Shown piece by piece: positions 1 through 64,000 of a stretch of 64,000 nucleotides of DNA. The position numbers and the translations under genes were made by a program. The stretch spans positions 20,208 through 84,207 of the forward strand of contig JAVBPE010000018.1 in NCBI GenBank assembly GCA_031549865.1. The letters are read 5' to 3'. Source of the DNA: Anaeroplasmataceae bacterium (lineage in GTDB: Bacteria > Bacillota_I > Bacilli_A > Acholeplasmatales > Anaeroplasmataceae). The notes below the pieces were generated by a model. The model made no database searches. It saw nothing but the letters and a program-made list of their open reading frames with translations, and was not told where the DNA came from. Position 1 is the stretch's first letter. Each line of letters opens with the position of its first letter.

Positions 1-914
1 TAATAGTATCAAGTATGTATATGATGAGTGTTGCCTTAAAGTATACTAAATTACCAGTTCACGTTTCAACTCAGCAATCAGTAATAAATAAGAAAAGTGT
101 TGAATTCTTTACGAACCTAGGGGCAAGTAGAGTAGTTTTAGGAAGAGAACTAGACATTAATGAAATAAGAGATATCACAAGTTCAACTAATAATGAAATA
201 GAAGTATTTATTCATGGTGGAATGTGTGTATCATATAGCGGGAAATGTGTTTTATCAAATAACCTAACAAATAGAGATGCAAACCGCGGAGGATGCGCTC
301 ACTCTTGCCGCTGGAATTACGATATATTTGATAATGGGATAAAGCTTAATAAAGATAATGATTACTTTGCGATGTCTTCTAAAGATTTATGTGCTATTAA
401 AATGATACCTGCACTTATTGATGCAAAAGTAAGTTCTTTTAAAATTGAGGGAAGAATGAAAAGTCTTCACTATATCGCAACAATTGTTAAAACGTATAGA
501 ATGTTAATTGATGAATATCTTAAAAATGGCTTTATTAAAGATTTTTCAGTTTATGAAAATAAAATAAAAAAAGCTGAGAATAGAGAAACATCAATTGGAT
601 TTTTAAAGGGAATGACGACAATTAATGAACAATTATATGATTTAAATAAATCAGTTCCAACTAAAGAATTCGTTGGGATCGTCTTAGAGTATGATGATAT
701 AAGTAAACTTGCAACAATTGAACAAAGAAATTATTTTCTACCTAATTCTATTATTGAAGTGTTTGGTCCTAAGACTGATGAGGCATTAATTAATATTAAA
801 GAAATATATGATGATAAAATGAACTCTCTTGATGCTGCAAGGCATCCTAAGCAAATAATTAAATTTTATACGGATTTCAAATTATATCCATACGACATGT
901 TAAGAATTGTATAA
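1..914 (+). CDS. Peptidase U32 family protein, C-terminal ~300 aa (gene starts upstream of the window)
   Basis: The frame is open back to position 3, so the ATG at 15 is probably internal. Contains U32 signature-like blocks 'EVFIHGGMCVSYSGKCVLS' and 'GGCAHSCRW'. Confidence 0.8.
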   Translation, partial: IVSSMYMMSVALKYTKLPVHVSTQQSVINKKSVEFFTNLGASRVVLGRELDINEIRDITSSTNNEIEVFIHGGMCVSYSGKCVLSNNLTNRDANRGGCAHSCRWNYDIFDNGIKLNKDNDYFAMSSKDLCAIKMIPALIDAKVSSFKIEGRMKSLHYIATIVKTYRMLIDEYLKNGFIKDFSVYENKIKKAENRETSIGFLKGMTTINEQLYDLNKSVPTKEFVGIVLEYDDISKLATIEQRNYFLPNSIIEVFGPKTDEALINIKEIYDDKMNSLDAARHPKQIIKFYTDFKLYPYDMLRIV

Positions 915-1175
915 TAATTCGTAAGAGCATTTTAGTTTTTCATAATCAATATCATCAATGAAATTAAATAAATCAGTATTATTTAAATCAATTTTTAATA
1001 AATCATTATTGATTAATAAATTATCATCATTACTAATGATTTTAAAATTATTATAATAATCTAAAACTAAATATATATTTTTAGATTTAGATATAAAAGC
1101 AGCTTTAATTAAAGTTTCCTCAAAATCTTTAATTGAGCCAAAAGCATTTTTTAAACTAGTGTAAAAATTATTCAT
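900..1175 (-). CDS. Hypothetical small protein (91 aa)
   Basis: ORF with a GGA-containing purine-rich stretch upstream of the ATG on the minus strand. Converges on and overlaps the U32 gene end by 15 nt. No recognisable motif. Confidence 0.35.
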   Translation of the reverse strand: MNNFYTSLKNAFGSIKDFEETLIKAAFISKSKNIYLVLDYYNNFKIISNDDNLLINNDLLKIDLNNTDLFNFIDDIDYEKLKCSYELLYNS

Positions 1176-1201
1176 AAATATCCTTTCAAGTAGGTGATTT
1201 A

Positions 1202-1882
1202 GTGTTTTATGAAGTAGACGGGCACAAAATAGAAGTGGTTATTAAAATCAAGAAAACAAATAAACATATTTATTTAAGATTTAAAGATAATACTATTTTT
1301 ATAACTTCATATGTTAAGTTAAGTAATAATGATCTTTATAAATTACTTAACTCAAACTTAAATACTATAAAAAAGTATATTAGCAATCAAGAAAAAGTAG
1401 AACAAATAAATTCACTTCATCTTTTTGGTTTATCTTACGAATATGTATTAATAGAATCAAATAAAAATAATGTTTTAATTGTTGATGATAAAATTAATAT
1501 ATATACAAAAAAATTAGATAATGATTATATCAAAAAAATAGTAGAAAAATTTTATATTTTAAAAATAAAAGAAGTAATTGAATTAAGATTACCATATTAT
1601 AAAAAACTATTTAATGATCTTAATACGAATGTTAATCTTAAATATAATTACGCTAAAACTTTCTTTGGTAAATATAATAAAAAATTGCATGAAATTACAT
1701 TCTCAGGTATTTTAGCTAAAGTAGATTACAAATATATTGATTATGTAATATGTCATGAACTTTCGCATATAAAATATAATGGACATCAATCTGATTTCTA
1801 TAATTATTTAGAAACAAAATTAAAAGAATCAAAGACACTTCAAAAAGAATTGAGAAGACTTAAATATAAAGATAAATTTTAA
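1202..1882 (+). CDS. YgjP/DUF45-type (SprT/WLM-like) metal-dependent hydrolase
   Basis: GTG start. C-terminal 'VICHELSHIKYNGHQSDFY' HExxH block is typical of the YgjP family. Confidence 0.7.
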   Translation: MFYEVDGHKIEVVIKIKKTNKHIYLRFKDNTIFITSYVKLSNNDLYKLLNSNLNTIKKYISNQEKVEQINSLHLFGLSYEYVLIESNKNNVLIVDDKINIYTKKLDNDYIKKIVEKFYILKIKEVIELRLPYYKKLFNDLNTNVNLKYNYAKTFFGKYNKKLHEITFSGILAKVDYKYIDYVICHELSHIKYNGHQSDFYNYLETKLKESKTLQKELRRLKYKDKF

Positions 1883-1949
1883 AAAGTATTTGATTTTTTT
1901 AAAATTTATAGTATAATCAAAATTACGTATCGTTTTAGGAGGATATATC

Positions 1950-2423
1950 ATGATTAATAAAGAAGAATTTGAATTAACAGAAGAAGGTAAACAAAAATTA
2001 GAGTTAGAATTAGAAGATTTAACTACTAATCAACGTACTCAAAATATAAATGCATTACAAGAAGCACGTGCGCAAGGTGACTTATCTGAAAATGCGGATT
2101 ATGATGCAGCAAAAGAAGATCAAAGAAGAATTGAATCTCGTATTTTAGAAATTACTAATATTTTAAAGCATGTTAAAATTATTAAAAAAGATTCATCATC
2201 TAAAGTATCTACTGGTAAAAAAGTAGCTATTAAATACTTAGAAACAAATAAAGAAGTTACATGTGAAATAGTTGGAACAATTGAAGCTGATCCATTTGCA
2301 AACAAGATTTCAAATGATTCTCCACTAGGAAGAGGAATCTTAGGTAAAGAAGTATCTGATACAGTTTTAATTACAACAGAAACTGGAAGAGAATTCAGAG
2401 TTCAAATTTTAGCAATTGAATAA
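1950..2423 (+). CDS. greA: Transcription elongation factor GreA
   Basis: 157 aa. Has an N-terminal coiled coil and 'QGDLSENADYDAAKEDQ', characteristic of GreA. aggagg RBS lies 7 nt upstream. Confidence 0.95.
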   Translation: MINKEEFELTEEGKQKLELELEDLTTNQRTQNINALQEARAQGDLSENADYDAAKEDQRRIESRILEITNILKHVKIIKKDSSSKVSTGKKVAIKYLETNKEVTCEIVGTIEADPFANKISNDSPLGRGILGKEVSDTVLITTETGREFRVQILAIE

Positions 2424-2445
2424 TTGTTAAATATATTAATGTTAT

Positions 2446-2471
2446 AAAGGTACGTATGAGTACCTTTTTTG
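2446..2471 (+). terminator. Rho-independent terminator after greA
   Basis: Stem aaaggtac (2446-2453) pairs with gtaccttt (2460-2467), followed by a T run. Confidence 0.7.
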
Positions 2472-2535
2472 TATTTTAATTTGAAATACCTCTTTTAAAA
2501 ATATTTTTTTGAATTTTCGCATATATCTAATATAA

Positions 2536-2565
2536 TTGGACATAATATTACTTATATGTTATAAT
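2536..2565 (+). promoter_or_regulatory. Sigma-A-type promoter of the HTH/ATPase/TOPRIM-like cassette
   Basis: TTGGAC (2536-2541), 18 nt spacer, TATAAT (2560-2565). An imperfect inverted repeat (tgttata ... tataaca) overlaps and follows the -10, a possible operator for the HTH protein. Confidence 0.5.
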
Positions 2566-2602
2566 TTGGTTATATATAACATTAAATATTATTGGAGGGT
2601 GT

Positions 2603-2890
2603 ATGAGTAAAAATTTGCAAGCGTATTTAGATGTTGAATTGTCTAAAGTGAATTTGAAGAATTTAGAAAACGAAATAAAAGAAGAAAATAATATTGTTAT
2701 GGAATTTGCACAGCAATTAATAAAGTGCCGTGAAGATTTAAATATAACGCAAAAAGAATTATCGAATATAACAAAAATTCCACAAACAACAATAAGTAGA
2801 ATAGAAAACGGAACAACTAATCCAACACTTTTGATACTTCAAAAGATTGTTAATGGCTTAAATAAAAAAATTAAAATAGAAATCAGGTGA
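2603..2890 (+). CDS. XRE-family helix-turn-helix protein (95 aa)
   Basis: 'ITQKELSNITKIPQTTISRIENGTTNPTLLILQKIVNGL' is a classic HTH_3/XRE motif. Its stop is 4 nt before the next start. Confidence 0.8.
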   Translation: MSKNLQAYLDVELSKVNLKNLENEIKEENNIVMEFAQQLIKCREDLNITQKELSNITKIPQTTISRIENGTTNPTLLILQKIVNGLNKKIKIEIR

Positions 2891-2894
2891 AGAA

Positions 2895-3989
2895 ATGTCT
2901 ATTTATATAAATGAATTAAAAGTTAATAACTTTCGTGGCATAAAAAAATTGGATTTAAAAAATTTGAGAGATGTTAATATTATTGTAGGAGATAATAATG
3001 TTGGTAAGACTAGTTTGTTGGAGTCTATTCTGATATTGAGAAATCCAATGGATTTTAATAATATGATTAGAATATCTATAAATAGAGAACAAAATTATAG
3101 ATATATGTATCCCTCTAATAGATTTGAAAGTTTACTTAATCTGTTTAATAAAAATAATGATTTAACAATTGATTTATCTGCTAAACTTAATAATGAAATT
3201 GTTTCATTTAATTTAAATGGTGAAATTAGACAAATCATGATAGATTTGAAAGAAGTAAGGGGATATTATGGGAAGAAGTCTGAAACTGTAGTTGAAACAA
3301 GCGAATTGCTATGCAACCTGAAATATAATGATGGCATTTTAACAAAATATCAATCATTTAAGTTTAATAGATTTACTTCCATTACTGGTAGGGTTCTTCC
3401 TGATGAATTTATAAAAATTATTTATTTGTCACCGACAGATCACTTGAAAACTTTTCGCTTTACTACCATTTTACGTGATAATAATTACAAATCAATTTGT
3501 ATAAAAGTTTTACAAATTTTTGACGATAAAATAGAAGATTTATTGCTTTTAGAGGATGACGTTACTGGTGAAATGATTAACTATATATATCATAAAGAAC
3601 TTGGGAATATGCCTATATCAACCTTTGGTGATGGTATTAAAAAAGTCATTTCACTTTCTAATGCGATAGCTTCGGCAAGTAATTCCATATTATTAATTGA
3701 CGAGTTAGAAACAGCTATTCATGCAAAGTATTATGATGATATATTAAGATTTGTTTTAAAAGCAGCAAAACAATTCAATGTGCAATTATTTATTACTACT
3801 CATAGTATTGAAGCATTAGATGGTTTATTAAGTACCCAAAAAGAAAATGGTGTATTTATTGATAATAATAATATTAGTGTAATTACATTGAGAAAAGATG
3901 AAGATACTAAAACTACATTATCAAGAGTTCTAACGGGGAAAGAGGTTTATGATAATAGAGAAAAGTTTAATTTTGAGGTTAGATCATGA
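2895..3989 (+). CDS. ABC-type/AAA ATPase (AAA_15/AAA_21-like, OLD/AriA-type)
   Basis: Walker A 'GDNNVGKT' (2988-3011), signature-like 'FGDGIKK', Walker B 'ILLIDELETAIH', H-loop 'ITTHS'. Confidence 0.8.
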   Translation: MSIYINELKVNNFRGIKKLDLKNLRDVNIIVGDNNVGKTSLLESILILRNPMDFNNMIRISINREQNYRYMYPSNRFESLLNLFNKNNDLTIDLSAKLNNEIVSFNLNGEIRQIMIDLKEVRGYYGKKSETVVETSELLCNLKYNDGILTKYQSFKFNRFTSITGRVLPDEFIKIIYLSPTDHLKTFRFTTILRDNNYKSICIKVLQIFDDKIEDLLLLEDDVTGEMINYIYHKELGNMPISTFGDGIKKVISLSNAIASASNSILLIDELETAIHAKYYDDILRFVLKAAKQFNVQLFITTHSIEALDGLLSTQKENGVFIDNNNISVITLRKDEDTKTTLSRVLTGKEVYDNREKFNFEVRS

Positions 3990-4711
3990 ATTCATTAATA
4001 ATGTGTGAAGGAAAAACAGATGCAATTTTAATTAGTTATGTATTGTGTAAACTTTCTGGTTGGAAAATAAATAAAGCGCCTAAAAATTTTGATTTTAAAA
4101 TTGAAGAAAGAAAGAATCAATCTATTTATTGGTATACTAAAGAAGATGATTGGTTACTTATTTGTGGTGTAGGTGGAGTAACTGAATTTGCTAATTTTTT
4201 TAAAACTAACATTGAATCAATGCAATTAAATACAAATTTTTTTTCTAAGCTAGTTATTATTGTTGATAAAGATGAAAATACAAATCATAAAATAGAAAAA
4301 GATTTTTCTGAAAATTTTAATAATATCAGTAATAAGTTCGAACATAACCAATGGAATAATAACACATATATAGATTTATTTGGAAAATTAGCGGTAATTG
4401 ACACTTTGATTATTATTATACCAGCTGACAAAACAGGAGCTTTGGAAACGGTGTTATTAAATGCTATAGCTGAAAATGAATATGATCGTTTGATAGTTGA
4501 AAAAAGTATTGCTTTTATAGATGAGAATCGTAGTAACGTTTCAAAATATTTCACACAGAAAAGATTAGAATTGAAAGCAAAATTGGGAGTTGTTTTTGCT
4601 GTGTTATCTCCTGAAAAAGTATTTTCTTTTATTGATGAATTATTAATTTCGATTCCTTGGGAGAATTATGCACTAATAACTGATACATTTAAAAAAATAA
4701 TTCAACTATAA
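3986..4711 (+). CDS. TOPRIM-like small protein (DUF4435/DUF4276/RloB-type partner of the ATPase)
   Basis: ATGA start/stop overlap with the ATPase gene. N-terminal 'LIMCEGKTDAIL' (Glu codon at 4007-4009) plus 'IIVDKDEN' (4265-4276) match the E ... DxD layout of TOPRIM domains. Confidence 0.55.
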   Translation: MNSLIMCEGKTDAILISYVLCKLSGWKINKAPKNFDFKIEERKNQSIYWYTKEDDWLLICGVGGVTEFANFFKTNIESMQLNTNFFSKLVIIVDKDENTNHKIEKDFSENFNNISNKFEHNQWNNNTYIDLFGKLAVIDTLIIIIPADKTGALETVLLNAIAENEYDRLIVEKSIAFIDENRSNVSKYFTQKRLELKAKLGVVFAVLSPEKVFSFIDELLISIPWENYALITDTFKKIIQL

Positions 4712-4757
4712 AAAAATTTAATTTTTATAGTTAAAATATAAAGTTAAAAATAGTTAT

Positions 4758-4792
4758 AAGACCTATCGGCAAAATTTAGTTAGGTCTTTTTC
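4758..4792 (+). terminator. Rho-independent terminator after the three-gene cassette
   Basis: aagaccta (4758-4765) pairs with taggtctt (4781-4788), followed by a T run. Confidence 0.7.
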
Positions 4793-4924
4793 TTTATAAA
4801 AAAATATCTTTTTATTTAAAAAATGTCCATAATATGCAGTTATTTCACACATTTATAATATATTTATCCTACTTTTTTTTAATAAAATAATTCATGAAAA
4901 TTAAGAAAAAGGAGTATTTATAAA

Positions 4925-6796
4925 GTGGCCGCAATAATAAGAATTGCTAATTTAAAGAAAACCTATAATATTACTAATACCCAAACTCAAGAAGTTTTAA
5001 AAGGAATTGATGTTGAGTTTAATAGTGGAGAGCTGGTAGCATTATTAGGTGAAAGTGGATGTGGTAAATCAACACTAATCAATATCTTAGGAGGGTTAGA
5101 TAATGATTATACAGGGAGTGTTGTAATTAAAGGAAAGTTCATTAGAGATTATACAGAGTGTGAAATGGATGATTATAGGAAAAAAAGAGTTGGATTAATT
5201 TTTCAAAACTATAATTTAATCCCTCATATGACTTTACTTGAAAATGTTGAGATATCAATGGAAATGTCTGATGTTGAAGAGAAAATCCGTAAAGAAAGAG
5301 CCTTAGATTTATTAAAAATGGTAGGCTTAAACGATCATGCTAATAAACTTCCATCACAATTATCCGGAGGTCAAAAGCAGCGTGTTGCGATTGCCCGTTC
5401 TTTAGCAAATAATCCATCAATCATTTTAGCTGATGAACCAACTGGAGCATTAGACAAAGAATCAGCTAATCAAATATTAAATATTTTAAAAATGATTGCC
5501 CAGTCTGGAAAACTTGTTATAATTGTAACCCATAGCCAAAGAGTGGCGGAGGATTGTAATAGAATTATAAAAATAGATGATGGGATAATTACCTCAGATA
5601 CAAAAAAAGAACGTTTTAAAAATGAAGAGTTTGCTAAGTTTCAAGAACCAAATCCTAAAAATATTCAAACTAAAAATATTTTAAAAATATCCAAAAGAAA
5701 TATTTGGAATAATAAAAATCGTAATATATTAGTCAGCTTTGCAATGTCTATCGGAATTGCAGCATTTATTTTAATTTTATGTCTTAGTCAAGGCTTAACC
5801 AATTATGTTAAAGATTATTATGCCGCTGATAGTATGTCTTTAAATATAACCTCAACAATAAATGGAACGATATCAGATTCAAAAATTACAGCAATAAAAG
5901 AAGTTGATGGCGTAAATACAGTTTATGCAACCCACACAGCATCTAATGCTACATATACTTATAATGATAGTACCAATAGTATTTTTATGTTAAATGAATA
6001 TTATCTAAAATTTGCGCCAACAATGCTATATGGTTCAACAATAACAACTAACAATCAAGTTATTATAAGTGAAAGCTTCGCAAGTACTTTGGCAAATGGC
6101 GGAATAATATCATCTATTGGTCAAGGTTTAGATATAACTTATAATAATATTAATCAAACATTTATTATTAGCGGAATATATGAAGATTCAACTGGATCAT
6201 CTAAATTAAAATGTTATATTAGTAACGAATATTTAAACAATTATTTTACTAATTCTACAAAAACAATTAATACATTATTAGTTACAGTTAGTGATATTAC
6301 CTATTTAGATGCAGTAGCCTCGACTTTAACTAAACAAGGCTTCAGTAATACATTATATGACGACTCATCATCAGTAATTTTAGATTATATTGATTTAGGT
6401 ACAACTGTGTTAACCGGGGTGGCCGCTATTTCAATGGTTGTTTCCGCAATAATGATTTTAATAGTTTTATATATAAGTGTTATAGAAAGAACTCAAGAAA
6501 TTGGAATTTTACGTTCAATTGGGGCTAGAAGAAAAGATATAAGAAAAATATTTATTTTTGAAGCAGGAATCTTAGGTTTAGCTGCAGGAGTAATTGGTTC
6601 AATATTCGCTCTTGTTATAGGAAGTGTTGCGAATTTAATATGTTATTTTTCAACAGGAATATTATTTATCAGTTATAATCCATTATACTATTTAATCGGT
6701 ATTTTATTAACTATAACAGTAAGTGTATTAGCCGGGATAGCACCTTCTAAAAAAGCTTCAGACTTAGATCCAATTGAAGCCTTAAGATTTGAATAA
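4925..6796 (+). CDS. Fused ABC transporter ATP-binding/permease protein (MacB/FtsX-like)
   Basis: GTG start after an aaggag RBS. Walker A 'GESGCGKST', signature 'LSGGQKQR', Walker B 'ILADEPTGALD'. The C-terminal FtsX-type permease has a large extracytoplasmic loop. Confidence 0.9.
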   Translation: MAAIIRIANLKKTYNITNTQTQEVLKGIDVEFNSGELVALLGESGCGKSTLINILGGLDNDYTGSVVIKGKFIRDYTECEMDDYRKKRVGLIFQNYNLIPHMTLLENVEISMEMSDVEEKIRKERALDLLKMVGLNDHANKLPSQLSGGQKQRVAIARSLANNPSIILADEPTGALDKESANQILNILKMIAQSGKLVIIVTHSQRVAEDCNRIIKIDDGIITSDTKKERFKNEEFAKFQEPNPKNIQTKNILKISKRNIWNNKNRNILVSFAMSIGIAAFILILCLSQGLTNYVKDYYAADSMSLNITSTINGTISDSKITAIKEVDGVNTVYATHTASNATYTYNDSTNSIFMLNEYYLKFAPTMLYGSTITTNNQVIISESFASTLANGGIISSIGQGLDITYNNINQTFIISGIYEDSTGSSKLKCYISNEYLNNYFTNSTKTINTLLVTVSDITYLDAVASTLTKQGFSNTLYDDSSSVILDYIDLGTTVLTGVAAISMVVSAIMILIVLYISVIERTQEIGILRSIGARRKDIRKIFIFEAGILGLAAGVIGSIFALVIGSVANLICYFSTGILFISYNPLYYLIGILLTITVSVLAGIAPSKKASDLDPIEALRFE

Positions 6797-6805
6797 GGTG
6801 ATATT

Positions 6806-7618
6806 ATGGCCGCTAAATTAACAAATAAACAAAAACAATCAAAGCGAAAAAAACAAAAAAATAATAAAGTTAAAAAAATGGAGCGTCAAGACGAGCTAGG
6901 GATAAGTAGAAAAGAAGTAAAGGGAGCAATGAGGCCAGAGGTCTTTATCATCTTAAAGATAATTTCAATCATCGCAGTTCCTCTTATGTATCTTTTATAC
7001 TCACCATTTTTAATATTCGCAGTAATCTTTAGTAGTTTATTATTAATATTTGCTTTCAAAACTGAAAAATATATGAATAAATCATATATAAAAAAGAATC
7101 ATATAAAGATTCCTAAATTTGATAGTATAATTGCATGTATTGTAATATTAATTACTGTTTTTGGAACGATTAACTCCTTAAATACGAAAAAGAAAATGCC
7201 AGCTTTTAATATTGGTATGGAAATAAAAATAAAATTAGAAAATACAGGATCATGCCTAACAGGTAGAAGAGGTATATTTAACAATCTTAAAATCTCTAAT
7301 TTTGCGCCAGCCTCTTTACCTGATGGATTTGAAGGCCCAAAACCTCAGCATATGGAAATGGAAGATTTACCAGTTGAAATGCTATTTTCAGTTGTGATAT
7401 CATCGTTAAATTCAGTATTATTAATTTTAATTCCAATTTCAAGTGGATTATCTTTATGGATGTTTATCAAAAAAAGAAAAAGATTAGATAAATTTATGAA
7501 TGAAATAATTTCAGATGATTATGAAGTAATGAGTGATGATGAAATAAAAAGATTATTAATGTTCGATTTAATACCTCTTGAGGATACTACTAATTTAGAT
7601 AATGAAATAAAAGGATAA
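6806..7618 (+). CDS. Hypothetical membrane protein with a Lys-rich N-terminus
   Basis: Starts 9 nt after the ABC gene. Has several hydrophobic segments and no recognisable motif. Confidence 0.5.
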   Translation: MAAKLTNKQKQSKRKKQKNNKVKKMERQDELGISRKEVKGAMRPEVFIILKIISIIAVPLMYLLYSPFLIFAVIFSSLLLIFAFKTEKYMNKSYIKKNHIKIPKFDSIIACIVILITVFGTINSLNTKKKMPAFNIGMEIKIKLENTGSCLTGRRGIFNNLKISNFAPASLPDGFEGPKPQHMEMEDLPVEMLFSVVISSLNSVLLILIPISSGLSLWMFIKKRKRLDKFMNEIISDDYEVMSDDEIKRLLMFDLIPLEDTTNLDNEIKG

Positions 7619-7645
7619 AGGTGCTAGAAAGCACCTTTACTTTTT
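7617..7645. terminator. Bidirectional terminator between convergent genes
   Basis: aaggtgc (7618-7624) pairs with gcacctt (7631-7637), followed by a T run. It overlaps the 3' codons of the minus-strand sigma gene. Confidence 0.6.
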
Positions 7646-8313
7646 GAATCTTCATTTAATACAAGATAGAGCTTCATCAATGCTCTTTTTTCTATTCTAG
7701 ATACATAAGAACGAGATATTTTCATTTCTTTAGCAATTTCTTTTTGAGTCTGACATTTACTCATATTAATGCCATATCGTCTATTTATGATATCTAATTC
7801 TCGCTCTGATAAGCTATTTAATGCCTGATAAAGATTTTTGACTTGCCATTCTTCAAGCATAGTATCAAGCATTTCAGGTTTATCATCTTTGATTAAATCC
7901 ATTAATTCAATTTGATTTCCTTCTTTATCAAATCCAATTGGACTTTCTAAATACACATAATTTCTTTTGTTTTTATTTGCTCTAATAGACATTAATATTT
8001 CATTTTCAATACATCGTGCCGCATAGGTTGCAAGTTTATTTTCCGAATCAAAATTAAAAGAATCAACAGCTTTAATTAAACCTAAAATACCAATAGATAA
8101 AATGTCGTCTTTATCTTCCTTAGTATTTTCATATTTTTTTGCAATATGAGCAACCAATCTTAAATTATGCTCTATAAGTTTAGCCCTAGCATTTTTATCC
8201 TTGTTTTTTAAAAGTGTTAAATAATATTTTTCCTCCTCTTCACTTAATTTTGGGGGATAAGACTCACTTTTTATTGCTCCAAAAAATGGCAATAGTAAAA
8301 AAATATTAAACAT
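7624..8313 (-). CDS. sigK: Sporulation-type RNA polymerase sigma factor, pro-sigmaK-like
   Basis: 'LIEHNLRLVAHIAKKYENT', 'KLATYAARCIENEILM', 'PIGFDKEGNQIEL' and 'TQKEIAKEMKISRSYVSRIEKRALMKL' closely track my recollection of B. subtilis SigK. It also has a hydrophobic N-terminal pro-sequence-like extension. Confidence 0.75.
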   Translation of the reverse strand: MFNIFLLLPFFGAIKSESYPPKLSEEEEKYYLTLLKNKDKNARAKLIEHNLRLVAHIAKKYENTKEDKDDILSIGILGLIKAVDSFNFDSENKLATYAARCIENEILMSIRANKNKRNYVYLESPIGFDKEGNQIELMDLIKDDKPEMLDTMLEEWQVKNLYQALNSLSERELDIINRRYGINMSKCQTQKEIAKEMKISRSYVSRIEKRALMKLYLVLNEDSKSKGAF

Positions 8314-8378
8314 ATATACTCCTTTGTTTTACAAAAATATGGCTTTGTTATATAATAGTAATGATATGAGGTAATAAG

Positions 8379-8936
8379 ATGATAAAAAAAATGATTCCAG
8401 ATAGTTATGTTTCGTCAATATACGACATTCCATATACTAATTTATATGCCAAAGGTATTAGATTAATACTAACGGATTTAGATAATACTTTAATTTCTTA
8501 TAAAGAAACTAAGCCAACACAAGAACTTTTTAAATGGAAAGAAGAAATTGAAGCCATGGGATTTGAAATTATCATTGTCTCTAATTCAAGAAAAGATAGA
8601 GTAAAGAATTTCGCTACTTTATTAGATTTGAAATATGTTAAATTTGCCAAAAAACCATCTAAATTAGGTTTAAAAAAAGCTATTAGAATAGCTAGTAAAA
8701 AATATGAATTACATGAAATCATTGAATTTGGTGATCAATTAATGACTGATGTCTTTGGTTCAAAAAGATTAAAAATTGAAAGTATTTTAGTTAAAGCGAT
8801 TGATAATAAAACTGAAAAATGGGTTACAAGAAATAATAGAAGAATTGAACGCTTCTTTTTAAAAAGAATAGAAAAGAAATTTCCTAATCTTTATTTAGAA
8901 AAATTAGAAGAATATGTTAAGGAGAATCATAATTGA
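8379..8936 (+). CDS. yqeG: YqeG-family HAD-IIIA phosphatase
   Basis: 'LILTDLDNTLI' HAD motif I and 'IIVSNS' motif II. Sits directly upstream of yqeH as in other Bacillota. Confidence 0.8.
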   Translation: MIKKMIPDSYVSSIYDIPYTNLYAKGIRLILTDLDNTLISYKETKPTQELFKWKEEIEAMGFEIIIVSNSRKDRVKNFATLLDLKYVKFAKKPSKLGLKKAIRIASKKYELHEIIEFGDQLMTDVFGSKRLKIESILVKAIDNKTEKWVTRNNRRIERFFLKRIEKKFPNLYLEKLEEYVKENHN

Positions 8937-10042
8937 TGCTAAAAAAATGTATGGGCTGCGGCTCAATCTTACAAACTGAGTTTGAAGATAAAGCGGGGTA
9001 TATTCCAGAGATCACAAAAAATAAAGATTTATTTTGCAAAAGATGCTTTAGATTAAAGCACTATAGTGAATTACCAAAAATAATTGCATCAAATCTTGAT
9101 TATGAAAAAGTTATAGATAATGTTTTATCTAAAAACGGGTTAATGATATTAATCGTTGATTTATTTGACTTTTCAGGCTCTTTTACAAAAACAATTGTTG
9201 ATAAATTAAGAGGTAAGGATGTTATATTAGTTGCAAACAAATATGATTTATTTCCTAAAAGTACAAATGTTACTAAAATAGTAGATTGGTTAAGTAAATC
9301 TTGCGAAAAAGTATTCTTTAGAGTTTTAGGGATTCATATCGTTTCAAGTACTAAAGGATATTATTTAGATGAATTAATGAATACAATAGATTTAGCTAGA
9401 AAATCAAGAGATGTTTATTTTGTAGGATGTGCAAACGTTGGTAAGTCTTCATTAATAAATCAATTATTAAAGAAATTTAATGCTAAAACTGAAGATTTAA
9501 TTGCAACCTCAGTAATCCCTGGAACAACCTTAGATCAAATAGTTATTCCATTTTTTGAAGACAATAAAGCCTTTATAGATACTCCGGGGTTAATTAATGA
9601 AGGCAATATTATAAATAAATTATTACCAAAATCATATAAAATGATTTTACCAAATGGAGAAATAAATCCTATTACTTATCAAATAACTAAAAACAATTGT
9701 ATCTTTGTAGGTGGAATTGTTTGTGTTGATTTTACTGAGGTAATTAATAATGTAAGTTTAACTTGTTATTTTTCAAAGAGTTTAACAATACACCGCACTA
9801 AATCAGAAAAAATCCCGCATTTTTTTAAAGAGCATATTGGAACGCTTTTAACACCTCCAAGTGTAGAAGAGAAAGATAATATTAAATATACTATTCATAA
9901 TTTTGAATTTGATGGTAAAATTAAAAAGGACATTGTCTTTTCAGGATTAGGTTTTATAACTGTTAGTGGAAGTGGCAAGTTTATGGTCCATACTTTTGAA
10001 GGAACGGATGTGTTTGTAAGAAATGCAATTATTGGCAGATAA
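8933..10042 (+). CDS. yqeH: Ribosome biogenesis GTPase YqeH (circularly permuted)
   Basis: N-terminal Zn finger 'CMGCG ... CKRC'. G4 'VANKYDL' precedes G1 'GCANVGKSSLIN', showing the permuted order. Confidence 0.9.
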   Translation: MMLKKCMGCGSILQTEFEDKAGYIPEITKNKDLFCKRCFRLKHYSELPKIIASNLDYEKVIDNVLSKNGLMILIVDLFDFSGSFTKTIVDKLRGKDVILVANKYDLFPKSTNVTKIVDWLSKSCEKVFFRVLGIHIVSSTKGYYLDELMNTIDLARKSRDVYFVGCANVGKSSLINQLLKKFNAKTEDLIATSVIPGTTLDQIVIPFFEDNKAFIDTPGLINEGNIINKLLPKSYKMILPNGEINPITYQITKNNCIFVGGIVCVDFTEVINNVSLTCYFSKSLTIHRTKSEKIPHFFKEHIGTLLTPPSVEEKDNIKYTIHNFEFDGKIKKDIVFSGLGFITVSGSGKFMVHTFEGTDVFVRNAIIGR

Positions 10043-10616
10043 AATAACAGAAATTGAAGAAAAGGTCCGCGAAAAGTTTTTAAAGTCAAACAAAATTGAT
10101 CGCTATAACCATGTCTTAGGTGTTGTTAAAATGGCTTCCTATTTAGCTGAAAAATATAATGTAGATCAATCTAAAGCAACTATTGCTGCTTTAATACATG
10201 ATTATTATAAATATGAAGATATTGAAACATTAAAAACTTTAATTAATAAAGATGATTTAGAAGAATGTGCATCATGTGATGCCTTATATCATGCATACGC
10301 TTCTGCAAATGCCTTAAAGGATGTTTTTGGTATAGATGATATAGAAATCTATAATGCCATCCGTTATCATGTATTTGGTAGATATCCAATGACAAGATTA
10401 GAAGAAATTATTGTTATTAGTGATTACACAGAAGAAAATAGAAAATATGAGGATTGTATAATTGCTCGTAAGTTGGTTATTAATAAAACTATTGAAGAAG
10501 CAATAGCTTATAGTGCTGAAAAAACAATCGAGCATTTATTAAAAGAAGGAATTCCACCCCAAAAAATGAATTATGTGGTGTTACAAAAATATAAGGAGAA
10601 AGTAAATAATGCTTAA
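10023..10616 (+). CDS. yqeK: HD-domain protein YqeK (bis(5'-nucleosyl)-tetraphosphatase family)
   Basis: 'NHVLGVVKMASYLAEKY ... AALIHDYYK' is an HD motif. Overlaps yqeH by 20 nt and rsfS by 8 nt. Confidence 0.8.
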   Translation: MQLLADKITEIEEKVREKFLKSNKIDRYNHVLGVVKMASYLAEKYNVDQSKATIAALIHDYYKYEDIETLKTLINKDDLEECASCDALYHAYASANALKDVFGIDDIEIYNAIRYHVFGRYPMTRLEEIIVISDYTEENRKYEDCIIARKLVINKTIEEAIAYSAEKTIEHLLKEGIPPQKMNYVVLQKYKEKVNNA

Positions 10617-10938
10617 AGTAATAAAAGAATGTATTGAAAAAGTAAAAGGGTCTGATGTAGTAATCTATGATATGGAACAAACATCACCATTATTTGATTA
10701 TATGGTTATCGCAACTGTTGATTCTGAACGTCAAAGTGATGCAGCATGTGAATATATTAAAACTGAATTAGAATCAAAAGGATATCAAGTAAAAAATATT
10801 GAAGGAAAATACACTGCTTGGGTATTAATTGATTGTATCGATGTAATAGTACATGTATTTACAAAACAAGAAAGAGAATATTATAACTTAGAAAAAATCT
10901 ATTTAGATGTTAAAAAAGTAGATTATAACGCTATATAA
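10609..10938 (+). CDS. rsfS: Ribosome silencing factor RsfS
   Basis: 109 aa. 'FDYMVIATVDSERQSDAACEYI ... WVLIDCIDVIVHVF' is typical of the RsfS/iojap family. Confidence 0.9.
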   Translation: MLKVIKECIEKVKGSDVVIYDMEQTSPLFDYMVIATVDSERQSDAACEYIKTELESKGYQVKNIEGKYTAWVLIDCIDVIVHVFTKQEREYYNLEKIYLDVKKVDYNAI

Positions 10939-10944
10939 GAATTG

Positions 10945-10968
10945 AAAGACTAGTGATAGTCTTTTTTT
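10945..10968 (+). terminator. Rho-independent terminator after rsfS
   Basis: aaagacta pairs with tagtcttt, followed by a T run. Confidence 0.7.
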
Positions 10969-11099
10969 ATATCTTAATTGTCGAATTATGTAGAACGAAA
11001 AAAATTGTAAAGCAATCAATAAGATGTTATTTTGTAAATATATAAATGTTAAATAATATCAAAATTTGACAATTTAAAAAAAATATAATAAATTATGAG

Positions 11100-11729
11100 A
11101 TGGGGAGTAGTGTGTCAAAAAACAGCAGAAAACAAAGGGCAAGTAAAAAGCCCAATGTAACGGCGATTTCGAATAATGTAAAACAAAATGATTGTAATAA
11201 TAAAATTTTAGAAAATCTAAAGAATGAAATTACGCAATTAAAATCTCAAATATTTCTTTTTTTAGGAGCTTTTTCTATAATAATAAGTACTACATTTGTT
11301 GCAGCTCAATTAATATGGCCAAACTTAAATATATCTAATGCAGATAAATACGCTAAAATTCAAATATTTATAACTGGACCATTAATAATGTACTTCGCTT
11401 TTGTTTGCATTCCATTGTTAATTGCTTTTAAGGAATATACTTTGAGCAATATGAGTGTATTTATTAAATTATACCAAAATATATCTGATAGAATAATGTA
11501 TCCCAATTATATTGATCATTTAAAAAAAAGATACAAAAATTTTATAATTAATCCAAGTGAAACTGAAAAAAAAGATATGTACCTTTATCTTATATGGCGA
11601 TACAATAAAAAAATAAAACTGTTGCAAGGTTTATTTATCGCTAGTTTAATTTTGTTTTTTCTAATGGTAATATATGTAGCAGCAGTGTCCATGTATGCAG
11701 GCGAGTTTCAGAGATGGATTTACGGGTAA
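11100..11729 (+). CDS. Hypothetical membrane protein
   Basis: 209-aa ORF with a basic N-terminus and three or four hydrophobic helices. No motif recognised. Confidence 0.45.
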   Translation: MGSSVSKNSRKQRASKKPNVTAISNNVKQNDCNNKILENLKNEITQLKSQIFLFLGAFSIIISTTFVAAQLIWPNLNISNADKYAKIQIFITGPLIMYFAFVCIPLLIAFKEYTLSNMSVFIKLYQNISDRIMYPNYIDHLKKRYKNFIINPSETEKKDMYLYLIWRYNKKIKLLQGLFIASLILFFLMVIYVAAVSMYAGEFQRWIYG

Positions 11730-11835
11730 AGAATCTTTTAAAAAAGTCGATTGATTTGTATTTATAATTATTACGATAATTTAAAAAAAATATTCGTAAA
11801 ATATAAAAACAATACATATTTGTAGACACATATAA

Positions 11836-11868
11836 AATAAAATCGAGATTAATTTCTCGATTTTTATT
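11836..11868. terminator. Bidirectional terminator
   Basis: aatcgaga (11841-11848) pairs with tctcgatt (11855-11862), flanked by A-rich and T-rich runs. Lies between convergent genes. Confidence 0.6.
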
Positions 11869-12804
11869 TTATAAATCTATAGGTTCTTCATAGTTAAATA
11901 TTTCTGAATCATATCCCGTATATAAAGAAATATCTTTAAAGTTCATATTGAAACTTATTTTTTTATCAAAATATAGGTAATCATTTACAGCTTTAATTAA
12001 AGTAGTAGCTTCCTTTAATGCTAAATTATAAAGTTCAAATATTGTATAATTTACTCTTTTACCATCATAAGGTTCTCGATATTCTTTTTTTTCAGTATTT
12101 AAATAGTCAGTTTTTATTTTTGAAAATTTATTAATTATAGATTTTAACTTTGAATAATTAAATTTACTTTTAAATTTTTTATTTGATAATTTAAAGTATT
12201 GGAAACTTTGTGAAAATCCATATGTCCTATTCATGGCGTAGTCTAAGGCATTATAATCATTAAAGTTTAAGAGAAAAGCTCCTTTAAATTTTTTATTTAA
12301 ATTTAATTGTAAAAATGTTGTTTCGTCCTCGTATTTTTTAATGAAAAAGTAATCAAGCATTTCACAATATTTTTTATATTTATTTTTATATTTTTTATTT
12401 GGTTGACTCAAAGTATCAACCCCACTTCTAGAATAAATAAAAGGGTTTAAATATTTATCTAATGTATAATGAGATACAAGTCCATATATTAAAGAGACAT
12501 TGTCTTTATCAAAACCATTTTCTTTAGTATATTTAATTATATTTTCTAAAAACTCTTTAGTTTTTTTATTATGCATTTTATAAGATATATTAAAATCATC
12601 TTTTTTGAAAAGATTATTATATTTATAATAGTTTCCAAGATCATATATGTTGGCATATAAAAATATTTTCGCATCAGTTAAATGAATTTGTTTTTTATAT
12701 TTTTCATCTAAAGTAGAAAATAAATCTTTAGAAAAATAATAATGAAGCATAGAACCACTCATATAATCACGTCCTTTGTTATAATTATAATCGAAAAAGC
12801 GCAT
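11869..12804 (-). CDS. Hypothetical protein (311 aa)
   Basis: Long ORF on the minus strand. The His-containing blocks 'SMLHYYFS' and 'GLVSHYTLDKYLNP' faintly resemble zinc-dependent phospholipase C-like proteins; not assigned. Confidence 0.5.
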   Translation of the reverse strand: MRFFDYNYNKGRDYMSGSMLHYYFSKDLFSTLDEKYKKQIHLTDAKIFLYANIYDLGNYYKYNNLFKKDDFNISYKMHNKKTKEFLENIIKYTKENGFDKDNVSLIYGLVSHYTLDKYLNPFIYSRSGVDTLSQPNKKYKNKYKKYCEMLDYFFIKKYEDETTFLQLNLNKKFKGAFLLNFNDYNALDYAMNRTYGFSQSFQYFKLSNKKFKSKFNYSKLKSIINKFSKIKTDYLNTEKKEYREPYDGKRVNYTIFELYNLALKEATTLIKAVNDYLYFDKKISFNMNFKDISLYTGYDSEIFNYEEPIDL

Positions 12805-12869
12805 TTTTAAAAGTTTAATCTTTAAATTTCACTCTATTTGTTATAAAATAAACCTTGGAGGTTTTATTT

Positions 12870-13811
12870 ATGAAACAATTAACCAAAGAACAATTAAGTG
12901 TAATTGAAAGACAAATGTTTAATCATACAAGAGATGTTGATACAGCAATATATGATGCAATGTTTTTTGATGACTTTCCAAAAGAAATAGCTGTTGATGC
13001 CTTACTTATGTATCAAAATAAAGACGGTGGTTTTGGAAGTGGTTTACACATAGATATATATAGTCCTGATTCAAGTGTATATGTAACTTATGAGGCGTTA
13101 AAGATTTTATATATGGTTGGATTTAGAAGTATGAAAGAAAATGAATTATTAGAAGGATTACTGAATAAGGCTTTTAATTATTTATATAATAGAAATACTC
13201 TTAAGGATAATAAATTTGAACCATTAGAAAAAACTAATAATAAATATGCTCATTCAAAGAAATTTGAACTTGATGAAAATACATTTGAGCGCTTTGGATA
13301 TTATCCAAGTGTTACAATATTTGGCTTTACTTTATTATTTTGCGATGAAACTAAAGCATACTATAAAAAGGCTTTAAATTATGCTAAAAAAGCTATAAGT
13401 GATTTTTATATATCTAATGCCCATACTAAAGATGAGTTATATGCATATTCTTTATTTATAGAATGCCTAAGATATAAAAATTTATTAATTGAAGAATTAG
13501 ATAAATTAGAAAATAGTTTATTAGAATATGGCTTAAGTGTTGTAAGTAGAGATGTTAGTGCTTATGAAGAGGAAGATGCAGTTCGTCCAACTCTAATATT
13601 TGCGCATCTTAATTTAAATGAGGAAGCAAAAGAATTGCTTGAACGCGATTTAGATTATATAATTGATTCAATAGCGTCTCACGGACTGTGGGATCATAAA
13701 TCAGACTGGGATGAAGATAAATACCCAGAAGCATCAAGCGCATCTTTAAAATGGATTGGTGTAGAAAGTTATAGAAATTTATATCTATTAAAAAAATTTA
13801 ATAGATTCTAA
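12870..13811 (+). CDS. Hypothetical protein with one prenyltransferase/terpene-cyclase-like repeat
   Basis: I prefer the ATG at 12870 (ggagg RBS at 12857-12861) over the TTG at 12855. 'QNKDGGFGSGL' resembles the alpha-alpha toroid repeat motif. Confidence 0.5.
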   Translation: MKQLTKEQLSVIERQMFNHTRDVDTAIYDAMFFDDFPKEIAVDALLMYQNKDGGFGSGLHIDIYSPDSSVYVTYEALKILYMVGFRSMKENELLEGLLNKAFNYLYNRNTLKDNKFEPLEKTNNKYAHSKKFELDENTFERFGYYPSVTIFGFTLLFCDETKAYYKKALNYAKKAISDFYISNAHTKDELYAYSLFIECLRYKNLLIEELDKLENSLLEYGLSVVSRDVSAYEEEDAVRPTLIFAHLNLNEEAKELLERDLDYIIDSIASHGLWDHKSDWDEDKYPEASSASLKWIGVESYRNLYLLKKFNRF

Positions 13812-13823
13812 GAGGTAAGAAAA

Positions 13824-15347
13824 ATGAAAAAAAAACCTGTAGTTTTAATGATATTAGATGGATTTGGAATAGATAAGGCATCAAGTACTAATGCAATATC
13901 TTTAGCTAATAAACCAAATTTAGATTCATTAATGAAAAAATATGATGTAAAAACACTTGAAGCATCAGGAGAAGCAGTTGGACTTCCTGAGGGTCAAATG
14001 GGTAATTCAGAAGTAGGTCATTTAAATATTGGAGCTGGTAGAATTGTTTATCAATCTCTAACAAGAATCAATAAAGCAATTAAAGATAAAGAATTAGAAA
14101 ATAATAAAGCTATCAATAATGCTATAAATCATGCGATTAAAAATAATTCAAAGTTTCATATCTTTGGCTTAGCCTCAGATGGTGGAGTACATTCACATAC
14201 TAAGCATATTATTGCGATTGCAAATATTGCCGCATCTAAAGGGATTAAAGAAGTTTATTATCATGCATTTTTAGATGGAAGAGATGTTGCACCTAAATCG
14301 GCTTTAATTTACTTAGATTCTATTTGTGCAAATTCAAGCGTTAAAGTCGCAACAGTTTCAGGGCGTTATTATGCAATGGATAGAGATAGAAACTATGAGC
14401 GTATTCAAGTTGCCTATGATGCCATAACAAGAAATATTGGGCCACATTTTAATGATTATAAAGAAGGAATAGAAGCTTCATATAATAATGATATTACTGA
14501 TGAATTTGTGCTACCTTTTATTTGTGATGATAAAGGTATGGTTTCTAAAAATGATGCCGTAGTATTCGCAAACTTCCGTCCTGATCGTGCCATCGCAATA
14601 GCTACTGCTATTTCAAACCCAAATGGTATTGATTATAATCAGGATAAACCATATAGATTAAATATTAATAAAGAAGTAGATAATATTTATTTTGTTTCAA
14701 TGATGAAATATTCAGATACAGTTAAAGGCGAATTAGCTTTCGAACTTCAAGAATTAAAAAATTTACTTGGTGATGTTGTAAGTGATAATGGCTTAAAACA
14801 ATTAAGAATTGCGGAAACTGAAAAATATGCCCATGTTACATTCTTTATGGATGGTGGTGCCGATAGAGAAATTTATAATGCTAAGCGTATTTTAGTAAAT
14901 TCTCCTAATGTCGCAACATATGATTTAAAACCTGAAATGTCTGCTTATTTAGTAACTGATAAATTAGTAGAAGCAATTAAAGCGGATCTTTATGATTTAA
15001 TTATTGTTAACTATGCTAACTGTGATATGGTTGGTCACACAGGAAATATTGAAGCTGCAAAGCTTGCGACAGAAGCAGTTGATAAATGTGTCGGATTAGT
15101 AATGGATGCAATAAATGAGGCGGGTGGAGTAGCCTTAATTACTGCTGACCATGGAAATGCTGAAAAGATGGCTGATAGTGAAGGAAAACCATTTACAGCT
15201 CATACAACAAATTTAGTCCCAGTACTTATAACTGATGAAAAACTTAAAATAAGAGATGGTATTTTATCTGATATTGCCCCAACATTATTAGAGTTATTAG
15301 GAATTGATATTCCATCTGATATGGAATCAAAATCATTAATAGTATAA
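13824..15347 (+). CDS. gpmI: 2,3-bisphosphoglycerate-independent phosphoglycerate mutase
   Basis: 'VLMILDGFG', 'GNSEVGHLNIGAGR' and 'TADHGNAE' are hallmark iPGM motifs. 507 aa. Confidence 0.95.
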   Translation: MKKKPVVLMILDGFGIDKASSTNAISLANKPNLDSLMKKYDVKTLEASGEAVGLPEGQMGNSEVGHLNIGAGRIVYQSLTRINKAIKDKELENNKAINNAINHAIKNNSKFHIFGLASDGGVHSHTKHIIAIANIAASKGIKEVYYHAFLDGRDVAPKSALIYLDSICANSSVKVATVSGRYYAMDRDRNYERIQVAYDAITRNIGPHFNDYKEGIEASYNNDITDEFVLPFICDDKGMVSKNDAVVFANFRPDRAIAIATAISNPNGIDYNQDKPYRLNINKEVDNIYFVSMMKYSDTVKGELAFELQELKNLLGDVVSDNGLKQLRIAETEKYAHVTFFMDGGADREIYNAKRILVNSPNVATYDLKPEMSAYLVTDKLVEAIKADLYDLIIVNYANCDMVGHTGNIEAAKLATEAVDKCVGLVMDAINEAGGVALITADHGNAEKMADSEGKPFTAHTTNLVPVLITDEKLKIRDGILSDIAPTLLELLGIDIPSDMESKSLIV

Positions 15348-15440
15348 AATTCTATTATTTCATTTTTTGTTAATATTTAATACATAAAAAACCTCGAAAT
15401 AACGAATAAAATATCAAATAAATTTATATTTTATTTATTA

Positions 15441-15469
15441 TTGACAATTCAAAATAAATAGGTTATTAT
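15441..15469 (+). promoter_or_regulatory. Promoter of the T-box/leuA unit
   Basis: TTGACA (15441-15446), 17 nt spacer, TATTAT (15464-15469). Confidence 0.5.
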
Positions 15470-15519
15470 TTATATACTATCTTAAATATGATGATTAAGA
15501 AGGAGTAAATTTATATTTT

Positions 15520-15752
15520 TCCATAGAGAGCTTTTGGTTGGTGAAAAAAAGCGTAAAGTATATTTTGAACTAGTCTTAGTAATAGAGCACTGAACAAAGA
15601 AATTTTAAGTAGGCTGCTTCGGGATGCCCGTTATAGCTATAAAGTATATTATATACTTGATAAGGTGAGTATCGTGAGATATTTATAAATTGAGGTGGAA
15701 CCACGAATGATCGTCCTCTAGGATACATATGTATCTTAGAGGATTTTTTTTC
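15520..15752 (+). promoter_or_regulatory. T-box leader (tRNA-sensing riboswitch), leucine specifier
   Basis: Stem I elements 'AGAGAG' and 'GGTTGGTGAAA'. Candidate specifier is CUA (15570-15572) or CUU-A (15575-15578), both Leu. Conserved T-box 'AAATTGAGGTGGAACCACG' lies at 15687-15705. The terminator is cctctaggatac ... gtatcttagagg followed by T8. Confidence 0.85.
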
Positions 15753-15775
15753 GAAAAAGAAAGGAAGAAAAATTT

Positions 15776-17449
15776 ATGAACAATGAAAAATATGTAAAAT
15801 TTCAAACAATTAAATTAAAAGACAGAACTTGGCCAGACAAAGAAATTCAAAATGCCCCAATATGGTGTAGTGTTGATTTACGTGATGGTAACCAAGCGCT
15901 CGTTACTCCTATGACTGTTGAAGAAAAAATTAAAATGTTCAAATTACTTGTTAAAATGGGTTTCAAACAAATTGAAGTTGGATTTCCATCTGCAAGTCAA
16001 ATTGAATTTGATTTTATAAGAAAATTAATCGATGAAAACTTAGTGCCAGATGATGTTACATTACAAGTGTTAACTCAAGCGAGAACACATTTGATTAATA
16101 GAACTTTTGAATCTTTAAAAGGTTTAAAGAAAGCTATCGTCCATATTTATAATTCAGTAAGTGTATTACAAAGAGACGTTGTATTTCATAAGTCAAAAGA
16201 AGAAATAAAGAAAATCGCCACTGATGGTGTAAAATTAGTACGTGATTTATCAGAAAACTTTGATGGTGAAATTCTATTAGAGTACTCTCCTGAATCATTT
16301 ACAGGTACAGAAGTTGAGTATGCTTTAGAAGTATGTGAAGCTGTACTTGATACTTGGGGAGCAGATGATAATAAAAAAGTTATTATTAATCTACCTTCGA
16401 CTGTTGAAATGGATTTAGCGAATGTCTATGCTGATCAAATTGAATACATGTGCCGTAATTTTACTAACCGTAATCGTGTAATTGTTTCTCTTCACCCACA
16501 TAATGATAGAGGATGCGGTATTGCTTGTGCTGAACTTGGCTTACTTGCAGGGGCAGACCGTGTTGAAGGAACACTATTTGGTAATGGGGAAAGAACAGGT
16601 AACGTTGATATTGTTGCGGTTGCTTTAAACATGTATGTTCATGGAGTGGATCCAAAATTAGATTTTTCTAATATGAATGAAATTAAAGATACATATGAAG
16701 AAGTTACAAAAATACCTTTAACTGATCGTCATCCATATGCTGGTAAATTAGTATTTACAGCATTTAGTGGCTCACATCAAGATGCAATTAATAAAGGTAT
16801 GAGTGAGTATGTCGGAAGAAAGAGTGAAGTATGGGCTATTCCATACTTACCAATAGATCCTGCTGACTTAGGACGTCAATATGAACCAATAGTGCGCATT
16901 AATTCTCAATCTGGTAAAGGTGGTATTGCCTTTGTCTTAGAACAAAATTACGGTTTTAAATTACCTAAAGCTATGCAAGCTGATTTTTCTAATATTATTC
17001 AGAAGATTAGTGAAGCAAAAGGGGAAATCACAACAGAAACTATCTATAATGAATATATAAAGAATTATGTAACTTTCTGCCCGCATTTAAAGTTTAAAAA
17101 GCATCAAGCGATTGATATTTCTGATCAAGGAATGGAATATGATCGTAATTTTATTATCAATTGTACGCTTAATGATAAAGAAATGATTTATTCAGGCTTT
17201 GGGGATGGACCAATTGAAGCTGTAGTAGATGCGGTTAATAAGAGTGGATTAGTTAATATTAATATTGTTGATTATATGGAGCATTCATTGTCTAAGGGTA
17301 GTGGTGCTGATGCCGCATGTTATATCGAAGTAGTTGATAATGATACGAATAAGCATTATTATGGATGTGGAATTGATAAGTCTATTATTGTTTCAACTAT
17401 TAAAGCAATTTTTATAACTATTAATAAAATATTAGATACAAGAAATTAA
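15776..17449 (+). CDS. leuA: 2-isopropylmalate synthase (long form)
   Basis: 'WCSVDLRDGNQAL', 'HPHNDRGCGIA' and 'GTLFGNGERTGN' are HMGL-like catalytic motifs. A C-terminal LeuA dimerisation/regulatory domain is present. 557 aa. Confidence 0.9.
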   Translation: MNNEKYVKFQTIKLKDRTWPDKEIQNAPIWCSVDLRDGNQALVTPMTVEEKIKMFKLLVKMGFKQIEVGFPSASQIEFDFIRKLIDENLVPDDVTLQVLTQARTHLINRTFESLKGLKKAIVHIYNSVSVLQRDVVFHKSKEEIKKIATDGVKLVRDLSENFDGEILLEYSPESFTGTEVEYALEVCEAVLDTWGADDNKKVIINLPSTVEMDLANVYADQIEYMCRNFTNRNRVIVSLHPHNDRGCGIACAELGLLAGADRVEGTLFGNGERTGNVDIVAVALNMYVHGVDPKLDFSNMNEIKDTYEEVTKIPLTDRHPYAGKLVFTAFSGSHQDAINKGMSEYVGRKSEVWAIPYLPIDPADLGRQYEPIVRINSQSGKGGIAFVLEQNYGFKLPKAMQADFSNIIQKISEAKGEITTETIYNEYIKNYVTFCPHLKFKKHQAIDISDQGMEYDRNFIINCTLNDKEMIYSGFGDGPIEAVVDAVNKSGLVNINIVDYMEHSLSKGSGADAACYIEVVDNDTNKHYYGCGIDKSIIVSTIKAIFITINKILDTRN

Positions 17450-17478
17450 TTGACATATAACTTTTTAAAGAGTAATAT
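17450..17478 (+). promoter_or_regulatory. Promoter of the FMN riboswitch/ribU unit
   Basis: TTGACA (17450-17455), 17 nt spacer, TAATAT (17473-17478). Confidence 0.55.
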
Positions 17479-17483
17479 ATGTG

Positions 17484-17656
17484 TAGAAACGAAAAACTTC
17501 AGGGCAGGGTGTAATTCCCGACCGGCGGTAAAGTCCGCGAGCGCAAGCTGATTAGGTGTAATTCCTAAACCGACAGTAGAGTCTGGATGGAAGAAGAATT
17601 TTCTAATTTTTAGAATTCATCTTTTTTGTCCTCCAGTTTTGGAGGACTTTTTCGTT
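17484..17656 (+). promoter_or_regulatory. FMN riboswitch (RFN element) with terminator
   Basis: Matches the RFN core: 'CAGGGCAGGGTGTAATTCCCGACCGGCGGTAAAGTCCGCGAGC ... GGTGTAATTCC ... ACCGACAGTAGAGTCTGGATGGAAGAAG'. The terminator is gtcctcca ... tggaggac followed by a T run. Confidence 0.9.
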
Positions 17657-17674
17657 TTAAGAAAGAGGAATAAG

Positions 17675-18289
17675 ATGAAAAAACAAAAATCAATCAAAAG
17701 AATTTGCTATATCGCAATTCTAAGTGCTCTTGCTTCAGTACTTTATAATGTACCGAAGTTTTCACTACCATGGTTTCCATCATTTTTGGAAATCAACTTC
17801 TCAATGCTTCCAATAATTATTGCGGCCTTTATGCTTGGACCAATTGATGGTAGTATTGCGGTAATTATTAGATGTATTATTAAATTTACTTTTTGGGGTT
17901 CAGGCACTCAAGGAGTAGGTGAAATATCGGATTTAATACTAGGTTTAGCCTGTGTATTAACATCTGGTTATGCTTACCGCATGTTAAAAGAAAAGAAACA
18001 TAGCGATTTAATAAGTATTATTATAATGATTCTAACTTGGATAATTACCTCAATTATTTCCAATTGGCTAGTTGTAATCCCTTTATATGTTAAATTATTA
18101 TTTGATGGTAATATGGCTCCACTTGTTGGAATGTGTAGTATTATTAAAGGAATTAATCAAGATAACTTTATGGGAATGTATTTATTATACGCAGTAGTAC
18201 CTTTTAATGCCCTTATTTCAATCTCGATTGGTTTAATTACTTATTTAGTAAATAAAAGAATTAAAGTTGTTTATAATCAATTCGAATAA
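17675..18289 (+). CDS. ribU: Riboflavin ECF-transporter S component
   Basis: I prefer the ATG at 17675 (agagga RBS); the TTG at 17639 lies inside the riboswitch terminator. Multi-pass membrane protein directly downstream of an FMN riboswitch. Confidence 0.8.
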   Translation: MKKQKSIKRICYIAILSALASVLYNVPKFSLPWFPSFLEINFSMLPIIIAAFMLGPIDGSIAVIIRCIIKFTFWGSGTQGVGEISDLILGLACVLTSGYAYRMLKEKKHSDLISIIIMILTWIITSIISNWLVVIPLYVKLLFDGNMAPLVGMCSIIKGINQDNFMGMYLLYAVVPFNALISISIGLITYLVNKRIKVVYNQFE

Positions 18290-18321
18290 TAATGGTATAA
18301 TAGTATGAAGGATGTGATATT

Positions 18322-18786
18322 TTGTCTTTAAGAACAATAAAAAATAAATTTAGGCAACCTTTATACAAGGATGATTTAAAATATGTGTTATTAAATGGAA
18401 TAGTAGCGATGATATTTGTCTCAATCGCTATGGGGATAGTTGAAGCTTTTTTAGCAAAAATAAATTTTCCATTTAGTATTTGTGTATATTTAATCGGATT
18501 TTTAATAGGTAGACAAATAAGTAAGCATTATTATACTTATCATATTTGGTATCCAACTTTAGCTGTAATATTTACTATTATAGGATATATAATTTTTAAT
18601 GCCGCTTTTATAGGTGTTATAATTGGTAATTTTAATTATGTTATAAAATATATCTTTAGTTTAGATTTTTTGATTTATACATTAACCTCAATTAATCCTA
18701 TAAATGGTATAAATTCATTTTTGAATTTATTAGTTTTAGCTTTAACAGTGGTAACATCTTTTAGAATTGCTAGTAGAAGACGCTAA
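18322..18786 (+). CDS. Hypothetical integral membrane protein
   Basis: TTG start. 154 aa, about four hydrophobic helices. No motif recognised. Confidence 0.45.
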   Translation: MSLRTIKNKFRQPLYKDDLKYVLLNGIVAMIFVSIAMGIVEAFLAKINFPFSICVYLIGFLIGRQISKHYYTYHIWYPTLAVIFTIIGYIIFNAAFIGVIIGNFNYVIKYIFSLDFLIYTLTSINPINGINSFLNLLVLALTVVTSFRIASRRR

Positions 18787-18882
18787 AACGTTTTCAAATA
18801 ATGTAAATGATTTGTTTTTTATGTTATTTATAGTATAATATTTATGGTAAAAAACAATAATAAATCAAGGAGATATAATCTT

Positions 18883-20190
18883 ATGCCAATAATTACTGAC
18901 GTATACGCACGCGAAGTATTAGATTCACGTGGAAATCCAACTGTAGAAGTTGAAGTTACAACTGAAAGTGGTGCATTTGGACGCGCATTAGTGCCATCTG
19001 GAGCATCAACTGGAGAATATGAAGCTGTTGAATTACGTGATGGAGATAAATCACGTTTCTTAGGAAAAGGAACATTAAAAGCTGTTTCTAACGTAAATGA
19101 TATAATCGCCCCAAAAGTAGTAGGAATGGATTGCCGCTTACAAACTGCAATCGACTACTTAATGATCGATTTAGATGGAACTGACAATAAAGGAAAATTA
19201 GGAGCAAACGCAATTTTAGGTGTATCTATTGCTTGTGCAAGAGCTGCATCTAACTATTTAGGAACTCCACTTTATAACTATTTTGGTGGATTTAACGCAA
19301 GACAATTACCATTACCAATGATGAACATTTTAAATGGTGGTGCTCATGCTGATTTCTGTATTGATTTCCAAGAAATCATGATCTTACCTATTGGTGCAAC
19401 TTCAGTTAAAGAAGCTGTAAGAATGGGTGCAGAAGTATTCCATAACTTAAAAACAATTTTAAAGAAAAATGGCTATAACACAGCTGTAGGTGATGAAGGT
19501 GGATATGCACCTAAATTATCTTCTAATACTGAAGCATTTGAAAGAGTTGTAGAAGCTATCAAAGCTGCAGGTTATGTTCCTGGTAAAGATATTTGCTTAG
19601 GTATCGACGTTGCAGCATCTGAATTCTTTGATGAAGCAACAGGTAAATATACATTAAAAGCTGACAAAGGTGAATTCACTTCAAAAGAAATGGTAGACAA
19701 CTACTATGTACCTTTATGTGAAAAATTCCCAATCATCACTATTGAAGATGGTCTTGATGAAAATGACTGGGATGGATGGAAATATTTAACTGAAAAGTTA
19801 GGCGATAAAATCCAATTAGTTGGTGATGATTTATTCGTTACTAATACTAAACGTTTAAAGAAAGGTATCGACATGGGAGTAGCTAACGCTATCTTAATTA
19901 AAGTAAACCAAATTGGTACTTTAACTGAAACTTTCGAAGCTATTGAAATGGCTAAACGTGCTGGATATACAGCTGTAGTTTCTCACCGTTCTGGTGAAAC
20001 TGAAGATACAACAATCGCTGATATCGTTGTTGGTACAAATGCTGGTCAAATTAAGACTGGTTCAGCTTCTCGTACAGACAGAGTTGCTAAATACAACCAA
20101 TTATTCCGTATCGAAGATGAATTAAATGGACGTGGTTCATTTGAAGTATCTAAGTTTGAAGGTAAAGCATCACTTTACTGTATAAAGTAA
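18883..20190 (+). CDS. eno: Enolase
   Basis: I prefer the ATG at 18883 (aaggag RBS), giving the canonical '[25 protein letters not shown]' N-terminus. '[15 protein letters not shown]' is present. Confidence 0.95.
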
Positions 20191-20201
20191 TAAAACGAAT
20201 T

Positions 20202-20237
20202 GAAGGGGAGTTCAAAACTACCCTTCTTATTTTTTTA
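20202..20237 (+). terminator. Probable terminator after eno
   Basis: gaaggg pairs with cccttc, followed by a T-rich run. Confidence 0.5.
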
Positions 20238-20332
20238 AAAAACATCTTGCATTCAGATGCATCAGATGATATAATAACCCTAGTGATTATTTCACAAAGA
20301 TTATATTTTATAAATAATATGGAGGTAAACTC

Positions 20333-20557
20333 ATGCAAGTTATAGATTATTTTATTTTAATAGTAGCAATTCTTTTAATAGTTATTGTAATGTTACAAAA
20401 CTCAAAAGATGATATAAATGATGCTTTTAATGGTGGTAAATCTGAATTATTCAAAAACCAAAAAACACGTGGTTTAGAATTATTCTTCCAAAGAGGAACT
20501 ATTATTTTAGGCGTAGTATTCTTCGTTTTGGTTGTTGTTGCAGGCGCAATTAGATAG
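20333..20557 (+). CDS. secG: Preprotein translocase subunit SecG
   Basis: 74 aa with two TM helices and 'MLQNSKDD ... GG' between them. Conserved position upstream of rnr-smpB. Confidence 0.85.
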   Translation: MQVIDYFILIVAILLIVIVMLQNSKDDINDAFNGGKSELFKNQKTRGLELFFQRGTIILGVVFFVLVVVAGAIR

Positions 20558-20564
20558 TAATTAT

Positions 20565-20594
20565 AAGAGATTTCTACTGAAGTCTCTTTTTTTT
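20565..20594 (+). terminator. Rho-independent terminator after secG
   Basis: aagagatttc pairs with gaagtctctt (about 10 bp including one G-U), followed by T8. Confidence 0.75.
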
Positions 20595-20618
20595 CTCAAA
20601 TGAAAGGTAGGTGGGAAT

Positions 20619-22712
20619 ATGAAGGATAGAATTTTAAAAATGATGGAAAGTGTTACAAGTTTTCAAGCACTTTCTAAAAAATTGAATATATCAAAAGCTA
20701 ATTTAAAAGATCAAATGAATGAACTTGTAAAAGAGAATAAAGTTTATTTAGATAATGAAACAGGCTTTTATTATTTAGTAAAAACGGGAACGATCATTAT
20801 GAATACTAAAGGATTTGGCTTTATTAAAACTGATACTATAGATGAAGATGATTATTATGTTCCTGACTATGAACTTAATGATATATATGATGGGGACTTG
20901 GTAACTTTTTATGTAGAAAAAGGATATCATGAAAAACCATTTGCCAAAATTGTAAAAGTTATAAAAAGAGGTCATGAAAAGATTATTGGCCAAATTATAA
21001 TAAAAAGAGTAAAAGGTGATCCTAAGTATTACATCTTAAGTAATGATAATAAATTCAATGTAAAAGCCCGAGTTAAGATTAAAGACTTAGGGAATGCCGT
21101 AGAAGGTACAGTCGTTATTGGAACTTTAAAATATTTAAAAAATAGTTTAGAAGCCTCAATAGACCAAGTTTTAGGTCATATTGATGATCCAGGTATGGAT
21201 ATTTCTTTAATCGCTTTAAAATACGGTTTTGAAGCAAAATTTAGTGATGATGTAATGGCTGAAGTAGATAAAGTAAATACAGAAGTATTAGAATCTGAAC
21301 TTAAAAATAGGGTTGACTTTACTAATAAAACTATTATTACTATTGATGGTGATGATTCAAAGGATTTTGATGATGCTGTAAGCTTAAAATTATTAGATAA
21401 CGGTAATTATGAACTTGGAGTATATATTGCAGATGTGAGCCATTATGTTAAGTTTGATAGTGAACTTGATATGGAGGCTAAAAAAAGAGGTACTTCAGTT
21501 TATCTAGCCTCAACTGTAATTCCAATGCTACCACATAAATTATCAAATGGGATCTGTTCACTTAATGAAGATGTTATAAGACTTGTCTTAGCCTGTACAA
21601 TGGAAATAGATTTAAAAGGTAATTTAAAAAGTTATGACATTAAAGAAGGCTATATTAAATCTAAGCACCGTATGACTTATAATAAGGTTAATCAAATCTT
21701 AAAAGGTAATACGACCTTAATAGAAGAATATAACGATATCTATGATATGATTTTAAAAATGAATGATTTAGCGCATATTATAAGACGTCGCCGTGAGAAA
21801 AAAGGCGGAATTGAATTTGAAGTTGCTGAATATAAAATTGATTTAAATACTGATGGTTCTCCAAAAGAAATCAAAATCAGAACTAGAGGAGACGCAGAAA
21901 TGCTTATTGAGGATTTCATGCTTCAAGCTAATGAAACAGTTTCATATCATTTATCAATTATGGAACTACCTTGTGTTTACCGTGTCCATGAAAAACCTGA
22001 CCAAGAAAAACTGCGTAATGTATTTACCTTATTAAGTAATTTAGGCTATACGAATAAGGTTAGTCAAAATGATATTCATCCAAAAGTTATCCAAGAAGCC
22101 CTAAAGAGTATTGAAGATGAAACAAATAGTTTTATCGCAAACCAAATGTTACTACGCGCTATGATGAAGGCTAAGTATACAACACAAAATTTAGGACATT
22201 ATGGCTTATCTATGCAATATTACTCTCATTTCACTTCGCCTATAAGAAGATACCCCGATTTAATATTACATCGTATTATTAAAGAATGCTTACTACATCC
22301 AACTAAATTAAATCAACGTTTAAATTATTATAATGAAAACTTAGAATTAATCTGCGTATCAAATTCAATAAGTGAAAGAAAAGCTATTGAATGCGAACGT
22401 GAAGTTAATGATATGTTATTTGCGTGGTATATGCAGTCTCATATTAATGAAACATATGAAGGTATGATTTCATCTGTTTTATCATTTGGAATGTTTGTAT
22501 CACTTAATAATGGAGTAGAAGGTTTAATTCATATTAGAAATTTAGATGGCTATTTTGTCTTTGATGAAAAGAATTTGACATTAACTAATGGGACTAAGAC
22601 ATATAAATTAGGAGATAAGATAAAAATAGTTGTCACAGCTTCAAACAGAAATACTAGACAAATTGATTTCTTATTAGAAGAAGATTATAATAAGTTATAT
22701 GGGGTGAATTAA
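20619..22712 (+). CDS. rnr: Ribonuclease R
   Basis: RNB catalytic core 'TIDGDDSKDFDDAVS' and 'HFTSPIRRYPDLILHR', plus a C-terminal S1 domain. 697 aa. Confidence 0.95.
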   Translation: MKDRILKMMESVTSFQALSKKLNISKANLKDQMNELVKENKVYLDNETGFYYLVKTGTIIMNTKGFGFIKTDTIDEDDYYVPDYELNDIYDGDLVTFYVEKGYHEKPFAKIVKVIKRGHEKIIGQIIIKRVKGDPKYYILSNDNKFNVKARVKIKDLGNAVEGTVVIGTLKYLKNSLEASIDQVLGHIDDPGMDISLIALKYGFEAKFSDDVMAEVDKVNTEVLESELKNRVDFTNKTIITIDGDDSKDFDDAVSLKLLDNGNYELGVYIADVSHYVKFDSELDMEAKKRGTSVYLASTVIPMLPHKLSNGICSLNEDVIRLVLACTMEIDLKGNLKSYDIKEGYIKSKHRMTYNKVNQILKGNTTLIEEYNDIYDMILKMNDLAHIIRRRREKKGGIEFEVAEYKIDLNTDGSPKEIKIRTRGDAEMLIEDFMLQANETVSYHLSIMELPCVYRVHEKPDQEKLRNVFTLLSNLGYTNKVSQNDIHPKVIQEALKSIEDETNSFIANQMLLRAMMKAKYTTQNLGHYGLSMQYYSHFTSPIRRYPDLILHRIIKECLLHPTKLNQRLNYYNENLELICVSNSISERKAIECEREVNDMLFAWYMQSHINETYEGMISSVLSFGMFVSLNNGVEGLIHIRNLDGYFVFDEKNLTLTNGTKTYKLGDKIKIVVTASNRNTRQIDFLLEEDYNKLYGVN

Positions 22713-23165
22713 ATGAAGATAGTAGCCACAAATAGAAAAGCCTCATTTGAATATTTCTTTTTAGAAACATATGAAGCAGGTATTAAACTAACTGGTACAG
22801 AAATAAAATCTGTAAGAGCAGGAAAACTTAATATTAATGATGCCTATGTCATAATTAGAAATGGAGTTCCATATATTTTAAATATGCATATTGCGAAATA
22901 TGAAAAAGGAAATATCTTCAATCATGATGAAACAAGAAGTAGAGAACTTTTACTTCATAAACATCAAATAATAAAACTTGCAACAAAAGTAAAACTAGAA
23001 GGTTTGGCTTTAGTCGCAACAAAAGTCTACTTTAAAGATGCCTTACTAAAAATAGAAGTAGCTTTATCTAAAGGTAAAAAACTAGAGGATAAAAGAGAAA
23101 CAATAAAAGAACGCGATAATAAGCGTGAAATACAAAAAGCAATAAAAATAAAAAATCAATATTAA
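22713..23165 (+). CDS. smpB: SsrA-binding protein SmpB
   Basis: 'NRKASFEYFF ... GTEIKS ... ELLLHK' is typical of SmpB. Sits immediately upstream of the tmRNA gene. Confidence 0.95.
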   Translation: MKIVATNRKASFEYFFLETYEAGIKLTGTEIKSVRAGKLNINDAYVIIRNGVPYILNMHIAKYEKGNIFNHDETRSRELLLHKHQIIKLATKVKLEGLALVATKVYFKDALLKIEVALSKGKKLEDKRETIKERDNKREIQKAIKIKNQY

Positions 23166-23174
23166 TTATATCTA

Positions 23175-23183
23175 TGGTATAAT
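23175..23183 (+). promoter_or_regulatory. Extended -10 promoter element of ssrA
   Basis: TGgTATAAT lies about 10 nt upstream of the predicted tmRNA 5' end. Confidence 0.5.
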
Positions 23184-23193
23184 TAATATACAT

Positions 23194-23572
23194 GGGCTAG
23201 TTATGGATTCGCCGTGGTTGATAAAACTTTATAAGCACGTCATGGTTGCGCATGTAAAAACGCCGAGGTTAAAATAACCGCAAAAACAAATTTATTTGCA
23301 CGTTCTAATAATATGAACGTTGCATACGCTTGCTAATTTAAATAACGTAAGCTCTCAAATATAAGCTTTCCTATGGCTTATATCTTGGGATCACTATAAT
23401 AGGATATATTTAGTTCGTGCCACCTTAACGAACTAAATGAAAACAATAAGGTTAGCTATAATCTAGTATGCTTTTCTACAAGATTATAGTGAATTTAAAT
23501 GAAAAGCTAAACGTGTAGAAAGTAAAGCCTAGTTGGCTGCGTACGGGAGTTCGAGTCTCCCCTGGTCCACCA
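23194..23572 (+). ncRNA. ssrA: tmRNA (SsrA)
   Basis: The 5' GGGCTAG pairs with the 3' CTGGTCC, with a G3:U wobble (alanine identity), then ACCA. T-arm 'GGGAGTTCGAGTCTCCC'. The 'AAAATAACC|GCA AAA ACA ...' resume context resembles E. coli 'AAAATAGTC|GCA'. The candidate tag ORF is 23280-23336 (AKTNLFARSNNMNVAYAC, then stop). Confidence 0.9.
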
Positions 23573-23584
23573 AATAGAAAGCAT

Positions 23585-23623
23585 AGGTTTGATACAATTT
23601 AACGAATTGTATTAAACCTTTTT
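23585..23623 (+). terminator. Rho-independent terminator of ssrA
   Basis: 15-bp stem aggtttgatacaatt / aattgtattaaacct (one G-U), followed by a T run. Confidence 0.8.
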
Positions 23624-23645
23624 CTTTGCTTTTTTAACCAAATAT

Positions 23646-23692
23646 AGCCGCTTTTAAGCAAAATAACCTGCTTAGAGCGGCTTTTATTTGTT
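23646..23692 (+). terminator. Second strong hairpin/terminator-like element
   Basis: agccgct..taagca (23646-23660) pairs with tgctta.agcggct (23669-23682), followed by a T-rich tract. Confidence 0.5.
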
Positions 23693-23747
23693 TTATAGAA
23701 GTATTGCTGAACGGAAAATAATATGTAGTTTGATGCTGCTTTTAATC

Positions 23748-23789
23748 ATTTAACGATTACAGGCGAAAAATCAACTATTTAACGATTAC
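23748..23789 (+). repeat. Two direct copies of the 13-mer ATTTAACGATTAC
   Basis: Exact copies at 23748-23760 and 23777-23789. A 9-nt partial copy (ATTTAACGA) lies in the ssrA terminator loop at 23597-23605. Confidence 0.8.
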
Positions 23790-23975
23790 CTGCTAGGGGT
23801 GCGTAAAAAAAGTTAAATAATTTTTTAAGCCACTTTAGACAGAATTTTCTCAATAAACAACTGTTTTGGCTACTCTAAATTGGATAAAAAGTTCATTTAA
23901 TATAAAGTTTCTCAAATCGCCCTTTTTGCAACTCTTAGTTGATTTGACATAGAAATTATTAGTGATAGAATTAAA

Positions 23976-24179
23976 GTGAATTTGCAGAGCTCGCTAATGA
24001 TATTCGGAAAGATGGTGATGTTGATGAACTTAACTAATGAAGAAACTAAAACACTTCTTGCAATATTAAAAACAGAAATTGTCGAAGTTGAAGACCTAAT
24101 TAAAAATGCAGATGTTGCAGATAAAGCTGAACTAGAAAAGCATTTAGTAATTGTGAAATCTATTAGTAAAAAAATATAA
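23976..24179 (+). CDS. Hypothetical small helical protein (start uncertain; 51-67 aa)
   Basis: ORF with several possible starts (GTG 23976, ATGs further in). Preceded by TTGACA-16-TAGAAT (about 23944-23971) and followed by a terminator. No clear RBS. Confidence 0.35.
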   Translation: MNLQSSLMIFGKMVMLMNLTNEETKTLLAILKTEIVEVEDLIKNADVADKAELEKHLVIVKSISKKI

Positions 24180-24186
24180 TCTTTTT

Positions 24187-24214
24187 CTCCAAGACCATTG
24201 TTTTGGAGTTTTTT
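24187..24214 (+). terminator. Terminator after the small ORF
   Basis: ctccaa pairs with ttggag, followed by T6. Confidence 0.55.
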
Positions 24215-24255
24215 ATTAAATTTTAAAAATAATCATATAAAATAGTGTTTTAGTA

Positions 24256-24284
24256 TTGACATACCAAATTTATTGTGATATAAT
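24256..24284 (+). promoter_or_regulatory. Near-consensus promoter of the R-M cluster
   Basis: TTGACA (24256-24261), 17 nt spacer, TGaTATAAT (24276-24284). The ORF-track TTG start at 24256 is this -35 box. Confidence 0.7.
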
Positions 24285-24309
24285 ACAATTACGATGGAGG
24301 TATACCAAA

Positions 24310-25905
24310 ATGATTAATAAATATTGGGTATTAGAAAGCTTATATAGAGCAACAGGAAATACAAATTCGATGGAGCCTATTTACAACGTATATAGAGTAT
24401 TAAAACTAAAAGAACTAGGGTTCGGATTAGAGTCAACGCCAGAAGACTTAATGTATGGGATGTATTCTGCAAATAGTTTTCCACCATTTAAAGGCGACGC
24501 TAGGAACTTTTATGAAATTTTTAAAATTATTTCTGGTTTTACAGTTGAAGGGTGCATTGATTATATAGAGTATATTCGTACCAGCCAGAAGAAATCTTCG
24601 GCTACTGAATTTATGATTCCAGATTCATTGGCAAAAATAATGATGAAATCCATTACTAATAGGGTATCAAAAATTTATATTCCGGATTGTGAAAAATACG
24701 GCATAGCATTTTACAATTTGATTAGTTCATACTCTGAATGTAAATTTTATACTTCTTGCGTGGATGCTGATCTGAAAAAGCTTTATCAACTATTATATGC
24801 ACATTTGAATGTTGAGTTTATAAATGCTGACATATACCGAGAAGACTTTGTGCATGAAAAGTTTGATATAATTATTTGCTTTCCTATCATGGGCGGTCGT
24901 TCGCTTATCGACAAAAGTGGTTTTATAAGTAATGAACCCGCCTTAATTGCAGCACAGAATTTGTTATATCATCTCTTTCCAGATGGAAATTTAACAATCG
25001 TATTACCGGCTAAAGTAACTTTTGGTGGTGGTGACGTTCAATACTTTAGAGATTATATAGATAGTAACTACAAGATTAATGAAATAAGTTCATTGCCAAA
25101 CAAATTATTTTATCCATACATGGCAATTAATACTTATTTATTTAACTTTTCAAATGGCGTAACAGAGGATATTATCTTACGTAAATATTCTCTTGAAAAA
25201 AACAATACAAGCGTTCTTCCTAAGTTAATAGTGGAAGATGAAAAGTTGTATTTTGAAGACGAATTTAGATCATTAAACGGCTGGTCTATTGATATGGCTT
25301 TTAATTCTAATGATGAAGAAATACTAAATTTCACAGAGTCACGAGTAAAAAAGAATCAGTTAAAAGATGTTGCAACCTTATTTAGAGGTAGAGCAATTAC
25401 TGAAAAAGCTGATGATGGTAATATTGCTATAATCAATATTTCAGATATTTCAGATACCGGCATTGATTATTCAAATTTATATTCTATTAATGAAGAAGAA
25501 CGTAAAATAAGCAGATATATTCTTGAAGAAGACGATGTGTTAATTACTGCCAGAGGAACGACTGTAAAAATCGCTGTGTTTAAAGAACAAACCAAGATTT
25601 GTATCCCGTCATCAAACATTATAGTTGCAAGAACAAACAAACTGTTAAAAGGCGCATATTTGAAACTCTTTTTAGAATCCAAGGTCGGCAGCAAGATGCT
25701 TAAGAACCTTCAAAGAGGCGCAACAATTGTAAACATTAATTATCAAGACGTTGAAATGATTGAAGTACCAGTTCCACCAATGGAAAAACAAGAAGAAGTT
25801 GTTGCTAACTATGAAGCTGGACTTGATTTGTATAAAAAAACAGTAACAGAAGCAGAAAAAGCTTGGAAGAAAATACAAGCAGTAATTGAAGATGAATTAT
25901 ATTAA
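24310..25905 (+). CDS. HsdM-like protein with degenerate catalytic motifs, fused to a single HsdS-type target recognition domain
   Basis: ATG at 24310 with ggagg 9 nt upstream. The N-terminal part aligns by eye with the two neighbouring HsdM proteins. 'EFMIPDSLAKIMM' aligns with 'EFYTPRTIVKLLV'. 'YIPDCEKYG' aligns with 'YDPACGTGG'. 'FDIIICFPIMGG' (CFPI at 24877-24888) aligns with 'FDCVIANPPFGL'. The C-terminal part is Methylase_S-like: 'LKDVATLFRGRAI ... DDVLITARGT ... GATIVNINYQDVEMIEVPVPPMEKQEE'. Confidence 0.7.
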   Translation: MINKYWVLESLYRATGNTNSMEPIYNVYRVLKLKELGFGLESTPEDLMYGMYSANSFPPFKGDARNFYEIFKIISGFTVEGCIDYIEYIRTSQKKSSATEFMIPDSLAKIMMKSITNRVSKIYIPDCEKYGIAFYNLISSYSECKFYTSCVDADLKKLYQLLYAHLNVEFINADIYREDFVHEKFDIIICFPIMGGRSLIDKSGFISNEPALIAAQNLLYHLFPDGNLTIVLPAKVTFGGGDVQYFRDYIDSNYKINEISSLPNKLFYPYMAINTYLFNFSNGVTEDIILRKYSLEKNNTSVLPKLIVEDEKLYFEDEFRSLNGWSIDMAFNSNDEEILNFTESRVKKNQLKDVATLFRGRAITEKADDGNIAIINISDISDTGIDYSNLYSINEEERKISRYILEEDDVLITARGTTVKIAVFKEQTKICIPSSNIIVARTNKLLKGAYLKLFLESKVGSKMLKNLQRGATIVNINYQDVEMIEVPVPPMEKQEEVVANYEAGLDLYKKTVTEAEKAWKKIQAVIEDELY

Positions 25906-25920
25906 AAGGAGTAGGAAAAT

Positions 25921-28326
25921 ATGCTAGGTGCAATTATAGGAGATATTGTTGGTTCAAGATATGAATTCAATAATGTCAAAACAAAAGAATTTGAATTTTT
26001 AAATTATAAATGCTTTTTTACAGATGATTCTGTAATGACAATGGCTATTGCGAAGGCAATCATTGAAAGTAAAAAAGACTACAGTGATCTAAATGAAAAG
26101 GCTGTAAAATATATGAGAACTATTGGACGTAACTATCCAGACTCAGGATATGGTGGAAGATTTTATGAATGGATGTTCTCTGATAATCCACAACCTTATA
26201 ATAGTTTTGGTAACGGAGCGGCAATGAGGGTTAGTGCTTGCGGATGGGTAGCAAATTCTATTAAAGAGGCCGTTATGCTTTCAAAGAGAGTTACTGAAGT
26301 TACGCATAATAACGCCGAGGGGATAAAAGGTGCTGAGGCGGTAGCTGTTGCAATATATTTGGCCAGAACTGGAAAAAATATTTTTGAAATTAGAGATTAT
26401 ATAAACAAAAATTATTATCCAATGAATTTTAGACTAGATGATATTCGTGAAACATATCAGTTCAATGAGACTTGTCAAGACACAGTGCCGCAAGCGATAA
26501 CTGCATTTCTAGAGTCGAATAGTTTTGAAGATGCAGTAAGAAATGCTGTTTCGATCGGAGGCGATAGCGATACATTGGCAGCCATAACTGGCAGTATTGC
26601 TGAAGCTTACTATGGGATTCCAACAGAAATTAAGAAGCATGCAATAACTTATTTAGACGAAAGATTGCTTGCAATTTTAACAGAGTTTGAAAATATATAT
26701 CCTTCACTTATGGAAAAAATTATTGAATCCAATAGTGTTGGAATAAAAACAAAAGAAAAATCTATTAAGAATGGAGGAAGATCAAAAATGATAGAAGACA
26801 CGATGAATAACGCAGACATTGATTTGCTTGAAAGTGAATTGTCTGCTGAAGAAATTTCTAGTAAAAAATTGTTTAATCATTTATTTGAGGCTTGCAACAT
26901 TCTTAGAGGGCCAATTAACCAAGATGAATACAAAAGTTATGTAACACCAATTTTATTTTTTAAGAGAATTTCTGATGTATATGATGAAGAAACCGAAAAA
27001 GCTTTAAACGATTCTGGAGGTGATGTGGATTTTGCTAGTTTTGATGAAAATCACAGTTTTGTTATTCCAGACAATTGCCATTGGAATGACGTTAGAGATG
27101 CAAGTTCTAACATTGGTACAGCTATTGTAAATGCAATGAGTGGCATTGAAAGGGCCAATCCTGATACCTTAAGTGGAATATTCAGTAGTTTTGATGATGC
27201 TACTTGGACAGATAAATCAAAACTATCTGATGAAAGGTTGAAAAATTTGATTGAACATATGTCCTCAATTAAAGTTGGAAACAATAATTATTCTGCAGAT
27301 GTAATGGGAGATGCATACGAATTTTTAATTAAAAAATTCGCAGATCTATCCAAGAAAAACGCTGGAGAATTTTACACACCTAGAACAATAGTAAAATTGC
27401 TAGTAAATTTACTTGATCCAAAACCAGGTGATGAGGTTTATGATCCTGCATGTGGAACTGGTGGTATGTTGATAGAAGCAATTCATCATATAAATAATGA
27501 TAGATTAACCTATGGAAGAATATATGGTCAAGAGAAAAATCTTGCCACATCAGCAATCGCTAGGATGAATCTATTTTTACATGGCGGTAAGGACTTTAAG
27601 ATATTACAAGGAGATACGCTTCGCAATCCAAAATTTTTAAGAGCAGGAAAAGTGCAAAAATTTGATTGCGTAATTGCAAATCCTCCATTTGGTTTAGATA
27701 AATGGGGTGCAGATCAATTTGAAGTAGATCCATATGGTCGTAACATATGGGGGACACCATCTGATACAAGCGCTGATTTTGCATGGCTTCAACACATGGT
27801 TTCATCAATGAAAAACAAAAATGGAAGATGTGCGGTAATTTTACCGCAGGGAGTGTTATTCCATGGTAGTAAAGCTGGGGAAATGCGAAATAAGCTCATT
27901 TCATCGGATGTAATTGAATGTGTGATCACTTTAGTTGGCGGCGTATTTTTTGCTGCAGGAGTAAATGCATGTATTTTACTATTAAATAATAATAAGCAAA
28001 ATGTGCACAAAGGGAAAATATGTATGATTGATGCAACAAAAATCTATACTGCAAAACGAGCACAAAATATAATGACAGAACAGAACATAGAGGAAGTATT
28101 TAAATTGTATCAGAACTATACAAATGTTATTGAAAAATGTGAGATTGTAGCGATAAAAGATTTATTAGATACATTAATGCCAAACGTCTATATAAAAAAA
28201 ATAATAGCTGGAAAAGTTTCATCATTAGAAATTAAAAAGCAATATATAATTAATTATGAAAAAATGGTTATTAGCGAAATGAAAGCGAAAAAACTTTTAT
28301 TAGAGGGAGGATACTTAGATGAGTAA
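25921..28326 (+). CDS. hsdM: ADP-ribosylglycohydrolase domain fused to Type I R-M methyltransferase subunit HsdM
   Basis: The first ~270 aa are ARH/DraG-like: 'MLGAIIGDIVGS', 'FTDDSVMT', 'GNGAAMRV', 'GGDSDT' (26557-26574). The rest has an HsdM_N-like 'ILRGPINQDEYKSYVTPILFFKRISDVYDEE', motif I 'DPACGTGG' and motif IV 'NPPF' (27679-27690). An in-frame GGAGGA-9 nt-ATG lies at 26773-26790. Confidence 0.8.
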   Translation: MLGAIIGDIVGSRYEFNNVKTKEFEFLNYKCFFTDDSVMTMAIAKAIIESKKDYSDLNEKAVKYMRTIGRNYPDSGYGGRFYEWMFSDNPQPYNSFGNGAAMRVSACGWVANSIKEAVMLSKRVTEVTHNNAEGIKGAEAVAVAIYLARTGKNIFEIRDYINKNYYPMNFRLDDIRETYQFNETCQDTVPQAITAFLESNSFEDAVRNAVSIGGDSDTLAAITGSIAEAYYGIPTEIKKHAITYLDERLLAILTEFENIYPSLMEKIIESNSVGIKTKEKSIKNGGRSKMIEDTMNNADIDLLESELSAEEISSKKLFNHLFEACNILRGPINQDEYKSYVTPILFFKRISDVYDEETEKALNDSGGDVDFASFDENHSFVIPDNCHWNDVRDASSNIGTAIVNAMSGIERANPDTLSGIFSSFDDATWTDKSKLSDERLKNLIEHMSSIKVGNNNYSADVMGDAYEFLIKKFADLSKKNAGEFYTPRTIVKLLVNLLDPKPGDEVYDPACGTGGMLIEAIHHINNDRLTYGRIYGQEKNLATSAIARMNLFLHGGKDFKILQGDTLRNPKFLRAGKVQKFDCVIANPPFGLDKWGADQFEVDPYGRNIWGTPSDTSADFAWLQHMVSSMKNKNGRCAVILPQGVLFHGSKAGEMRNKLISSDVIECVITLVGGVFFAAGVNACILLLNNNKQNVHKGKICMIDATKIYTAKRAQNIMTEQNIEEVFKLYQNYTNVIEKCEIVAIKDLLDTLMPNVYIKKIIAGKVSSLEIKKQYIINYEKMVISEMKAKKLLLEGGYLDE

Positions 28327-29815
28327 TAGAATTAAATTAGAAGATCTTGAAACATATTTATGGGATTCAGCGGTTTTATTGAGAACAAATATTGATGCTG
28401 GAGCATATAAGCAATATATTTTCCCTCTATTATTTTTCAAAAGAATTTGTGATGTTTATGATGAAGAAACAAATACTGCTTTTGATAAATATGGAAATGA
28501 TGCATTTGAATTTGATGAAGATGAATTGCACACTTTTATAATTCCTAAAGGATATCATTGGAATGATGTTAGAGAAACAACAGAAAATGTTGGTTTGTCT
28601 ATTATAACAGCATTTAGAAAAATTGAAAAAGCTAATAAAGAAAAACTACGTGGAGTATTTGGGGATGCCGCTTGGACTAATAAGAACAGATTACCAGACA
28701 AATTACTTAAGGATATTATAGAACATTTTAGCACTCAAACTTTATCCATTGAGAATTGTCCGGAAGATGAACTAGGACAAGGCTATGAATACTTAGTAAA
28801 GAAATTTGCTGACGATAGTGGACATACAGCACAAGAATTTTATACTAACAGAACTGTGGTTCATCTTATGACAGAAATGCTTCAACCAAAATCAGGAGAA
28901 TCTATATACGATCCGACATGTGGAAGTGCAGGCATGTTAATTTCCGCTATTGCATATCTGAAGTTGAAAGGTGCAGAATGGAGAAATGTCTCTATATATG
29001 GTCAAGAGATAAATTCATTATCATCTTCAATAGCAAAAATGAACCTTTTTCTACATGGCGTAAAAGATTTTAATATCGTAAATGATGACACTCTTGCTAT
29101 GCCTGCGTTTATAGAAAAAGGGAAATTAAAACAATTTGATATGGTCCTAGCAAATCCACCATATTCTATAAGCCAATGGGATAGAAAAGCATTTGAATCT
29201 GATAAATATGGTAGAAACTTCTTAGGTGTTCCGCCACAAGGTCGAGCTGATTATGCATTTATTCAACATATTCTTAAAAGCATGAGCTCTCAAAGTGGAA
29301 GATGCGCTATTTTATTACCTCATGGTGTTTTAAGTAGAAATGAGGAAAAAATAATAAGAGAAAAACTTCTTAAAGCAGATTTGTTAGAATGTGTTGTGGG
29401 TATTGGCAAAAATTTATTCTATAATAGTCCAATGGAAGCATGCATTATGATTTGTAGAACAAGAAAGCCAAAAGACAGAGTTGGTAAAGTGCTTTTTATA
29501 AATGCTAAAAACGAAATTACTAGAAAAGATTCCTTTAGTTACTTAGAAAACAAACATATAGAAAAAATTGTAGAGGCTTATAATAATTTTGACAAAATAA
29601 ATAATTTTGCAGAAGTTGTTAGTATTGGTGATTTGTTATCAAATAATTCATCTTTGAGTATCGGATATTATGTGAATCATATTGTCGAAAAGGCGAATGA
29701 TAAAGGTTTTAGTATCACTGATTGTTATTTAGAATGGATTAGTACTTCTGAAAAAATTAATGAAAAAATGTCAAATATTGTCGATTTGATAAAAGGTGGT
29801 GTTGACAATGAGTAA
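28319..29815 (+). CDS. hsdM: Type I R-M methyltransferase subunit HsdM (second paralogue)
   Basis: 'LFFKRICDVYDEE', 'EFYTNRTVV', 'DPTCGSAG' and 'NPPY' (29153-29164). Its start overlaps the upstream stop by 8 nt. Confidence 0.9.
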   Translation: MSNRIKLEDLETYLWDSAVLLRTNIDAGAYKQYIFPLLFFKRICDVYDEETNTAFDKYGNDAFEFDEDELHTFIIPKGYHWNDVRETTENVGLSIITAFRKIEKANKEKLRGVFGDAAWTNKNRLPDKLLKDIIEHFSTQTLSIENCPEDELGQGYEYLVKKFADDSGHTAQEFYTNRTVVHLMTEMLQPKSGESIYDPTCGSAGMLISAIAYLKLKGAEWRNVSIYGQEINSLSSSIAKMNLFLHGVKDFNIVNDDTLAMPAFIEKGKLKQFDMVLANPPYSISQWDRKAFESDKYGRNFLGVPPQGRADYAFIQHILKSMSSQSGRCAILLPHGVLSRNEEKIIREKLLKADLLECVVGIGKNLFYNSPMEACIMICRTRKPKDRVGKVLFINAKNEITRKDSFSYLENKHIEKIVEAYNNFDKINNFAEVVSIGDLLSNNSSLSIGYYVNHIVEKANDKGFSITDCYLEWISTSEKINEKMSNIVDLIKGGVDNE

Positions 29816-30959
29816 AATTAAATTAGGTGATGTATTAATTAGGGTGAAAGAATCGGTAGATAAAGATAATACTGATTTAGTTTATTATATTGGTGGAGAG
29901 CATTATGAATCAAGATCACTTACAATTAATAATAAAGGCAAAATAGAAGGTAGTACAATAGGCCCAGCTTTTAGCACAAAGTTCAAAGCGGGTGATGTAT
30001 TGTTAATGTCAAGAAATCCTCATTTAAGAAAAGCTGGAATTGTGAATTTTGATGGTATCTGTTCAGACGTAAGCTACATCATAAGAACTAAAGATGAAAA
30101 TGTTGTAATGCAGCAGTTTATTCCTATTTTATTTCAAAGCGATCTTTTTTGGGATTTTGCTGAAAAAAATAAAAAAGGATCAACTAATTTTTTCTTAAAT
30201 TGGAGTGATTTCGAAAGATTTGAGTTTGAATTGCCTACTTTGGATAAACAACAACAGTTAGTTAATGTTTTATGGGCTATAAATGACAATGTAGAATGTT
30301 ATAAGGAAATGCTATTGCAAAATGATAAATTAATTAGAGCAGAATTCGACGAAATGTGTGAAAACATAAAAGAAACTATTTCTTTAGCAGATTGTTGCAA
30401 AATCCATGCAAGAATTGGCTGGCAAGCATTGACAAAAAAAGAGCATTTAACCTCAGGAGAATTTTTGCTAATAACCGGTACTGATTTTTTAGATGGTGAA
30501 ATAAATTATTCAACCTGCGTCTATGTTTCTGAAGACAGGTACAAAATGGACGAACATATAATTTTAAAAGAGAATGATGTGCTTGTTACTAAAGATGGAA
30601 CGATTGGAAAAGTGGCAATTGTTCGTAATTTACCAAAACCTGCAACATTAAATAGTGGAATATTCGTTATAAGGCCAGATGATAGATTTAATAAAGAATT
30701 TATCTCATATGTTTTTACTGGTCCTGTCTTTGCAGAATTTGTTGATAAAGTTAAAACTGGAGCAACAATTAAGCACTTAAATCAAAATAAAATGTTGCAA
30801 TTCAAGATACCTCTTCCAACATATAAAAAGCAAGAAGATTTTGCAAAATTTGTTTGCATGATAATGGAAATTAAAAGATCATTGCAAGAAGGAATAATCC
30901 ATTTAAATAATGTTTATCAAAGAATCGTAAATCAAAATCTATCATTAAAGGAGGAATAA
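29808..30959 (+). CDS. hsdS: Type I R-M specificity subunit HsdS (two TRDs)
   Basis: I prefer the ATG at 29808, which overlaps the hsdM end. Two Methylase_S-like halves each end in a conserved helix: 'LPTLDKQQQLVNVL' and 'LPTYKKQEDFAKFV'. Confidence 0.85.
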   Translation: MSKIKLGDVLIRVKESVDKDNTDLVYYIGGEHYESRSLTINNKGKIEGSTIGPAFSTKFKAGDVLLMSRNPHLRKAGIVNFDGICSDVSYIIRTKDENVVMQQFIPILFQSDLFWDFAEKNKKGSTNFFLNWSDFERFEFELPTLDKQQQLVNVLWAINDNVECYKEMLLQNDKLIRAEFDEMCENIKETISLADCCKIHARIGWQALTKKEHLTSGEFLLITGTDFLDGEINYSTCVYVSEDRYKMDEHIILKENDVLVTKDGTIGKVAIVRNLPKPATLNSGIFVIRPDDRFNKEFISYVFTGPVFAEFVDKVKTGATIKHLNQNKMLQFKIPLPTYKKQEDFAKFVCMIMEIKRSLQEGIIHLNNVYQRIVNQNLSLKEE

Positions 30960-30960
30960 T

Positions 30961-33876
30961 ATGTCAGTATTTAATGAAGACAATACAATAGAGCAAATGA
31001 TCATTGCCACATTAAGTAGCAACGGCTGGAAGTTTGTTTCACCTGAAGACTTGAATCGTGAATTATCTGATGTGATGGTTGAATCAATGGTTAAGGATGC
31101 CTTAATTAGATTAAATCCTGAAATTGCGGAAGAACCGTCTCGTGCCGATGAAGTAATTTATAAGCTTCGTACATTGATTAATAGTGTTCAGGCACACAAT
31201 TTGGTCACTCAAAACGAAACATTTAAAAAATGGATCTTTGAAGAAAATTCTTATCCATTTGGTAAAGATGGAAGAATGGTACCAATCAGATTCTTTGGTA
31301 CCATAACAAAAGAAAACCTTAGCTTAAATGAATATGTAGTTACTAATCAATGGTCGTATCCTTGCGATGAAGGTGGAAAAAGACTAGACATTGTGCTTTT
31401 AATCAATGGATTTCCTATTGCGATTGGTGAATTAAAAACGCCGGTTCGTAGTGCTATTTCTTGGGTTGATGCTGCTTCGGATATTTTGAGTTATGAAAAA
31501 AGCATTCCTCAAATGTTTGTAACTAATGTATTCAATTTTGCAACAGAAGGAAAGTGTTTTAGATATGCAGCAATAAATGCAAACATGAATTTATGGGGAC
31601 CTTGGCATACAGATACACATAAAATTGAAGGCGGGTTAGCTGACGTTAAAATTAGTATTGAAGATATGATTACTCCTGAAAAAATAATGGATATTTTCCA
31701 ATTCTTCACAATGTTTGCAACGGATAAGAAATATAGAAAATATAAGATTATATGTCGCTATCAACAATATGAAGGAGCGAATTCTATAGTTCAAAGAGTT
31801 TTGACCGGATATCCAAAGAAGGGCTTGATATGGCATTTTCAAGGTTCTGGTAAATCGCTACTTATGGTATTTGCAGCACAAAAACTACGTATGGTTCCTG
31901 AATTAAGAAATCCAACAGTAGTAATAGTAGATGATCGTATTGATCTTGAAACACAAATTACCGCTACATTTAATGCATCAGATATTCCGAATCTTGCAAG
32001 CGCTGGTTCTAAAGAAGAGTTGATATCTTTCTTTAAGGGAGATATGCGAAAAATACTTATTACAACAATATTTAAATTTGGCGAAGTCGAAGGTGAATTA
32101 AATAGACGTGACAATATTATATTAATGGTTGATGAAGCGCATAGAACTCAAGAAGGTAATCTTGGTGAAAAAATGAGGCTTGCACTTCCAAACGCATTTT
32201 TCTTTGGATTAACTGGTACGCCAATTAATAGAGTTGACCGTAATACATTTGCAACTTTTGGTGCAGATGAGGATAGAAGCGGCTATATGAGCAAATATTC
32301 ATTCTCAGATTCTATTAGAGACAAAGCTACCTTACCTCTAAACTTTGAACCAGTTCCGGTGGACTTGCATGTTGATAAGGACACTTTGGATACAGAGTTC
32401 GATGTTTTAACGGAAAGCCTAACAGAGGAGCAAAGGGCGCAACTATCAGCAAGAGTAAACATGAAAGCAATATTTTATAGCCCTGCTCGTATTAAGAAAG
32501 TCTGCGAGCATATTGTAAAACACTACAGAGAGAAAATCGAGCCAAATGGTTATAAAGGACAAGTTGTGTGTTATGACCGAGAATGTTGTATCCGCTATAA
32601 AGAAGAATTTGACAAATTAATGGGTGAAGAAGAAACAACTGTAGTTATAGATACGAATAGCGATAAGGAAGATAGATATAAAAAGTTTAGACGAGATAGA
32701 GATGAAGAAGGACGAGTTCTTGATTCATTTAGGGATCCTAAAAGCTCATTAAAACTTGTAATTGTTACGGCAAAACTATTAACTGGCTTTGACGCTCCAA
32801 TTTTACAAGCAATGTATCTTGATAAACCGATGAAAGATCACACATTGTTACAAGCTATTTGTAGAACTAACCGTACTTATGATGAAGGAAAAACACATGG
32901 ATTAATTGTTGACTACACTGGTATTTTTGATAATGTGGCAAGAGCATTAGACTTCGATGAAAACACTATGAAGAAAATTATTTCTAACATTGAAGAAATA
33001 AAGAAACAATTACCTGCCTTGCTAAAAAAATGTTTGAGTTACTTTATGGGTGTGGATCGCACTGTACAGGGTTGGGAAGGTTTAATGGCTGCACAGGAGT
33101 GCCTACCAACTAACAAAGAAAAAGATGCTTTTGCTGCAGATTATAGAGTGTTAAACAGAGCATGGAATGCATTATCACCAGACGATTTCTTATTTCCATA
33201 TAGCGTTGATTATCAGTGGCTTTCAAAAGTTTACGAATCAGTTAAACCAACTGATGGAACTGGAAAATTAATCTGGAGTACTCTCGGACCAAAGACAATT
33301 GAATTGGTGCACAGAAATATATCTGTTGGAGCAGTCCATGATAATGAAGAAATACTAACGCTTGATGCCAATTTAATTGATGAGTTCATTTCAAAGAATG
33401 GCGATATTAAGAAAGCAACGAAGAAAATTGAAATTAGCCTGGTTTCCAAAATATTAGGACATAGCAACGAGCCGAGATTTGTAAAACTTGGTGAGAAACT
33501 TGAGGCTCTGCGTGAAAAACATGAGCAAGGATTAATCACTAGTATAGAATTCTTAAAGTTACTTTTGGAATTGGCAAAAGAAGCTGCACAAGCAGAAAAA
33601 GAATACGTGCCTGAAGATGAAGTGAATAAAGGTATCGCTGCTCTGACAGAATTGTTTAATAGCGTCAAAAATAGAGCAACTCCAATTATCGTTGAACGCA
33701 TTGTAAAAGATATTGATGACATAGTTAGAATTGTTAGATTCGATGGTTGGCAAAACACAACAGCAGGTAAGCAGGAAGTAAAAAAGGCGTTAAGAAGTGT
33801 TGTATGGATTAAATACAAGATTAAAGATATTGATGTATTTGATAAGTCATACAAGTATATAGAACAATACTATTAA
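30961..33876 (+). CDS. hsdR: Type I restriction enzyme R subunit HsdR
   Basis: N-terminal PD-(D/E)xK 'RLDIVLLINGFPIAIGELK', SF2 motif I 'FQGSGKSL', motif II 'MVDEAHRTQ', motif VI 'QAICRTNR'. The C-terminal helical domain is typical of HsdR. 971 aa. Confidence 0.9.
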   Translation: MSVFNEDNTIEQMIIATLSSNGWKFVSPEDLNRELSDVMVESMVKDALIRLNPEIAEEPSRADEVIYKLRTLINSVQAHNLVTQNETFKKWIFEENSYPFGKDGRMVPIRFFGTITKENLSLNEYVVTNQWSYPCDEGGKRLDIVLLINGFPIAIGELKTPVRSAISWVDAASDILSYEKSIPQMFVTNVFNFATEGKCFRYAAINANMNLWGPWHTDTHKIEGGLADVKISIEDMITPEKIMDIFQFFTMFATDKKYRKYKIICRYQQYEGANSIVQRVLTGYPKKGLIWHFQGSGKSLLMVFAAQKLRMVPELRNPTVVIVDDRIDLETQITATFNASDIPNLASAGSKEELISFFKGDMRKILITTIFKFGEVEGELNRRDNIILMVDEAHRTQEGNLGEKMRLALPNAFFFGLTGTPINRVDRNTFATFGADEDRSGYMSKYSFSDSIRDKATLPLNFEPVPVDLHVDKDTLDTEFDVLTESLTEEQRAQLSARVNMKAIFYSPARIKKVCEHIVKHYREKIEPNGYKGQVVCYDRECCIRYKEEFDKLMGEEETTVVIDTNSDKEDRYKKFRRDRDEEGRVLDSFRDPKSSLKLVIVTAKLLTGFDAPILQAMYLDKPMKDHTLLQAICRTNRTYDEGKTHGLIVDYTGIFDNVARALDFDENTMKKIISNIEEIKKQLPALLKKCLSYFMGVDRTVQGWEGLMAAQECLPTNKEKDAFAADYRVLNRAWNALSPDDFLFPYSVDYQWLSKVYESVKPTDGTGKLIWSTLGPKTIELVHRNISVGAVHDNEEILTLDANLIDEFISKNGDIKKATKKIEISLVSKILGHSNEPRFVKLGEKLEALREKHEQGLITSIEFLKLLLELAKEAAQAEKEYVPEDEVNKGIAALTELFNSVKNRATPIIVERIVKDIDDIVRIVRFDGWQNTTAGKQEVKKALRSVVWIKYKIKDIDVFDKSYKYIEQYY

Positions 33877-33897
33877 AATTTAAGGGAGGTGAACTGC

Positions 33898-35817
33898 ATG
33901 AGTTGCAATTCTGTTGAGAAATATATCGAAAACAAATATCGTGATTATATATTTTCTAAGATTTTAAAATTTTACAATGAAATAAAAAGTCATTTAGATA
34001 TGCATACTTATGCAGTTCCATATCCAACTTTTATAACATTAGACGAAATTACGGTAGAAAAGGTGTATTTTAAGGATGATATATTTGGAAAGAATCTTGA
34101 GTTCAAATTAGTTGTTAGAGCAGATTTTATTCTTAAAGGAGATCGCTTTAATGATTATGAGACAGATACACTTTACCGTAAGTTTACTGTTACGGGTACA
34201 GGAATTTTAAATAATGGAATTAGCAAATTCTACATTTCTGATGTTGAAGAGTATATAAATCAAGCGTATCAATATAAACATGCCTTGTCTGCGTTTGCTA
34301 TTCCATATATTTCAACGGATGATTTAGAATATAGAGCAGAAGAGTTTTTGACTAAGCATTGTAAAGAAGCACTTGAAGAACCGATGCAGTTACCATTAAA
34401 TAAAATTTTGATCAATATGAATGTAACTGTCTTTCATGCACCGTTAGGCAAAAGAATATTTGGAAAAACATTTTTTGCTCAATCAACTGAAAAAATTTAC
34501 AATGATGATAATGAAGTAGAAGATAAGCAAATATACGAAAGAACTATTTTAATAGATCCAGATGTGTTTTTCTTTAGAAATATAGGAACTTATAATAATA
34601 CAGTTATTCATGAGTGTATCCACGTGGAATATCATTCTAATTATTTTGAGCTTCAAAAACTAATAAATAGTTCATTAAAATCAATTGCATGTAAGGTTAA
34701 CAAGGGTTCAAAACAATTGAATACTAATGAACAAAAAGCACTAGATTTTATGGAATGGCAAGCAAGTATGTTGGCACCAAGAATACTGATGCCTGCGAAA
34801 ACAACAAAAATCAAATATCAGCAATTAATATCTGAAATTAATCAAGATTTCCCGTCATATCTAAAAGGAAAAAAGATGGAGATTTTGATTGACAGGTTAG
34901 CAGAGTTTTTTCAAGTCTCAAAACAAGCTGCAAAAATAAGACTTATAGATTTAGGCGTTGATGCTGCTGCTGGTGTGCAAAACTATGTAAATGGCAAAAA
35001 GATTCCTAGTTTTGCATTTAAAAGTCATTCTTTAAATCGTAATCAAACATTCATAATTGATTTTAAAGATTCAGTTAAAGAAATTAAAGTTAATCAAACG
35101 TTAAATTCACTTTCAATCGAAGGAAAGCTAGCATACATAAACGGAATGGTTGTGCTAAACTTACCGAAATATGTTATTAAAGATGATTTCGGTAATAAAG
35201 TTCTGACAAACTATGCTTTGGAGCATGTTGATGAATGTGCGTTTGTCTTTACAAAAGATACCTCACCAAACAAGAACACTTACAGTGAATATTTAGACAC
35301 AATGTGTTTTCTCTGCAGGCCAGAAAGCAAAGATGACTATGTTTCTGGTAACTATGATAGGACTTCAACTTCCAACAGACAACTTGAAAATGCCGGAATA
35401 TCCTTTTTAGATGAGTTAGACGATATTCATAATGCTAAAGCGTTGCTAAAAAAGATGAACGGAGAGTTTGCTGAAGATTTTCTAACTGTTGTAACTGAAT
35501 TAGGATATTTGAAATCAGATGGAATTCCCAATTATTATGCTATTTCTAAATTAACAAGTGTAACAGACCATACTATAAAGAATTATTTGGATGGTACAAG
35601 CACGCCACAAAAAGAAAAGTTGATAGCTATTTGCGGAGGATTATGTTTACATACAAAAGTGGCATATAAACTTCTTGAAAAAGCTAATCTTACAATTTTA
35701 AATAGTATGAATGAAACTGATCTTACTTATTGTGCTCTGATTGAAAGACATTACGATGAAGGTCTTGAAAAATGGAATGAATATTTAAGCGAAGCTAATT
35801 TTAATCAACTACCTTAA
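33898..35817 (+). CDS. Large ImmA/IrrE-type (M78, HExxH) metallopeptidase-domain protein with C-terminal XRE-like HTH
   Basis: I prefer the ATG at 33898 (gggagg 8 nt upstream), 21 nt after hsdR. Has 'HECIH' (34609-34623) and a downstream 'MEWQASMLAPRILMP' matching the ImmA ExxAxxFAxxLLMP block. The C-terminal 'ISKLTSVTDHTIKNYLDGTSTPQKEKLIAICGGL' is HTH-like. The N-terminal ~230 aa is unassigned. Confidence 0.65.
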   Translation: MSCNSVEKYIENKYRDYIFSKILKFYNEIKSHLDMHTYAVPYPTFITLDEITVEKVYFKDDIFGKNLEFKLVVRADFILKGDRFNDYETDTLYRKFTVTGTGILNNGISKFYISDVEEYINQAYQYKHALSAFAIPYISTDDLEYRAEEFLTKHCKEALEEPMQLPLNKILINMNVTVFHAPLGKRIFGKTFFAQSTEKIYNDDNEVEDKQIYERTILIDPDVFFFRNIGTYNNTVIHECIHVEYHSNYFELQKLINSSLKSIACKVNKGSKQLNTNEQKALDFMEWQASMLAPRILMPAKTTKIKYQQLISEINQDFPSYLKGKKMEILIDRLAEFFQVSKQAAKIRLIDLGVDAAAGVQNYVNGKKIPSFAFKSHSLNRNQTFIIDFKDSVKEIKVNQTLNSLSIEGKLAYINGMVVLNLPKYVIKDDFGNKVLTNYALEHVDECAFVFTKDTSPNKNTYSEYLDTMCFLCRPESKDDYVSGNYDRTSTSNRQLENAGISFLDELDDIHNAKALLKKMNGEFAEDFLTVVTELGYLKSDGIPNYYAISKLTSVTDHTIKNYLDGTSTPQKEKLIAICGGLCLHTKVAYKLLEKANLTILNSMNETDLTYCALIERHYDEGLEKWNEYLSEANFNQLP

Positions 35818-35825
35818 AAAAGTTT

Positions 35826-35950
35826 CTCGTAATGTATTACGAGTATAAAAACAATAAATTTAATAAATCTATAGGCTTTATGTCAAATCTAGTATTCTAG
35901 AAGAGGCATAAAGCCTTTTTTTATGCTTTAAGGCTCGTAATAGATTACGA
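35826..35950. repeat. Two copies of the palindrome CTCGTAAT-NN-ATTACGA
   Basis: Copies at 35826-35843 (ctcgtaatgtattacgag) and 35934-35950 (ctcgtaatagattacga) bracket the cluster terminator. Confidence 0.8.
35873..35922 (+). terminator. Strong terminator closing the R-M cluster
   Basis: 10-bp stem aggctttatg / cataaagcct with an inner 5-bp stem tctag / ctaga, followed by T7. Confidence 0.8.
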
Positions 35951-35967
35951 TTGCTCATTTTTTACTT

Positions 35968-35976
35968 TGATATAAT
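35968..35976 (+). promoter_or_regulatory. Extended -10 promoter element (TGaTATAAT) at the left end of the phage region
   Basis: TGATATAAT at 35968-35976. No good -35. Confidence 0.4.
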
Positions 35977-36168
35977 ACGTTTGAATTAAGACCGGCTACC
36001 TTAATTCGTACTTTACATCCCTAGCTAGGATGTCACAATAAAGTACAAAAAACTTAATAAACGCAGCTTGGACCATTGTGAGGGAAGGACTGCAAACTGA
36101 AATGGGTGTATTTTTACACGTTCATTCTTTTTGCTATGCCTTCTTTGCGCCTTGATGCATTTGGAAAG

Positions 36169-36215
36169 ATACCTCCATTTCAGAAAACAAAAATCTGATT
36201 TGGAGGTATTTTTTT
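36169..36215 (+). promoter_or_regulatory. Terminator-like hairpin that sequesters the RBS of the first phage gene
   Basis: atacctcca (36169-36177) pairs with tggaggtat (36201-36209), followed by T7 and the ATG at 36216. An upstream ctgaaatgg (36097-36105) can alternatively pair with ccatttcag (36175-36183). Confidence 0.5.
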
Positions 36216-36854
36216 ATGACTAAAACGAAAAAAACAAAGGATTTATATCCGAACATCTATGGCTACGGTAGCCTAGAACAACTAATGGCAGATCCAACAA
36301 GGTTTGGTGATAACCCAGACAAGCCACTAACAAGTTGGACAGCTTATAAAGATGCTGATGGCGACACGAGGTTTGTGCCATGCACAGAGGAGTTCTTTCA
36401 TTATATGAGAAATGAGGAACGCAACGACAGGAGGAAGAAGGACATCGAATCAAGATGTATGATCCCGTCTGAGAAATATGGGTTAGTAAAGTGTAGAGAA
36501 GATTGCAATCATTGTCCTTATAAGCAGAATGAGCTTGAGCCAGATGCTACAACGGATTTTGCTAGAACTGGAATAGCGGTATCTATTGATTACATGTATG
36601 AAAATTATGAATTTGAGTTTAGTGATGGTTCGTTTGAGGCTGATTGTGAAAAAAGAGAAAAGGAAGAACGTGACGCAGAAATGTGGAGACTTATTGACGA
36701 GTTAGGCGAAACAGACCAGACCATATTAAAACTTTACAACCAAGGTAAGACTGATGCTGCAATAGCTCTTGTTGTTAAGAAATCTCGAAGTGTTGTTCAG
36801 GAACGCAGAGTTAAACTAATCGACATGTTGAAAGAAAAATTGAAAAATTTTTGA
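36216..36854 (+). CDS. Phage protein with Cys-rich centre and C-terminal sigma-70 region-4-like HTH
   Basis: 'ETDQTILKLYNQGKTDAAIALVVKKSRSVVQERRVKLIDML' resembles sigma r4/LuxR-type HTH. 'CREDCNHCPY' is a Cys cluster. Confidence 0.55.
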   Translation: MTKTKKTKDLYPNIYGYGSLEQLMADPTRFGDNPDKPLTSWTAYKDADGDTRFVPCTEEFFHYMRNEERNDRRKKDIESRCMIPSEKYGLVKCREDCNHCPYKQNELEPDATTDFARTGIAVSIDYMYENYEFEFSDGSFEADCEKREKEERDAEMWRLIDELGETDQTILKLYNQGKTDAAIALVVKKSRSVVQERRVKLIDMLKEKLKNF

Positions 36855-36945
36855 AACTAGTCGGCAAACCATAAGTTACTTAGCCATTAATCCTTTGAGA
36901 AGGAAGTGTAGCCCTTTTCTAAAAAATTAAAAAGGAGGAATCGCT

Positions 36946-37125
36946 ATGCAAGACAAAGCAATGGCTAACAAAAAGCCGTTTCTAACTGCAAATGATTTGA
37001 TAGAAAGTTTGCTGATAATAAGTGAAACGACAAAAACGTTAGCGCTAGAAGTTATGTTGCTTCCAGCAGAACAAAACAAAGATGGAGGTGAAGAAGATGT
37101 CAACATCTCCAACAAAGCACAGTAG
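36946..37125 (+). CDS. Hypothetical small phage protein (59 aa; below the ORF-track cutoff)
   Basis: ATG at 36946 with aggagg 6-7 nt upstream. Open for 59 codons to the TAG at 37123-37125. Overlaps the next gene start. Confidence 0.4.
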   Translation: MQDKAMANKKPFLTANDLIESLLIISETTKTLALEVMLLPAEQNKDGGEEDVNISNKAQ

Positions 37126-38281
37126 GAAGTACAGCCCAAGTAAAAGTAGCACGTGGCTTAATTGTCCTTTGAGTACGTTGTTAAATGATGGATCAAGTCA
37201 AGAAACAAATCCACAAGCTGAATTTGGAACACAATGCCATGAACTTAGCGCAGCGTTGATTTGCAAATCACTTAACATAGTTGATTTTGACAATGAACCG
37301 ATGTCAGTTAACGAGATTGTTAAGGGATTAGATATATATTCGCCGGAAATGCAAGACCTTGCCGATGGATATGCAGACTATGTAATTAACACTGTTGAGT
37401 ATGAAAAAAAGATGTCAAGCAGCGAGCCATTAGTAGTAGTTGAGCAGTATCTTGAAATGGATTTTGATGCTGATGCAGGTGGAACACTTGACTGTGGCAT
37501 TATTTCAAGTTCAAACGGTGGAACATTGACAGTTATAGACCTAAAGACTGGTAGAGGTCCAGTTGCTGCTTTCAATTCAGAGACAGGTATGTTTAATACT
37601 CAGCTAGGTATTTATGCACTGTATTTTTACAAAGCATACAAGGACATTTACCCAATCAAAAATGTGCGACTTGTTATCTATCAACCTGTGATTTCCAACA
37701 CTAACGATTTTGAAATGTCTATCGAAGATTTACTAAAATTTGAAACTGATATTTTAATCCCTGCAGTAGCAAAAACAAAGGTAAGTATACCTGAAGCAAA
37801 AAGTGGTAGTTACTGCAAATGGTGTGCTGGAAAAGCAATCTGCATTCAACGAGCAGAAGACAATATGAAACTTATTAAAGAGGCAAGTAAACCCTTAGAA
37901 AAAATGACAGACAATGAAATTGAAAAGTTGCTACCAAAGATGGACGAGCTGATTTCATTTGCAGAAGACGTCAAAGAATCTGCACTCAAGAAAGCATTAA
38001 ACGGACATAAGTGGAGGAATTTCAAACTCGTTCATACCAAGTCTACAAGAAAAGTATCTGACGAAGATGCAGTTATCAAAGTATGTGAGGATGCTGGATT
38101 TGATCCATATGCACCTAAAAAACTGGTTGGTATTACAGAACTTACAAAGCGATTAGGTAAAGACAAATTTAATGAGTTAATTGGAAACTATCTAACAAAG
38201 CAAGAAGGCGCAATTGTTTTAGTTCCAAGTGCAGATGCTCGTGACGAAGTAATTATCTTAAAAGAAGGAGAAAAAAATTAA
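37097..38281 (+). CDS. PD-(D/E)xK nuclease, Cas4/DUF2800-like
   Basis: I prefer the ATG at 37097 (ggagg 8 nt upstream). Has 'YSPSKSSTWLNCPLS', 'LDCGII ... VIDLKTG' (D ... DxK) and a C-terminal 'CKWCAGKAIC' (four-Cys pattern). Confidence 0.7.
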   Translation: MSTSPTKHSRKYSPSKSSTWLNCPLSTLLNDGSSQETNPQAEFGTQCHELSAALICKSLNIVDFDNEPMSVNEIVKGLDIYSPEMQDLADGYADYVINTVEYEKKMSSSEPLVVVEQYLEMDFDADAGGTLDCGIISSSNGGTLTVIDLKTGRGPVAAFNSETGMFNTQLGIYALYFYKAYKDIYPIKNVRLVIYQPVISNTNDFEMSIEDLLKFETDILIPAVAKTKVSIPEAKSGSYCKWCAGKAICIQRAEDNMKLIKEASKPLEKMTDNEIEKLLPKMDELISFAEDVKESALKKALNGHKWRNFKLVHTKSTRKVSDEDAVIKVCEDAGFDPYAPKKLVGITELTKRLGKDKFNELIGNYLTKQEGAIVLVPSADARDEVIILKEGEKN

Positions 38282-39240
38282 TGTTAAACATTACTACGGG
38301 TAAAGAACAACGCCCATTAAAAGTTGTCATTTATGGTCCTGAAGGAATAGGAAAAAGCACATTTGCTAGTCAGTTTCCGAGCCCAATATTTATTGATACT
38401 GAAGGTGGGACAAGCAATTTGGATATCAGAAGAATTAAATGCAATAAATCATGGAATGAGCTTATTTCAATAGTCAATGAAATTATTACAACACCGAACA
38501 TTTGCAAGACGCTTGTAATAGACACTGCAGATTGGTCAGAGATTTTATGTATTAATTCAGTTTGTGAGAAGTACCGAAAAAGCAATATTGAGGATTTTGG
38601 ATTTGGAAAGGGATATGTGTACTTGCAAGACGAGTATTCAAAACTACTTTCACTATTAGACAAGGTAATTGATGCAGGAATTAATGTTGTGGTTACCGCT
38701 CATGCAAAGTTAAGAAAATTTGAACTTCCGGAGGAACAAGGTGCTTTTGACAGATATGAAATGAAACTTACAAAGCAAGTGGCACCGTTGCTAAAAGAAT
38801 GGTGCGACACATTATTGTTTTGCAATTACAAGATTTATGTTGTCACAACGGAAAACAATTCTAAAAAAGCGCAAGGTGGCAAACGAGTTTTATACACAAC
38901 TCATAATCCAACATATGACGCCAAGAACCGCTTTAATTTGGCGGAAGAACTTGAACTTGATTTCGCATCGGTAGCGCACCTTTTTGCGGCACAGGCGCAA
39001 ACACAGGCCGACACAAAGCCAGTTGTATTTCAAGAGCAAACAGTTATTAACAAGCTAATCAAAATGATTGAAGATGCAGGTATAGCAGAAGACGATATCA
39101 AAAAAGTAGTAGCAGCTCGTGGCCACTATCCAGAGAGTGCAGCGATAACTGAATATTCAGAAGATTTTATAACACGATGGATAATTCCAAATTGGAAGAA
39201 GATCGTAGAAACAATTAATAAAGAAAAAGGAGAGAACTAA
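38281..39240 (+). CDS. AAA_24/Sak4-like RecA-fold ATPase
   Basis: Walker A 'IYGPEGIGKSTF' and Walker B-like 'TLVIDT'. Typical phage replication/recombination module position. Confidence 0.7.
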   Translation: MLNITTGKEQRPLKVVIYGPEGIGKSTFASQFPSPIFIDTEGGTSNLDIRRIKCNKSWNELISIVNEIITTPNICKTLVIDTADWSEILCINSVCEKYRKSNIEDFGFGKGYVYLQDEYSKLLSLLDKVIDAGINVVVTAHAKLRKFELPEEQGAFDRYEMKLTKQVAPLLKEWCDTLLFCNYKIYVVTTENNSKKAQGGKRVLYTTHNPTYDAKNRFNLAEELELDFASVAHLFAAQAQTQADTKPVVFQEQTVINKLIKMIEDAGIAEDDIKKVVAARGHYPESAAITEYSEDFITRWIIPNWKKIVETINKEKGEN

Positions 39241-39242
39241 TT

Positions 39243-39704
39243 ATGAACAACAATAATGATATGTTAATGGATTGGAATGATGCCATTGAAACCGACGGAC
39301 AGGAATTTGTCCTACTTCAAGAAGGTGATTATAACTTCTTGGTAACTAATTTTGAAAGAGGTCGCTTTCCAGGTGGGCCTAAAGTTCCAGCTTGCAATAA
39401 AGCAACTATTACAGTGCAAGTTCAAACAGCAAATGGCGCAGCTACAGTTAAATTTGATTTGTTGCTTTATCGCTCACTTGAATGGCGCATATCTGCATTC
39501 TTTAGATGTATTGGTCAGAAAAAGCATGGTGAAAAATTGACAATGGAATGGAATAAGGTGGTTGGATCTATTGGTAGAGCGCACTTCAAACAACGTTCTT
39601 ACACCAATCAATATGGAGACGAGAAGTATGTTAATGACCTAGATCGTTTTATTGATTACAATCCAGAATTTTTTGTTAATGATGATCCTTCGTTACCGTT
39701 CTAG
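39243..39704 (+). CDS. Phage protein, DUF669-like (usual partner of AAA_24)
   Basis: Called from position and size after the AAA_24 gene. No catalytic motif. Assignment tentative. Confidence 0.45.
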   Translation: MNNNNDMLMDWNDAIETDGQEFVLLQEGDYNFLVTNFERGRFPGGPKVPACNKATITVQVQTANGAATVKFDLLLYRSLEWRISAFFRCIGQKKHGEKLTMEWNKVVGSIGRAHFKQRSYTNQYGDEKYVNDLDRFIDYNPEFFVNDDPSLPF

Positions 39705-39715
39705 AGGTGAGTAAT

Positions 39716-41293
39716 ATGAAGTTAAGACCATATCAAAACAGTGCAGTTGATGCTGTAAAAAATGAGTGGAGTGTAGGACATAAAAAAACCTTGATAGTAC
39801 TTCCAACCGGAACGGGAAAAACAATAGTTTTTTCTAAGGTTGTTGAAAACGAAACAAAAGACGGTAGTAAAGCACTAATTTTAGCACATCGTGGTGAGCT
39901 GCTTGATCAGGCATCAGATAAGCTAAAACAAGCAAGTGGTATGGACTCAGCCTTGGAAAAGGCTGAGTCCACATCACTCAACTCTCCATTGCAAGTTACG
40001 GTAGCATCAGTTCAAACACTATCACAAGAAAAAAGACTATTTAAATTTCCGCAAGATTACTTCAAGACGATTGTGGTGGACGAGGCCCATCATTCCATGA
40101 GTGATACATACCAAAGGATATTAACTTATTTTAACTCTGCTAATGTTTTAGGAGTAACAGCCACACCAGATAGAGCAGATCAAAAAAACTTAGGGAAGTT
40201 CTTTGATTCTAAAGCCTACGAATACACAATGCATCAAGCAGTAAAAGAGGGCTATCTCAGTCCGATCAAGGCGCAAATGATACCGCTAGAGTTAAACATC
40301 AACAATGTAGGACTTTCAAATGGAGATTATGCAGTTGGCGAAATAGGCTCAGCACTTGAGCCATACTTAAATCAAATTGCACTTGAAATGATTAATTATT
40401 GTAAAGGTCGAAAGACCGTAGTGTTTTTGCCACTTGTAAAGACTTCACAAAGGTTTTGCGAACTGCTAAATCTTCATGGATTTAGGGCAGCAGAAGTTAA
40501 TGGGAATAGCACCGATAGAGAAAAAATACTTACAGATTTTGATGACGGTGAATACGACGTGTTGTGTAATTCTATGCTATTGACCGAAGGGTGGGATTGT
40601 CCGTCTGTTGACTGTATAGTTGTACTTCGACCAACTAAAGTCAGAAGTTTATATCAGCAAATGGTTGGACGTGGAATGCGACTTGCACCCGATAAAAAAG
40701 ATTTGTTGTTACTAGATTTTCTATGGATGACTGAACGACATGATTTATGTAGACCATCGGCGTTAGCATCAAAAGACGAAGAAGTTGCAAAGCGTATTGA
40801 CAAAATGATGCTTGACAAAGAAAGCGGCATTGATTTAATGGCAGCAGAGATTGAAGCAGAAAATGACATCATTCAAGAACGTGAAAATGCACTTGCTCGT
40901 GAACTTGCGGCAATGAGAAGGAAACAACAAAAGCTTGTTGATCCAATTCAATATGCATTTTCTATAGCATCAGAAGATTTACAAAATTATGAGCCTACAT
41001 TTATGTGGGAAATGGCACCTGCTAGTGCAAGACAACTTGACTATCTTGAAAAGCATGGTATCTACCCTGACACAATAACTAATTGTGGAATGGCTAGTTT
41101 ACTTATTGATAAATTAAAGAACAGACAAATAGAAGGACTAGCAACACCAAAGCAAATCAGATTTTTGGAGCGTTATGGGTTCTTGCATGTTGGCATGTGG
41201 CAGTTTGATGCGGCAAGCAAAATGATAACAAGAATATCAACAAACAACTGGTATTTACCAAGAGGAATTGACGCTAAAAATTATCAACCGTAG
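39716..41293 (+). CDS. SF2 DEAD/DEAH-box helicase
   Basis: I prefer the ATG at 39716. 'LRPYQ', motif I 'LPTGTGKT', motif II 'VVDEAHH', motif III 'GVTATP', motif VI 'QQMVGRGMR'. Confidence 0.85.
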   Translation: MKLRPYQNSAVDAVKNEWSVGHKKTLIVLPTGTGKTIVFSKVVENETKDGSKALILAHRGELLDQASDKLKQASGMDSALEKAESTSLNSPLQVTVASVQTLSQEKRLFKFPQDYFKTIVVDEAHHSMSDTYQRILTYFNSANVLGVTATPDRADQKNLGKFFDSKAYEYTMHQAVKEGYLSPIKAQMIPLELNINNVGLSNGDYAVGEIGSALEPYLNQIALEMINYCKGRKTVVFLPLVKTSQRFCELLNLHGFRAAEVNGNSTDREKILTDFDDGEYDVLCNSMLLTEGWDCPSVDCIVVLRPTKVRSLYQQMVGRGMRLAPDKKDLLLLDFLWMTERHDLCRPSALASKDEEVAKRIDKMMLDKESGIDLMAAEIEAENDIIQERENALARELAAMRRKQQKLVDPIQYAFSIASEDLQNYEPTFMWEMAPASARQLDYLEKHGIYPDTITNCGMASLLIDKLKNRQIEGLATPKQIRFLERYGFLHVGMWQFDAASKMITRISTNNWYLPRGIDAKNYQP

Positions 41294-41305
41294 GAGGAGT
41301 ATTAA

Positions 41306-43318
41306 ATGAACAACATACTAGATGCTTTAAAACAAATTGATGTATCAAAACTTTCATATCAAGAATGGGTTAATGTTGGCATGGCGCTTAAAGCAGAAGG
41401 TTATGAGGTTTCAGTATGGGACTGCTGGAGTATGAATGACGCTCGCTACAAGAGTGGTGAGTGTGAAAGGAAATGGAGGACCTTTAGTGGTTCCTCCAAT
41501 CCTATCTCTGGAGGCACAATAGTTCAAATGGCAAAAGCATCAGGATGGGTTCCGTATTTCAAGACAAACAATGGACTAATGGAATGGGACGACATAATCG
41601 AATACGATGGTGATGGAACGATATTTGAACATACAACAACTAAAACTGCCGCAGAACAATTAACTAGTTATTTAGAAATACTTTTTAAAGAAGACGAATA
41701 TGTCGGATATGTGACAAATGATGTATGGCAAGACGCAGACGGCAAATGGATGCCTAGTAAAGGTGTGTTTGACAGAAAAGCAAAAGAGATTATTGAACTA
41801 CTTAAAAAGCATCCTGAAGATATAGGCGCTGTCATAGGCGACTGGAAAGAAGAATGCGGTGCTTGGATTAGATTTAATCCGGTTGATGGCAGCGGTGTTA
41901 AAAACGAAAACATTAAAAGATTTACGTATGCACTAGTAGAATCAGACGATATGCCTATTGCTGAGCAGGATGCAATATATCGAAAGTTAGAACTTCCTAT
42001 TGCTTGCCTTGTTCATAGCGGCGGTAAAAGTCTGCATGCGATCGTTAAAGTGGATGCAAAAGATGCTGAGGAATACCGAAAAAGAGTTGATTATCTGTAT
42101 GAATTTTTAGAGAAAAATGGACTTAAGGTAGATAAAGCAAATCGCAATCCATCAAGACTTTCAAGGCTTCCAGGTGTTACAAGAAATGGTATAATGCAAG
42201 CTTTAATCGATACTAATATTGGTAGGCGCAACTGGATAGAATGGCTAGATTTTGCGGAAGGAATAGTAGATGAACTACCTGCACTTACATATTTAGACGA
42301 GGCTTTACTAAATCCGCCAAAGTTACCTGCTGAATTGATACAAGGTGTTTTAAGAGTAGGACATAAAATGCTTATTTCAGGTTCTTCAAAAGCAGGAAAA
42401 AGCTTCTTACTTATGGAACTGTGTATAGCATTATCCGAAGGTTCAAAGTGGCTAGGATTTCAATGCAAAAAATCAAAGATATTATATGTTAATTTAGAAA
42501 TAGATTCTGCAAGCTGTATTAATCGTTTTGCGGAAATATACAAGGCTTTAAAGATAACACCAAAGCATAGCTGCGATATCGTACTTTGGAATTTACGTGG
42601 ACGTGCAATGCCGTTAGACAAACTAGTTCCAAGACTTATCAGAAAAGTAAGCAATCAAGGATTTGATGCTGTTATTATTGATCCTATTTATAAAGTCATT
42701 ATGGGGGACGAAAACAATGCCTCTGAAATGGGTGTTTTTTGTAATCAGTTCGATAAGATATGCAATGAAACTGGATGTGCAGCAATTTACTGCCATCATC
42801 ATTCAAAAGGTGCGCAAGGTTTTAAAAAAGCAATGGATAGAGCATCTGGCTCTGGTGTATTTGCTAGAGATCCGGACGCACAGCTAGATATGATTCAGTT
42901 GGAAACAAGCGAGGAGTTTATTGCGGTCAATGCAGATGTTATGAACTCAACTGCATGGCGATTAGAGAGTAGTTTACGTGAGTTTCCTAACTTCAAACCG
43001 GTTAACTTTTGGTTTGAGTATCCGATTCATAGAATTGACGATAAAGGCATACTTCAAAAGAATTTAGCTGAAGGTGATCCTAAGTCGAATCTAAATAAGA
43101 GTGGCAAACGAAATCAAACACCTGAATCAAGAAAAGAAGAATTTGACAATGCCTTTAGTATTTTAATTCAACCGGATGGAACTTGTAATGCTGCTGACTT
43201 GGCTGAATATATGAGCATTTCTGAGAGAACGGTAAGAGATAGAGTGAGCGAATTTAGCGCAGAATACGAAACTAAAAAAGGCATTATTACTAAGAAGAAA
43301 TCTCTGGCGGAAAGGTAA
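41306..43318 (+). CDS. Phage primase-polymerase (AEP-type) fused to AAA_25/RepA-like helicase ATPase, with C-terminal HTH
   Basis: 'VHSGGKSLHAIV' and 'NPSRLSRLPG' are AEP prim-pol motifs. Walker A 'SGSSKAGKS'. The C-terminal 'LAEYMSISERTVRDRV' is HTH-like. Confidence 0.7.
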   Translation: MNNILDALKQIDVSKLSYQEWVNVGMALKAEGYEVSVWDCWSMNDARYKSGECERKWRTFSGSSNPISGGTIVQMAKASGWVPYFKTNNGLMEWDDIIEYDGDGTIFEHTTTKTAAEQLTSYLEILFKEDEYVGYVTNDVWQDADGKWMPSKGVFDRKAKEIIELLKKHPEDIGAVIGDWKEECGAWIRFNPVDGSGVKNENIKRFTYALVESDDMPIAEQDAIYRKLELPIACLVHSGGKSLHAIVKVDAKDAEEYRKRVDYLYEFLEKNGLKVDKANRNPSRLSRLPGVTRNGIMQALIDTNIGRRNWIEWLDFAEGIVDELPALTYLDEALLNPPKLPAELIQGVLRVGHKMLISGSSKAGKSFLLMELCIALSEGSKWLGFQCKKSKILYVNLEIDSASCINRFAEIYKALKITPKHSCDIVLWNLRGRAMPLDKLVPRLIRKVSNQGFDAVIIDPIYKVIMGDENNASEMGVFCNQFDKICNETGCAAIYCHHHSKGAQGFKKAMDRASGSGVFARDPDAQLDMIQLETSEEFIAVNADVMNSTAWRLESSLREFPNFKPVNFWFEYPIHRIDDKGILQKNLAEGDPKSNLNKSGKRNQTPESRKEEFDNAFSILIQPDGTCNAADLAEYMSISERTVRDRVSEFSAEYETKKGIITKKKSLAER

Positions 43319-43500
43319 ACCGGCAGCTGCCAAGAGTAAAAAATGCAATTTGGCACAAAGGAAAAAATCACATATCCGCCAGCTGGCAAAAAACTGGCGG
43401 AAAGGGCTTATATATAGGTGTTGACACCAGCCGCTGACGCATCGTTTGTAGAATAGGGCCTAAAGCCAGCCCTATTCCAAACAAATGCATCAACGTCAGC
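43304..43500. repeat. Cluster of repeats and palindromes between primase and rusA
   Basis: The 12-mer CTGGCGGAAAGG occurs at 43304-43315 and 43394-43405. 10-bp palindromes GGCAGCTGCC (43322-43331) and GCCAGCTGGC (43378-43387). A long imperfect hairpin spans 43433-43500, with outer stem gctgacg/cgtcagc and inner stem gaatagggc/gccctattc. Confidence 0.8.
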
Positions 43501-43536
43501 CAGTGCCTTTCTGCAAAAAAAGAAACGGAGAAAAGT

Positions 43537-43950
43537 ATGAAAATATTTTTATTATTAGATCCACCGACAATTACTGCTCAAGAAAACAAAGTAGCAATAA
43601 TTAAAAACAAACCGATATTCTATAAACCTGAAAAATTAAGACAGGCAAGAAATGAACTCATAAAACACTTGCTGCCTTTTAAACCAGATAAACCGATGGA
43701 AGGCCCAATCAGACTTGAAGTTATATGGAGGTTTCCAAAAGGCAAAACACACAGACACTTTGAATGGAAAGTGACGAAGCCTGATACTGATAATCTAGAA
43801 AAAATGTTAAAGGATTGTATGACTGAAGTTGGATTTTGGATTGATGATGCACAGGTGGTTGTTGAGCACGTTGAAAAGTTATGGTCAGACGAGCCATGTG
43901 GAATATCTATTGAAATTGAGGTGTTAAAAAATTATAAGGAGGAATTGTAA
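43537..43950 (+). CDS. rusA: Holliday junction resolvase RusA
   Basis: 'KPDTDNLEKMLKDCM ... WIDDAQVV' is typical of RusA. 137 aa. Confidence 0.8.
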   Translation: MKIFLLLDPPTITAQENKVAIIKNKPIFYKPEKLRQARNELIKHLLPFKPDKPMEGPIRLEVIWRFPKGKTHRHFEWKVTKPDTDNLEKMLKDCMTEVGFWIDDAQVVVEHVEKLWSDEPCGISIEIEVLKNYKEEL

Positions 43951-44378
43951 TGAAAGCTAAAGAATATTTAAGCAGACCACACTATATGGAAATAAGGGTA
44001 AAACAAATGCAAGCAGAGATAGCTGAATATAAAAGATTAGCTTCTTCAATTCCTGGATGTAGTTTTGATAGGATACTTGTTGATGGAACAAGACAAAACG
44101 ATGCGCCGTTTGTTAAATGGATATATAAAGCAATTGACCGAGAAAAACAAATGAATGAGCTAATTAATAAATTACCGTTTGTTAAAGGTGAAACTATCTC
44201 AGTTATAGACGAGATTGAAAATTCAGATTACAAAATGGTTTTGCTGTACAAATACATAGATTGGTTAAGTTGGAGTGAGATTGCATCAAAAATGTATTAT
44301 TCAACTGCAACAATTAGAAGATGGCACGATAAGGCAATAACGCTAATTAAAGTATCAATAAAAAATGAGCAGGTATGA
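43950..44378 (+). CDS. Phage late-gene transcriptional activator (DUF1492/ArpU-RinA-like, sigma r4-type HTH)
   Basis: 'MVLLYKYIDWLSWSEIASKMYYSTATIRRWHDKAITLI'. Sits just upstream of the packaging module. Confidence 0.65.
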   Translation: MKAKEYLSRPHYMEIRVKQMQAEIAEYKRLASSIPGCSFDRILVDGTRQNDAPFVKWIYKAIDREKQMNELINKLPFVKGETISVIDEIENSDYKMVLLYKYIDWLSWSEIASKMYYSTATIRRWHDKAITLIKVSIKNEQV

Positions 44379-44526
44379 GCAAGGCTGAATAATTGTGAGA
44401 TTGTCAAGAGTGTGATATCATTATAATAGGCGAAAGCTATAGATAATGCAGGCTCTGGAGGAGAAATCTTCGAGGGCTTTTTTAATGCAAAAATCAAGGA
44501 AACTTGTTAGGTTTCCTGATCTTAGA

Positions 44527-44718
44527 CTACTGTTCAAGAGATTTAATTTCTTGAGAATCTTTAATTTGATTCACTTTTGAAATTAACCACTTAGCAATTG
44601 CTCTTAGTTGGCTATGACTAACTTTCAGAATAACATTATCGTTATGCTGAAGGTAACAAGCGTCAAAGTCAGCTTTGATAGCATAGTTCTTAATCTTGAG
44701 CTCAAAGATTGTGTTCAT
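44527..44718 (-). CDS. Hypothetical 63-aa protein (the only minus-strand gene in the phage region)
   Basis: aaggag RBS 8 nt upstream on the minus strand. Downstream hairpin aggaaac/gtttcct plus a T run on the minus strand. Locally AT-rich. Confidence 0.5.
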   Translation of the reverse strand: MNTIFELKIKNYAIKADFDACYLQHNDNVILKVSHSQLRAIAKWLISKVNQIKDSQEIKSLEQ

Positions 44719-44843
44719 TTGAAATTTCTCCTTTCAATTATTAGGGCGAACATATCGCTCTATAATAGGCCTTGTAAATTCTGCGAATGCTCTCCATTAC
44801 AGTAGTTATAAAAAATGCGAGACAATATAAGGAGGTTCTGAAT

Positions 44844-45197
44844 ATGCCTTACAAAGCAAAAAAGCCTTGCGCTATGCAAGGTTGTCCTAACTTAACAAAT
44901 GAAGCTTATTGCGAAACGCATAAAGCTTTAAGACAAAAACAATACGATCAATTTAATAGAACTCCAGATCATGACAAAAAGTATGGTAACAATTGGCGCA
45001 GGATTAGAAACATTTATGTAAAGCACCATCCAGTATGTGAACGCTGCTTAAAGGAAGGACGAGTTACTCCGGTTGAGGAAGTGCATCACATTGTACCGTT
45101 ATCAAGTGGAGGAAATAATAAGTTCACTAACCTGATGTCTCTGTGTCAGTCTTGTCATACTAAAACTCATTACGAACTTGGTGACAGGAATGGGTAG
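44844..45197 (+). CDS. HNH endonuclease (packaging-associated)
   Basis: I prefer the ATG at 44844 (aaggagg RBS). 'HHIVPLSSGGNN ... NLMSLCQSCHTKTH' is an HNH motif. Cys-rich N-terminus. Confidence 0.85.
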   Translation: MPYKAKKPCAMQGCPNLTNEAYCETHKALRQKQYDQFNRTPDHDKKYGNNWRRIRNIYVKHHPVCERCLKEGRVTPVEEVHHIVPLSSGGNNKFTNLMSLCQSCHTKTHYELGDRNG

Positions 45198-45341
45198 GGG
45201 GATGCAAATCTCTAAAGAAGTTTATATAAACACCGAGCGTGGGGTTTCGTGCGAATTTTTTTCATTTCAAAGGGGGTATTAACCTTTGAGATATCTACAA
45301 AATATGATATAATTTTGTTAATTGAAAAGAGGATATTTATA

Positions 45342-46133
45342 ATGAAATTAATAACTGATACGAAGCAAATAATTGAATACTTAAAATTAAATCAACATAC
45401 TAATATTGTTCCGTTTGATACAAGTTATTTTGGATGCACTCACATGTCTGATATAGCACTTATAGATGAGGCTCTGAAAAAATTAGATCAAGATAAGATT
45501 CTAATATATAATGGAAAAGATATACAGTTTAATATCAGTGATATTCTTAAATATGAAGAATTCTATAATGTAAGAATGGAATTGGATAAACTTTATTGGT
45601 TCTTAATGCAATCATTAAGCGATGCTTATTGTGTCAAGCACTTTAAGCAAGTTAAGTTTACTACTTACATTACTAGAGAGGTAATGAATTCTTGTATTTA
45701 TAATTTTTCTTCTGTTGTTTCCATAGCAATTAATAAAATTTTTAAAGATAATAATGGAAAGTACAAAATAGAAGACATTGCATCTACAGTCAGAAAATAT
45801 TTAAAGAATTACCTGCTAACAAATGATTTGAAAACTGCAAAAACATTGAAAACTAATTTTTCGACATTTTCAGCAAGTGTTAATAATAAGATACAAGATT
45901 TCAATGATTATAGAGATACACTTTTTGCACATAGTGATAAGGATATAATGTTAAAGGTAGAAAATGTTGACATTAATTCCGCAACGGATATTTTGAAGAA
46001 ATGCTTAGATTATTGTGTTTCGCTTATTAATCTAATTGATGATAATAAAATATCGAATGAGCATATAGAAAACGAACTTAAGGATCGTGATTTAAAAGCT
46101 AATTATTTTTCAGCACAACTTATCAGAAAGTAA
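45342..46133 (+). CDS. Hypothetical low-GC accessory protein with an R-x4-H (HEPN-like) motif
   Basis: I prefer the ATG at 45342 (agagga RBS). 'YRDTLFAHSDKD' lies at 45912-45932. The gene is much more AT-rich than the flanking phage genes. Confidence 0.5.
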   Translation: MKLITDTKQIIEYLKLNQHTNIVPFDTSYFGCTHMSDIALIDEALKKLDQDKILIYNGKDIQFNISDILKYEEFYNVRMELDKLYWFLMQSLSDAYCVKHFKQVKFTTYITREVMNSCIYNFSSVVSIAINKIFKDNNGKYKIEDIASTVRKYLKNYLLTNDLKTAKTLKTNFSTFSASVNNKIQDFNDYRDTLFAHSDKDIMLKVENVDINSATDILKKCLDYCVSLINLIDDNKISNEHIENELKDRDLKANYFSAQLIRK

Positions 46134-46202
46134 TAGAATAAACAACAATAAGGCTCACAGAAATGTGGGCTTTTATTATGCCAAAAATCAGGAGGTGGTT
46201 AG

Positions 46203-46742
46203 ATGGCAAAAGACGGAACAGCAAGAGGTGGTGCCAGAATCGGTAGTGGTAAGAAACCAACCACCAAAAAGAAAACCGAAATATTAAATACTGCCTTTGC
46301 TGATGTAGAAGATTTTGCTGCACCTGACGATATTATTGGTGTAGACGTTCCACCGATAAAGGATTACTTAAAATCAAAGCAAAAAAACGGTAAAGATTTT
46401 TATGCGGAAGAAATCTACAACACAACATTTCTTTGGCTTAAGAAAAGAGGTTGTGAAAAACTTATAAGCATTCAACTTTTAGAACAATATACGATGTCAG
46501 TTTCACGATGGATTCAGTGTGAAGAAGCAATATCTGAATTTGGATTTTTAGCAAAGCATCCAACAACCGGTAATGCAATAGCCAGTCCATACGTGCAAAT
46601 GAGCCAAGCATATATGAAGCAAATTACTCAGGTATGGTATCAGATTTATCAAGTTATAAAAGATAACGGAAATGCAGATATCGACGAACTTGATCCACAA
46701 GATATTATGATGGAAAAGTTATTGAAAACAAAACGAGAATAG
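46203..46742 (+). CDS. Terminase small subunit, P27 family
   Basis: Gly/Lys-rich N-terminus 'GGARIGSGKKP', with helical 'LEQYTMSVSRWIQCEEAISEFG' and 'NAIASPYVQM'. Partnered with HNH as in HNH/cos phages. Confidence 0.7.
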   Translation: MAKDGTARGGARIGSGKKPTTKKKTEILNTAFADVEDFAAPDDIIGVDVPPIKDYLKSKQKNGKDFYAEEIYNTTFLWLKKRGCEKLISIQLLEQYTMSVSRWIQCEEAISEFGFLAKHPTTGNAIASPYVQMSQAYMKQITQVWYQIYQVIKDNGNADIDELDPQDIMMEKLLKTKRE

Positions 46743-46752
46743 GAGAAATAAA

Positions 46753-47790
46753 ATGAGATTATTTTCAACAGAACAAATAAGTAAATATCACCCAGATAAA
46801 TACGCAGACCAAATAAGCGATGCAATATTAACTGAGTGTTTATCGCAAGACGAAAATAGCCATTGCGGAATCGAAACAATGGTAAAAGATAACACAGTTG
46901 TACTAGGTGGCGAAATAACATCAAATGCTGTTGTAGATTATGAAGAAGTTGTAAAGAGAGTTGCAAACAAACTAGGCTACTCGGTAGATAAGATAATTAA
47001 CTTAATTGGTAAGCAATCGCAAGAGATTAACAAAGCAGTGGAGTCAGATATAGAAATTGGCGCTGGTGATCAAGGGACAATGTTTGGTTATGCTACAAGT
47101 GAAACGGCATCTAAATTGCCTTTTGGCTTTGACTTAGCAAACAAGATTATAAAAGAAATAGAAATTGATGTGGAATTAAACCCCGATACGATATTAGTTG
47201 GCGATGCAAAAACACAAGTCACTGTTGACTTAGATAAAGAACCCGACATTAATTCTGTTGTCAGCGTTTTAGTTTCAGTTTGTCACAAAGAGCATGTTGG
47301 TATTGATAGTGTCAAAGATTATGTCAAAGCAATTATATCAAGATTGTTTGAAGGTTATGAAGTACCTGAATTAATAATCAACCCAAGTGGCTTATGGAAG
47401 ATTGGTGGACCAACTGCCGATTGTGGCTTGACAGGTCGAAAGATTGTGTGTGACCAATATGGAGGATACTGCGCAGTTGGTGGTGGCGCATTTTCTGGTA
47501 AAGATCCAAGTAAGGTTGATAGAAGTGCATCATATATGGCGAGATACATTGCTTGTAATTTACTAGAAGTTCATAAGCTTAAGTGGTGCGAGGTTCAACT
47601 GGCATATGCTATTGGTATTTCTGAGCCTGTATCAATTTCTATCAAGAATGATCGTGGATTAGATTTAGTAAATGAAGTAAGAAGTACTTATCCATTAACC
47701 CCAAGAGGAATTATCAATAAGCTTGGACTTTTAACTAAAGATTATGAAAAGATAGCTGAAGGTTGCCACTACAGAGAGGATGCAATATGA
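46753..47790 (+). CDS. metK: S-adenosylmethionine synthetase (compact phage-encoded MetK)
   Basis: 'YHPDKYADQISDAIL', 'GAGDQGTMFGYA', 'GGPTADCGLTGRKIV' and 'GGGAFSGKDPSKVDRSASYMARY' follow the MetK motifs in order. 345 aa. Confidence 0.9.
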   Translation: MRLFSTEQISKYHPDKYADQISDAILTECLSQDENSHCGIETMVKDNTVVLGGEITSNAVVDYEEVVKRVANKLGYSVDKIINLIGKQSQEINKAVESDIEIGAGDQGTMFGYATSETASKLPFGFDLANKIIKEIEIDVELNPDTILVGDAKTQVTVDLDKEPDINSVVSVLVSVCHKEHVGIDSVKDYVKAIISRLFEGYEVPELIINPSGLWKIGGPTADCGLTGRKIVCDQYGGYCAVGGGAFSGKDPSKVDRSASYMARYIACNLLEVHKLKWCEVQLAYAIGISEPVSISIKNDRGLDLVNEVRSTYPLTPRGIINKLGLLTKDYEKIAEGCHYREDAI

Positions 47791-49046
47791 AAACAACAAC
47801 ACAAATGTCACTAATAAGTGTTGATAAATTAATTCCGTATATTAACAATGCAAGGACGCATTCGCCTGAACAAATAAAGAAATTGCGTTCAAGCATACGT
47901 GAGTTTGGGTTCATTAACCCAGTAATAATTGATAAAGATTGCAATATCATAGCTGGACATGGTAGAGTGCTTGCCGCTAAGGACGAAGGAATAAGTGAAG
48001 TTCCTTGTGTACTTGTAGATTACTTAACTGATGCGCAAAAGAAAGCTTACATATTAGCGGATAATCGAATGGCATTAGATGCCGGTTGGGATGAAGAATT
48101 ATTAAAGGTAGAACTTGAATCACTTGAAGGTGAAGCATTTGATTTATCACTTACAGGGTTTGATACCAAAGAAATATCTGATCTTTTTAAGATAGATAGT
48201 GAAGTTGAAGATGATGATTACGATTTATCAAAAGCTCTAGAAAAAGCAGCCTTTGTTGAAAAAGGTGATAGATGGATTGTTGGAAGACACGTTCTTTATT
48301 GTGGTGATGCCACAAGTGAAGAAGATGTTAACAAAATGATGGATGGCAAAAAAGCAAATCTTATCTTGACTGATCCACCTTATGGAGTTAGTTTTAAATC
48401 TGCTAGTGGACTAACCATAAAAAACGATTCAATGAAAAATGAGGAATTTTACAACTTCTTACTTGCAGCATTTAAGAATATGGTTAATAACTCAGAGGCA
48501 GGAGTAAGTGCATATGTTTTTCATGCTGACACAGAAGGTTTGAACTTTAGATCAGCGTTTGTAAATGCAGGATTGCATCTTGCAGGATGTTGCATTTGGG
48601 TAAAGGACAGTCTAGTACTCGGAAGGTCAGATTACCAGTGGCAACACGAGCCTTGCTTATTTGGCTTTCTACAAAACGGCAAACATAGTTGGTACTCAGA
48701 TAGAAAACAAACTACAATATGGAATTTCAAAAAGCCAAAGAGAAATGAAAATCACCCGACATCAAAACCACTTGACCTGCTTTCGTATCCGATTAAAAAT
48801 TCCTCACAAGAAAATGCAATAGTTGTAGATACCTTTGGAGGTTCTGGTTCAACGCTTATCGCTTGCGAGTTGTCTAATAGAATATGTTACACAATGGAAC
48901 TTGACGAGAAGTACGCATCGGTAATCCTAAGAAGATATGTAGAAAACACTAATGACATGGATGGTGTTTACTGTATCCGTAATGGTGCTAAGCATTCTTA
49001 TGATAGTTTAGTAAAGCAAGTTGAAAACCAAAACTTATCAAATTAG
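47787..49046 (+). CDS. ParB-like N-terminal domain fused to DNA methyltransferase (beta-class N6A/N4C)
   Basis: ATGA overlap with metK. 'IIAGHGRVLAA' is ParB/Srx-like. Motif IV 'LILTDPPYG' precedes motif I 'VVDTFGGSGST'. Confidence 0.85.
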   Translation: MKTTTQMSLISVDKLIPYINNARTHSPEQIKKLRSSIREFGFINPVIIDKDCNIIAGHGRVLAAKDEGISEVPCVLVDYLTDAQKKAYILADNRMALDAGWDEELLKVELESLEGEAFDLSLTGFDTKEISDLFKIDSEVEDDDYDLSKALEKAAFVEKGDRWIVGRHVLYCGDATSEEDVNKMMDGKKANLILTDPPYGVSFKSASGLTIKNDSMKNEEFYNFLLAAFKNMVNNSEAGVSAYVFHADTEGLNFRSAFVNAGLHLAGCCIWVKDSLVLGRSDYQWQHEPCLFGFLQNGKHSWYSDRKQTTIWNFKKPKRNENHPTSKPLDLLSYPIKNSSQENAIVVDTFGGSGSTLIACELSNRICYTMELDEKYASVILRRYVENTNDMDGVYCIRNGAKHSYDSLVKQVENQNLSN

Positions 49047-49126
49047 TATCAATTTGTTGTCGCAAATGACTTGCTATAATTTCGATTTAGAGTGATATAT
49101 ATACTACCTTTAAAGGAGGGCTATCT

Positions 49127-49516
49127 ATGAGAAAAGAACTATTAGAAAAAATTAAGAAAGAGTATCCAATAGGGACTAGAATAGAACTAGTTGAAATGAA
49201 CGATATTCAAGCGCCGCCAGTTGGAACAAAAGGTACAGTAAGAGGTGTTGACGATATTGGTTCAATTTTAGTAAATTGGGATAATGGCAGCACATTAAAC
49301 CTTTTTCACCAAGAAGACCTATGCAGGATAATCGAAAGGCTTTGTCCAAAATGTGGTAATCTTTATTCTGAACCACCGGCAATATCACGAGCGGATAATG
49401 AAACGCTTATTTGTCCGGAATGCGGCACGAGAGAATCTTTGGATAAACTAAGGATAAGCAAAGACAAGCAGGACAAATTGCTTTCGATGGCTGCAAAATT
49501 CAAAGAAAATAAGTAA
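49127..49516 (+). CDS. DUF4314-like protein with C-terminal zinc ribbon
   Basis: 'PPVGTKGTVRGVDDIGSILVNWDNGSTLNL' is DUF4314-like. 'CPKCG ... CPECG'. Confidence 0.55.
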   Translation: MRKELLEKIKKEYPIGTRIELVEMNDIQAPPVGTKGTVRGVDDIGSILVNWDNGSTLNLFHQEDLCRIIERLCPKCGNLYSEPPAISRADNETLICPECGTRESLDKLRISKDKQDKLLSMAAKFKENK

Positions 49517-49567
49517 ATAGCAAAAAGCAAGAGGATTCCATCGGGAGTCCTTTTCTCATAAATAAAC

Positions 49568-51178
49568 ATGGAGGTGGAGTTTTTGGGTAAACTGAAAAAG
49601 TATGTGCCTACCAAGTTCAAAGCCAAAAACTCCACATATAACAAATTGGCAGCAGATAGAGCTGTAAACTTTATTGAATCGTTAAAACATACTGATGGAG
49701 TTTGGTATAACATGCCATTTGAACTGCTGGCATGGCAAGAGCAAATTATAAGAGACGTTTTTGGAACGTTAAAACCTAATAATTATAGGCAATTTAATAC
49801 AGCCTACATTGAAATACCAAAGAAACAAGGAAAGAGCGAACTTGCTGCGGCAGTCGCTCTTTTACTTACTTGCGGAGATTTTGAAGAAGGTGCTCAAGTA
49901 TATGGATGTGCTGCCGATAGAAACCAAGCAAAAATTGTATTCAACGTAGCAAAGAAAATGATCATGCTCAATAAATATCTATCTAGGCATGTTAAGGTTT
50001 GCGAATCTAAAAACAGAATTGAATATGGAAATAGTTTTTATCAAGTGTTATCAGCTGAAGCTTACTCAAAGCATGGTTTCAATATTCATGGAGTTGTATT
50101 TGACGAACTACATGCTCAACCCAATAGAAAACTATTTGACGTTATGACCAAAGGATCAGGCGATGCCAGAAAGCAGCCTTTATTCTTTTTGATTACAACG
50201 GCTGGAGACGACACTAATTCAATTTGTTATGAAGTGCATCAAAAGGCTAAAGACATACTTGAAGGCAGAAAAATTGATCCAACATTTTATCCGGTTATAT
50301 ACGGTGCAAATGAAGACGATGATTGGACTAGTCCTGAAGTATGGAAGAAGTCAAATCCTAGTCTAGGAGTTACGGTTGACATAGAAAAAGTAAAAGATGC
50401 ATGTGAATCTGCAATGCAAAATCCAGCTGAAGAAAACACATTCAGACAGCTACGACTTAATCAATGGGTAAAGCAAGAAAAACGATGGATGCCAATGCTC
50501 AAATGGGATGCATGCAAAGTAGATTTCAATCCTAAAATGCTAGAAGGTCGAGTTTGTTATGGTGGACTAGATTTATCTTCCACTATGGATATTACCGCTT
50601 TTGTATTAGTGTTTCCTCCAACTGAAGAAGACGAAAAGTATTATGTTATTCCGTATTTTTGGATACCAGCAGAAAACATGTCGCAACGAGTAAATCGAGA
50701 CCACGTTCCCTATGATCTATGGGAAAGACAAGGACTTATCAATACAACAGAAGGAAATGTTATACATTACAGCTTTATCGAGCACTTCATTGACGAACTT
50801 GGCAAGAAGTACAACATAAAAGAAATAGCCTTTGATAGGTGGGGCGCTGTGCAAATGACTCAAAATCTAGAGACACTTGGTTTTACAGTTGTTCCATTCG
50901 GACAAGGGTTTAAGGATATGAGTCCACCAACAAAAGAGTTAATGACTCTTGTTGTTGGTAAAAAAATAGCACATGATGGTCACCTAGTCTTAAGATGGAT
51001 GATGGACAACATTTCAGTAAGAACTGATCCTGCTGGAAATGTAAAAATGGATAAGTCAAAATCAATAGAAAAAATTGATGGTGCAGTTGCAATGGTTATG
51101 GCACTAGATAGGGCGCTTAGAAATGCAAACAATACAACAGAATCGGTCTACGATAATCGTGGACTAATTTTTATTTAA
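49568..51178 (+). CDS. Terminase large subunit
   Basis: 'IEIPKKQGKSELAA' (Walker A-like) and 'VVFDELHAQP' (Walker B). C-terminal RNaseH-like nuclease. The start could instead be the TTG at 49583. Confidence 0.9.
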   Translation: MEVEFLGKLKKYVPTKFKAKNSTYNKLAADRAVNFIESLKHTDGVWYNMPFELLAWQEQIIRDVFGTLKPNNYRQFNTAYIEIPKKQGKSELAAAVALLLTCGDFEEGAQVYGCAADRNQAKIVFNVAKKMIMLNKYLSRHVKVCESKNRIEYGNSFYQVLSAEAYSKHGFNIHGVVFDELHAQPNRKLFDVMTKGSGDARKQPLFFLITTAGDDTNSICYEVHQKAKDILEGRKIDPTFYPVIYGANEDDDWTSPEVWKKSNPSLGVTVDIEKVKDACESAMQNPAEENTFRQLRLNQWVKQEKRWMPMLKWDACKVDFNPKMLEGRVCYGGLDLSSTMDITAFVLVFPPTEEDEKYYVIPYFWIPAENMSQRVNRDHVPYDLWERQGLINTTEGNVIHYSFIEHFIDELGKKYNIKEIAFDRWGAVQMTQNLETLGFTVVPFGQGFKDMSPPTKELMTLVVGKKIAHDGHLVLRWMMDNISVRTDPAGNVKMDKSKSIEKIDGAVAMVMALDRALRNANNTTESVYDNRGLIFI

Positions 51179-51189
51179 GGAGGATTTGA

Positions 51190-52506
51190 ATGGGATTATT
51201 TAGTAAAAGAGCAAGAGATAAGTCTAATGTAGAAAACAGGACGGTAGGAAGTTCGTATTCCTTCTATATGGGTAATTCAGCATCAGGTAAAGCAGTAACA
51301 GAAAGAAGTGCAATGCAAATGACCGCAGTATATGCCTGTGTAAGAATTTTATCTGAAGCTGTTGCAGAGTTGCCACTTCACTTTTATCGATATAAAGACA
51401 ATGGTGGTAAAGAAAAAGCGGTAGATAGCAACTTATATCATTTACTTCATGATGAGCCAAATCCCGAGATGAGTTCGTTTGTGTTTCGAGAAACACTTAT
51501 GACTCATCTTTTATTATGGGGTAATGCATACGCTCAAATTATACGAAATGGCAAAGGAGAGCTTGTTGCACTGTATCCTCTGATGCCAAATAAAATGACA
51601 GTGGATCGTGACGAAAATGGAAAGATTATATATATCTATCAAGGCTCTAAAGAGGAAGCCATCGCCTCAAAGCAGTCAATTGTATATTTGTCTTCGAAAG
51701 AAGTGCTACATATTCCTGGTCTTGGTTTTGATGGCTTGGTTGGTTACTCACCAATAGCAATGGCAAAAAATGCAATTGGGCTAGCTATTGCAGCTGAGGA
51801 ATACGGAAGTAAATTCTATGCAAATGGCGCAGCGCCTTCGGGAGTATTAGAGCATCCAGGGACAATAAAAGATCCTGCCAAGCTAAGAGAAAATTGGAAC
51901 TCCACATTTGGAGGTTCGTCAAACTCCGGTAAAGTTGCGGTCCTTGAAGAAGGTATGAAGTATACTGCAATTTCGATATCGCCTAACGAAGCACAGTTTT
52001 TAGAAACTAGAAAATTTCAAATCAATGAAATCGCTCGAATTTTTAGAGTTCCACCGCACATGGTTGGAGATCTTGAAAAATCGAGCTTTTCTAATATTGA
52101 GCAGCAGTCATTAGAGTTTGTTAAATACACACTTGATCCTTGGGTAATAAGGTGGGAACAAGCATTGTCTCGTTCGCTACTAAGCCACGAGGAGAAGAAA
52201 AAGTATTTTTTCAAATTTAATGTAGATGGACTACTTAGAGGTGATTACCAATCACGAATGAATGGATATTCTATTGGAATTCAAAATGGTTTCTTATCAC
52301 CGAATGACTGCAGAGATTTAGAAGGTATGGATTTGATTCCGAGTGAAGAAGGAGGAAATCAATACATGGTTAACGGCAACATGCTTCCGCTTAAAAGCGC
52401 AGGAGCTTATGCAAATTTAGAAAAGGAGGAAAATACCAATGAGAAAGTTTTGGAACTGGAAAAATCTGACGGACAATCCACAAGAAGAAAGAATCCTAGA
52501 ACTTAA
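51190..52506 (+). CDS. Portal protein, HK97 family
   Basis: 'MTAVYACVRILSEAVAELPL', 'GNAYAQI' and 'FLETRKFQINEIARIFRVPPHMVG' are typical of HK97-type portals. Confidence 0.85.
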   Translation: MGLFSKRARDKSNVENRTVGSSYSFYMGNSASGKAVTERSAMQMTAVYACVRILSEAVAELPLHFYRYKDNGGKEKAVDSNLYHLLHDEPNPEMSSFVFRETLMTHLLLWGNAYAQIIRNGKGELVALYPLMPNKMTVDRDENGKIIYIYQGSKEEAIASKQSIVYLSSKEVLHIPGLGFDGLVGYSPIAMAKNAIGLAIAAEEYGSKFYANGAAPSGVLEHPGTIKDPAKLRENWNSTFGGSSNSGKVAVLEEGMKYTAISISPNEAQFLETRKFQINEIARIFRVPPHMVGDLEKSSFSNIEQQSLEFVKYTLDPWVIRWEQALSRSLLSHEEKKKYFFKFNVDGLLRGDYQSRMNGYSIGIQNGFLSPNDCRDLEGMDLIPSEEGGNQYMVNGNMLPLKSAGAYANLEKEENTNEKVLELEKSDGQSTRRKNPRT

Positions 52507-53158
52507 TGGTACGATCGCAGACGAGAGTTGGTTCGGTGACGAAGTGACACCACGAATGTTCAAAGACGAGTTGTTTAAAGGATCAGGACCAATAACAATC
52601 TGGATTAATAGTCCAGGTGGAGACTGCATCGCAGCTAGTCAAATTTATTCAATGCTTATGGATTACAAAGGTGAAGTTACAGTCAAGATTGACGGAATTG
52701 CGGCAAGTGCAGCATCGGTTATTGCTATGGCTGGAACAAAAATCTTAATGGCACCCACAGCGCTACTAATGATTCATAATCCAATGACGACAGCGATGGG
52801 TGATTATCGGGATATGAAACAAGCCATTTCATTACTTAGCGAAGTAAAAGAATCAATCATAAATGCCTATGAAATAAAGACTGGTATGTCTCGTGGAAGT
52901 CTTGCTCATTTGATGGATGCAGAAACTTGGATGAATGCAAATAAGGCAATTGAGCTAGGTTTTGCTGATGGATTATTACAAGACGAAAAGATGTCTAGTG
53001 TAATAACACCGGCATTTGCTTTCTCAACTCATGAGTATGCAACAAATCTACTTAACAAGATAGTAGATAAAACGAAGGTTGAGCCTACAACTATAAAAGA
53101 AGGCAGAAATATCAACGAGCTTAAAAATAAGCTAAACACAATTAAAAATTATATTTAA
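52439..53158 (+). CDS. Prohead maturation protease (ClpP/S14-like)
   Basis: aaggagg RBS. 'INSPGGD', 'GIAASAASVIAMAG' and 'LMIHNP' are ClpP-like. Overlaps the portal 3' end by 68 nt. Confidence 0.85.
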   Translation: MRKFWNWKNLTDNPQEERILELNGTIADESWFGDEVTPRMFKDELFKGSGPITIWINSPGGDCIAASQIYSMLMDYKGEVTVKIDGIAASAASVIAMAGTKILMAPTALLMIHNPMTTAMGDYRDMKQAISLLSEVKESIINAYEIKTGMSRGSLAHLMDAETWMNANKAIELGFADGLLQDEKMSSVITPAFAFSTHEYATNLLNKIVDKTKVEPTTIKEGRNINELKNKLNTIKNYI

Positions 53159-53172
53159 TGGAGGAAAGAAAA

Positions 53173-54381
53173 ATGACAATTACAGAATTACGTGATAAAC
53201 GTGCAAAGACTTGGAATGCAATGGAGTTATTCCTTGAAACACATCGCAATGAAAGAGATGTTTTAAGTGCTGAGGATGATGCGACATATTCCAAAATGGA
53301 ATCGGATCTAACAATGCTAACCAATGAAATCAAGAGAATGGAAAGAAAAGACGCTATCGAGGCAGAACTTAATAAGCCAGTATCTAATCCTTTGACCGAA
53401 AAACCAATGATGGCCAAAGACGATGCCGATGGTAAAACAGGCAAAGCTAATGCCAACTACAAAAAAGCATTCTGGAATTTAATGAGAAGTAAAATGGTTA
53501 ATCCTAATATTCTAAATTCATTATCCGAAGGTACTGATTCTGAAGGTGGATACTTAGTTCCTGACGAATATGAGCACACATTAGTTGAAGCACTACAAGA
53601 GGAAAACATCTTTAGAAAACTTGCTCATGTTATTAACACATCAACTGGTGATAGAAAAATCCCTGTTGTAGCATCTAAAGGAAACGCATCATGGGTTGAC
53701 GAAGAAGGAACTATTGCTGATAGTGATGATGCATTCGGTCAGGTTTCAATTGGCGCTTACAAACTAGGAACTTTAATTAAGGTTTCTAACGAATTGCTAA
53801 ATGACTCAGTCTTTAATTTAGAGGCATACATCTCTAAAGAATTTGCTAGACGTATTGGTGCTAAAGAAGAAGATGCATTCTTTAATGGTGATGGAGTTGG
53901 CAAACCTGTTGGTATCTTTAACAAAACAGGTGGCGCTGAGGTTGGTATTACAACTGCATCGGCAACAACAGTTACAGCAGACGAAATTATCGATTTGTTT
54001 TACTCATTAAAGGCATCTTACAGAAAGAAAGCTGTATGGGTACTAAACGATTCAACCGTAAAAGCAATCAGAAAACTAAAAGATTCAAATGGTAACTACT
54101 TGTGGCAACCGGCACTTACCGCAGGTACACCGGATACAATACTTGGCCGTCCTGTGTTTACCTCAAGCTTTGTGCCTGATATTAAAGCCGGAAGTAAGTC
54201 AATCGCTTTTGGTGATTTTGGATATTATTGGATTGCAGATAGACAAGGAAGAAACTTCAAAAAGCTTAATGAGTTATATGCAGCTACTGACCAAACAGGA
54301 TTCGTTGCAACTCAGAGAGTTGACGGTAAGTTAATCTTGCCTGAAGCAATTAAAGTATTAGCAATGAAAAGTTCAACTTAA
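53173..54381 (+). CDS. Major capsid protein, HK97 family (with N-terminal delta/scaffold-like coiled coil)
   Basis: I prefer the ATG at 53173. 'EGGYLVP', 'LAHVINT' and 'GRPVFTSSFVP' are HK97 MCP-like blocks. Confidence 0.85.
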   Translation: MTITELRDKRAKTWNAMELFLETHRNERDVLSAEDDATYSKMESDLTMLTNEIKRMERKDAIEAELNKPVSNPLTEKPMMAKDDADGKTGKANANYKKAFWNLMRSKMVNPNILNSLSEGTDSEGGYLVPDEYEHTLVEALQEENIFRKLAHVINTSTGDRKIPVVASKGNASWVDEEGTIADSDDAFGQVSIGAYKLGTLIKVSNELLNDSVFNLEAYISKEFARRIGAKEEDAFFNGDGVGKPVGIFNKTGGAEVGITTASATTVTADEIIDLFYSLKASYRKKAVWVLNDSTVKAIRKLKDSNGNYLWQPALTAGTPDTILGRPVFTSSFVPDIKAGSKSIAFGDFGYYWIADRQGRNFKKLNELYAATDQTGFVATQRVDGKLILPEAIKVLAMKSST

Positions 54382-54405
54382 AGTTTAGAAAAGGAGGTAG
54401 CAGCA

Positions 54406-54717
54406 ATGAGTAGATTACTTGAAAAGGTGAAGGCAAATTTAATTATTTCTCACGATGTTGATAACAAAATCATCGAAAGCTTTATTGCTGCTGCCACTAA
54501 CTATGCTGAAAGCTATCAGCACTTAGAAGAAGGAAATTACAGCAAAAACAAGATGCCAGCAACGACAGAGCAAGCAGTGATTATGCTTGCAAGCCATTTT
54601 TATGAAAGTAGAGATGGCTCAACTGGCGGCTTTTTCGCTGACAATGTTCAAGCAGGGCAACAAGTGTGGAATACAGTAAATATGTTGTTAAGGCTAGATA
54701 GGAGTTGGAAAATATGA
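54406..54717 (+). CDS. Head-tail connector protein (gp6-like)
   Basis: About 100 aa directly after the MCP. 'AVIMLASHFYESR' is typical of this family. Confidence 0.6.
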   Translation: MSRLLEKVKANLIISHDVDNKIIESFIAAATNYAESYQHLEEGNYSKNKMPATTEQAVIMLASHFYESRDGSTGGFFADNVQAGQQVWNTVNMLLRLDRSWKI

Positions 54718-55049
54718 GTTTTGGAAATATGAATACTTTTGCACAGCTTATCAAGCGTGTAACAAAAAAAGACAAAGACGGCTTTGCCTTTGAAGAAGAC
54801 GAAATACTAAAATCAATGCGAGTTTATCGTGAAGGAAGACATGGTTCTTTGCGCTGGGCTAATCTAGCGACTTTTTCAACAGCTACAGATTTGTTTCGGT
54901 TTCGAGTTATACCTAACTTAGAAGTTACAACAGATTATATAATCACTTGTGACAATGAGCGTTTTGAAATAGTTTCGGTAGAAAATGTAAAAGGCAAAGG
55001 CATGTATATTGAAGTTCTAGCAAAAAAGGTGGAACCGGCACATGGCTAA
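54714..55049 (+). CDS. Head closure / head-tail adaptor protein
   Basis: Called from size and position. 'RFRVIPNLEVTTDYIITCDNERFEIVSVENV' resembles the phage head-tail adaptor family. Confidence 0.55.
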   Translation: MSFGNMNTFAQLIKRVTKKDKDGFAFEEDEILKSMRVYREGRHGSLRWANLATFSTATDLFRFRVIPNLEVTTDYIITCDNERFEIVSVENVKGKGMYIEVLAKKVEPAHG

Positions 55050-55473
55050 AGCAACAGTTAAATTACCAGAAGAATTTTTAAATAAGCTATCTAAACTTGC
55101 AAACAAAACTGACGAAATCACTGAAAAGGTATTAATAGCCGGAGGTGATGTTGTTCTTGATAAAATCAAAGCAAACCTTGACTCAGTAGTTGGCAAGGGC
55201 AATAAATCTGAAGAAAGGTCAACCGGTGAATTAAGTTCTGCACTTGGCATAAGCGGTGTACGGCAAGATAAGAATGGAAACAGCAATATTAAGATCGGCT
55301 TTAGTGAGCCGAGAAGTGACGGAAAATCTAATGCAATGATAGCAAACGTTATTGAATACGGTAAACATGGTCAAGCAGCAAAACCCTTCTTAAAACCGGC
55401 AAAGTCCGCAACAAAAACATCTTGCGTTACGGCTATGATAGATAAGCTTGAAGAGGAGATTGATAAGATATGA
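55042..55473 (+). CDS. HK97 gp10-family tail component
   Basis: 'IEYGKHGQAAKPFLKPA' matches the gp10 family block. Confidence 0.65.
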   Translation: MAKATVKLPEEFLNKLSKLANKTDEITEKVLIAGGDVVLDKIKANLDSVVGKGNKSEERSTGELSSALGISGVRQDKNGNSNIKIGFSEPRSDGKSNAMIANVIEYGKHGQAAKPFLKPAKSATKTSCVTAMIDKLEEEIDKI

Positions 55474-55814
55474 GCCTACTAGAAGATATTAATAGATTGC
55501 TTGGTAAGTTAAATGTGCCTATTGAAACAGGCATTTTTTCAGACAAAGCACCAGAACAATATATTATTTTAGTTCCGCTTGTATCTACATTTGAATTGTT
55601 TTCGGATAATCAACCAAATAAAGATATTGAGGAAATTAGAATATCGATATTTTCTAAAAGCAATTACATTAATCTCAAAAACAAAATACAAAAGACACTA
55701 CTAAAAAATGATTTTACAATCACAGAAAGACGATACAACGGTTATGAAAAAGAAACTAAGTATCACCATTATACAATCGATGTAGCTAAAGACTACGATA
55801 TAGAGGAGGAATAA
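55470..55814 (+). CDS. Tail completion / tail terminator-like protein
   Basis: Called only from position between the gp10-like and major tail genes, and from size (114 aa). Confidence 0.4.
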   Translation: MSLLEDINRLLGKLNVPIETGIFSDKAPEQYIILVPLVSTFELFSDNQPNKDIEEIRISIFSKSNYINLKNKIQKTLLKNDFTITERRYNGYEKETKYHHYTIDVAKDYDIEEE

Positions 55815-55817
55815 AAA

Positions 55818-56405
55818 ATGGCAACAATAGGACTTGATAAACTATTTTATGCAAAAATTACAGAGGACACCAATGGCAACGAAACCTATGGTGATCCTAA
55901 ACAATTAGCCAAAGCAATCTCGGCAGATTTGTCTGTTGAATTAAATGAGGCAACACTTTATGCTGACGATGGACAATCAGAACTTGTAAAGGAATTTAAG
56001 AGCGGTACATTATCACTTGGCATAGACGATATCGGCCAAGAAATAACAGCTGATCTTGTCGGCGCAGTTATTGACTCAAACGGAGTATTAATCTCTGGAG
56101 GTGAAGATACTGCCAAGCCAGTAGCAATCGGATTTAGAGCAAAGAAATCGAATGGTAAGTATAAATATTATTGGCTTTATAGAGTACTGTTCGGAATTCC
56201 TGCAGCAAACCTAGCCACTAAAGGCGACAGTATTACTTTCTCAACACCAACGATTGAAGGCACAATTTCAAGACGAAATAAACTTGATGCTTCCAACAAG
56301 CATCCATGGAAAGCAGAAGTTACTGAGTCAGAAAGTACTGCAACAATTATTGAAAGTTGGTATGACGAAGTATATGAACCAAGCTATACAGGAGGTGGCA
56401 ACTAA
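55818..56405 (+). CDS. Major tail protein (phi13/TP901-1-like)
   Basis: 'MATIGLDKLFYAKI ... TYGDPKQLAKAISADL ... LYADDG' resembles the phi13-family major tail protein. Confidence 0.7.
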   Translation: MATIGLDKLFYAKITEDTNGNETYGDPKQLAKAISADLSVELNEATLYADDGQSELVKEFKSGTLSLGIDDIGQEITADLVGAVIDSNGVLISGGEDTAKPVAIGFRAKKSNGKYKYYWLYRVLFGIPAANLATKGDSITFSTPTIEGTISRRNKLDASNKHPWKAEVTESESTATIIESWYDEVYEPSYTGGGN

Positions 56406-56788
56406 TGACAAACGATAGAAGCACAGTTGTAAATATTGGTGGAACTGACTACGAGTTGCTCTTGACAACAAAAGCGACAAAAGATATTGCGAAGCGTTAT
56501 GGTGGGCTTGAAAAACTCGGCGACAAGCTGCTAAAGAATGAAGATTTCGACACAGCGCTCACAGAGATTATATATCTAATTACATTACTGGCAAACCAAC
56601 CAATTCTTATTTACAACTTCCAAAACAAAGGTAAGGAAAAACAGTTGTTGATAGAGGAAGAAATCGAACTCTTAACAACTCCAAATGATTTAGGCTCGTT
56701 CAAGGACTCAATTACTGAAACGTTGCTTAGAGGTACAAAAAGAAATATTGAAAGTGAAACAGATCAAAAAAACGCACTGGGCGAGTAA
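56405..56788 (+). CDS. Tail assembly chaperone (G-like)
   Basis: Position between the major tail and tape measure genes. Carries the slippery site near its 3' end. Confidence 0.65.
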   Translation: MTNDRSTVVNIGGTDYELLLTTKATKDIAKRYGGLEKLGDKLLKNEDFDTALTEIIYLITLLANQPILIYNFQNKGKEKQLLIEEEIELLTTPNDLGSFKDSITETLLRGTKRNIESETDQKNALGE

Positions 56789-56976
56789 GTGACGATGAGT
56801 TATTTACTCGTCTTTTATATTATGGCTTAGTTCAATTGCATCTAGGCCAAGAAGAAGTATGGCTTATGCCATTTGGATTACTACTTGATTTATGGGAATG
56901 CCACAAACAGTACAACGGCATTTCAAAACCAAGAATAGAACATTTTATTGAGGATGCAATACCTGAAGGAATTTAA
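56405..56976 (+). CDS. Tail assembly chaperone -1 frameshift product (GT-like)
   Basis: Slippery heptamer A_AAA_AAC at 56767-56773 sits in the X_XXY_YYZ register of the zero frame. The -1 frame is open from there to the TAA at 56974-56976, a 68-codon extension. Confidence 0.6.
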
Positions 56977-56991
56977 AGGAGGTGGATGTGT

Positions 56992-59796
56992 ATGGCTGAT
57001 AATTTTGGATTAAAAATTGGTATCGAAGGCGAAAAGCAGTTTAAGTCTCAACTTGCAGATATCAATCAGACATTTAAAGTTTTAGGTTCTGAAATGAAAC
57101 TCATTGAAAGTCAGTTTGAACAGCAGGACCAATCAGAACAAGCATTGACTGCCAGAAATGAAGTCTTGCAAAAATCAATTGAAGCTCAAAAAAGCAAAGT
57201 TGAAACATTACGCTCAGCACTTAAAAACGCATCTGACTCCTTTGGCGAAACAGATAAAAGAACAAAGAACTGGCAAACTCAATTAAACAATGCGCAGGCC
57301 GAGTTAAATAAAATGGAAAAAGGTTTGCGTAAAAACAATGACGCACTAGGAGACAGCAAAAAGAATTTTGAAGATGCTGAAGATAGTGCAGATGACTTTG
57401 GTGATGGAGTTGAAAATGCTGGCGATCAAATTGAGGATGCCGGTGATGATGCAAAAGAATCGTCTTCTAAATTTGAAGGATTAGGTAATGTATGTAAGGC
57501 TGTAGGAGTTGCTATGGTTGCGGCCTTTGCTGCTGTGAGCGCTGCGGCAATAGCAGCAGGTAAAGCGCTGATTACTATGACAAAAGAAGGTGCGGCTTAT
57601 GCTGATGATGTTCTGACAGCTAGTACTGTCACAGGTATTGCAACTGACAAACTTCAAGAATACATGTACGCAGCAGAACTTGTTGATGTTTCAGTAGATA
57701 CACTAACAGGTTCTATGACAAAGAATATCAACTCAATGAGAAGTGCTATTGATGGCAGTTCAACGTTTATTGATGCTTATGAGAAGCTTGGTGTTGTTAT
57801 AACCGATACAGAAGGTAACTTCAGACATAGCGATATTGTTTACTGGGAACTTATTGATGCGTTAGGAAAAATTGAAAACTCTACTGAGCGTGATGCACTT
57901 GCTATGCAGCTCTTAGGAAAATCTGCTCAAGACTTAAATCCACTAATCACTGCTGGATCTGAAAGAATGAGCGAACTAGCAGAACAAGCTCATAGGGCTG
58001 GATATGTAGTCTCAGAAGATATGTTAAATGCTTATGGCGCATTTGATGACCAATTGCAATATCTAAACAATGGTTGTGTAGCAGCCAAAAATGCTTTGGG
58101 TGGTATTTTACTTCCAATACTAACAGAACTTGCTGGTGATGGCGTGTCTCTGTTGGGGCAATTTACTAATGGAATTAAGGATGCAAATGGAGATGTCTCC
58201 AAAATCGGAGATGTGTTTTCAACTACTTTAAAAAGTGTTTTAGATATCGTTATGAAGAAAGTTCCGATGCTACTCGAATTGATGGCATCAATTGTAACTT
58301 CCTTAGGTACGGCTATCATTGATAATCTTGATGTGCTAATTGATTCAGCCTCAGAGATAATTTTTACAATCCTAAAAGCACTTACTGCAGGGCTGCCCAA
58401 GATAGCAAAAGGTGCAGTGAAATTAGTGTTAACTTTGGTAAAAGGAATATTATATAATCTGCCTCAAATTTTAAGTGCAGCAATAGAAGTAATAGCCACT
58501 CTTGCAACAGGCATAGCAGAGGCGATACCAGAACTTATTCCAGTAATTATTGATGTAATGATTGAGCTATGCCAAACTCTGATAGATAATTTACCAATGC
58601 TATTAGATGCAGCATTTACGCTTATTGAAGGACTCTCAGCGGGTATTCTAAAAGCTATTCCTGTTTTAGTGGCAGCCCTGCCACAGCTAATAAAAACCAT
58701 TATCAATTTTATTGTTTCGTCAATACCACAGATAATCAATGCTGCACTGCAATTAGTAAAAGGTTTAGCAACTGGAATCATAAGCGCTATTCCGGATTTA
58801 ATAGCAGTACTGCCTGATCTTATCATGGCGATTATTAATTTTATACTCTCGGCAATACCGCAGATTATCAGTGTTGGAATTGAGCTAATAACATCAATAG
58901 TTAAAGAATTACCGACTATTATTTCAACAATAGTGACTGCAATACCATTAATTATAAACGGACTAATTACCGCTTTGTTTGATGCGTTTCCGTTATTGAT
59001 CCAAGCAGGAATTGATTTATTTATCTGCATCATTGAGGCGCTGCCAACAATCATTTTGACAATAGTAAATGCAATACCGCAAATTATAACATCTATAATC
59101 AATGCCTTCACTGGAAATATTGACACTTTTATTCAAATGGGAATTACGCTTTTTACAGCAATCATCTCCAATTTACCACAAATCATTAAAGGGATTGTTT
59201 CTAACATTCCTCAGATTATAAGTAGCATTATCAGTGCATTTGGTTCATTGACATCAAGCATGGGTGAAGTTGGTAAGAACCTTGTAAAAGGCTTGTGGGA
59301 TGGAATTCAAACGTTGAAGGATTGGTTATGGAATAAAGTTTCGAATTGGTGCAGTAGTTTATGGAGTGGAATAAAAAACTTCTTTGGGATACATTCTCCG
59401 TCTAAGAAGATGTCTTGGATTGGTGAAATGCTAGTAGAAGGTTTATCAGGAGGAATTGACTCAGACGATGCAGCAATAAAATCGGCAAAAGATTTAACAA
59501 GCAATATTGAAAATATAATGGGCGATATGAATGCAAAATCGTCAATTGATGTCGTGACTGATATTGATAGCAGTAATGCAAAAAACTCTATTCAAAAAGC
59601 TATGCAAGATTTAACTATTGGTGCAAAAGCTCTATCAAGTGATTTTAATCTTGGTGCGCCAAATTGGGTTGAAAACAGCAGCTCGTCAATTGAAGTTAGC
59701 GTTCCAATTTATTTAGATGGCGAACTTATTACAAAAGCTACAAGCAGAATTCAAAGTATGAATAATGCATCATTAAAACGAGCAATGGGGGTGTAG
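56992..59796 (+). CDS. Tape measure protein
   Basis: About 935 aa with an N-terminal coiled coil, a long hydrophobic repeat region and a C-terminal part. The ATG at 56992 has better RBS spacing than the one at 56986. Confidence 0.9.
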   Translation: MADNFGLKIGIEGEKQFKSQLADINQTFKVLGSEMKLIESQFEQQDQSEQALTARNEVLQKSIEAQKSKVETLRSALKNASDSFGETDKRTKNWQTQLNNAQAELNKMEKGLRKNNDALGDSKKNFEDAEDSADDFGDGVENAGDQIEDAGDDAKESSSKFEGLGNVCKAVGVAMVAAFAAVSAAAIAAGKALITMTKEGAAYADDVLTASTVTGIATDKLQEYMYAAELVDVSVDTLTGSMTKNINSMRSAIDGSSTFIDAYEKLGVVITDTEGNFRHSDIVYWELIDALGKIENSTERDALAMQLLGKSAQDLNPLITAGSERMSELAEQAHRAGYVVSEDMLNAYGAFDDQLQYLNNGCVAAKNALGGILLPILTELAGDGVSLLGQFTNGIKDANGDVSKIGDVFSTTLKSVLDIVMKKVPMLLELMASIVTSLGTAIIDNLDVLIDSASEIIFTILKALTAGLPKIAKGAVKLVLTLVKGILYNLPQILSAAIEVIATLATGIAEAIPELIPVIIDVMIELCQTLIDNLPMLLDAAFTLIEGLSAGILKAIPVLVAALPQLIKTIINFIVSSIPQIINAALQLVKGLATGIISAIPDLIAVLPDLIMAIINFILSAIPQIISVGIELITSIVKELPTIISTIVTAIPLIINGLITALFDAFPLLIQAGIDLFICIIEALPTIILTIVNAIPQIITSIINAFTGNIDTFIQMGITLFTAIISNLPQIIKGIVSNIPQIISSIISAFGSLTSSMGEVGKNLVKGLWDGIQTLKDWLWNKVSNWCSSLWSGIKNFFGIHSPSKKMSWIGEMLVEGLSGGIDSDDAAIKSAKDLTSNIENIMGDMNAKSSIDVVTDIDSSNAKNSIQKAMQDLTIGAKALSSDFNLGAPNWVENSSSSIEVSVPIYLDGELITKATSRIQSMNNASLKRAMGV
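58380..59270 (+). repeat. Degenerate tandem coding repeats inside the tape measure gene
   Basis: '(A/S)IP(Q/E/D)(I/L)I' occurs many times, about every 11-22 aa, in a Leu/Ile/Ala-rich context. Confidence 0.6.
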
Positions 59797-59799
59797 TGT

Positions 59800-61239
59800 A
59801 TGGGAATGCAGTTGTTTACTAAAAGCGGAATATATGTTTCCGTTATCGACAAAATACTCTCTTGTTCGACAAAGATAACTTTAGCAGGCATATTTACTCT
59901 AACATTTGAAACTTTAATTAATGACGAACTTGAAACGCTATCTAATACAACCGAGTATGTAATATTTTATGATAATGAATATTATGATGTCGTTAGCTTG
60001 CAGAGTTCACTTAGCAATGGATTATACAAGATTAAATTTTCGTGTGAACATATTTCATATAGACTGAGTAGTATTTCCAAAACAGAGTTTACGGCAATCG
60101 GAACACCTAAACAAATATTAACGACTATACTTGCAAATACAGGTTTTTATGCAGGTAATTGCGACATAACAGTAGATCAAACTATTTCGATCAAGCAAGA
60201 AAGTACGGTTAGAAGTATCATTTTTAATTTTGCAGATAGTCTTGATTGTGATGTTGAATTCAAAGAATATTATGTCAACTTGTACCAACACAAAGGAAGC
60301 AAGAAGCCAATCGAAATAATAGATAAAAATGTTGTTTCAATAAGCAAGTTAGTCAAAAGTTCGGTTGCAGCACCTACTTACTCGATTACAATTAGACCAA
60401 ATGTAAGTCTTACTGTTGGAGACGAATTGCATCTGAAATTTACTAAACTAGGGATTGACGAAAATGTCAGACTTATTGGAATTAGTAGAAAACCATTTAC
60501 AAGTAGAGATTATGATTTGGAAGTTGGAGTGCAGCAAGAAACCTTAGAGGCGGATTTGGTTTCAATCAAAACCGAGGCTGTTGCAAAAGACAAAACGTAT
60601 TATGGAGTAAAAATATCAGCCGATAATGGACTTACAGTAGTAAGAGAAGATAAAAAAGCTAAAGTTATAATGAATGCTGACGAATTTAGGATGCAGTCAC
60701 TTGGTGACGAAGGAATACTTGTAGACAAACTTTTCTTTGATCCTATAACTGGCGAGTACACATTCTCCGGTTCTGTATCTGTAATGGGTGGAAGTATAAA
60801 TATTAACAATCATTTTATCGTGGATGCAAACGGTAATGCTTATTTGTCAGGCGATTCAACCATATATGGTGGAAAATATTATGCTGGACAAGCCGGTTCT
60901 AGTGAAGGCTATTCAGAAATGACGTCTGGTGGTTTTGAAATATTCAACAGTTCAAACGATCTTAAACTAAAATTAGGTTTCACCACTGATGGCGAGGATT
61001 TCCCGTATATACAATTAGGTTCGGGAAGTGGCAAGTTTACAGACTTCGGATTAGTAAAAAAGTTTATGGATGGACTTTGGATTGGAAACTCTGAGCCTTC
61101 CGACGAAAGCGGAACTTTTACTGCAATGAAAGGATATAACGGTATCTTTTTTAGGTTCAGTGATAACACCGCATACGTTGTTAAGGATACCGAAATGAAA
61201 AACATTTATACAGGTGCAGCGATTGCAAAATTTGGATAG
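59800..61239 (+). CDS. Distal tail protein (Dit)-like, enlarged
   Basis: Called from its position immediately after the tape measure gene. 479 aa is longer than a minimal Dit, suggesting an extra C-terminal domain. No motif-level proof. Confidence 0.5.
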   Translation: MGMQLFTKSGIYVSVIDKILSCSTKITLAGIFTLTFETLINDELETLSNTTEYVIFYDNEYYDVVSLQSSLSNGLYKIKFSCEHISYRLSSISKTEFTAIGTPKQILTTILANTGFYAGNCDITVDQTISIKQESTVRSIIFNFADSLDCDVEFKEYYVNLYQHKGSKKPIEIIDKNVVSISKLVKSSVAAPTYSITIRPNVSLTVGDELHLKFTKLGIDENVRLIGISRKPFTSRDYDLEVGVQQETLEADLVSIKTEAVAKDKTYYGVKISADNGLTVVREDKKAKVIMNADEFRMQSLGDEGILVDKLFFDPITGEYTFSGSVSVMGGSININNHFIVDANGNAYLSGDSTIYGGKYYAGQAGSSEGYSEMTSGGFEIFNSSNDLKLKLGFTTDGEDFPYIQLGSGSGKFTDFGLVKKFMDGLWIGNSEPSDESGTFTAMKGYNGIFFRFSDNTAYVVKDTEMKNIYTGAAIAKFG

Positions 61240-61251
61240 CAGGAGGTCTCT

Positions 61252-63249
61252 ATGAAAAATCTGATACTTCCTGCTAGCATTACTCCATTTGATTGGAATG
61301 AAAACGAAGATAACCAAAAGGCATATAAAGCTATTATTAGTCAAGGTTATACTGCAGAATTTAAAGTGGCAGTATGGAACTCAATAGTAGATAAGTTAAA
61401 CCTAACACTAGCAAGTTTTGGACTTATTTGGGATAACAAATATACAACAATAGAAAATGCTAAACTGTATGGCGTTTATCCAAACCTTACTGCAAAAATA
61501 TTCAACTCAGTTAGATATAATATTGAAGTTCATGTACCAACAACATGGAAGTGGCAGTTTGATAAAACATTTACTGGTTATATTGGTAGAAATGATTTTG
61601 TTGGAGTTAGCACAACTAACGAACCAGATACTGTTTATGGTACTTATGTAGAAGAACTTGTTAGAAAACTAAATCTTTTAATAGCTATATTAAAAAATGA
61701 TGCGCCATTGATAAATCAGCAGGTGCGAGAAAATCTGTCACTTGATACTTCAAGAATGATACTAGATAGTTTTAGCTCTAGGCCGCTTCAAATAAAATAC
61801 AAATCCTGTTTTTCGGATATTAGTCAAATAGAATTTACAGAGCCTAAAAAGCTAGTAGCAAAGGATGCTATAAAAGTAAAAGAAACTGGAAAGCTTACAG
61901 CTAAATATGCGGACGATTTAATGCGTAGTAAAGTAAATTCATTTACAGCATACCTTGCCGAAATAACACTAGAAGAATTATATAAGAATTTATACTCTTA
62001 CGTATTTTCAAAGCAAAATGCAACTGCAAGGCTAAGAGTTAATGAAAACATAAGTAGGTTAAATGCATTGTTGATAAATGTACAAGTCGCAGATGGTAGG
62101 TTATCTTTTGCCGATGTAGTTGACTTCTATACTAATGCAATTAATTTCAGCTTTGAAATTGCCGAATTAGAGAATGTTCCTACGATGCTGACTTCGATAA
62201 ATTATTTAAGTGAAACAGATTCGAAGGCTTTAGTAGAGCTATGTTTGAGAGAACTAATTGATGTAAATGTAATAAGTCAAAGCAGAGAGAGTGGTCATCT
62301 TGAAATCTATGCAGGATCTGAATTGTACTCAAGTATAATGTCAATATTGCGACAAATTAAAAGTAGCATGAATGCAGCTAGAGCAGGACGATTAGCATCA
62401 AGAATTGAAGCGCTACTTACAATCATTAATCCTAGAATGTATGCAAGACAGGCTGGAATAATACCGATAGCAAACGTTCCAAGCGAAATGATATTAAATA
62501 ATGAGTTGTTGCAATTTGAGAGTTTAATTATTGGCAATGAAAACATTGATCACTTGAATGCGATCGAAGCAAGTTCAAATATAAAAAAGTCATTTCCTAT
62601 CGACAACATAATGTTAAATCACGAACAAAATGGCAATGCAATACTAGAAAAGAAATTAATAAGACAAATTGCTACTCAGCATAGAATTTATAAGACGGAT
62701 AATGCAGAAGTTTTATCGGTTATGTCAAAGCATAGCACAGCAAATATAACAAATCACTCAAATGTTAGCAGTGCATGGTTAGAGGGCTACAGAAATTCTA
62801 ATTCTATCTTTGTACGTGAACAATATATTCAAAAACAAATGGCAAATTTATCTTCGCTATTTTATGATGGCGAATGTTTACAGACAAACGAGTTGCTTAA
62901 AACTTGCAATAGTTCAGAACTTTCATACAGAGTACCGCTCGATTTTAGTTTGAGTCATATAGAAACAGAAACCATTGCAGCAACTTCGGTACTAAGAATT
63001 GCAAATGATACAGCAGCAATAAATGAAGTTGCGTTTGACAATCATGTTGTTGCTAACTTAGAAATTGTAAGATTTGAAACGATTGAAGGAACTACAAATG
63101 AATTTTCAAAGATTGTGTGCGATCTAAGTCATGATCCTAGTTCGTGGCGAAATCCTGAACAAAATGGTGATGAGTTAATGATTTATCAAGTTTATGATAT
63201 AAACCAAAGTGGAAGTGTTCTAAAGTTAGATTGTGAGGAGGATTTATGA
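61252..63249 (+). CDS. Tail-tip/baseplate-associated structural protein (unassigned)
   Basis: 665-aa ORF in the position usually held by the tail-associated lysin/Tal. No peptidase or other motif recognised. Confidence 0.4.
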   Translation: MKNLILPASITPFDWNENEDNQKAYKAIISQGYTAEFKVAVWNSIVDKLNLTLASFGLIWDNKYTTIENAKLYGVYPNLTAKIFNSVRYNIEVHVPTTWKWQFDKTFTGYIGRNDFVGVSTTNEPDTVYGTYVEELVRKLNLLIAILKNDAPLINQQVRENLSLDTSRMILDSFSSRPLQIKYKSCFSDISQIEFTEPKKLVAKDAIKVKETGKLTAKYADDLMRSKVNSFTAYLAEITLEELYKNLYSYVFSKQNATARLRVNENISRLNALLINVQVADGRLSFADVVDFYTNAINFSFEIAELENVPTMLTSINYLSETDSKALVELCLRELIDVNVISQSRESGHLEIYAGSELYSSIMSILRQIKSSMNAARAGRLASRIEALLTIINPRMYARQAGIIPIANVPSEMILNNELLQFESLIIGNENIDHLNAIEASSNIKKSFPIDNIMLNHEQNGNAILEKKLIRQIATQHRIYKTDNAEVLSVMSKHSTANITNHSNVSSAWLEGYRNSNSIFVREQYIQKQMANLSSLFYDGECLQTNELLKTCNSSELSYRVPLDFSLSHIETETIAATSVLRIANDTAAINEVAFDNHVVANLEIVRFETIEGTTNEFSKIVCDLSHDPSSWRNPEQNGDELMIYQVYDINQSGSVLKLDCEEDL

Positions 63250-64000
63250 GAAATGCAGACATAAAATTGAAAAACAGAAAAGGCGAAGAAGTAACCTATC
63301 TTGAAGTATCAAAAGTACAGTTTGAAACACCAACTGAAGATAAGGTTACTTTTAGCTATGGTGACATGGTAAGTGGCAATATAACACTTGACTTTTCTCA
63401 AGGAAATCAAGAAGTAAGTTCAGCTGACAATGAGTTATACAATCATGTTATTATTCAAAAACCATCCACATTCATTCCAGAAAATATTGCAGAAGGAGTT
63501 GAAATTGCAGGTTTACTTGGAACATTTCAAGGTGCAGGTGAAAAGCCAAAGTTAAGGACACCAACAATAACCAGAAGTGGTGATCTTATTACTATTACAA
63601 ATCCATCCACTAACGGGACATATGTCGAAAAATATTTGATTTATGTTAGTGGAATATTAACTAAAGAACAAACAACCACTACATTTTCAGTTGCAAGTTT
63701 TGATCTTCAGGGCAATATCAATTTTGCAGTATCCTTATTTGCAAAAGGATTTGAAGAATCAGATAAAAGCACAACGATAGCAGTCATCACTTATGCAATA
63801 CACTTTGTTCTAGATGAAATTGCAAGCACAAACGCAGCAAAACTTATTACTCAGAACTTGACATTTGCAACGGTTCTTTCTGCATCGAATAACAAGTTTA
63901 TACCAGAAGATATTGAAGTTACGATGGGCGGACAGGCTTGTGATTATTTATGGAATAGTTACACAGGAGACTTATCAGTTTCAAACGTAACAGGAGATAT
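63246..64000 (+). CDS. Tail fibre / receptor-binding-region protein, 5' part (continues past the window)
   Basis: ATGA overlap with the preceding gene. I read the frame as open for all about 251 codons to the window edge. It is not in the ORF track because no stop lies inside the window. Confidence 0.5.
   Translation, partial: MRNADIKLKNRKGEEVTYLEVSKVQFETPTEDKVTFSYGDMVSGNITLDFSQGNQEVSSADNELYNHVIIQKPSTFIPENIAEGVEIAGLLGTFQGAGEKPKLRTPTITRSGDLITITNPSTNGTYVEKYLIYVSGILTKEQTTTTFSVASFDLQGNINFAVSLFAKGFEESDKSTTIAVITYAIHFVLDEIASTNAAKLITQNLTFATVLSASNNKFIPEDIEVTMGGQACDYLWNSYTGDLSVSNVTGD

Follow-up and report, generated by a model that had tools for sequence, protein, structure and literature searches.

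The window, the whole 64,000-nucleotide stretch of DNA that was analysed, contains an island whose left boundary is a tmRNA (ssrA) gene, located by ARAGORN at 23194-23572 on the forward strand, as are all features described here, with SmpB and RNase R encoded upstream of it. The tmRNA gene and a prophage flank a restriction-modification (R-M) cassette, and a sigma-70 promoter (TTGACA-17-TATAAT, 24256-24290) is predicted from the sequence before its first gene. This gene (24310-25905) encodes an 'MS-like' protein, 531 aa long from M19 and in public gene calls, which consists of an HsdM-like N-domain, a degenerate methyltransferase domain in which motifs I and IV are not conserved, one HsdS target-recognition domain (TRD) and a C-terminal helix (Pfam Methylase_S, 1e-14, and weak N6_Mtase; PADLOC Specificity_I). 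The second gene (25921-28326, ATG start, 801 aa) fuses an ADP-ribosylglycohydrolase (ARH) domain to a Type I HsdM, and the 'MS-like' gene stands directly upstream of this fusion, or of HsdR, in about 20 loci from genomes and in most of the viral ones. The fusion sits in one operon with HsdM2 (28319-29815, 498 aa), whose Shine-Dalgarno (SD) sequence, GGAGG, is embedded in the final codons of the fusion gene, the specificity subunit HsdS with two TRDs (29796-30959, 387 aa; Pfam, PADLOC) and the restriction subunit HsdR (30961-33876, 971 aa; TIGR00348, 2.6e-144; Pfam HSDR_N, SWI2_SNF2 and T1R_D3-like). The gene that follows (33889-35817) encodes a 642-aa protein with a weak M78/IrrE-like HExxH peptidase signature (Pfam PF06114, 1e-4), which accompanies the cassette in viral contigs; considered as an R-M component, it was set aside because it belongs to phage family phrog_4031 (PHROGs, 2e-131), and it is probably a prophage gene. 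The prophage itself (36216-64000; PHROGs, Pfam) encodes an exonuclease, a Sak4-like annealing protein, a helicase, a primase, a SAM synthetase, a DNA methylase, a terminase and portal, capsid and tail proteins. The R-M cassette is prophage-borne and horizontally mobile.

The methyltransferase part of the fusion and HsdM2 are 41% identical and have their best PDB matches in different chains of the PacII structure, the former in PacII M1 (7VRU_A, 1e-131, against 3e-115 for the M2 chain) and the latter in PacII M2 (7VRU_B, 6.5e-156, against 8e-119 for the M1 chain); 7VRU_A is also the top Foldseek match. As in PacII-type systems, there are two M genes, M1 (NPPF) coming first and M2 (NPPY, also AQEF; Pfam and motifs) lying next to S. 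Based on the reciprocal best PacII matches, the NPPF/NPPY motifs and the gene order M1-M2-S-R, the fusion is assigned as the M1 subunit of a PacII-type two-methylase Type I R-M system, and motifs and analogy with PacII predict m6A specificity for M1 and m4C for M2. Both this identity and the prophage location had been overlooked in the original prediction made for this DNA. MADS, BREX and other multi-gene defence systems showed weak generic M/S similarity only, far under the cut-offs. A DarT or other ADP-ribosyltransferase (ART) gene beside the hydrolase was also sought, and no ART domain was found in the six cassette proteins (Pfam, NCBIfam, PADLOC) or among the best 25 of the 35 Pfam families in the prophage, the remaining 10 families being weak.

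Architecture and distribution of the fusion

The original prediction had described an ARH fused in frame to a complete Type I HsdM and named a stop or frameshift between the domains as evidence against it, and the open reading frame at 25921-28326 reads through with neither. In the 801-aa product, Pfam places ADP_ribosyl_GH at aa 1-233 (PF03747, E 2e-35, 123 bits against a cut-off of 26.2), HsdM_N at aa 319-447 (9e-25) and the catalytic domain N6_Mtase at aa 458-748 (3e-87), the latter two spanning 26875-28164, so that the layout is an ARH (aa 1-~266), a linker of ~45 aa and a complete HsdM. All of the motifs quoted in that description are found at their positions, namely GDIVGS (aa 7-12), TDDS (aa 34-37) and GGDSDT (aa 213-218, 26557-26574 by codon arithmetic) in the hydrolase, and motif I, DPACGTGG (aa 508-515, 27442-27465), and motif IV, NPPF (aa 587-590, 27679-27690), in the methyltransferase, where AGEF occupies aa 481-484. 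An AlphaFold2 (AF2) model of the full protein reached a pTM of 0.67 with no confident docking between ARH and HsdM. Public annotation gives the fusion as 'N-6 DNA methylase' only and thus wholly hides the ARH domain.

The ARH domain (25921-26718) ends at about aa 266, the C-terminal limit of stand-alone ARH homologues, and belongs to its family by sequence and motifs, with PDB sequence matches to ARH3, MJ1187, 2CWC and DraG and an all-helical AF2 model of aa 1-260 at a pLDDT of about 90. The metal-binding motifs had been described as apparently intact, and indeed the ligands of the binuclear metal site (E15 of GDIVGS..E, aa 7-15; T34-D35-D36; D215, D217 and T218) are present together with the TH motif (aa 128-129). 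Among 36 fused homologues, 35-36 keep these catalytic and metal residues, and 46 closer ones show no variation in them; a comparison of homologues indicates purifying selection on the ARH at about the same level as on HsdM. The domain has a complete di-metal active site and is apparently active. Equivalog identity with DraG (TIGR02662, 59.6 bits against a cut-off of 337) or Tri1 (NF041672, 40.8 bits against 490) was rejected.

The fusion is found in at least 120 clusters of proteins with identities of 68-100%, from several phyla, including gut Bacillota, Akkermansia, Fibrobacter, Synergistaceae and one archaeal MAG, with Paenibacillus polymyxa and Bacillus cereus group strains as culturable carriers, and in ~20 IMG/VR viral contigs; M2 comes next after it in every locus whose contig is long enough. 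An identical protein is encoded on three independently assembled contigs and the same architecture recurs in more than 100 clusters of 795-814 aa, from isolates and metagenomes alike, so the junction is no sequencing or assembly artefact. One homologue (L033) reads GGNSNT instead of GGDSDT and lies in a locus with broken neighbour genes, as might be expected if the ARH were a decaying, inactive remnant or the fusion an artefact of assembly or annotation; yet such an explanation is already contradicted by the contigs, the clusters and a conservation of the ARH equal to that of the methylase, and is scarcely credible.

The whole fused family forms one cluster at 50% identity, and its abundance could stem from one fusion and later horizontal transfer instead of from repeated selection of the tethered form. 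Cassettes with M1 and M2 that lack the ARH also exist (L102, P0123, PacII, plasmids and Liberibacter phages), which makes the ARH an add-on; in the PLSDB plasmid and INPHARED phage collections, such ARH-less two-M systems are present and the fused form is absent. The matches listed in a first homologue search were all 549 aa or shorter, a property of the search rather than of the biology, as a full-length query returned proteins of ~800 aa. While PacII-type Type I systems are already known, no description of an ARH-HsdM fusion was found in the searchable literature, subscription-only papers lying outside its coverage.

The linker and its internal start

The two domains are joined by a fusion-specific linker (aa 267-308, 26719-26844), defined by alignment, for which AF2 predicts a beta-hairpin (aa 264-275) and a helix (aa 287-304). 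The in-frame GGAGGA-9 nt-ATG previously noticed at the junction is present at 26773-26790, with GGAGGA at 26773-26778 followed after nine bases by the ATG of M290 at 26788-26790, a putative start for a 512-aa M1 isoform without the ARH. Within the window alone, an in-frame GGAGG and ATG counts for little, as an in-frame ATG follows 2 of the 22 deep-internal GGAGG occurrences, and the weight of the motif comes instead from a comparative codon analysis, in which synonymous codon use at the first Gly codon (Gly285) of homologues encoding Gly-Gly was set against control sites. This codon is GGA in 21 of 21 homologues, compared with only 8-19% at five control Gly-Gly sites and 32 of 35 at a positive control, the true embedded SD of hsdM2; viral contigs added four more independent GGA cases at the internal SD. 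GGA makes up 17-50% of Gly codons in the SD-bearing fusion genes, and the neighbouring codons vary at third positions. About half of the fused family lacks the internal SD, and there the two Gly residues vary freely (GS, GD, GN, SS, SE, KS and others), as expected if nucleotides and not amino acids are selected.

From these comparisons, the internal GGAGG-N9-ATG appears to be under selection. Since it is retained in about half of the family, the window included, both ARH-M1 (801 aa) and plain M1 (512 aa) are probably made, an arrangement that is not universal, as about half of the homologues have no SD and two have no Met at either linker position. The motif could also go unused for initiation, with GGAGG a by-product of Gly-Gly coding and M290 a structural Met of the helix, or with the whole acting as a pause site, so that only the 801-aa protein is produced. 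M290 does lie at the beginning of the predicted helix, its position tolerates I, V or S when the next residue is Met, and the homologues without SD or Met, like the other in-frame GGAGG and ATG of the window, fit this explanation as well. However, it leaves unaccounted for a GGA codon fixed among varying third positions, its rarity at control sites compared with the true SD, and the free variation of the residues where the SD is absent, and we consider an unused start possible but somewhat doubtful.

Of the two origins originally suggested for the motif, the production of both fused and unfused methylase gains support, as Gly285 shows the same codon signature as a genuine embedded SD. The other, a relic of a once-separate hsdM start, does not: orthologues without the ARH (PacII M1, P0123 and L102) start at the equivalent of aa ~301-309, that is, 11-19 residues downstream of M290, and the ATG is therefore not just the former start. 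A search had also been proposed for loci in which the ARH and hsdM are separate neighbouring genes; none was found among 80 genome loci and 23 viral loci, where the ARH is either fused or stands alone without an R-M gene within 10 kb.

Possible roles of the tethered hydrolase

Type I R-M and ADP-ribosylation each play a central part in the conflict between phage and host, and we know of no enzyme that unites them in one polypeptide; nor, to our knowledge, is any ADP-ribosyltransferase on record that targets Type I enzymes. By analogy with PacII, M1 (NPPF/AGEF) would bind HsdS first and methylate adenine in one half-site, after which M2 (NPPY) would be recruited to methylate cytosine (m4C) in the other, with restriction supplied by HsdR. 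The ARH-fold hydrolase, held at the N-terminus of M1 by the conserved ~45-aa linker, may strip ADP-ribose from a macromolecule at the site where the M1M2S clamp works, be it the DNA (its bases or ends) or the subunits of the R-M system, so that methylation and restriction could continue despite an ADP-ribosyltransferase of an invading phage or of another defence or toxin system. We infer that the fusion most likely serves such de-ADP-ribosylation, on DNA or on the R-M complex, with two isoforms probable, and take this view tentatively, at a little less than even confidence.

Precedents for an ARH fold opposing ADP-ribosyltransferases include Imm-ARG/Tri1 (PMC3482391), the ARH-like DarG3, antitoxin of a DNA ADP-ribosyltransferase (PMC13069673), and host ARG systems predicted to act against viral ARTs (PMC9503650). 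In PacII, the N-terminal domain of M1 forms the DNA-dependent clamp interface with M2 (PMC9613975), and an N-terminal appendage would therefore be next to bound DNA. A counterpoint is that human ARH3 shows no activity on ADP-ribose linked to thymidine within DNA (PMC12879935), and the computed data fit a DNA, protein or small-molecule target alike. A narrower version is directed at DNA alone: the ARH on the M1M2S clamp would clear ADP-ribose from DNA bases or ends, added by an invader to mask its own DNA or by DarT-like systems acting on the DNA of the element, which would again become readable and be methylated or cut, with the ratio of ARH-M1 to plain M1 set by the selected internal start. 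In this specific form the proposal is rather unlikely.

The relatives of the domain bear on its substrate. Stand-alone ARHs 60-76% identical to the fused one occur among unrelated housekeeping genes without an R-M or ART partner, and stand-alone and fused ARHs are interleaved in an unsupported neighbour-joining tree; the ARH of the fusion is essentially the same enzyme as this widespread stand-alone one, and its substrate is therefore probably general, not R-M-specific. A search of 76 immediate neighbours of stand-alone ARHs found neither an ART partner nor a conserved neighbourhood, only 119 unrelated Pfam families, mostly housekeeping. Members of the subfamily are also fused to diverse partners (DUF6508, SseB, HD_4, kinases, GNAT, TnsA-like, RNase_T), among which no clear theme was found. 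Such promiscuity is often seen in sensor modules, and together with the housekeeping contexts it would suit a sensor or regulator whose ligand or substrate is a small derivative of ADP-ribose (ADPR, O-acetyl-ADPR or products of NADase-type defence) and which tunes methylation against restriction, for instance while the prophage-borne system establishes itself in a new host. ARH-fold enzymes do hydrolyse O-acetyl-ADPR, and their contexts suggest a wider substrate range, yet ARG domains are also argued, on phyletic patterns, to prefer macromolecular conjugates (PMC9503650). The fully conserved catalytic metal ligands likewise argue for turnover over mere binding, and we regard a sensor as very unlikely.

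It could also be speculated that the prophage carries the ARH as anti-defence cargo, which reverses ADP-ribose marks left on the DNA or proteins of the element by DarT-like or other host ARTs and is fused for co-expression or loose DNA localisation without any role in R-M. The cassette recurs at the end of one prophage family, and stand-alone ARHs of the same subfamily are encoded by Porphyromonas and Bacteroides phages within clusters of early or accessory genes, adjoining an anti-repressor and an orphan DNA methyltransferase; the subfamily is also found on a Phocaeicola conjugative transposon that bears a Type I system (PMC11005914). Orphan antitoxin-like hydrolases directed against DarTG are reported in phages (PMC11825919), and an internal start would allow M1 to function without the ARH. 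On the other hand, the ARH is never a separate gene beside hsdM1 but always fused by a conserved linker, many carriers are chromosomal loci with no recognisable phage genes in their 10-kb flanks, and the stand-alone homologues lie mostly in ordinary chromosomal contexts. The data are equally compatible with erasure of ADP-ribose from DNA or the R-M complex and with such cargo, which we judge unlikely.

The fusion is abundant, under purifying selection and experimentally tractable. Should DNA or the complex be the target of the ARH, ADP-ribosylation would emerge as an unrecognised anti-restriction or DNA-masking strategy whose countermeasure is carried by R-M itself, and activity on DNA would make this the first R-M enzyme with a built-in demodification activity. 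The predicted dual isoforms, if true, would represent a new way to set Type I subunit composition.

Comparison with known systems

PacII-type systems, also termed 'non-canonical', are Type I systems with two methylases, one for m6A and one for m4C (Morgan et al. 2016, PMC5100572), and structures of the PacII M1M2S complex have been determined (7VRU/7VS4; Zhu et al. 2022, PMC9613975). The cassette shares with them the paralogous M1 (AGEF, NPPF) followed by M2 (NPPY) by S and then R, and the layout of HsdM_N, catalytic domain and C-terminal tail. In contrast, PacII M1 and other characterised M1s start at the equivalent of aa ~309 without an ARH, and the string 'ribosyl' is absent from both papers; furthermore, M2 of the window reads AQEF where PacII-type M2 reads AAEF, and an extra pseudo-methylase-TRD gene precedes the operon. 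With the ARH/DraG superfamily (ARH3, ARH1, DraG, Tri1/Imm-ARG and MJ1187), the hydrolase shares the PF03747 fold, the D/E-T-D-D and G-G-D-S/T-D-T ligands and the TH motif, and in Tri1/Imm-ARG this fold is used to undo hostile ADP-ribosylation. The domain differs, however, in its smaller size (~266 aa), in its fusion to a subunit of a DNA methyltransferase and in lacking a cognate transferase in its vicinity.

ARG-centric systems of Actinobacteria, Planctomycetes and Proteobacteria (Iyer et al. 2022, PMC9503650) resemble the fusion as orphan ARGs in a conflict context for which macromolecular de-ADP-ribosylation is predicted, but there the ARG is paired with Nudix/WYL regulators, phosphatases and chaperones, and none is an R-M fusion. 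Finally, DarTG and DarHTG (PMC8883491, PMC13069673) link DNA ADP-ribosylation physically to Type I operons, into which DarTG is often inserted, and DarG3 of DarHTG is reported to be an ARH-like antitoxin to a DNA ADP-ribosyltransferase. Yet canonical DarG is a macrodomain and acts within a toxin-antitoxin pair, whereas the hydrolase of the window stands outside any such pair and is a covalent part of HsdM.

A PacII-type M1 subunit with an N-terminal ARH domain

The open reading frame (ORF) at 25921-28326 (+) runs for 801 codons without interruption, and its product matches three Pfam domains, namely ADP_ribosyl_GH at residues 1-233 (2e-35), HsdM_N at 319-447 (9e-25), and N6_Mtase at 458-748 (3e-87). 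This bears out the original prediction of an ADP-ribosylglycohydrolase (ARH) domain and a Type I HsdM joined in one frame, and codon arithmetic places every quoted motif correctly (GGDSDT at 26557-26574, NPPF at 27679-27690). The fusion junction is real, as the exact protein is present on three public contigs, each assembled independently. In the AF2 model (pTM 0.67), the ARH domain has a pLDDT of about 90 and is connected to the HsdM N-domain by a beta-hairpin (264-275) followed by a helix (287-304).

The fusion belongs to a single cassette, in which it lies between an MS-like gene (24310-25905), preceded by a promoter predicted from the sequence at 24256-24290, and a second, paralogous HsdM (M2, 28319-29815) that is 41% identical to the HsdM of the fusion, followed by HsdS (29796-30959) and HsdR (30961-33876). 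The best PDB sequence matches of the two methylases are chain A (fusion, 1e-131) and chain B (second HsdM, 6.5e-156) of 7VRU/7VS4, and Foldseek with the AF2 model of the fusion also ranked 7VRU_A first. The 7VRU structure shows PacII M1M2S, the methyltransferase that serves as reference for "non-canonical" Type I systems (PMC9613975). In PacII-type systems, ordered M1-M2-S-R, M1 (AGEF/NPPF) deposits m6A on one strand, while M2 (AAEF/NPPY) deposits m4C on the other (PMC5100572, PMC9613975). The fusion carries AGEF/NPPF and the second HsdM carries NPPY with AQEF; by these motifs and the PacII matches, the ORF is assigned as the M1 subunit of a PacII-type system. The original description of a complete HsdM was therefore right about the HsdM but missed that it is one half of a heterodimeric methylase pair.

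The MS-like protein is HsdM-like with degenerate motifs I (SAM-binding, IPDCEKYG) and IV (catalytic, CFPIM, or NPIF in one relative), fused to a single HsdS recognition domain and a conserved helix. Many genomes and viral contigs retain the gene next to the cassette, and its product might serve as a scaffold or as an alternative specificity subunit.

An internal start at M290

The GGAGGA, nine bases, and ATG at 26773-26790 were confirmed, the ATG being in frame and encoding M290. This residue is invariant in 46 close homologues, and in a wider set it is replaced only by Ile, Val, or Ser followed by Met, with two sequences as exceptions. Within the window alone, the internal GGAGG and ATG are not significant. 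Across the 21 homologues with Gly-Gly before M290, however, the first Gly codon is GGA in 21/21, so that the resulting GGAGG stands nine to ten bases 5' of the ATG, while third positions of the adjacent Thr, second Gly, and Arg codons vary. In those genes GGA accounts for just 17-50% of all Gly codons, giving a naive probability of about 1e-9 over 19 distinct contexts in sequences that are related. At five other conserved Gly-Gly sites, serving as controls, GGA occurs in 8-19% of sequences, whereas at Gly796, a positive control where the real hsdM2 Shine-Dalgarno (SD) sequence is embedded in coding sequence, it occurs in 32/35. Viral contigs contributed four additional independent cases of the internal SD. 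In about half of the family the SD is missing, and there the two residues vary freely. From the GGA bias relative to the controls, we conclude on comparative sequence grounds that the SD is selected at the nucleotide level in a large sub-clade including the window, and therefore a 512-aa ARH-less M1 is probably produced beside the 801-aa ARH-M1. The suggestion that M290 is a relic of an old hsdM start fared less well: since ARH-less orthologues begin 11-19 residues further downstream, M290 is not simply that start.

Distribution, mobility, and the ARH as an add-on

The ARH domain as sole query returned thousands of relatives. A genome scan limited to one genome per species gave 190 relatives, and the 80 loci kept hold the full-length fusion in 35 and a truncated or broken copy in 5 more. 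The carriers are Bacillota, Akkermansiaceae, Synergistaceae, an alphaproteobacterial MAG, and a Methanomethylophilaceae archaeon. On every contig long enough to show it, the next genes after the fusion are M2 and then HsdS. The full-length query matched at least 120 clusters (795-814 aa, 68-100% identity), including Paenibacillus polymyxa, the Bacillus cereus group, Robertmurraya, and Acholeplasma, publicly named only "N-6 DNA methylase" or "type I restriction enzyme M protein". At 50% clustering the fused family forms one cluster; it is a tight clade that has spread horizontally. The ARH and methylase parts are conserved to the same degree. Within the ARH, D8, S12, T34, D35, D36, S37, H129, E133, S216, and T218 are invariant in 36 fused homologues, and E15, D215, and D217 are conserved in 35/36. 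L033, an Akkermansiaceae MAG locus (10001-12436), reads GGNSNT and is the sole fused homologue with both catalytic Asp changed; its MS-like and phrog_4031 neighbours are fragmented, which suggests a copy in decay.

The carrier of the cassette is a family of prophages. About 20 IMG/VR viral contigs contain this cassette (MS-like, HsdR, ARH-M1, M2, HsdS, and a phrog_4031 protein) next to the phage genes seen in the window. In the window, a 642-aa full-length match to the PHROGs family phrog_4031 lies downstream of HsdR (33889-35817), followed by a complete prophage (exonuclease, Sak4-like protein, helicase, primase, SAM synthetase, DNA methylase, terminase, portal, capsid). In most viral contigs the phrog_4031 protein is encoded alongside the cassette. 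It shows an M78/IrrE-like HExxH region and a PADLOC capP match, both weak, and may belong to the prophage as a regulatory protease instead of to the R-M system. Among the prophage proteins, Pfam also identified an N6_N4 DNA methylase and an S-adenosylmethionine synthetase complete with its three MetK domains, both of which we assume to lie at ~45249-49046; beside a Type I cassette, they look like a heavy investment in DNA methylation. Upstream of the cassette, the island of cassette and prophage begins at the 3' end of a tmRNA gene (23194-23572), with about 700 bp devoid of an integrase (23194-24300 region) before the cassette promoter. Neither an att repeat nor an integrase was located within the window.

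In several relatives, ARH-hsdM1 is broken at the same nucleotide, after ..TAY GA and just before motif I DPACGTGG (about 27439-27444 in the window; loci L081-L084 from 11632 onward, L050 at 10001-11575 and downstream, L009, and L016; proteins P0047, P0102, P0001, P0216, and P0266), and right-hand junction fragments begin at DPACGTGG. In L081-L084 a large serine recombinase stands right at the break, together with an excisionase-like HTH protein (HTH_17) and a Type I R-M system different from this one. L050 continues after the break with three genes on the reverse strand and phage genes resembling those of the window. The shared breakpoint and the genes after it suggest an integrating element family using the motif-I codons as attB, inactivating the R-M system.

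The ARH is an add-on to M1. M1+M2 cassettes lack it in PacII, plasmid systems, Liberibacter-phage systems, the homologue P0123 (a representative ARH-less M1, 501 aa, 59% identical), and the viral locus L102, whose M1 has a separate promoter and begins MAKKKTQAVSCEETTSQQLF. The separate, adjacent ARH and hsdM1 genes envisaged originally were found at none of the 80 genome and 23 viral loci. Stand-alone ARHs (266-300 aa, 60-76% identical) are common, some being nearer to the window ARH than other fused ARHs are, and in an NJ tree, which is unsupported, the two kinds are interleaved. The stand-alone genes lie among unrelated housekeeping genes and have no transferase partner there. Other subfamily members (P0148-P0268, 52-62% identical) are joined, N- or C-terminally, to numerous unrelated modules, including DUF6508 (7/60), SseB, HD_4, protein kinases, GNAT, a TnsA-like endonuclease, an RNase_T exonuclease, flavodoxin, and DUF1810; most partner regions have no Pfam match.

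Possible function and relation to known systems

Phages of Porphyromonas and Bacteroides also carry stand-alone members in their early or accessory regions, examples being Porphyromonas phage005b (L110, 6001-6783) and Bacteroides phage Versailles (L111, 5001-5774). These ARHs (47-53% identical) end early small-gene clusters of temperate Bacteroidales phages, near an anti-repressor, integrase, or orphan DNA methyltransferase, a placement compatible with a counter-defence role. The main rival explanation is that the ARH is prophage anti-defence cargo merely riding on hsdM1; a sensor or regulator is a further possibility.

The best reading is that the tethered ARH would de-ADP-ribosylate DNA or R-M subunits. 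In PacII, the C-terminal tail of M1 binds S first and M2 is recruited afterwards, and once DNA is bound both subunits close around it as a clamp formed by their N-terminal and catalytic domains (PMC9613975). An N-terminal appendage of M1 would thus sit at the clamp, placing a predicted catalytically competent ARH beside DNA and the R-M complex, where it could strip ADP-ribose from either and keep the system working against ADP-ribosyltransferases (ARTs). Counting against this reading, ARH3 shows no activity towards T-linked ADP-ribose in DNA (PMC12879935), and the stand-alone homologues imply a general substrate rather than an R-M-specific one. Its logic has precedents in Imm-ARG/Tri1 (PMC3482391), the ARH-like antitoxin DarG3 of a DNA ADP-ribosyltransferase (PMC13069673), DarTG inserted in Type I operons (PMC8883491), and predicted host ARG systems, with ARH-type hydrolase domains, against viral ARTs (PMC9503650).

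Full-text searches of openly accessible papers turned up no description of the ARH-HsdM fusion, which is plentiful in sequence databases, and the string "ribosyl" is absent from both PacII papers (PMC5100572, PMC9613975). Both components, the ARH fold and the PacII-type Type I system, are already known; PacII M1 itself begins at the position equivalent to residue ~309 of the fusion.

Follow-up and report, generated by a model that had tools for sequence, protein, structure and literature searches.

A phage-encoded fusion of an M78 peptidase with an XRE-type helix-turn-helix, linked to a conserved operator-terminator-operator cassette, as a candidate single-chain prophage switch

Several described systems couple an M78 metalloprotease to an XRE-type DNA-binding protein. 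In ImmA/ImmR of ICEBs1 and related phage modules, protease and repressor are encoded by separate adjacent genes, act at a divergent promoter, and control induction of the integrated element. In IrrE/DdrO of Deinococcus, and in CapP/CapH, which regulates CBASS and other immune operons, the two partners are likewise distinct proteins and control repair or immune operons, CapH binding the promoter of the adjacent immune operon. PrpR/RamB-type regulators combine an XRE helix-turn-helix (HTH) and an M78-like fold in a single chain, with the HTH at the N terminus. To our knowledge, PrpR is a metabolic regulator that has not been reported to act as a protease. In lambda CI and LexA, DNA binding and self-inactivation upon DNA damage reside in one polypeptide, the peptidase being a serine enzyme of the S24 family. 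Finally, C proteins such as C.BclI, C.Esp1396I, and C.AhdI are HTH proteins of about 80 amino acids (aa), which head restriction-modification (R-M) operons and bind short palindrome pairs (C-boxes) upstream.

The gene described here, found in a 64-kb stretch of DNA (the window), encodes a 639-aa protein that shares features with each of these systems. As in ImmA/ImmR, the catalytic motifs are an HExxH and a downstream Glu, but protease and HTH form one chain with additional N-terminal and β-rich domains, the HTH follows the protease in the chain, and the operator-like sites lie 3' of the gene, flanking a terminator. IrrE is its best structural match and capP its match among defense models, a conserved Cys lies between HExxH and the third ligand, at a position like that of the CapP cysteine switch, and its C-terminal part follows the same plan as DdrO and CapH, i.e. 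an XRE HTH and then short helices. Unlike in those pairs, protease and substrate-like domain are fused and the target is apparently a phage early promoter; whereas CapH binds at the neighboring immune operon, no palindrome is found at the R-M promoter. Domain order is reversed relative to PrpR, and the catalytic residues are invariant in the fusion family. The likeness to CI and LexA is one of analogy only, since DNA binding and a self-inactivating protease are proposed to share one polypeptide responding to DNA damage, and paired operators would imply cooperative binding as for CI, but the peptidase is an M78 zinc enzyme. C proteins provide the closest PDB sequence matches to the HTH, bind short palindrome pairs, and adjoin restriction genes, whereas the fusion protein is far larger, is encoded at the 3' end of its operon, and has its sites downstream. 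The real C-like genes of these loci are separate HTH_26 genes. A literature search returned no specific account of a fused M78-HTH phage repressor or of the PHROG 4031 family, to which the protein belongs.

The open reading frame (ORF) and the domains that it encodes are as follows.

33898-35817, + strand: protease-HTH fusion ORF, 639 aa, stop-free translation, full-length PHROG 4031 member
33898-34302, + strand: N-terminal α+β domain, residues 1-135, a single long helix and a four-stranded sheet (AlphaFold secondary structure)
34303-34977, + strand: M78 (IrrE/CapP/ImmA-type) zinc peptidase domain and the helical segment after it, residues about 136-360
34978-35367, + strand: β-rich middle domain, residues about 361-490 (AlphaFold secondary structure)
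35467-35814, + strand: C-terminal XRE-type HTH and tail, five helices at residues 524-595, recognition helix around residues 557-565

A preliminary description of this DNA had placed the ORF at 33898-35817 on the + strand, which is confirmed by a translation without internal stops, but had counted 640 aa where there are 639. The gap of 21 nt that it gave between hsdR and the fusion gene agrees with the hsdR stop codon at 33874-33876. An alternative, longer start exists (GTG at 33889), but the ATG at 33898 is favored because the ribosome-binding site AAGGGAGGTG (33883-33892) is spaced 6 nt upstream of it. Searches with the whole protein were of little help, with no match among PDB sequences using phmmer and no family model matched in NCBIfam. 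The AlphaFold model (pLDDT 88, pTM 0.79) found nothing useful when compared by Foldseek with the BFVD viral structures, where the top match was an 83-aa fragment.

The peptidase domain was identified by several routes. Pfam Peptidase_M78 (PF06114) matches residues 235-349 (E 1e-4), although its 22.5 bits are a marginal pass over a cutoff of 22 bits, and capP is the sole PADLOC match of the protein (E 3e-6). The best PDB match in Foldseek is IrrE (3dti/3dte; E 3.9e-4, probability 1.0, 213 columns, with a target-side TM-score of only 0.41), and the second best is Mycobacterium tuberculosis PrpR (6cyy/6cz6; probability 1.0 for 6cyy). The HExxH region is thus modeled with an M78 fold, as had been anticipated, and both hallmark blocks pointed out previously are present, HECIH at 34609-34623 (residues 238-242) and MEWQASMLAPRILMP at 34750-34794 (residues 285-299). 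Across 83 homologues, H238, E239, H242, H246, E286, and A289 are invariant, while W287 is retained in 82 and Q288 in 81. Glu286, in the MEWQA of MEWQASMLAPRILMP, is the third zinc ligand of the E-x-x-A...LMP block and lies 44 residues past the second His, an inserted loop making this distance greater than in CapP. The stretch from HExxH to the third ligand forms a loop that contains Cys265 (34690-34692), kept in 80 of the 83 homologues, usually within ISCxVVE, at a position analogous to C114 of the CapP cysteine switch (PMC13228613). In the model, the peptidase is followed by a helical segment and then by the β-rich domain, and the 213-column alignment with IrrE is compatible with the CapP layout of peptidase, central HTH, and C-terminal GAF domain. 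Judging from this model, the β-rich domain, in which N421, C447, and F451 are invariant among homologues, may be the counterpart of the GAF-like sensor domain of IrrE/CapP. The N-terminal domain gave only weak Foldseek matches to VirB8/NTF2-like proteins (probability about 0.3).

For the C terminus, the signal in the window's own sequence is weak (HTH_19, E 0.14). In contrast, a family profile built from 81 C-termini and searched against the PDB retrieved C.BclI first (E 9e-8), then Stl, HipB, C.Esp1396I, and P22 C2. Pfam HTH_26 is matched by 70 of these 81 family members, and hhalign of the C terminus against HTH_26 gave a P value of 1.4e-3. Together with Pfam and Foldseek, the profile substantiates the earlier proposal of an M78/IrrE-type peptidase and an XRE-type HTH in one chain; the HTH segment ISKLTSVTDHTIKNYLDGTSTPQKEKLIAICGGL, however, corresponds to residues 548-581 and thus ends about 60 residues short of the extreme C terminus where it had been placed. 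In the model, residues 606-632 form two more conserved helices that could be a dimerization element. The fusion is a constant feature, with protease and HTH within a single ORF in 83 of 83 aligned homologues. Three further proteins (P0131, P0160, and P0199) match residues 1-480 only; a swapped C terminus was ruled out for them by a similar HTH retained beyond a variable linker, whereas P0133 results from a frameshift.

PHROG 4031 is a large family, comprising 363 clusters at 50% identity and found in 352 species genomes, 374 IMG/VR contigs, and 48 phage records. It lacks functional annotation, being listed as "unknown function" in PHROG and as "hypothetical protein" in sequence records. Its hosts are Heliusvirales-like prophages of Clostridia and Bacilli, among them common gut prophages, and phi-m46.1-like phages of streptococci, which carry resistance genes. 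The Heliusvirales-like lineage is reported to be widespread in the human gut (PMC11283538). In many IMG/VR contigs the gene lies at the extreme end of the prophage. In the window, the order is tmRNA gene, cargo, fusion gene, and then replication and structural genes, with Pfam matches to SmpB, RNase R, and enolase upstream of the tmRNA gene.

22713-23165: smpB, which precedes ssrA
23194-23572, + strand: host tmRNA gene ssrA (ARAGORN), marking the left junction of the prophage or island
24256-24284, + strand: promoter before the restriction operon, sigma-70 consensus TTGACA-17-TATAAT with TG extension, 12/12 positions
24310-33876, + strand: Type I R-M cargo (Pfam, PADLOC, NCBIfam), consisting of the next five genes
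24310-25905, + strand: HsdS-like protein with a partial methylase segment
25921-28326, + strand: ADP-ribosylglycohydrolase::HsdM fusion
28319-29815, + strand: HsdM
29796-30959, + strand: HsdS
30961-33876, + strand: HsdR
36216-36854, + strand: first early gene, encoding a 212-aa sigma-70/ECF-like protein (NCBIfam TIGR02937, E 2.6e-6)
from 37082: DUF2800 nuclease, followed by AAA_24 (38281), helicase (39707), and primase (41306) (Pfam, PHROGs)

The window does not reach as far as the prophage's right end, where the integrase and any further regulators lie, and megablast of the 23-44 kb region against known phages gave no match. Across loci, the gene is constantly accompanied by the phage replication module and by an operator-terminator-operator cassette that faces early phage genes; DUF2800 is found downstream of the homologue in 37 of 82 loci, and Sigma70_r4_2 in 20 of 72 downstream neighbors. 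The gene is conserved in prophages, and its product is best read as a prophage regulator and not as a component of the restriction enzyme.

The cassette follows the gene immediately.

35827-35842, no strand: operator-like palindrome O1, TCGTAAT-GT-ATTACGA, 10 nt past the stop codon
35873-35923, + strand: intrinsic terminator between O1 and O2 for the operon of cargo and fusion gene, with hairpin AGGCTTTATG...CATAAAGCCT and T run
35935-35950, no strand: operator-like palindrome O2, TCGTAAT-AG-ATTACGA, 108 bp after O1
35968-35976, + strand: putative extended -10 promoter TGATATAAT for early transcription to the right, proposed by reading the sequence

The exact palindrome occurs in two copies only in the 64 kb and never in 100 shuffles. 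The layout O1-terminator-O2 was seen in all 17 loci inspected, the terminator between the palindromes being a separate GC-rich element with a T run, and in a survey of 156 loci a palindrome pair was present in 127, after the gene and facing the phage early genes. Arms are conserved across loci while spacers vary. The distance between palindromes in this survey peaks at 88, 100, 110.5, 121, 132.5, and 141.5 bp, i.e. with a phase of about 10.5-11 bp, and this helical phasing suggests that a protein bridges two sites on the DNA. The candidate -10 hexamer, whose center-to-hexamer distance from O2 is about 30 bp, was not called by a consensus scan because it has no -35 element. The position of O2 upstream of a -10 without a visible -35 would suit activation no less than repression.

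The class of palindrome at a locus goes with the recognition helix of its fusion protein, and the match persists where the cassette is displaced (locus L045) or inverted (L002). This correlation is clade-wise, with about five or six independent switches only, and shared ancestry could lie behind much of it. Because the downstream neighbor differs within a single palindrome class, the fusion protein is the only constant adjacent candidate for DNA binding. Other candidates were considered. The downstream 212-aa protein was rejected as the main palindrome binder since neighbors vary within one class. An HTH_26 gene was rejected too: it is found at the head of Type II/III R-M cargo, whichever way the cargo is oriented, and is absent from the window. 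It is also unlikely that the palindromes are host LexA boxes, as there are several palindrome classes across related hosts. The scanned parts of the prophage contained no further XRE-type gene. Some loci, however, have a small XRE gene on the minus strand directly past the cassette, and this gene could be the true repressor.

The reading that we favor, at about even confidence, is that the protein is a single-chain switch resembling CapP/CapH or ImmA/ImmR, gating transcription of the early lytic genes and shut off by the protease that it carries. As part of this reading, and with the same balance of confidence, the gene product would be the chief regulator in a lineage of temperate siphophages. 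In brief, the C-terminal HTH, presumably as a dimer, would bind both palindromes, which flank its operon's terminator and lie immediately before the promoter for the sigma-like factor and then the replication genes. In the lysogen, bound protein and terminator would together hold the early lytic genes off, with the cargo operon upstream still transcribed. A damage signal would switch the protease on, possibly through release of a cysteine-switch loop at Cys265; the analogy with IrrE and CapP suggests single-stranded DNA (ssDNA) as this signal. The protease would then cut the DNA-binding or dimerization part of the same chain or of a neighboring copy, freeing the early promoter and leading to prophage induction. 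The analysis directly shows the identities of the domains, the conservation of the cassette, and the synteny with phage genes and restriction cargo, whereas palindrome binding, cleavage, and expression in the lysogen are inferred; gating of the phage early genes by the fusion protein is probable. If true, this would name the lysis-lysogeny switch of Heliusvirales-like and phi-m46.1-like phages, provide defined operators and immunity classes readable from sequence, show that the logic of ImmA/ImmR and CapP/CapH can collapse into one self-contained chain, and make predictable a hotspot for restriction systems or resistance genes in these phages.

The restriction genes upstream have to be placed relative to this switch. 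Because no terminator-like site is found on the + strand between 24208 and 35826, the six genes in 24310-35817 look like one transcription unit, and under the favored reading the restriction operon would ride on, or drive, the same lysogen-expressed unit. About 14 loci have the same Type I module upstream of the homologue, with an HsdR that is 74-85% identical. More generally, restriction genes were found immediately upstream in most surveyed loci of two independent samples, in either orientation, which bears out the suspected preferential linkage of homologues to R-M or defense loci. The neighboring cargo includes Type I, Type II (MvaI/BcnI, FokI-like), Type III, LlaJI, McrBC, GmrSD, and BREX systems, and in Streptococcus suis phages the homologue lies beside antibiotic-resistance cargo. 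The preliminary description's view of the gene as embedded in an R-M operon is not supported as far as membership of the hsd operon as such is concerned, the same gene being found beside many unrelated restriction types and resistance genes, and the occurrence of homologues is not specific to hsdRMS as would be expected of an accessory subunit of Type I R-M. The linkage to hsdR is real yet generic and reflects a restriction-cargo hotspot. Within the favored reading, it is an even call that the operon is simply cargo between the attachment site and the fusion gene, without mechanistic partnership. Of the two roles suggested previously, a signal-gated regulator is plausible, and we found no direct support for an effector coupled to restriction activity. 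The cargo is almost wholly of restriction type, with little mixing, which a pure hotspot model leaves unexplained.

This linkage also bears on the possibility, which we consider unlikely, that the protein is a CapP/CapH-like regulator of the adjacent restriction operon, raising or timing its expression upon DNA damage or infection, and perhaps also doing the job of a controller protein by postponing restriction during methylation of a new host. That capP is the only PADLOC match, that the R-M controller C.BclI ranks first among the PDB matches of the HTH, and that in both samples most loci have restriction cargo immediately upstream, the gap often being <50 nt, all speak for it, and CapP and CapH control many immune operons (PMC13228613). 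Moreover, in phage NatCom_21982 a palindrome pair heads an operon containing R-M genes and the fusion gene; this, however, looks like an inverted block of cargo and gene, since the terminator there points the opposite way. In the 127 of 156 loci with a pair after the gene, the palindromes face early genes rather than the cargo promoter, and there is none near the R-M promoter of the window. In addition, Type II cargo carries its own small HTH_26 controller-like gene, and the cargo in S. suis phages consists of resistance genes, not restriction genes.

Slightly less probable is that the protein is an activator, which at O2 turns on the early sigma-like gene or switches role after cleavage, while another protein maintains lysogeny. 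The location of O2, centered upstream of the candidate -10 hexamer, would suit this, as would early promoters without a clear -35 element, and the small minus-strand XRE genes past the cassette in some loci are possible real repressors. These genes are nevertheless missing in most loci, the window included, and the fusion gene appears to share a transcript with cargo that must be expressed in the lysogen, behind a consensus constitutive promoter. A constitutively made activator of lytic genes would be harmful, which counts against this role.

We rate at the same low level a functional basis for the near-exclusive pairing with restriction systems, in which the protein would sense DNA ends or ssDNA from cuts made by the neighboring enzyme and respond with prophage induction or timed control of restriction. 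The cuts would occur in invading phage DNA, or in the host chromosome once methylation lapses. If true, this would make the protein a restriction-coupled lysis-lysogeny switch, shared across a lineage of prophages that is very common in the gut.

An anti-restriction or restriction-alleviation protease seems very improbable. ArdC is an anti-restriction protein containing a metalloprotease, and an ArdC-like role, degrading restriction enzymes of the host at entry or of the phage itself at establishment, would agree with an intact metalloprotease site and with restriction genes as constant neighbors. These neighboring nucleases (HsdR, McrBC, GmrSD, LlaJI, FokI-like, and BrxL) are mutually unrelated, so no common substrate is apparent. 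A Pfam scan of the protein returned no ArdC-N or other ssDNA-binding family, and such a role leaves the sequence-specific HTH and the phased palindrome pair unexplained.

Least credible of all is a fused toxin-antitoxin-like or abortive-infection module shielding the lysogen from other phages, for although COG2856-XRE pairs have reportedly been proposed as toxin-antitoxin-like modules in defense islands and the gene is placed among defense genes, Pfam, PADLOC, and NCBIfam scans detected no toxin domain, the cassette faces early genes and, unlike mobile toxin-antitoxin cassettes, the gene is a conserved, syntenic, single-copy component of the phage backbone in at least 350 species.

The protease-HTH gene occupies an uninterrupted frame of 639 codons at 33898-35817 (+). 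Its ATG lies 21 nt past the hsdR stop codon and is preceded, 6 nt upstream, by a strong ribosome-binding site, AAGGGAGGTG. The ORF is as the preliminary description reported it, and the three sequence blocks quoted there are all found in the protein, except that the HTH-like block lies at residues 548-581, ~60 residues before the end, and not at the extreme C terminus. The Pfam match to Peptidase_M78 is marginal (residues 235-349, E 1e-4, 22.5 bits versus a cutoff of 22), PADLOC returns capP (E 3e-6), and the protein is a full-length member (E 3e-131) of PHROG 4031, which is labeled "unknown function". It belongs to a large family of conserved length (~620-660 aa), with 252 homologues matched in a word-indexed search and 363 clusters at 50% identity in an exhaustive one (E up to 1e-30). 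Among 83 aligned homologues, H238, E239, H242, H246, E286, and A289 are invariant, and W287 (82/83) and Q288 (81/83) nearly so. Cys265, which is retained in 80 of the 83 and usually embedded in ISCxVVE, falls within the HExxH-Glu286 loop. Its position is analogous to that of the autoinhibitory "cysteine switch" of CapP, found in the loop between HExxH and the third ligand (PMC13228613). Both CapP and IrrE are activated by ssDNA, which binds between their peptidase and GAF domains (PMC13228613).

An AlphaFold model computed from 52 sequences was confident (mean pLDDT 88.1, pTM 0.79), and divides the protein as follows.

Residues 1-135: N-terminal alpha+beta domain
Residues ~136-300: peptidase core
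Residues 300-360: helical segment
Residues 361-490: beta-rich domain
Residues 491-639: helical C-terminal region

When the model was compared with the PDB using Foldseek, the top match was IrrE (3dti; E 3.9e-4, probability 1.0, 213 columns), followed by PrpR of M. tuberculosis, a fused XRE/M78-like regulator; the N-terminal domain gave weak VirB8/NTF2-like matches and nothing else. The C-terminal HTH, a weak signal in the window's sequence alone, is clear at the family level. A profile of 81 C termini retrieved XRE proteins from the PDB (C.BclI at 9e-8, then Stl, HipB, C.Esp1396I, and P22 C2), and Pfam HTH_26 was matched in 70 of the 81. The protein is thus an IrrE/CapP-like protease fused to an XRE HTH and, on the combined evidence of the Pfam and PADLOC matches, the conserved residues, Foldseek, the C-terminal profile, and Cys265, reads as an IrrE/CapP-like protease joined to a DdrO/CapH-like HTH, with an extra N-terminal domain. 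In one homologue, P0029 (825 aa), the annotation joins an HsdS half-domain to the front of the protein; read-through or a merge during gene calling is the probable cause, and the case shows hsdS directly abutting the protease-HTH gene.

Host genes lie upstream of the restriction-modification (R-M) operon and phage genes lie downstream, and the window therefore contains a prophage inserted beside ssrA, with the R-M operon and the protease-HTH gene at the prophage's left end.

Upstream of the R-M operon: host genes for enolase, RNase R, and SmpB
23194-23572: tmRNA gene (ssrA), a host gene
24310-33876 (+): Type I R-M set (HsdS-like protein, ADP-ribosylglycohydrolase (ARH)::HsdM fusion, HsdM, HsdS, HsdR)
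33898-35817 (+): protease-HTH gene
Downstream: sigma-70/ECF-like protein; DUF2800 nuclease, AAA_24, helicase, primase, RusA, DUF1492 protein, HNH, TerS
45249-46133 (+): AbiU2-like HEPN protein (weak, E 3e-5)
46753-47790 (+): S-adenosylmethionine synthetase (MetK)
47763-49046 (+): ParB-N6/N4 methyltransferase fusion (ParB-methylase); these three genes are placed just ahead of the terminase genes
Further downstream: additional same-strand ORFs, placed where structural genes would be expected

The prophage or island begins directly past the tmRNA gene, with a 700-bp junction (23573-24255). Within this junction are a pair of exact direct repeats of 13 nt, ATTTAACGATTAC (23748 and 23777), and a 67-aa ORF (23976-24179) that has a near-consensus promoter at 23944-23971 and a terminator at 24187-24208 to itself; the ORF matched no family. 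Relatives of the protease-HTH gene occur in 48 phage records (S. suis and S. pyogenes phages of the phi-m46.1/phi-SsUD.1 type, and Heliusvirales of Oscillospiraceae and Ruminococcus), in 352 species-representative genomes, mainly Bacillota, and on 374 IMG/VR contigs, frequently as the first gene of the prophage. The gene is part of the phage backbone.

The preliminary description placed the gene in an R-M operon and proposed surveying homologues for linkage to hsdR. Across 80 genome loci, the upstream neighbor shares the orientation of the gene at 59 of the 79 scored, with gaps mostly <50 nt. This neighbor is HsdR/ResIII-type in 15 loci, a small divergent HTH gene in 14, HsdS in 5, LlaJI in 3, McrBC in 2, and BrxL and GmrSD in 1 each; the next three co-oriented genes include HsdS (21), HsdM (16), AAA_5 (10), shufflon recombinases (8), and C5 methylases (7). 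IMG/VR loci show the same pattern (HsdS 19, HTH_26 15, ResIII 11, GmrSD 8, McrBC 3). The association with restriction loci is strong, recurs in both data sets, and stands up to the check proposed in the preliminary description; it concerns a kind of cargo that occupies one set position, and not hsdR in particular. The interpretation given there is partly supported. One Type I family, often including the ARH-HsdM fusion, recurs in ~14 loci with HsdR 74-85% identical, beside protease-HTH genes sharing only 31-52% identity. In S. suis phages, antibiotic-resistance genes and an XRE gene are the cargo at the same position. The site beside the protease-HTH gene is a restriction-cargo hotspot. Loci that seemed "cargo-free" proved to have cargo, since their divergent HTH_26 gene is the first of an R-M operon of Type II/III (MvaI/BcnI, FokI-like, and C5/N6 methylases among them).

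The ARH domain (residues 1-233) is at the N terminus of a complete HsdM (25921-28326, +), preceded by the HsdS-like protein, which has a partial methylase segment (24310-25905), and followed by a second, ordinary HsdM. This five-gene layout is also found in at least L004, L014, L015, L019, and L021, and NCBIfam gave weak matches to MADS2 and MADS5. A conserved HTH_26 protein of 71-78 aa (consensus M.ISYKKLWKLLIDKDMKKKDL) is encoded at the start of cargo operons of Type I, II, and III in either orientation, on the minus strand ~150 bp upstream of the homologue (L011, L013, L023, L034, L055, L064, L069, L078, L080) or on the plus strand (L046, L068, L072, L076, L082), and has the appearance of a family of controller (C) proteins for phage-borne restriction systems. 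Among the upstream Type I systems, several (L006, L008, L016, L018, L020, L037, L094-L096, L129) have additional hsdS copies together with a tyrosine recombinase of 340 aa, an arrangement that corresponds to shufflon-type, phase-variable switching of specificity, here prophage-borne.

Immediately past the gene, a terminator is flanked by two operator-like palindromes, O1 and O2.

35827-35842: O1, TCGTAATGTATTACGA, 10 nt past the protease-HTH stop codon
35873-35923: hairpin and T run
35935-35950: O2, TCGTAATAGATTACGA
35968-35976: candidate extended -10 element, followed by the sigma-like gene

O1 and O2 are the sole exact copies of the palindrome within the 64 kb, and 100 shuffles yielded 0. 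The same layout was seen in 17/17 loci inspected by eye, and a palindrome pair in 127 of the 156 loci having enough flank, with conserved arms and variable spacers. The distribution of O1-O2 distances has several peaks, near 88, 100, 110.5, 121, 132.5, and 141.5 bp. The resulting period of ~10.5-11 bp is what would be expected of a single protein complex that spans both DNA sites. A phased palindrome pair around a terminator stands ahead of the early genes.

Four palindrome classes were seen, and class correlates with the recognition helix of the adjacent protein's own HTH.

Palindrome classes and typical recognition helices
Class A: GGAAGT-N3-ACTTCC; SSRMIQDYRN / DRYIQDLRK
Class B: CGGACA-N5-TGTCCG; KTIQRMRND / ERTIRRIVNG
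Class C: WAAGT-N3-ACTTW; TQTISKYxN / TVSISxYRN
Class D (clade of the window): TCGTAAY-N2-RTTACGA; D(H/K)TIK(N/S/T)Y

In relatives, KTIQNMRN in place of KTIQRMRN goes with GGAAAT-type sites. The match holds in L045, in which a gene is inserted between protein and cassette, and in L002 (phage NatCom_21982, 740-1100), in which the cassette is inverted relative to the gene. The L002 cassette is at the head of an LlaJI-type R-M operon that includes the protease-HTH gene, which suggests that cargo and gene were inverted as a block. Classes follow clades, so the correlation rests on approximately five or six independent changes. The gene past the cassette encodes a sigma-70 region-4 protein in 20 of 72 loci and otherwise varies, even inside one class; this leaves the protease-HTH protein as the sole adjacent candidate for DNA binding that stays constant.

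We propose that the HTH would bind O1 and O2 and gate the early promoter. The gene would be expressed in the lysogen, here from a perfect sigma-70 promoter (24256-24284), between which and 35873 no terminator was found. After a damage signal, the protease would inactivate the DNA-binding part of the same protein, leading to prophage induction. Such a mechanism would fold the logic of ImmA/ImmR, IrrE/DdrO, and CapP/CapH into a single polypeptide, with lambda CI as functional analogue. There are four rival explanations: the protein may regulate the adjacent restriction operon, be an activator instead of a repressor, be an anti-restriction protease, or form a TA-like or abortive-infection module. 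The model does not account for cargo that is almost solely of restriction type, its main gap, and restriction may therefore be functionally coupled to the switch. A self-contained switch of this kind would give a large unannotated family, in common gut and streptococcal prophages, a directly testable mechanism.

In class-B loci L046, L049, L055, and L068, a conserved stretch lies ~5-70 bp past O2. It consists of GGCAAAC, ~18 nt, TAGTATTAAGGCATGAG, and then a second short palindrome, e.g. GAGTTAGCTAACTC or GGTTGGCCAACC, and may be an early promoter and leader element.
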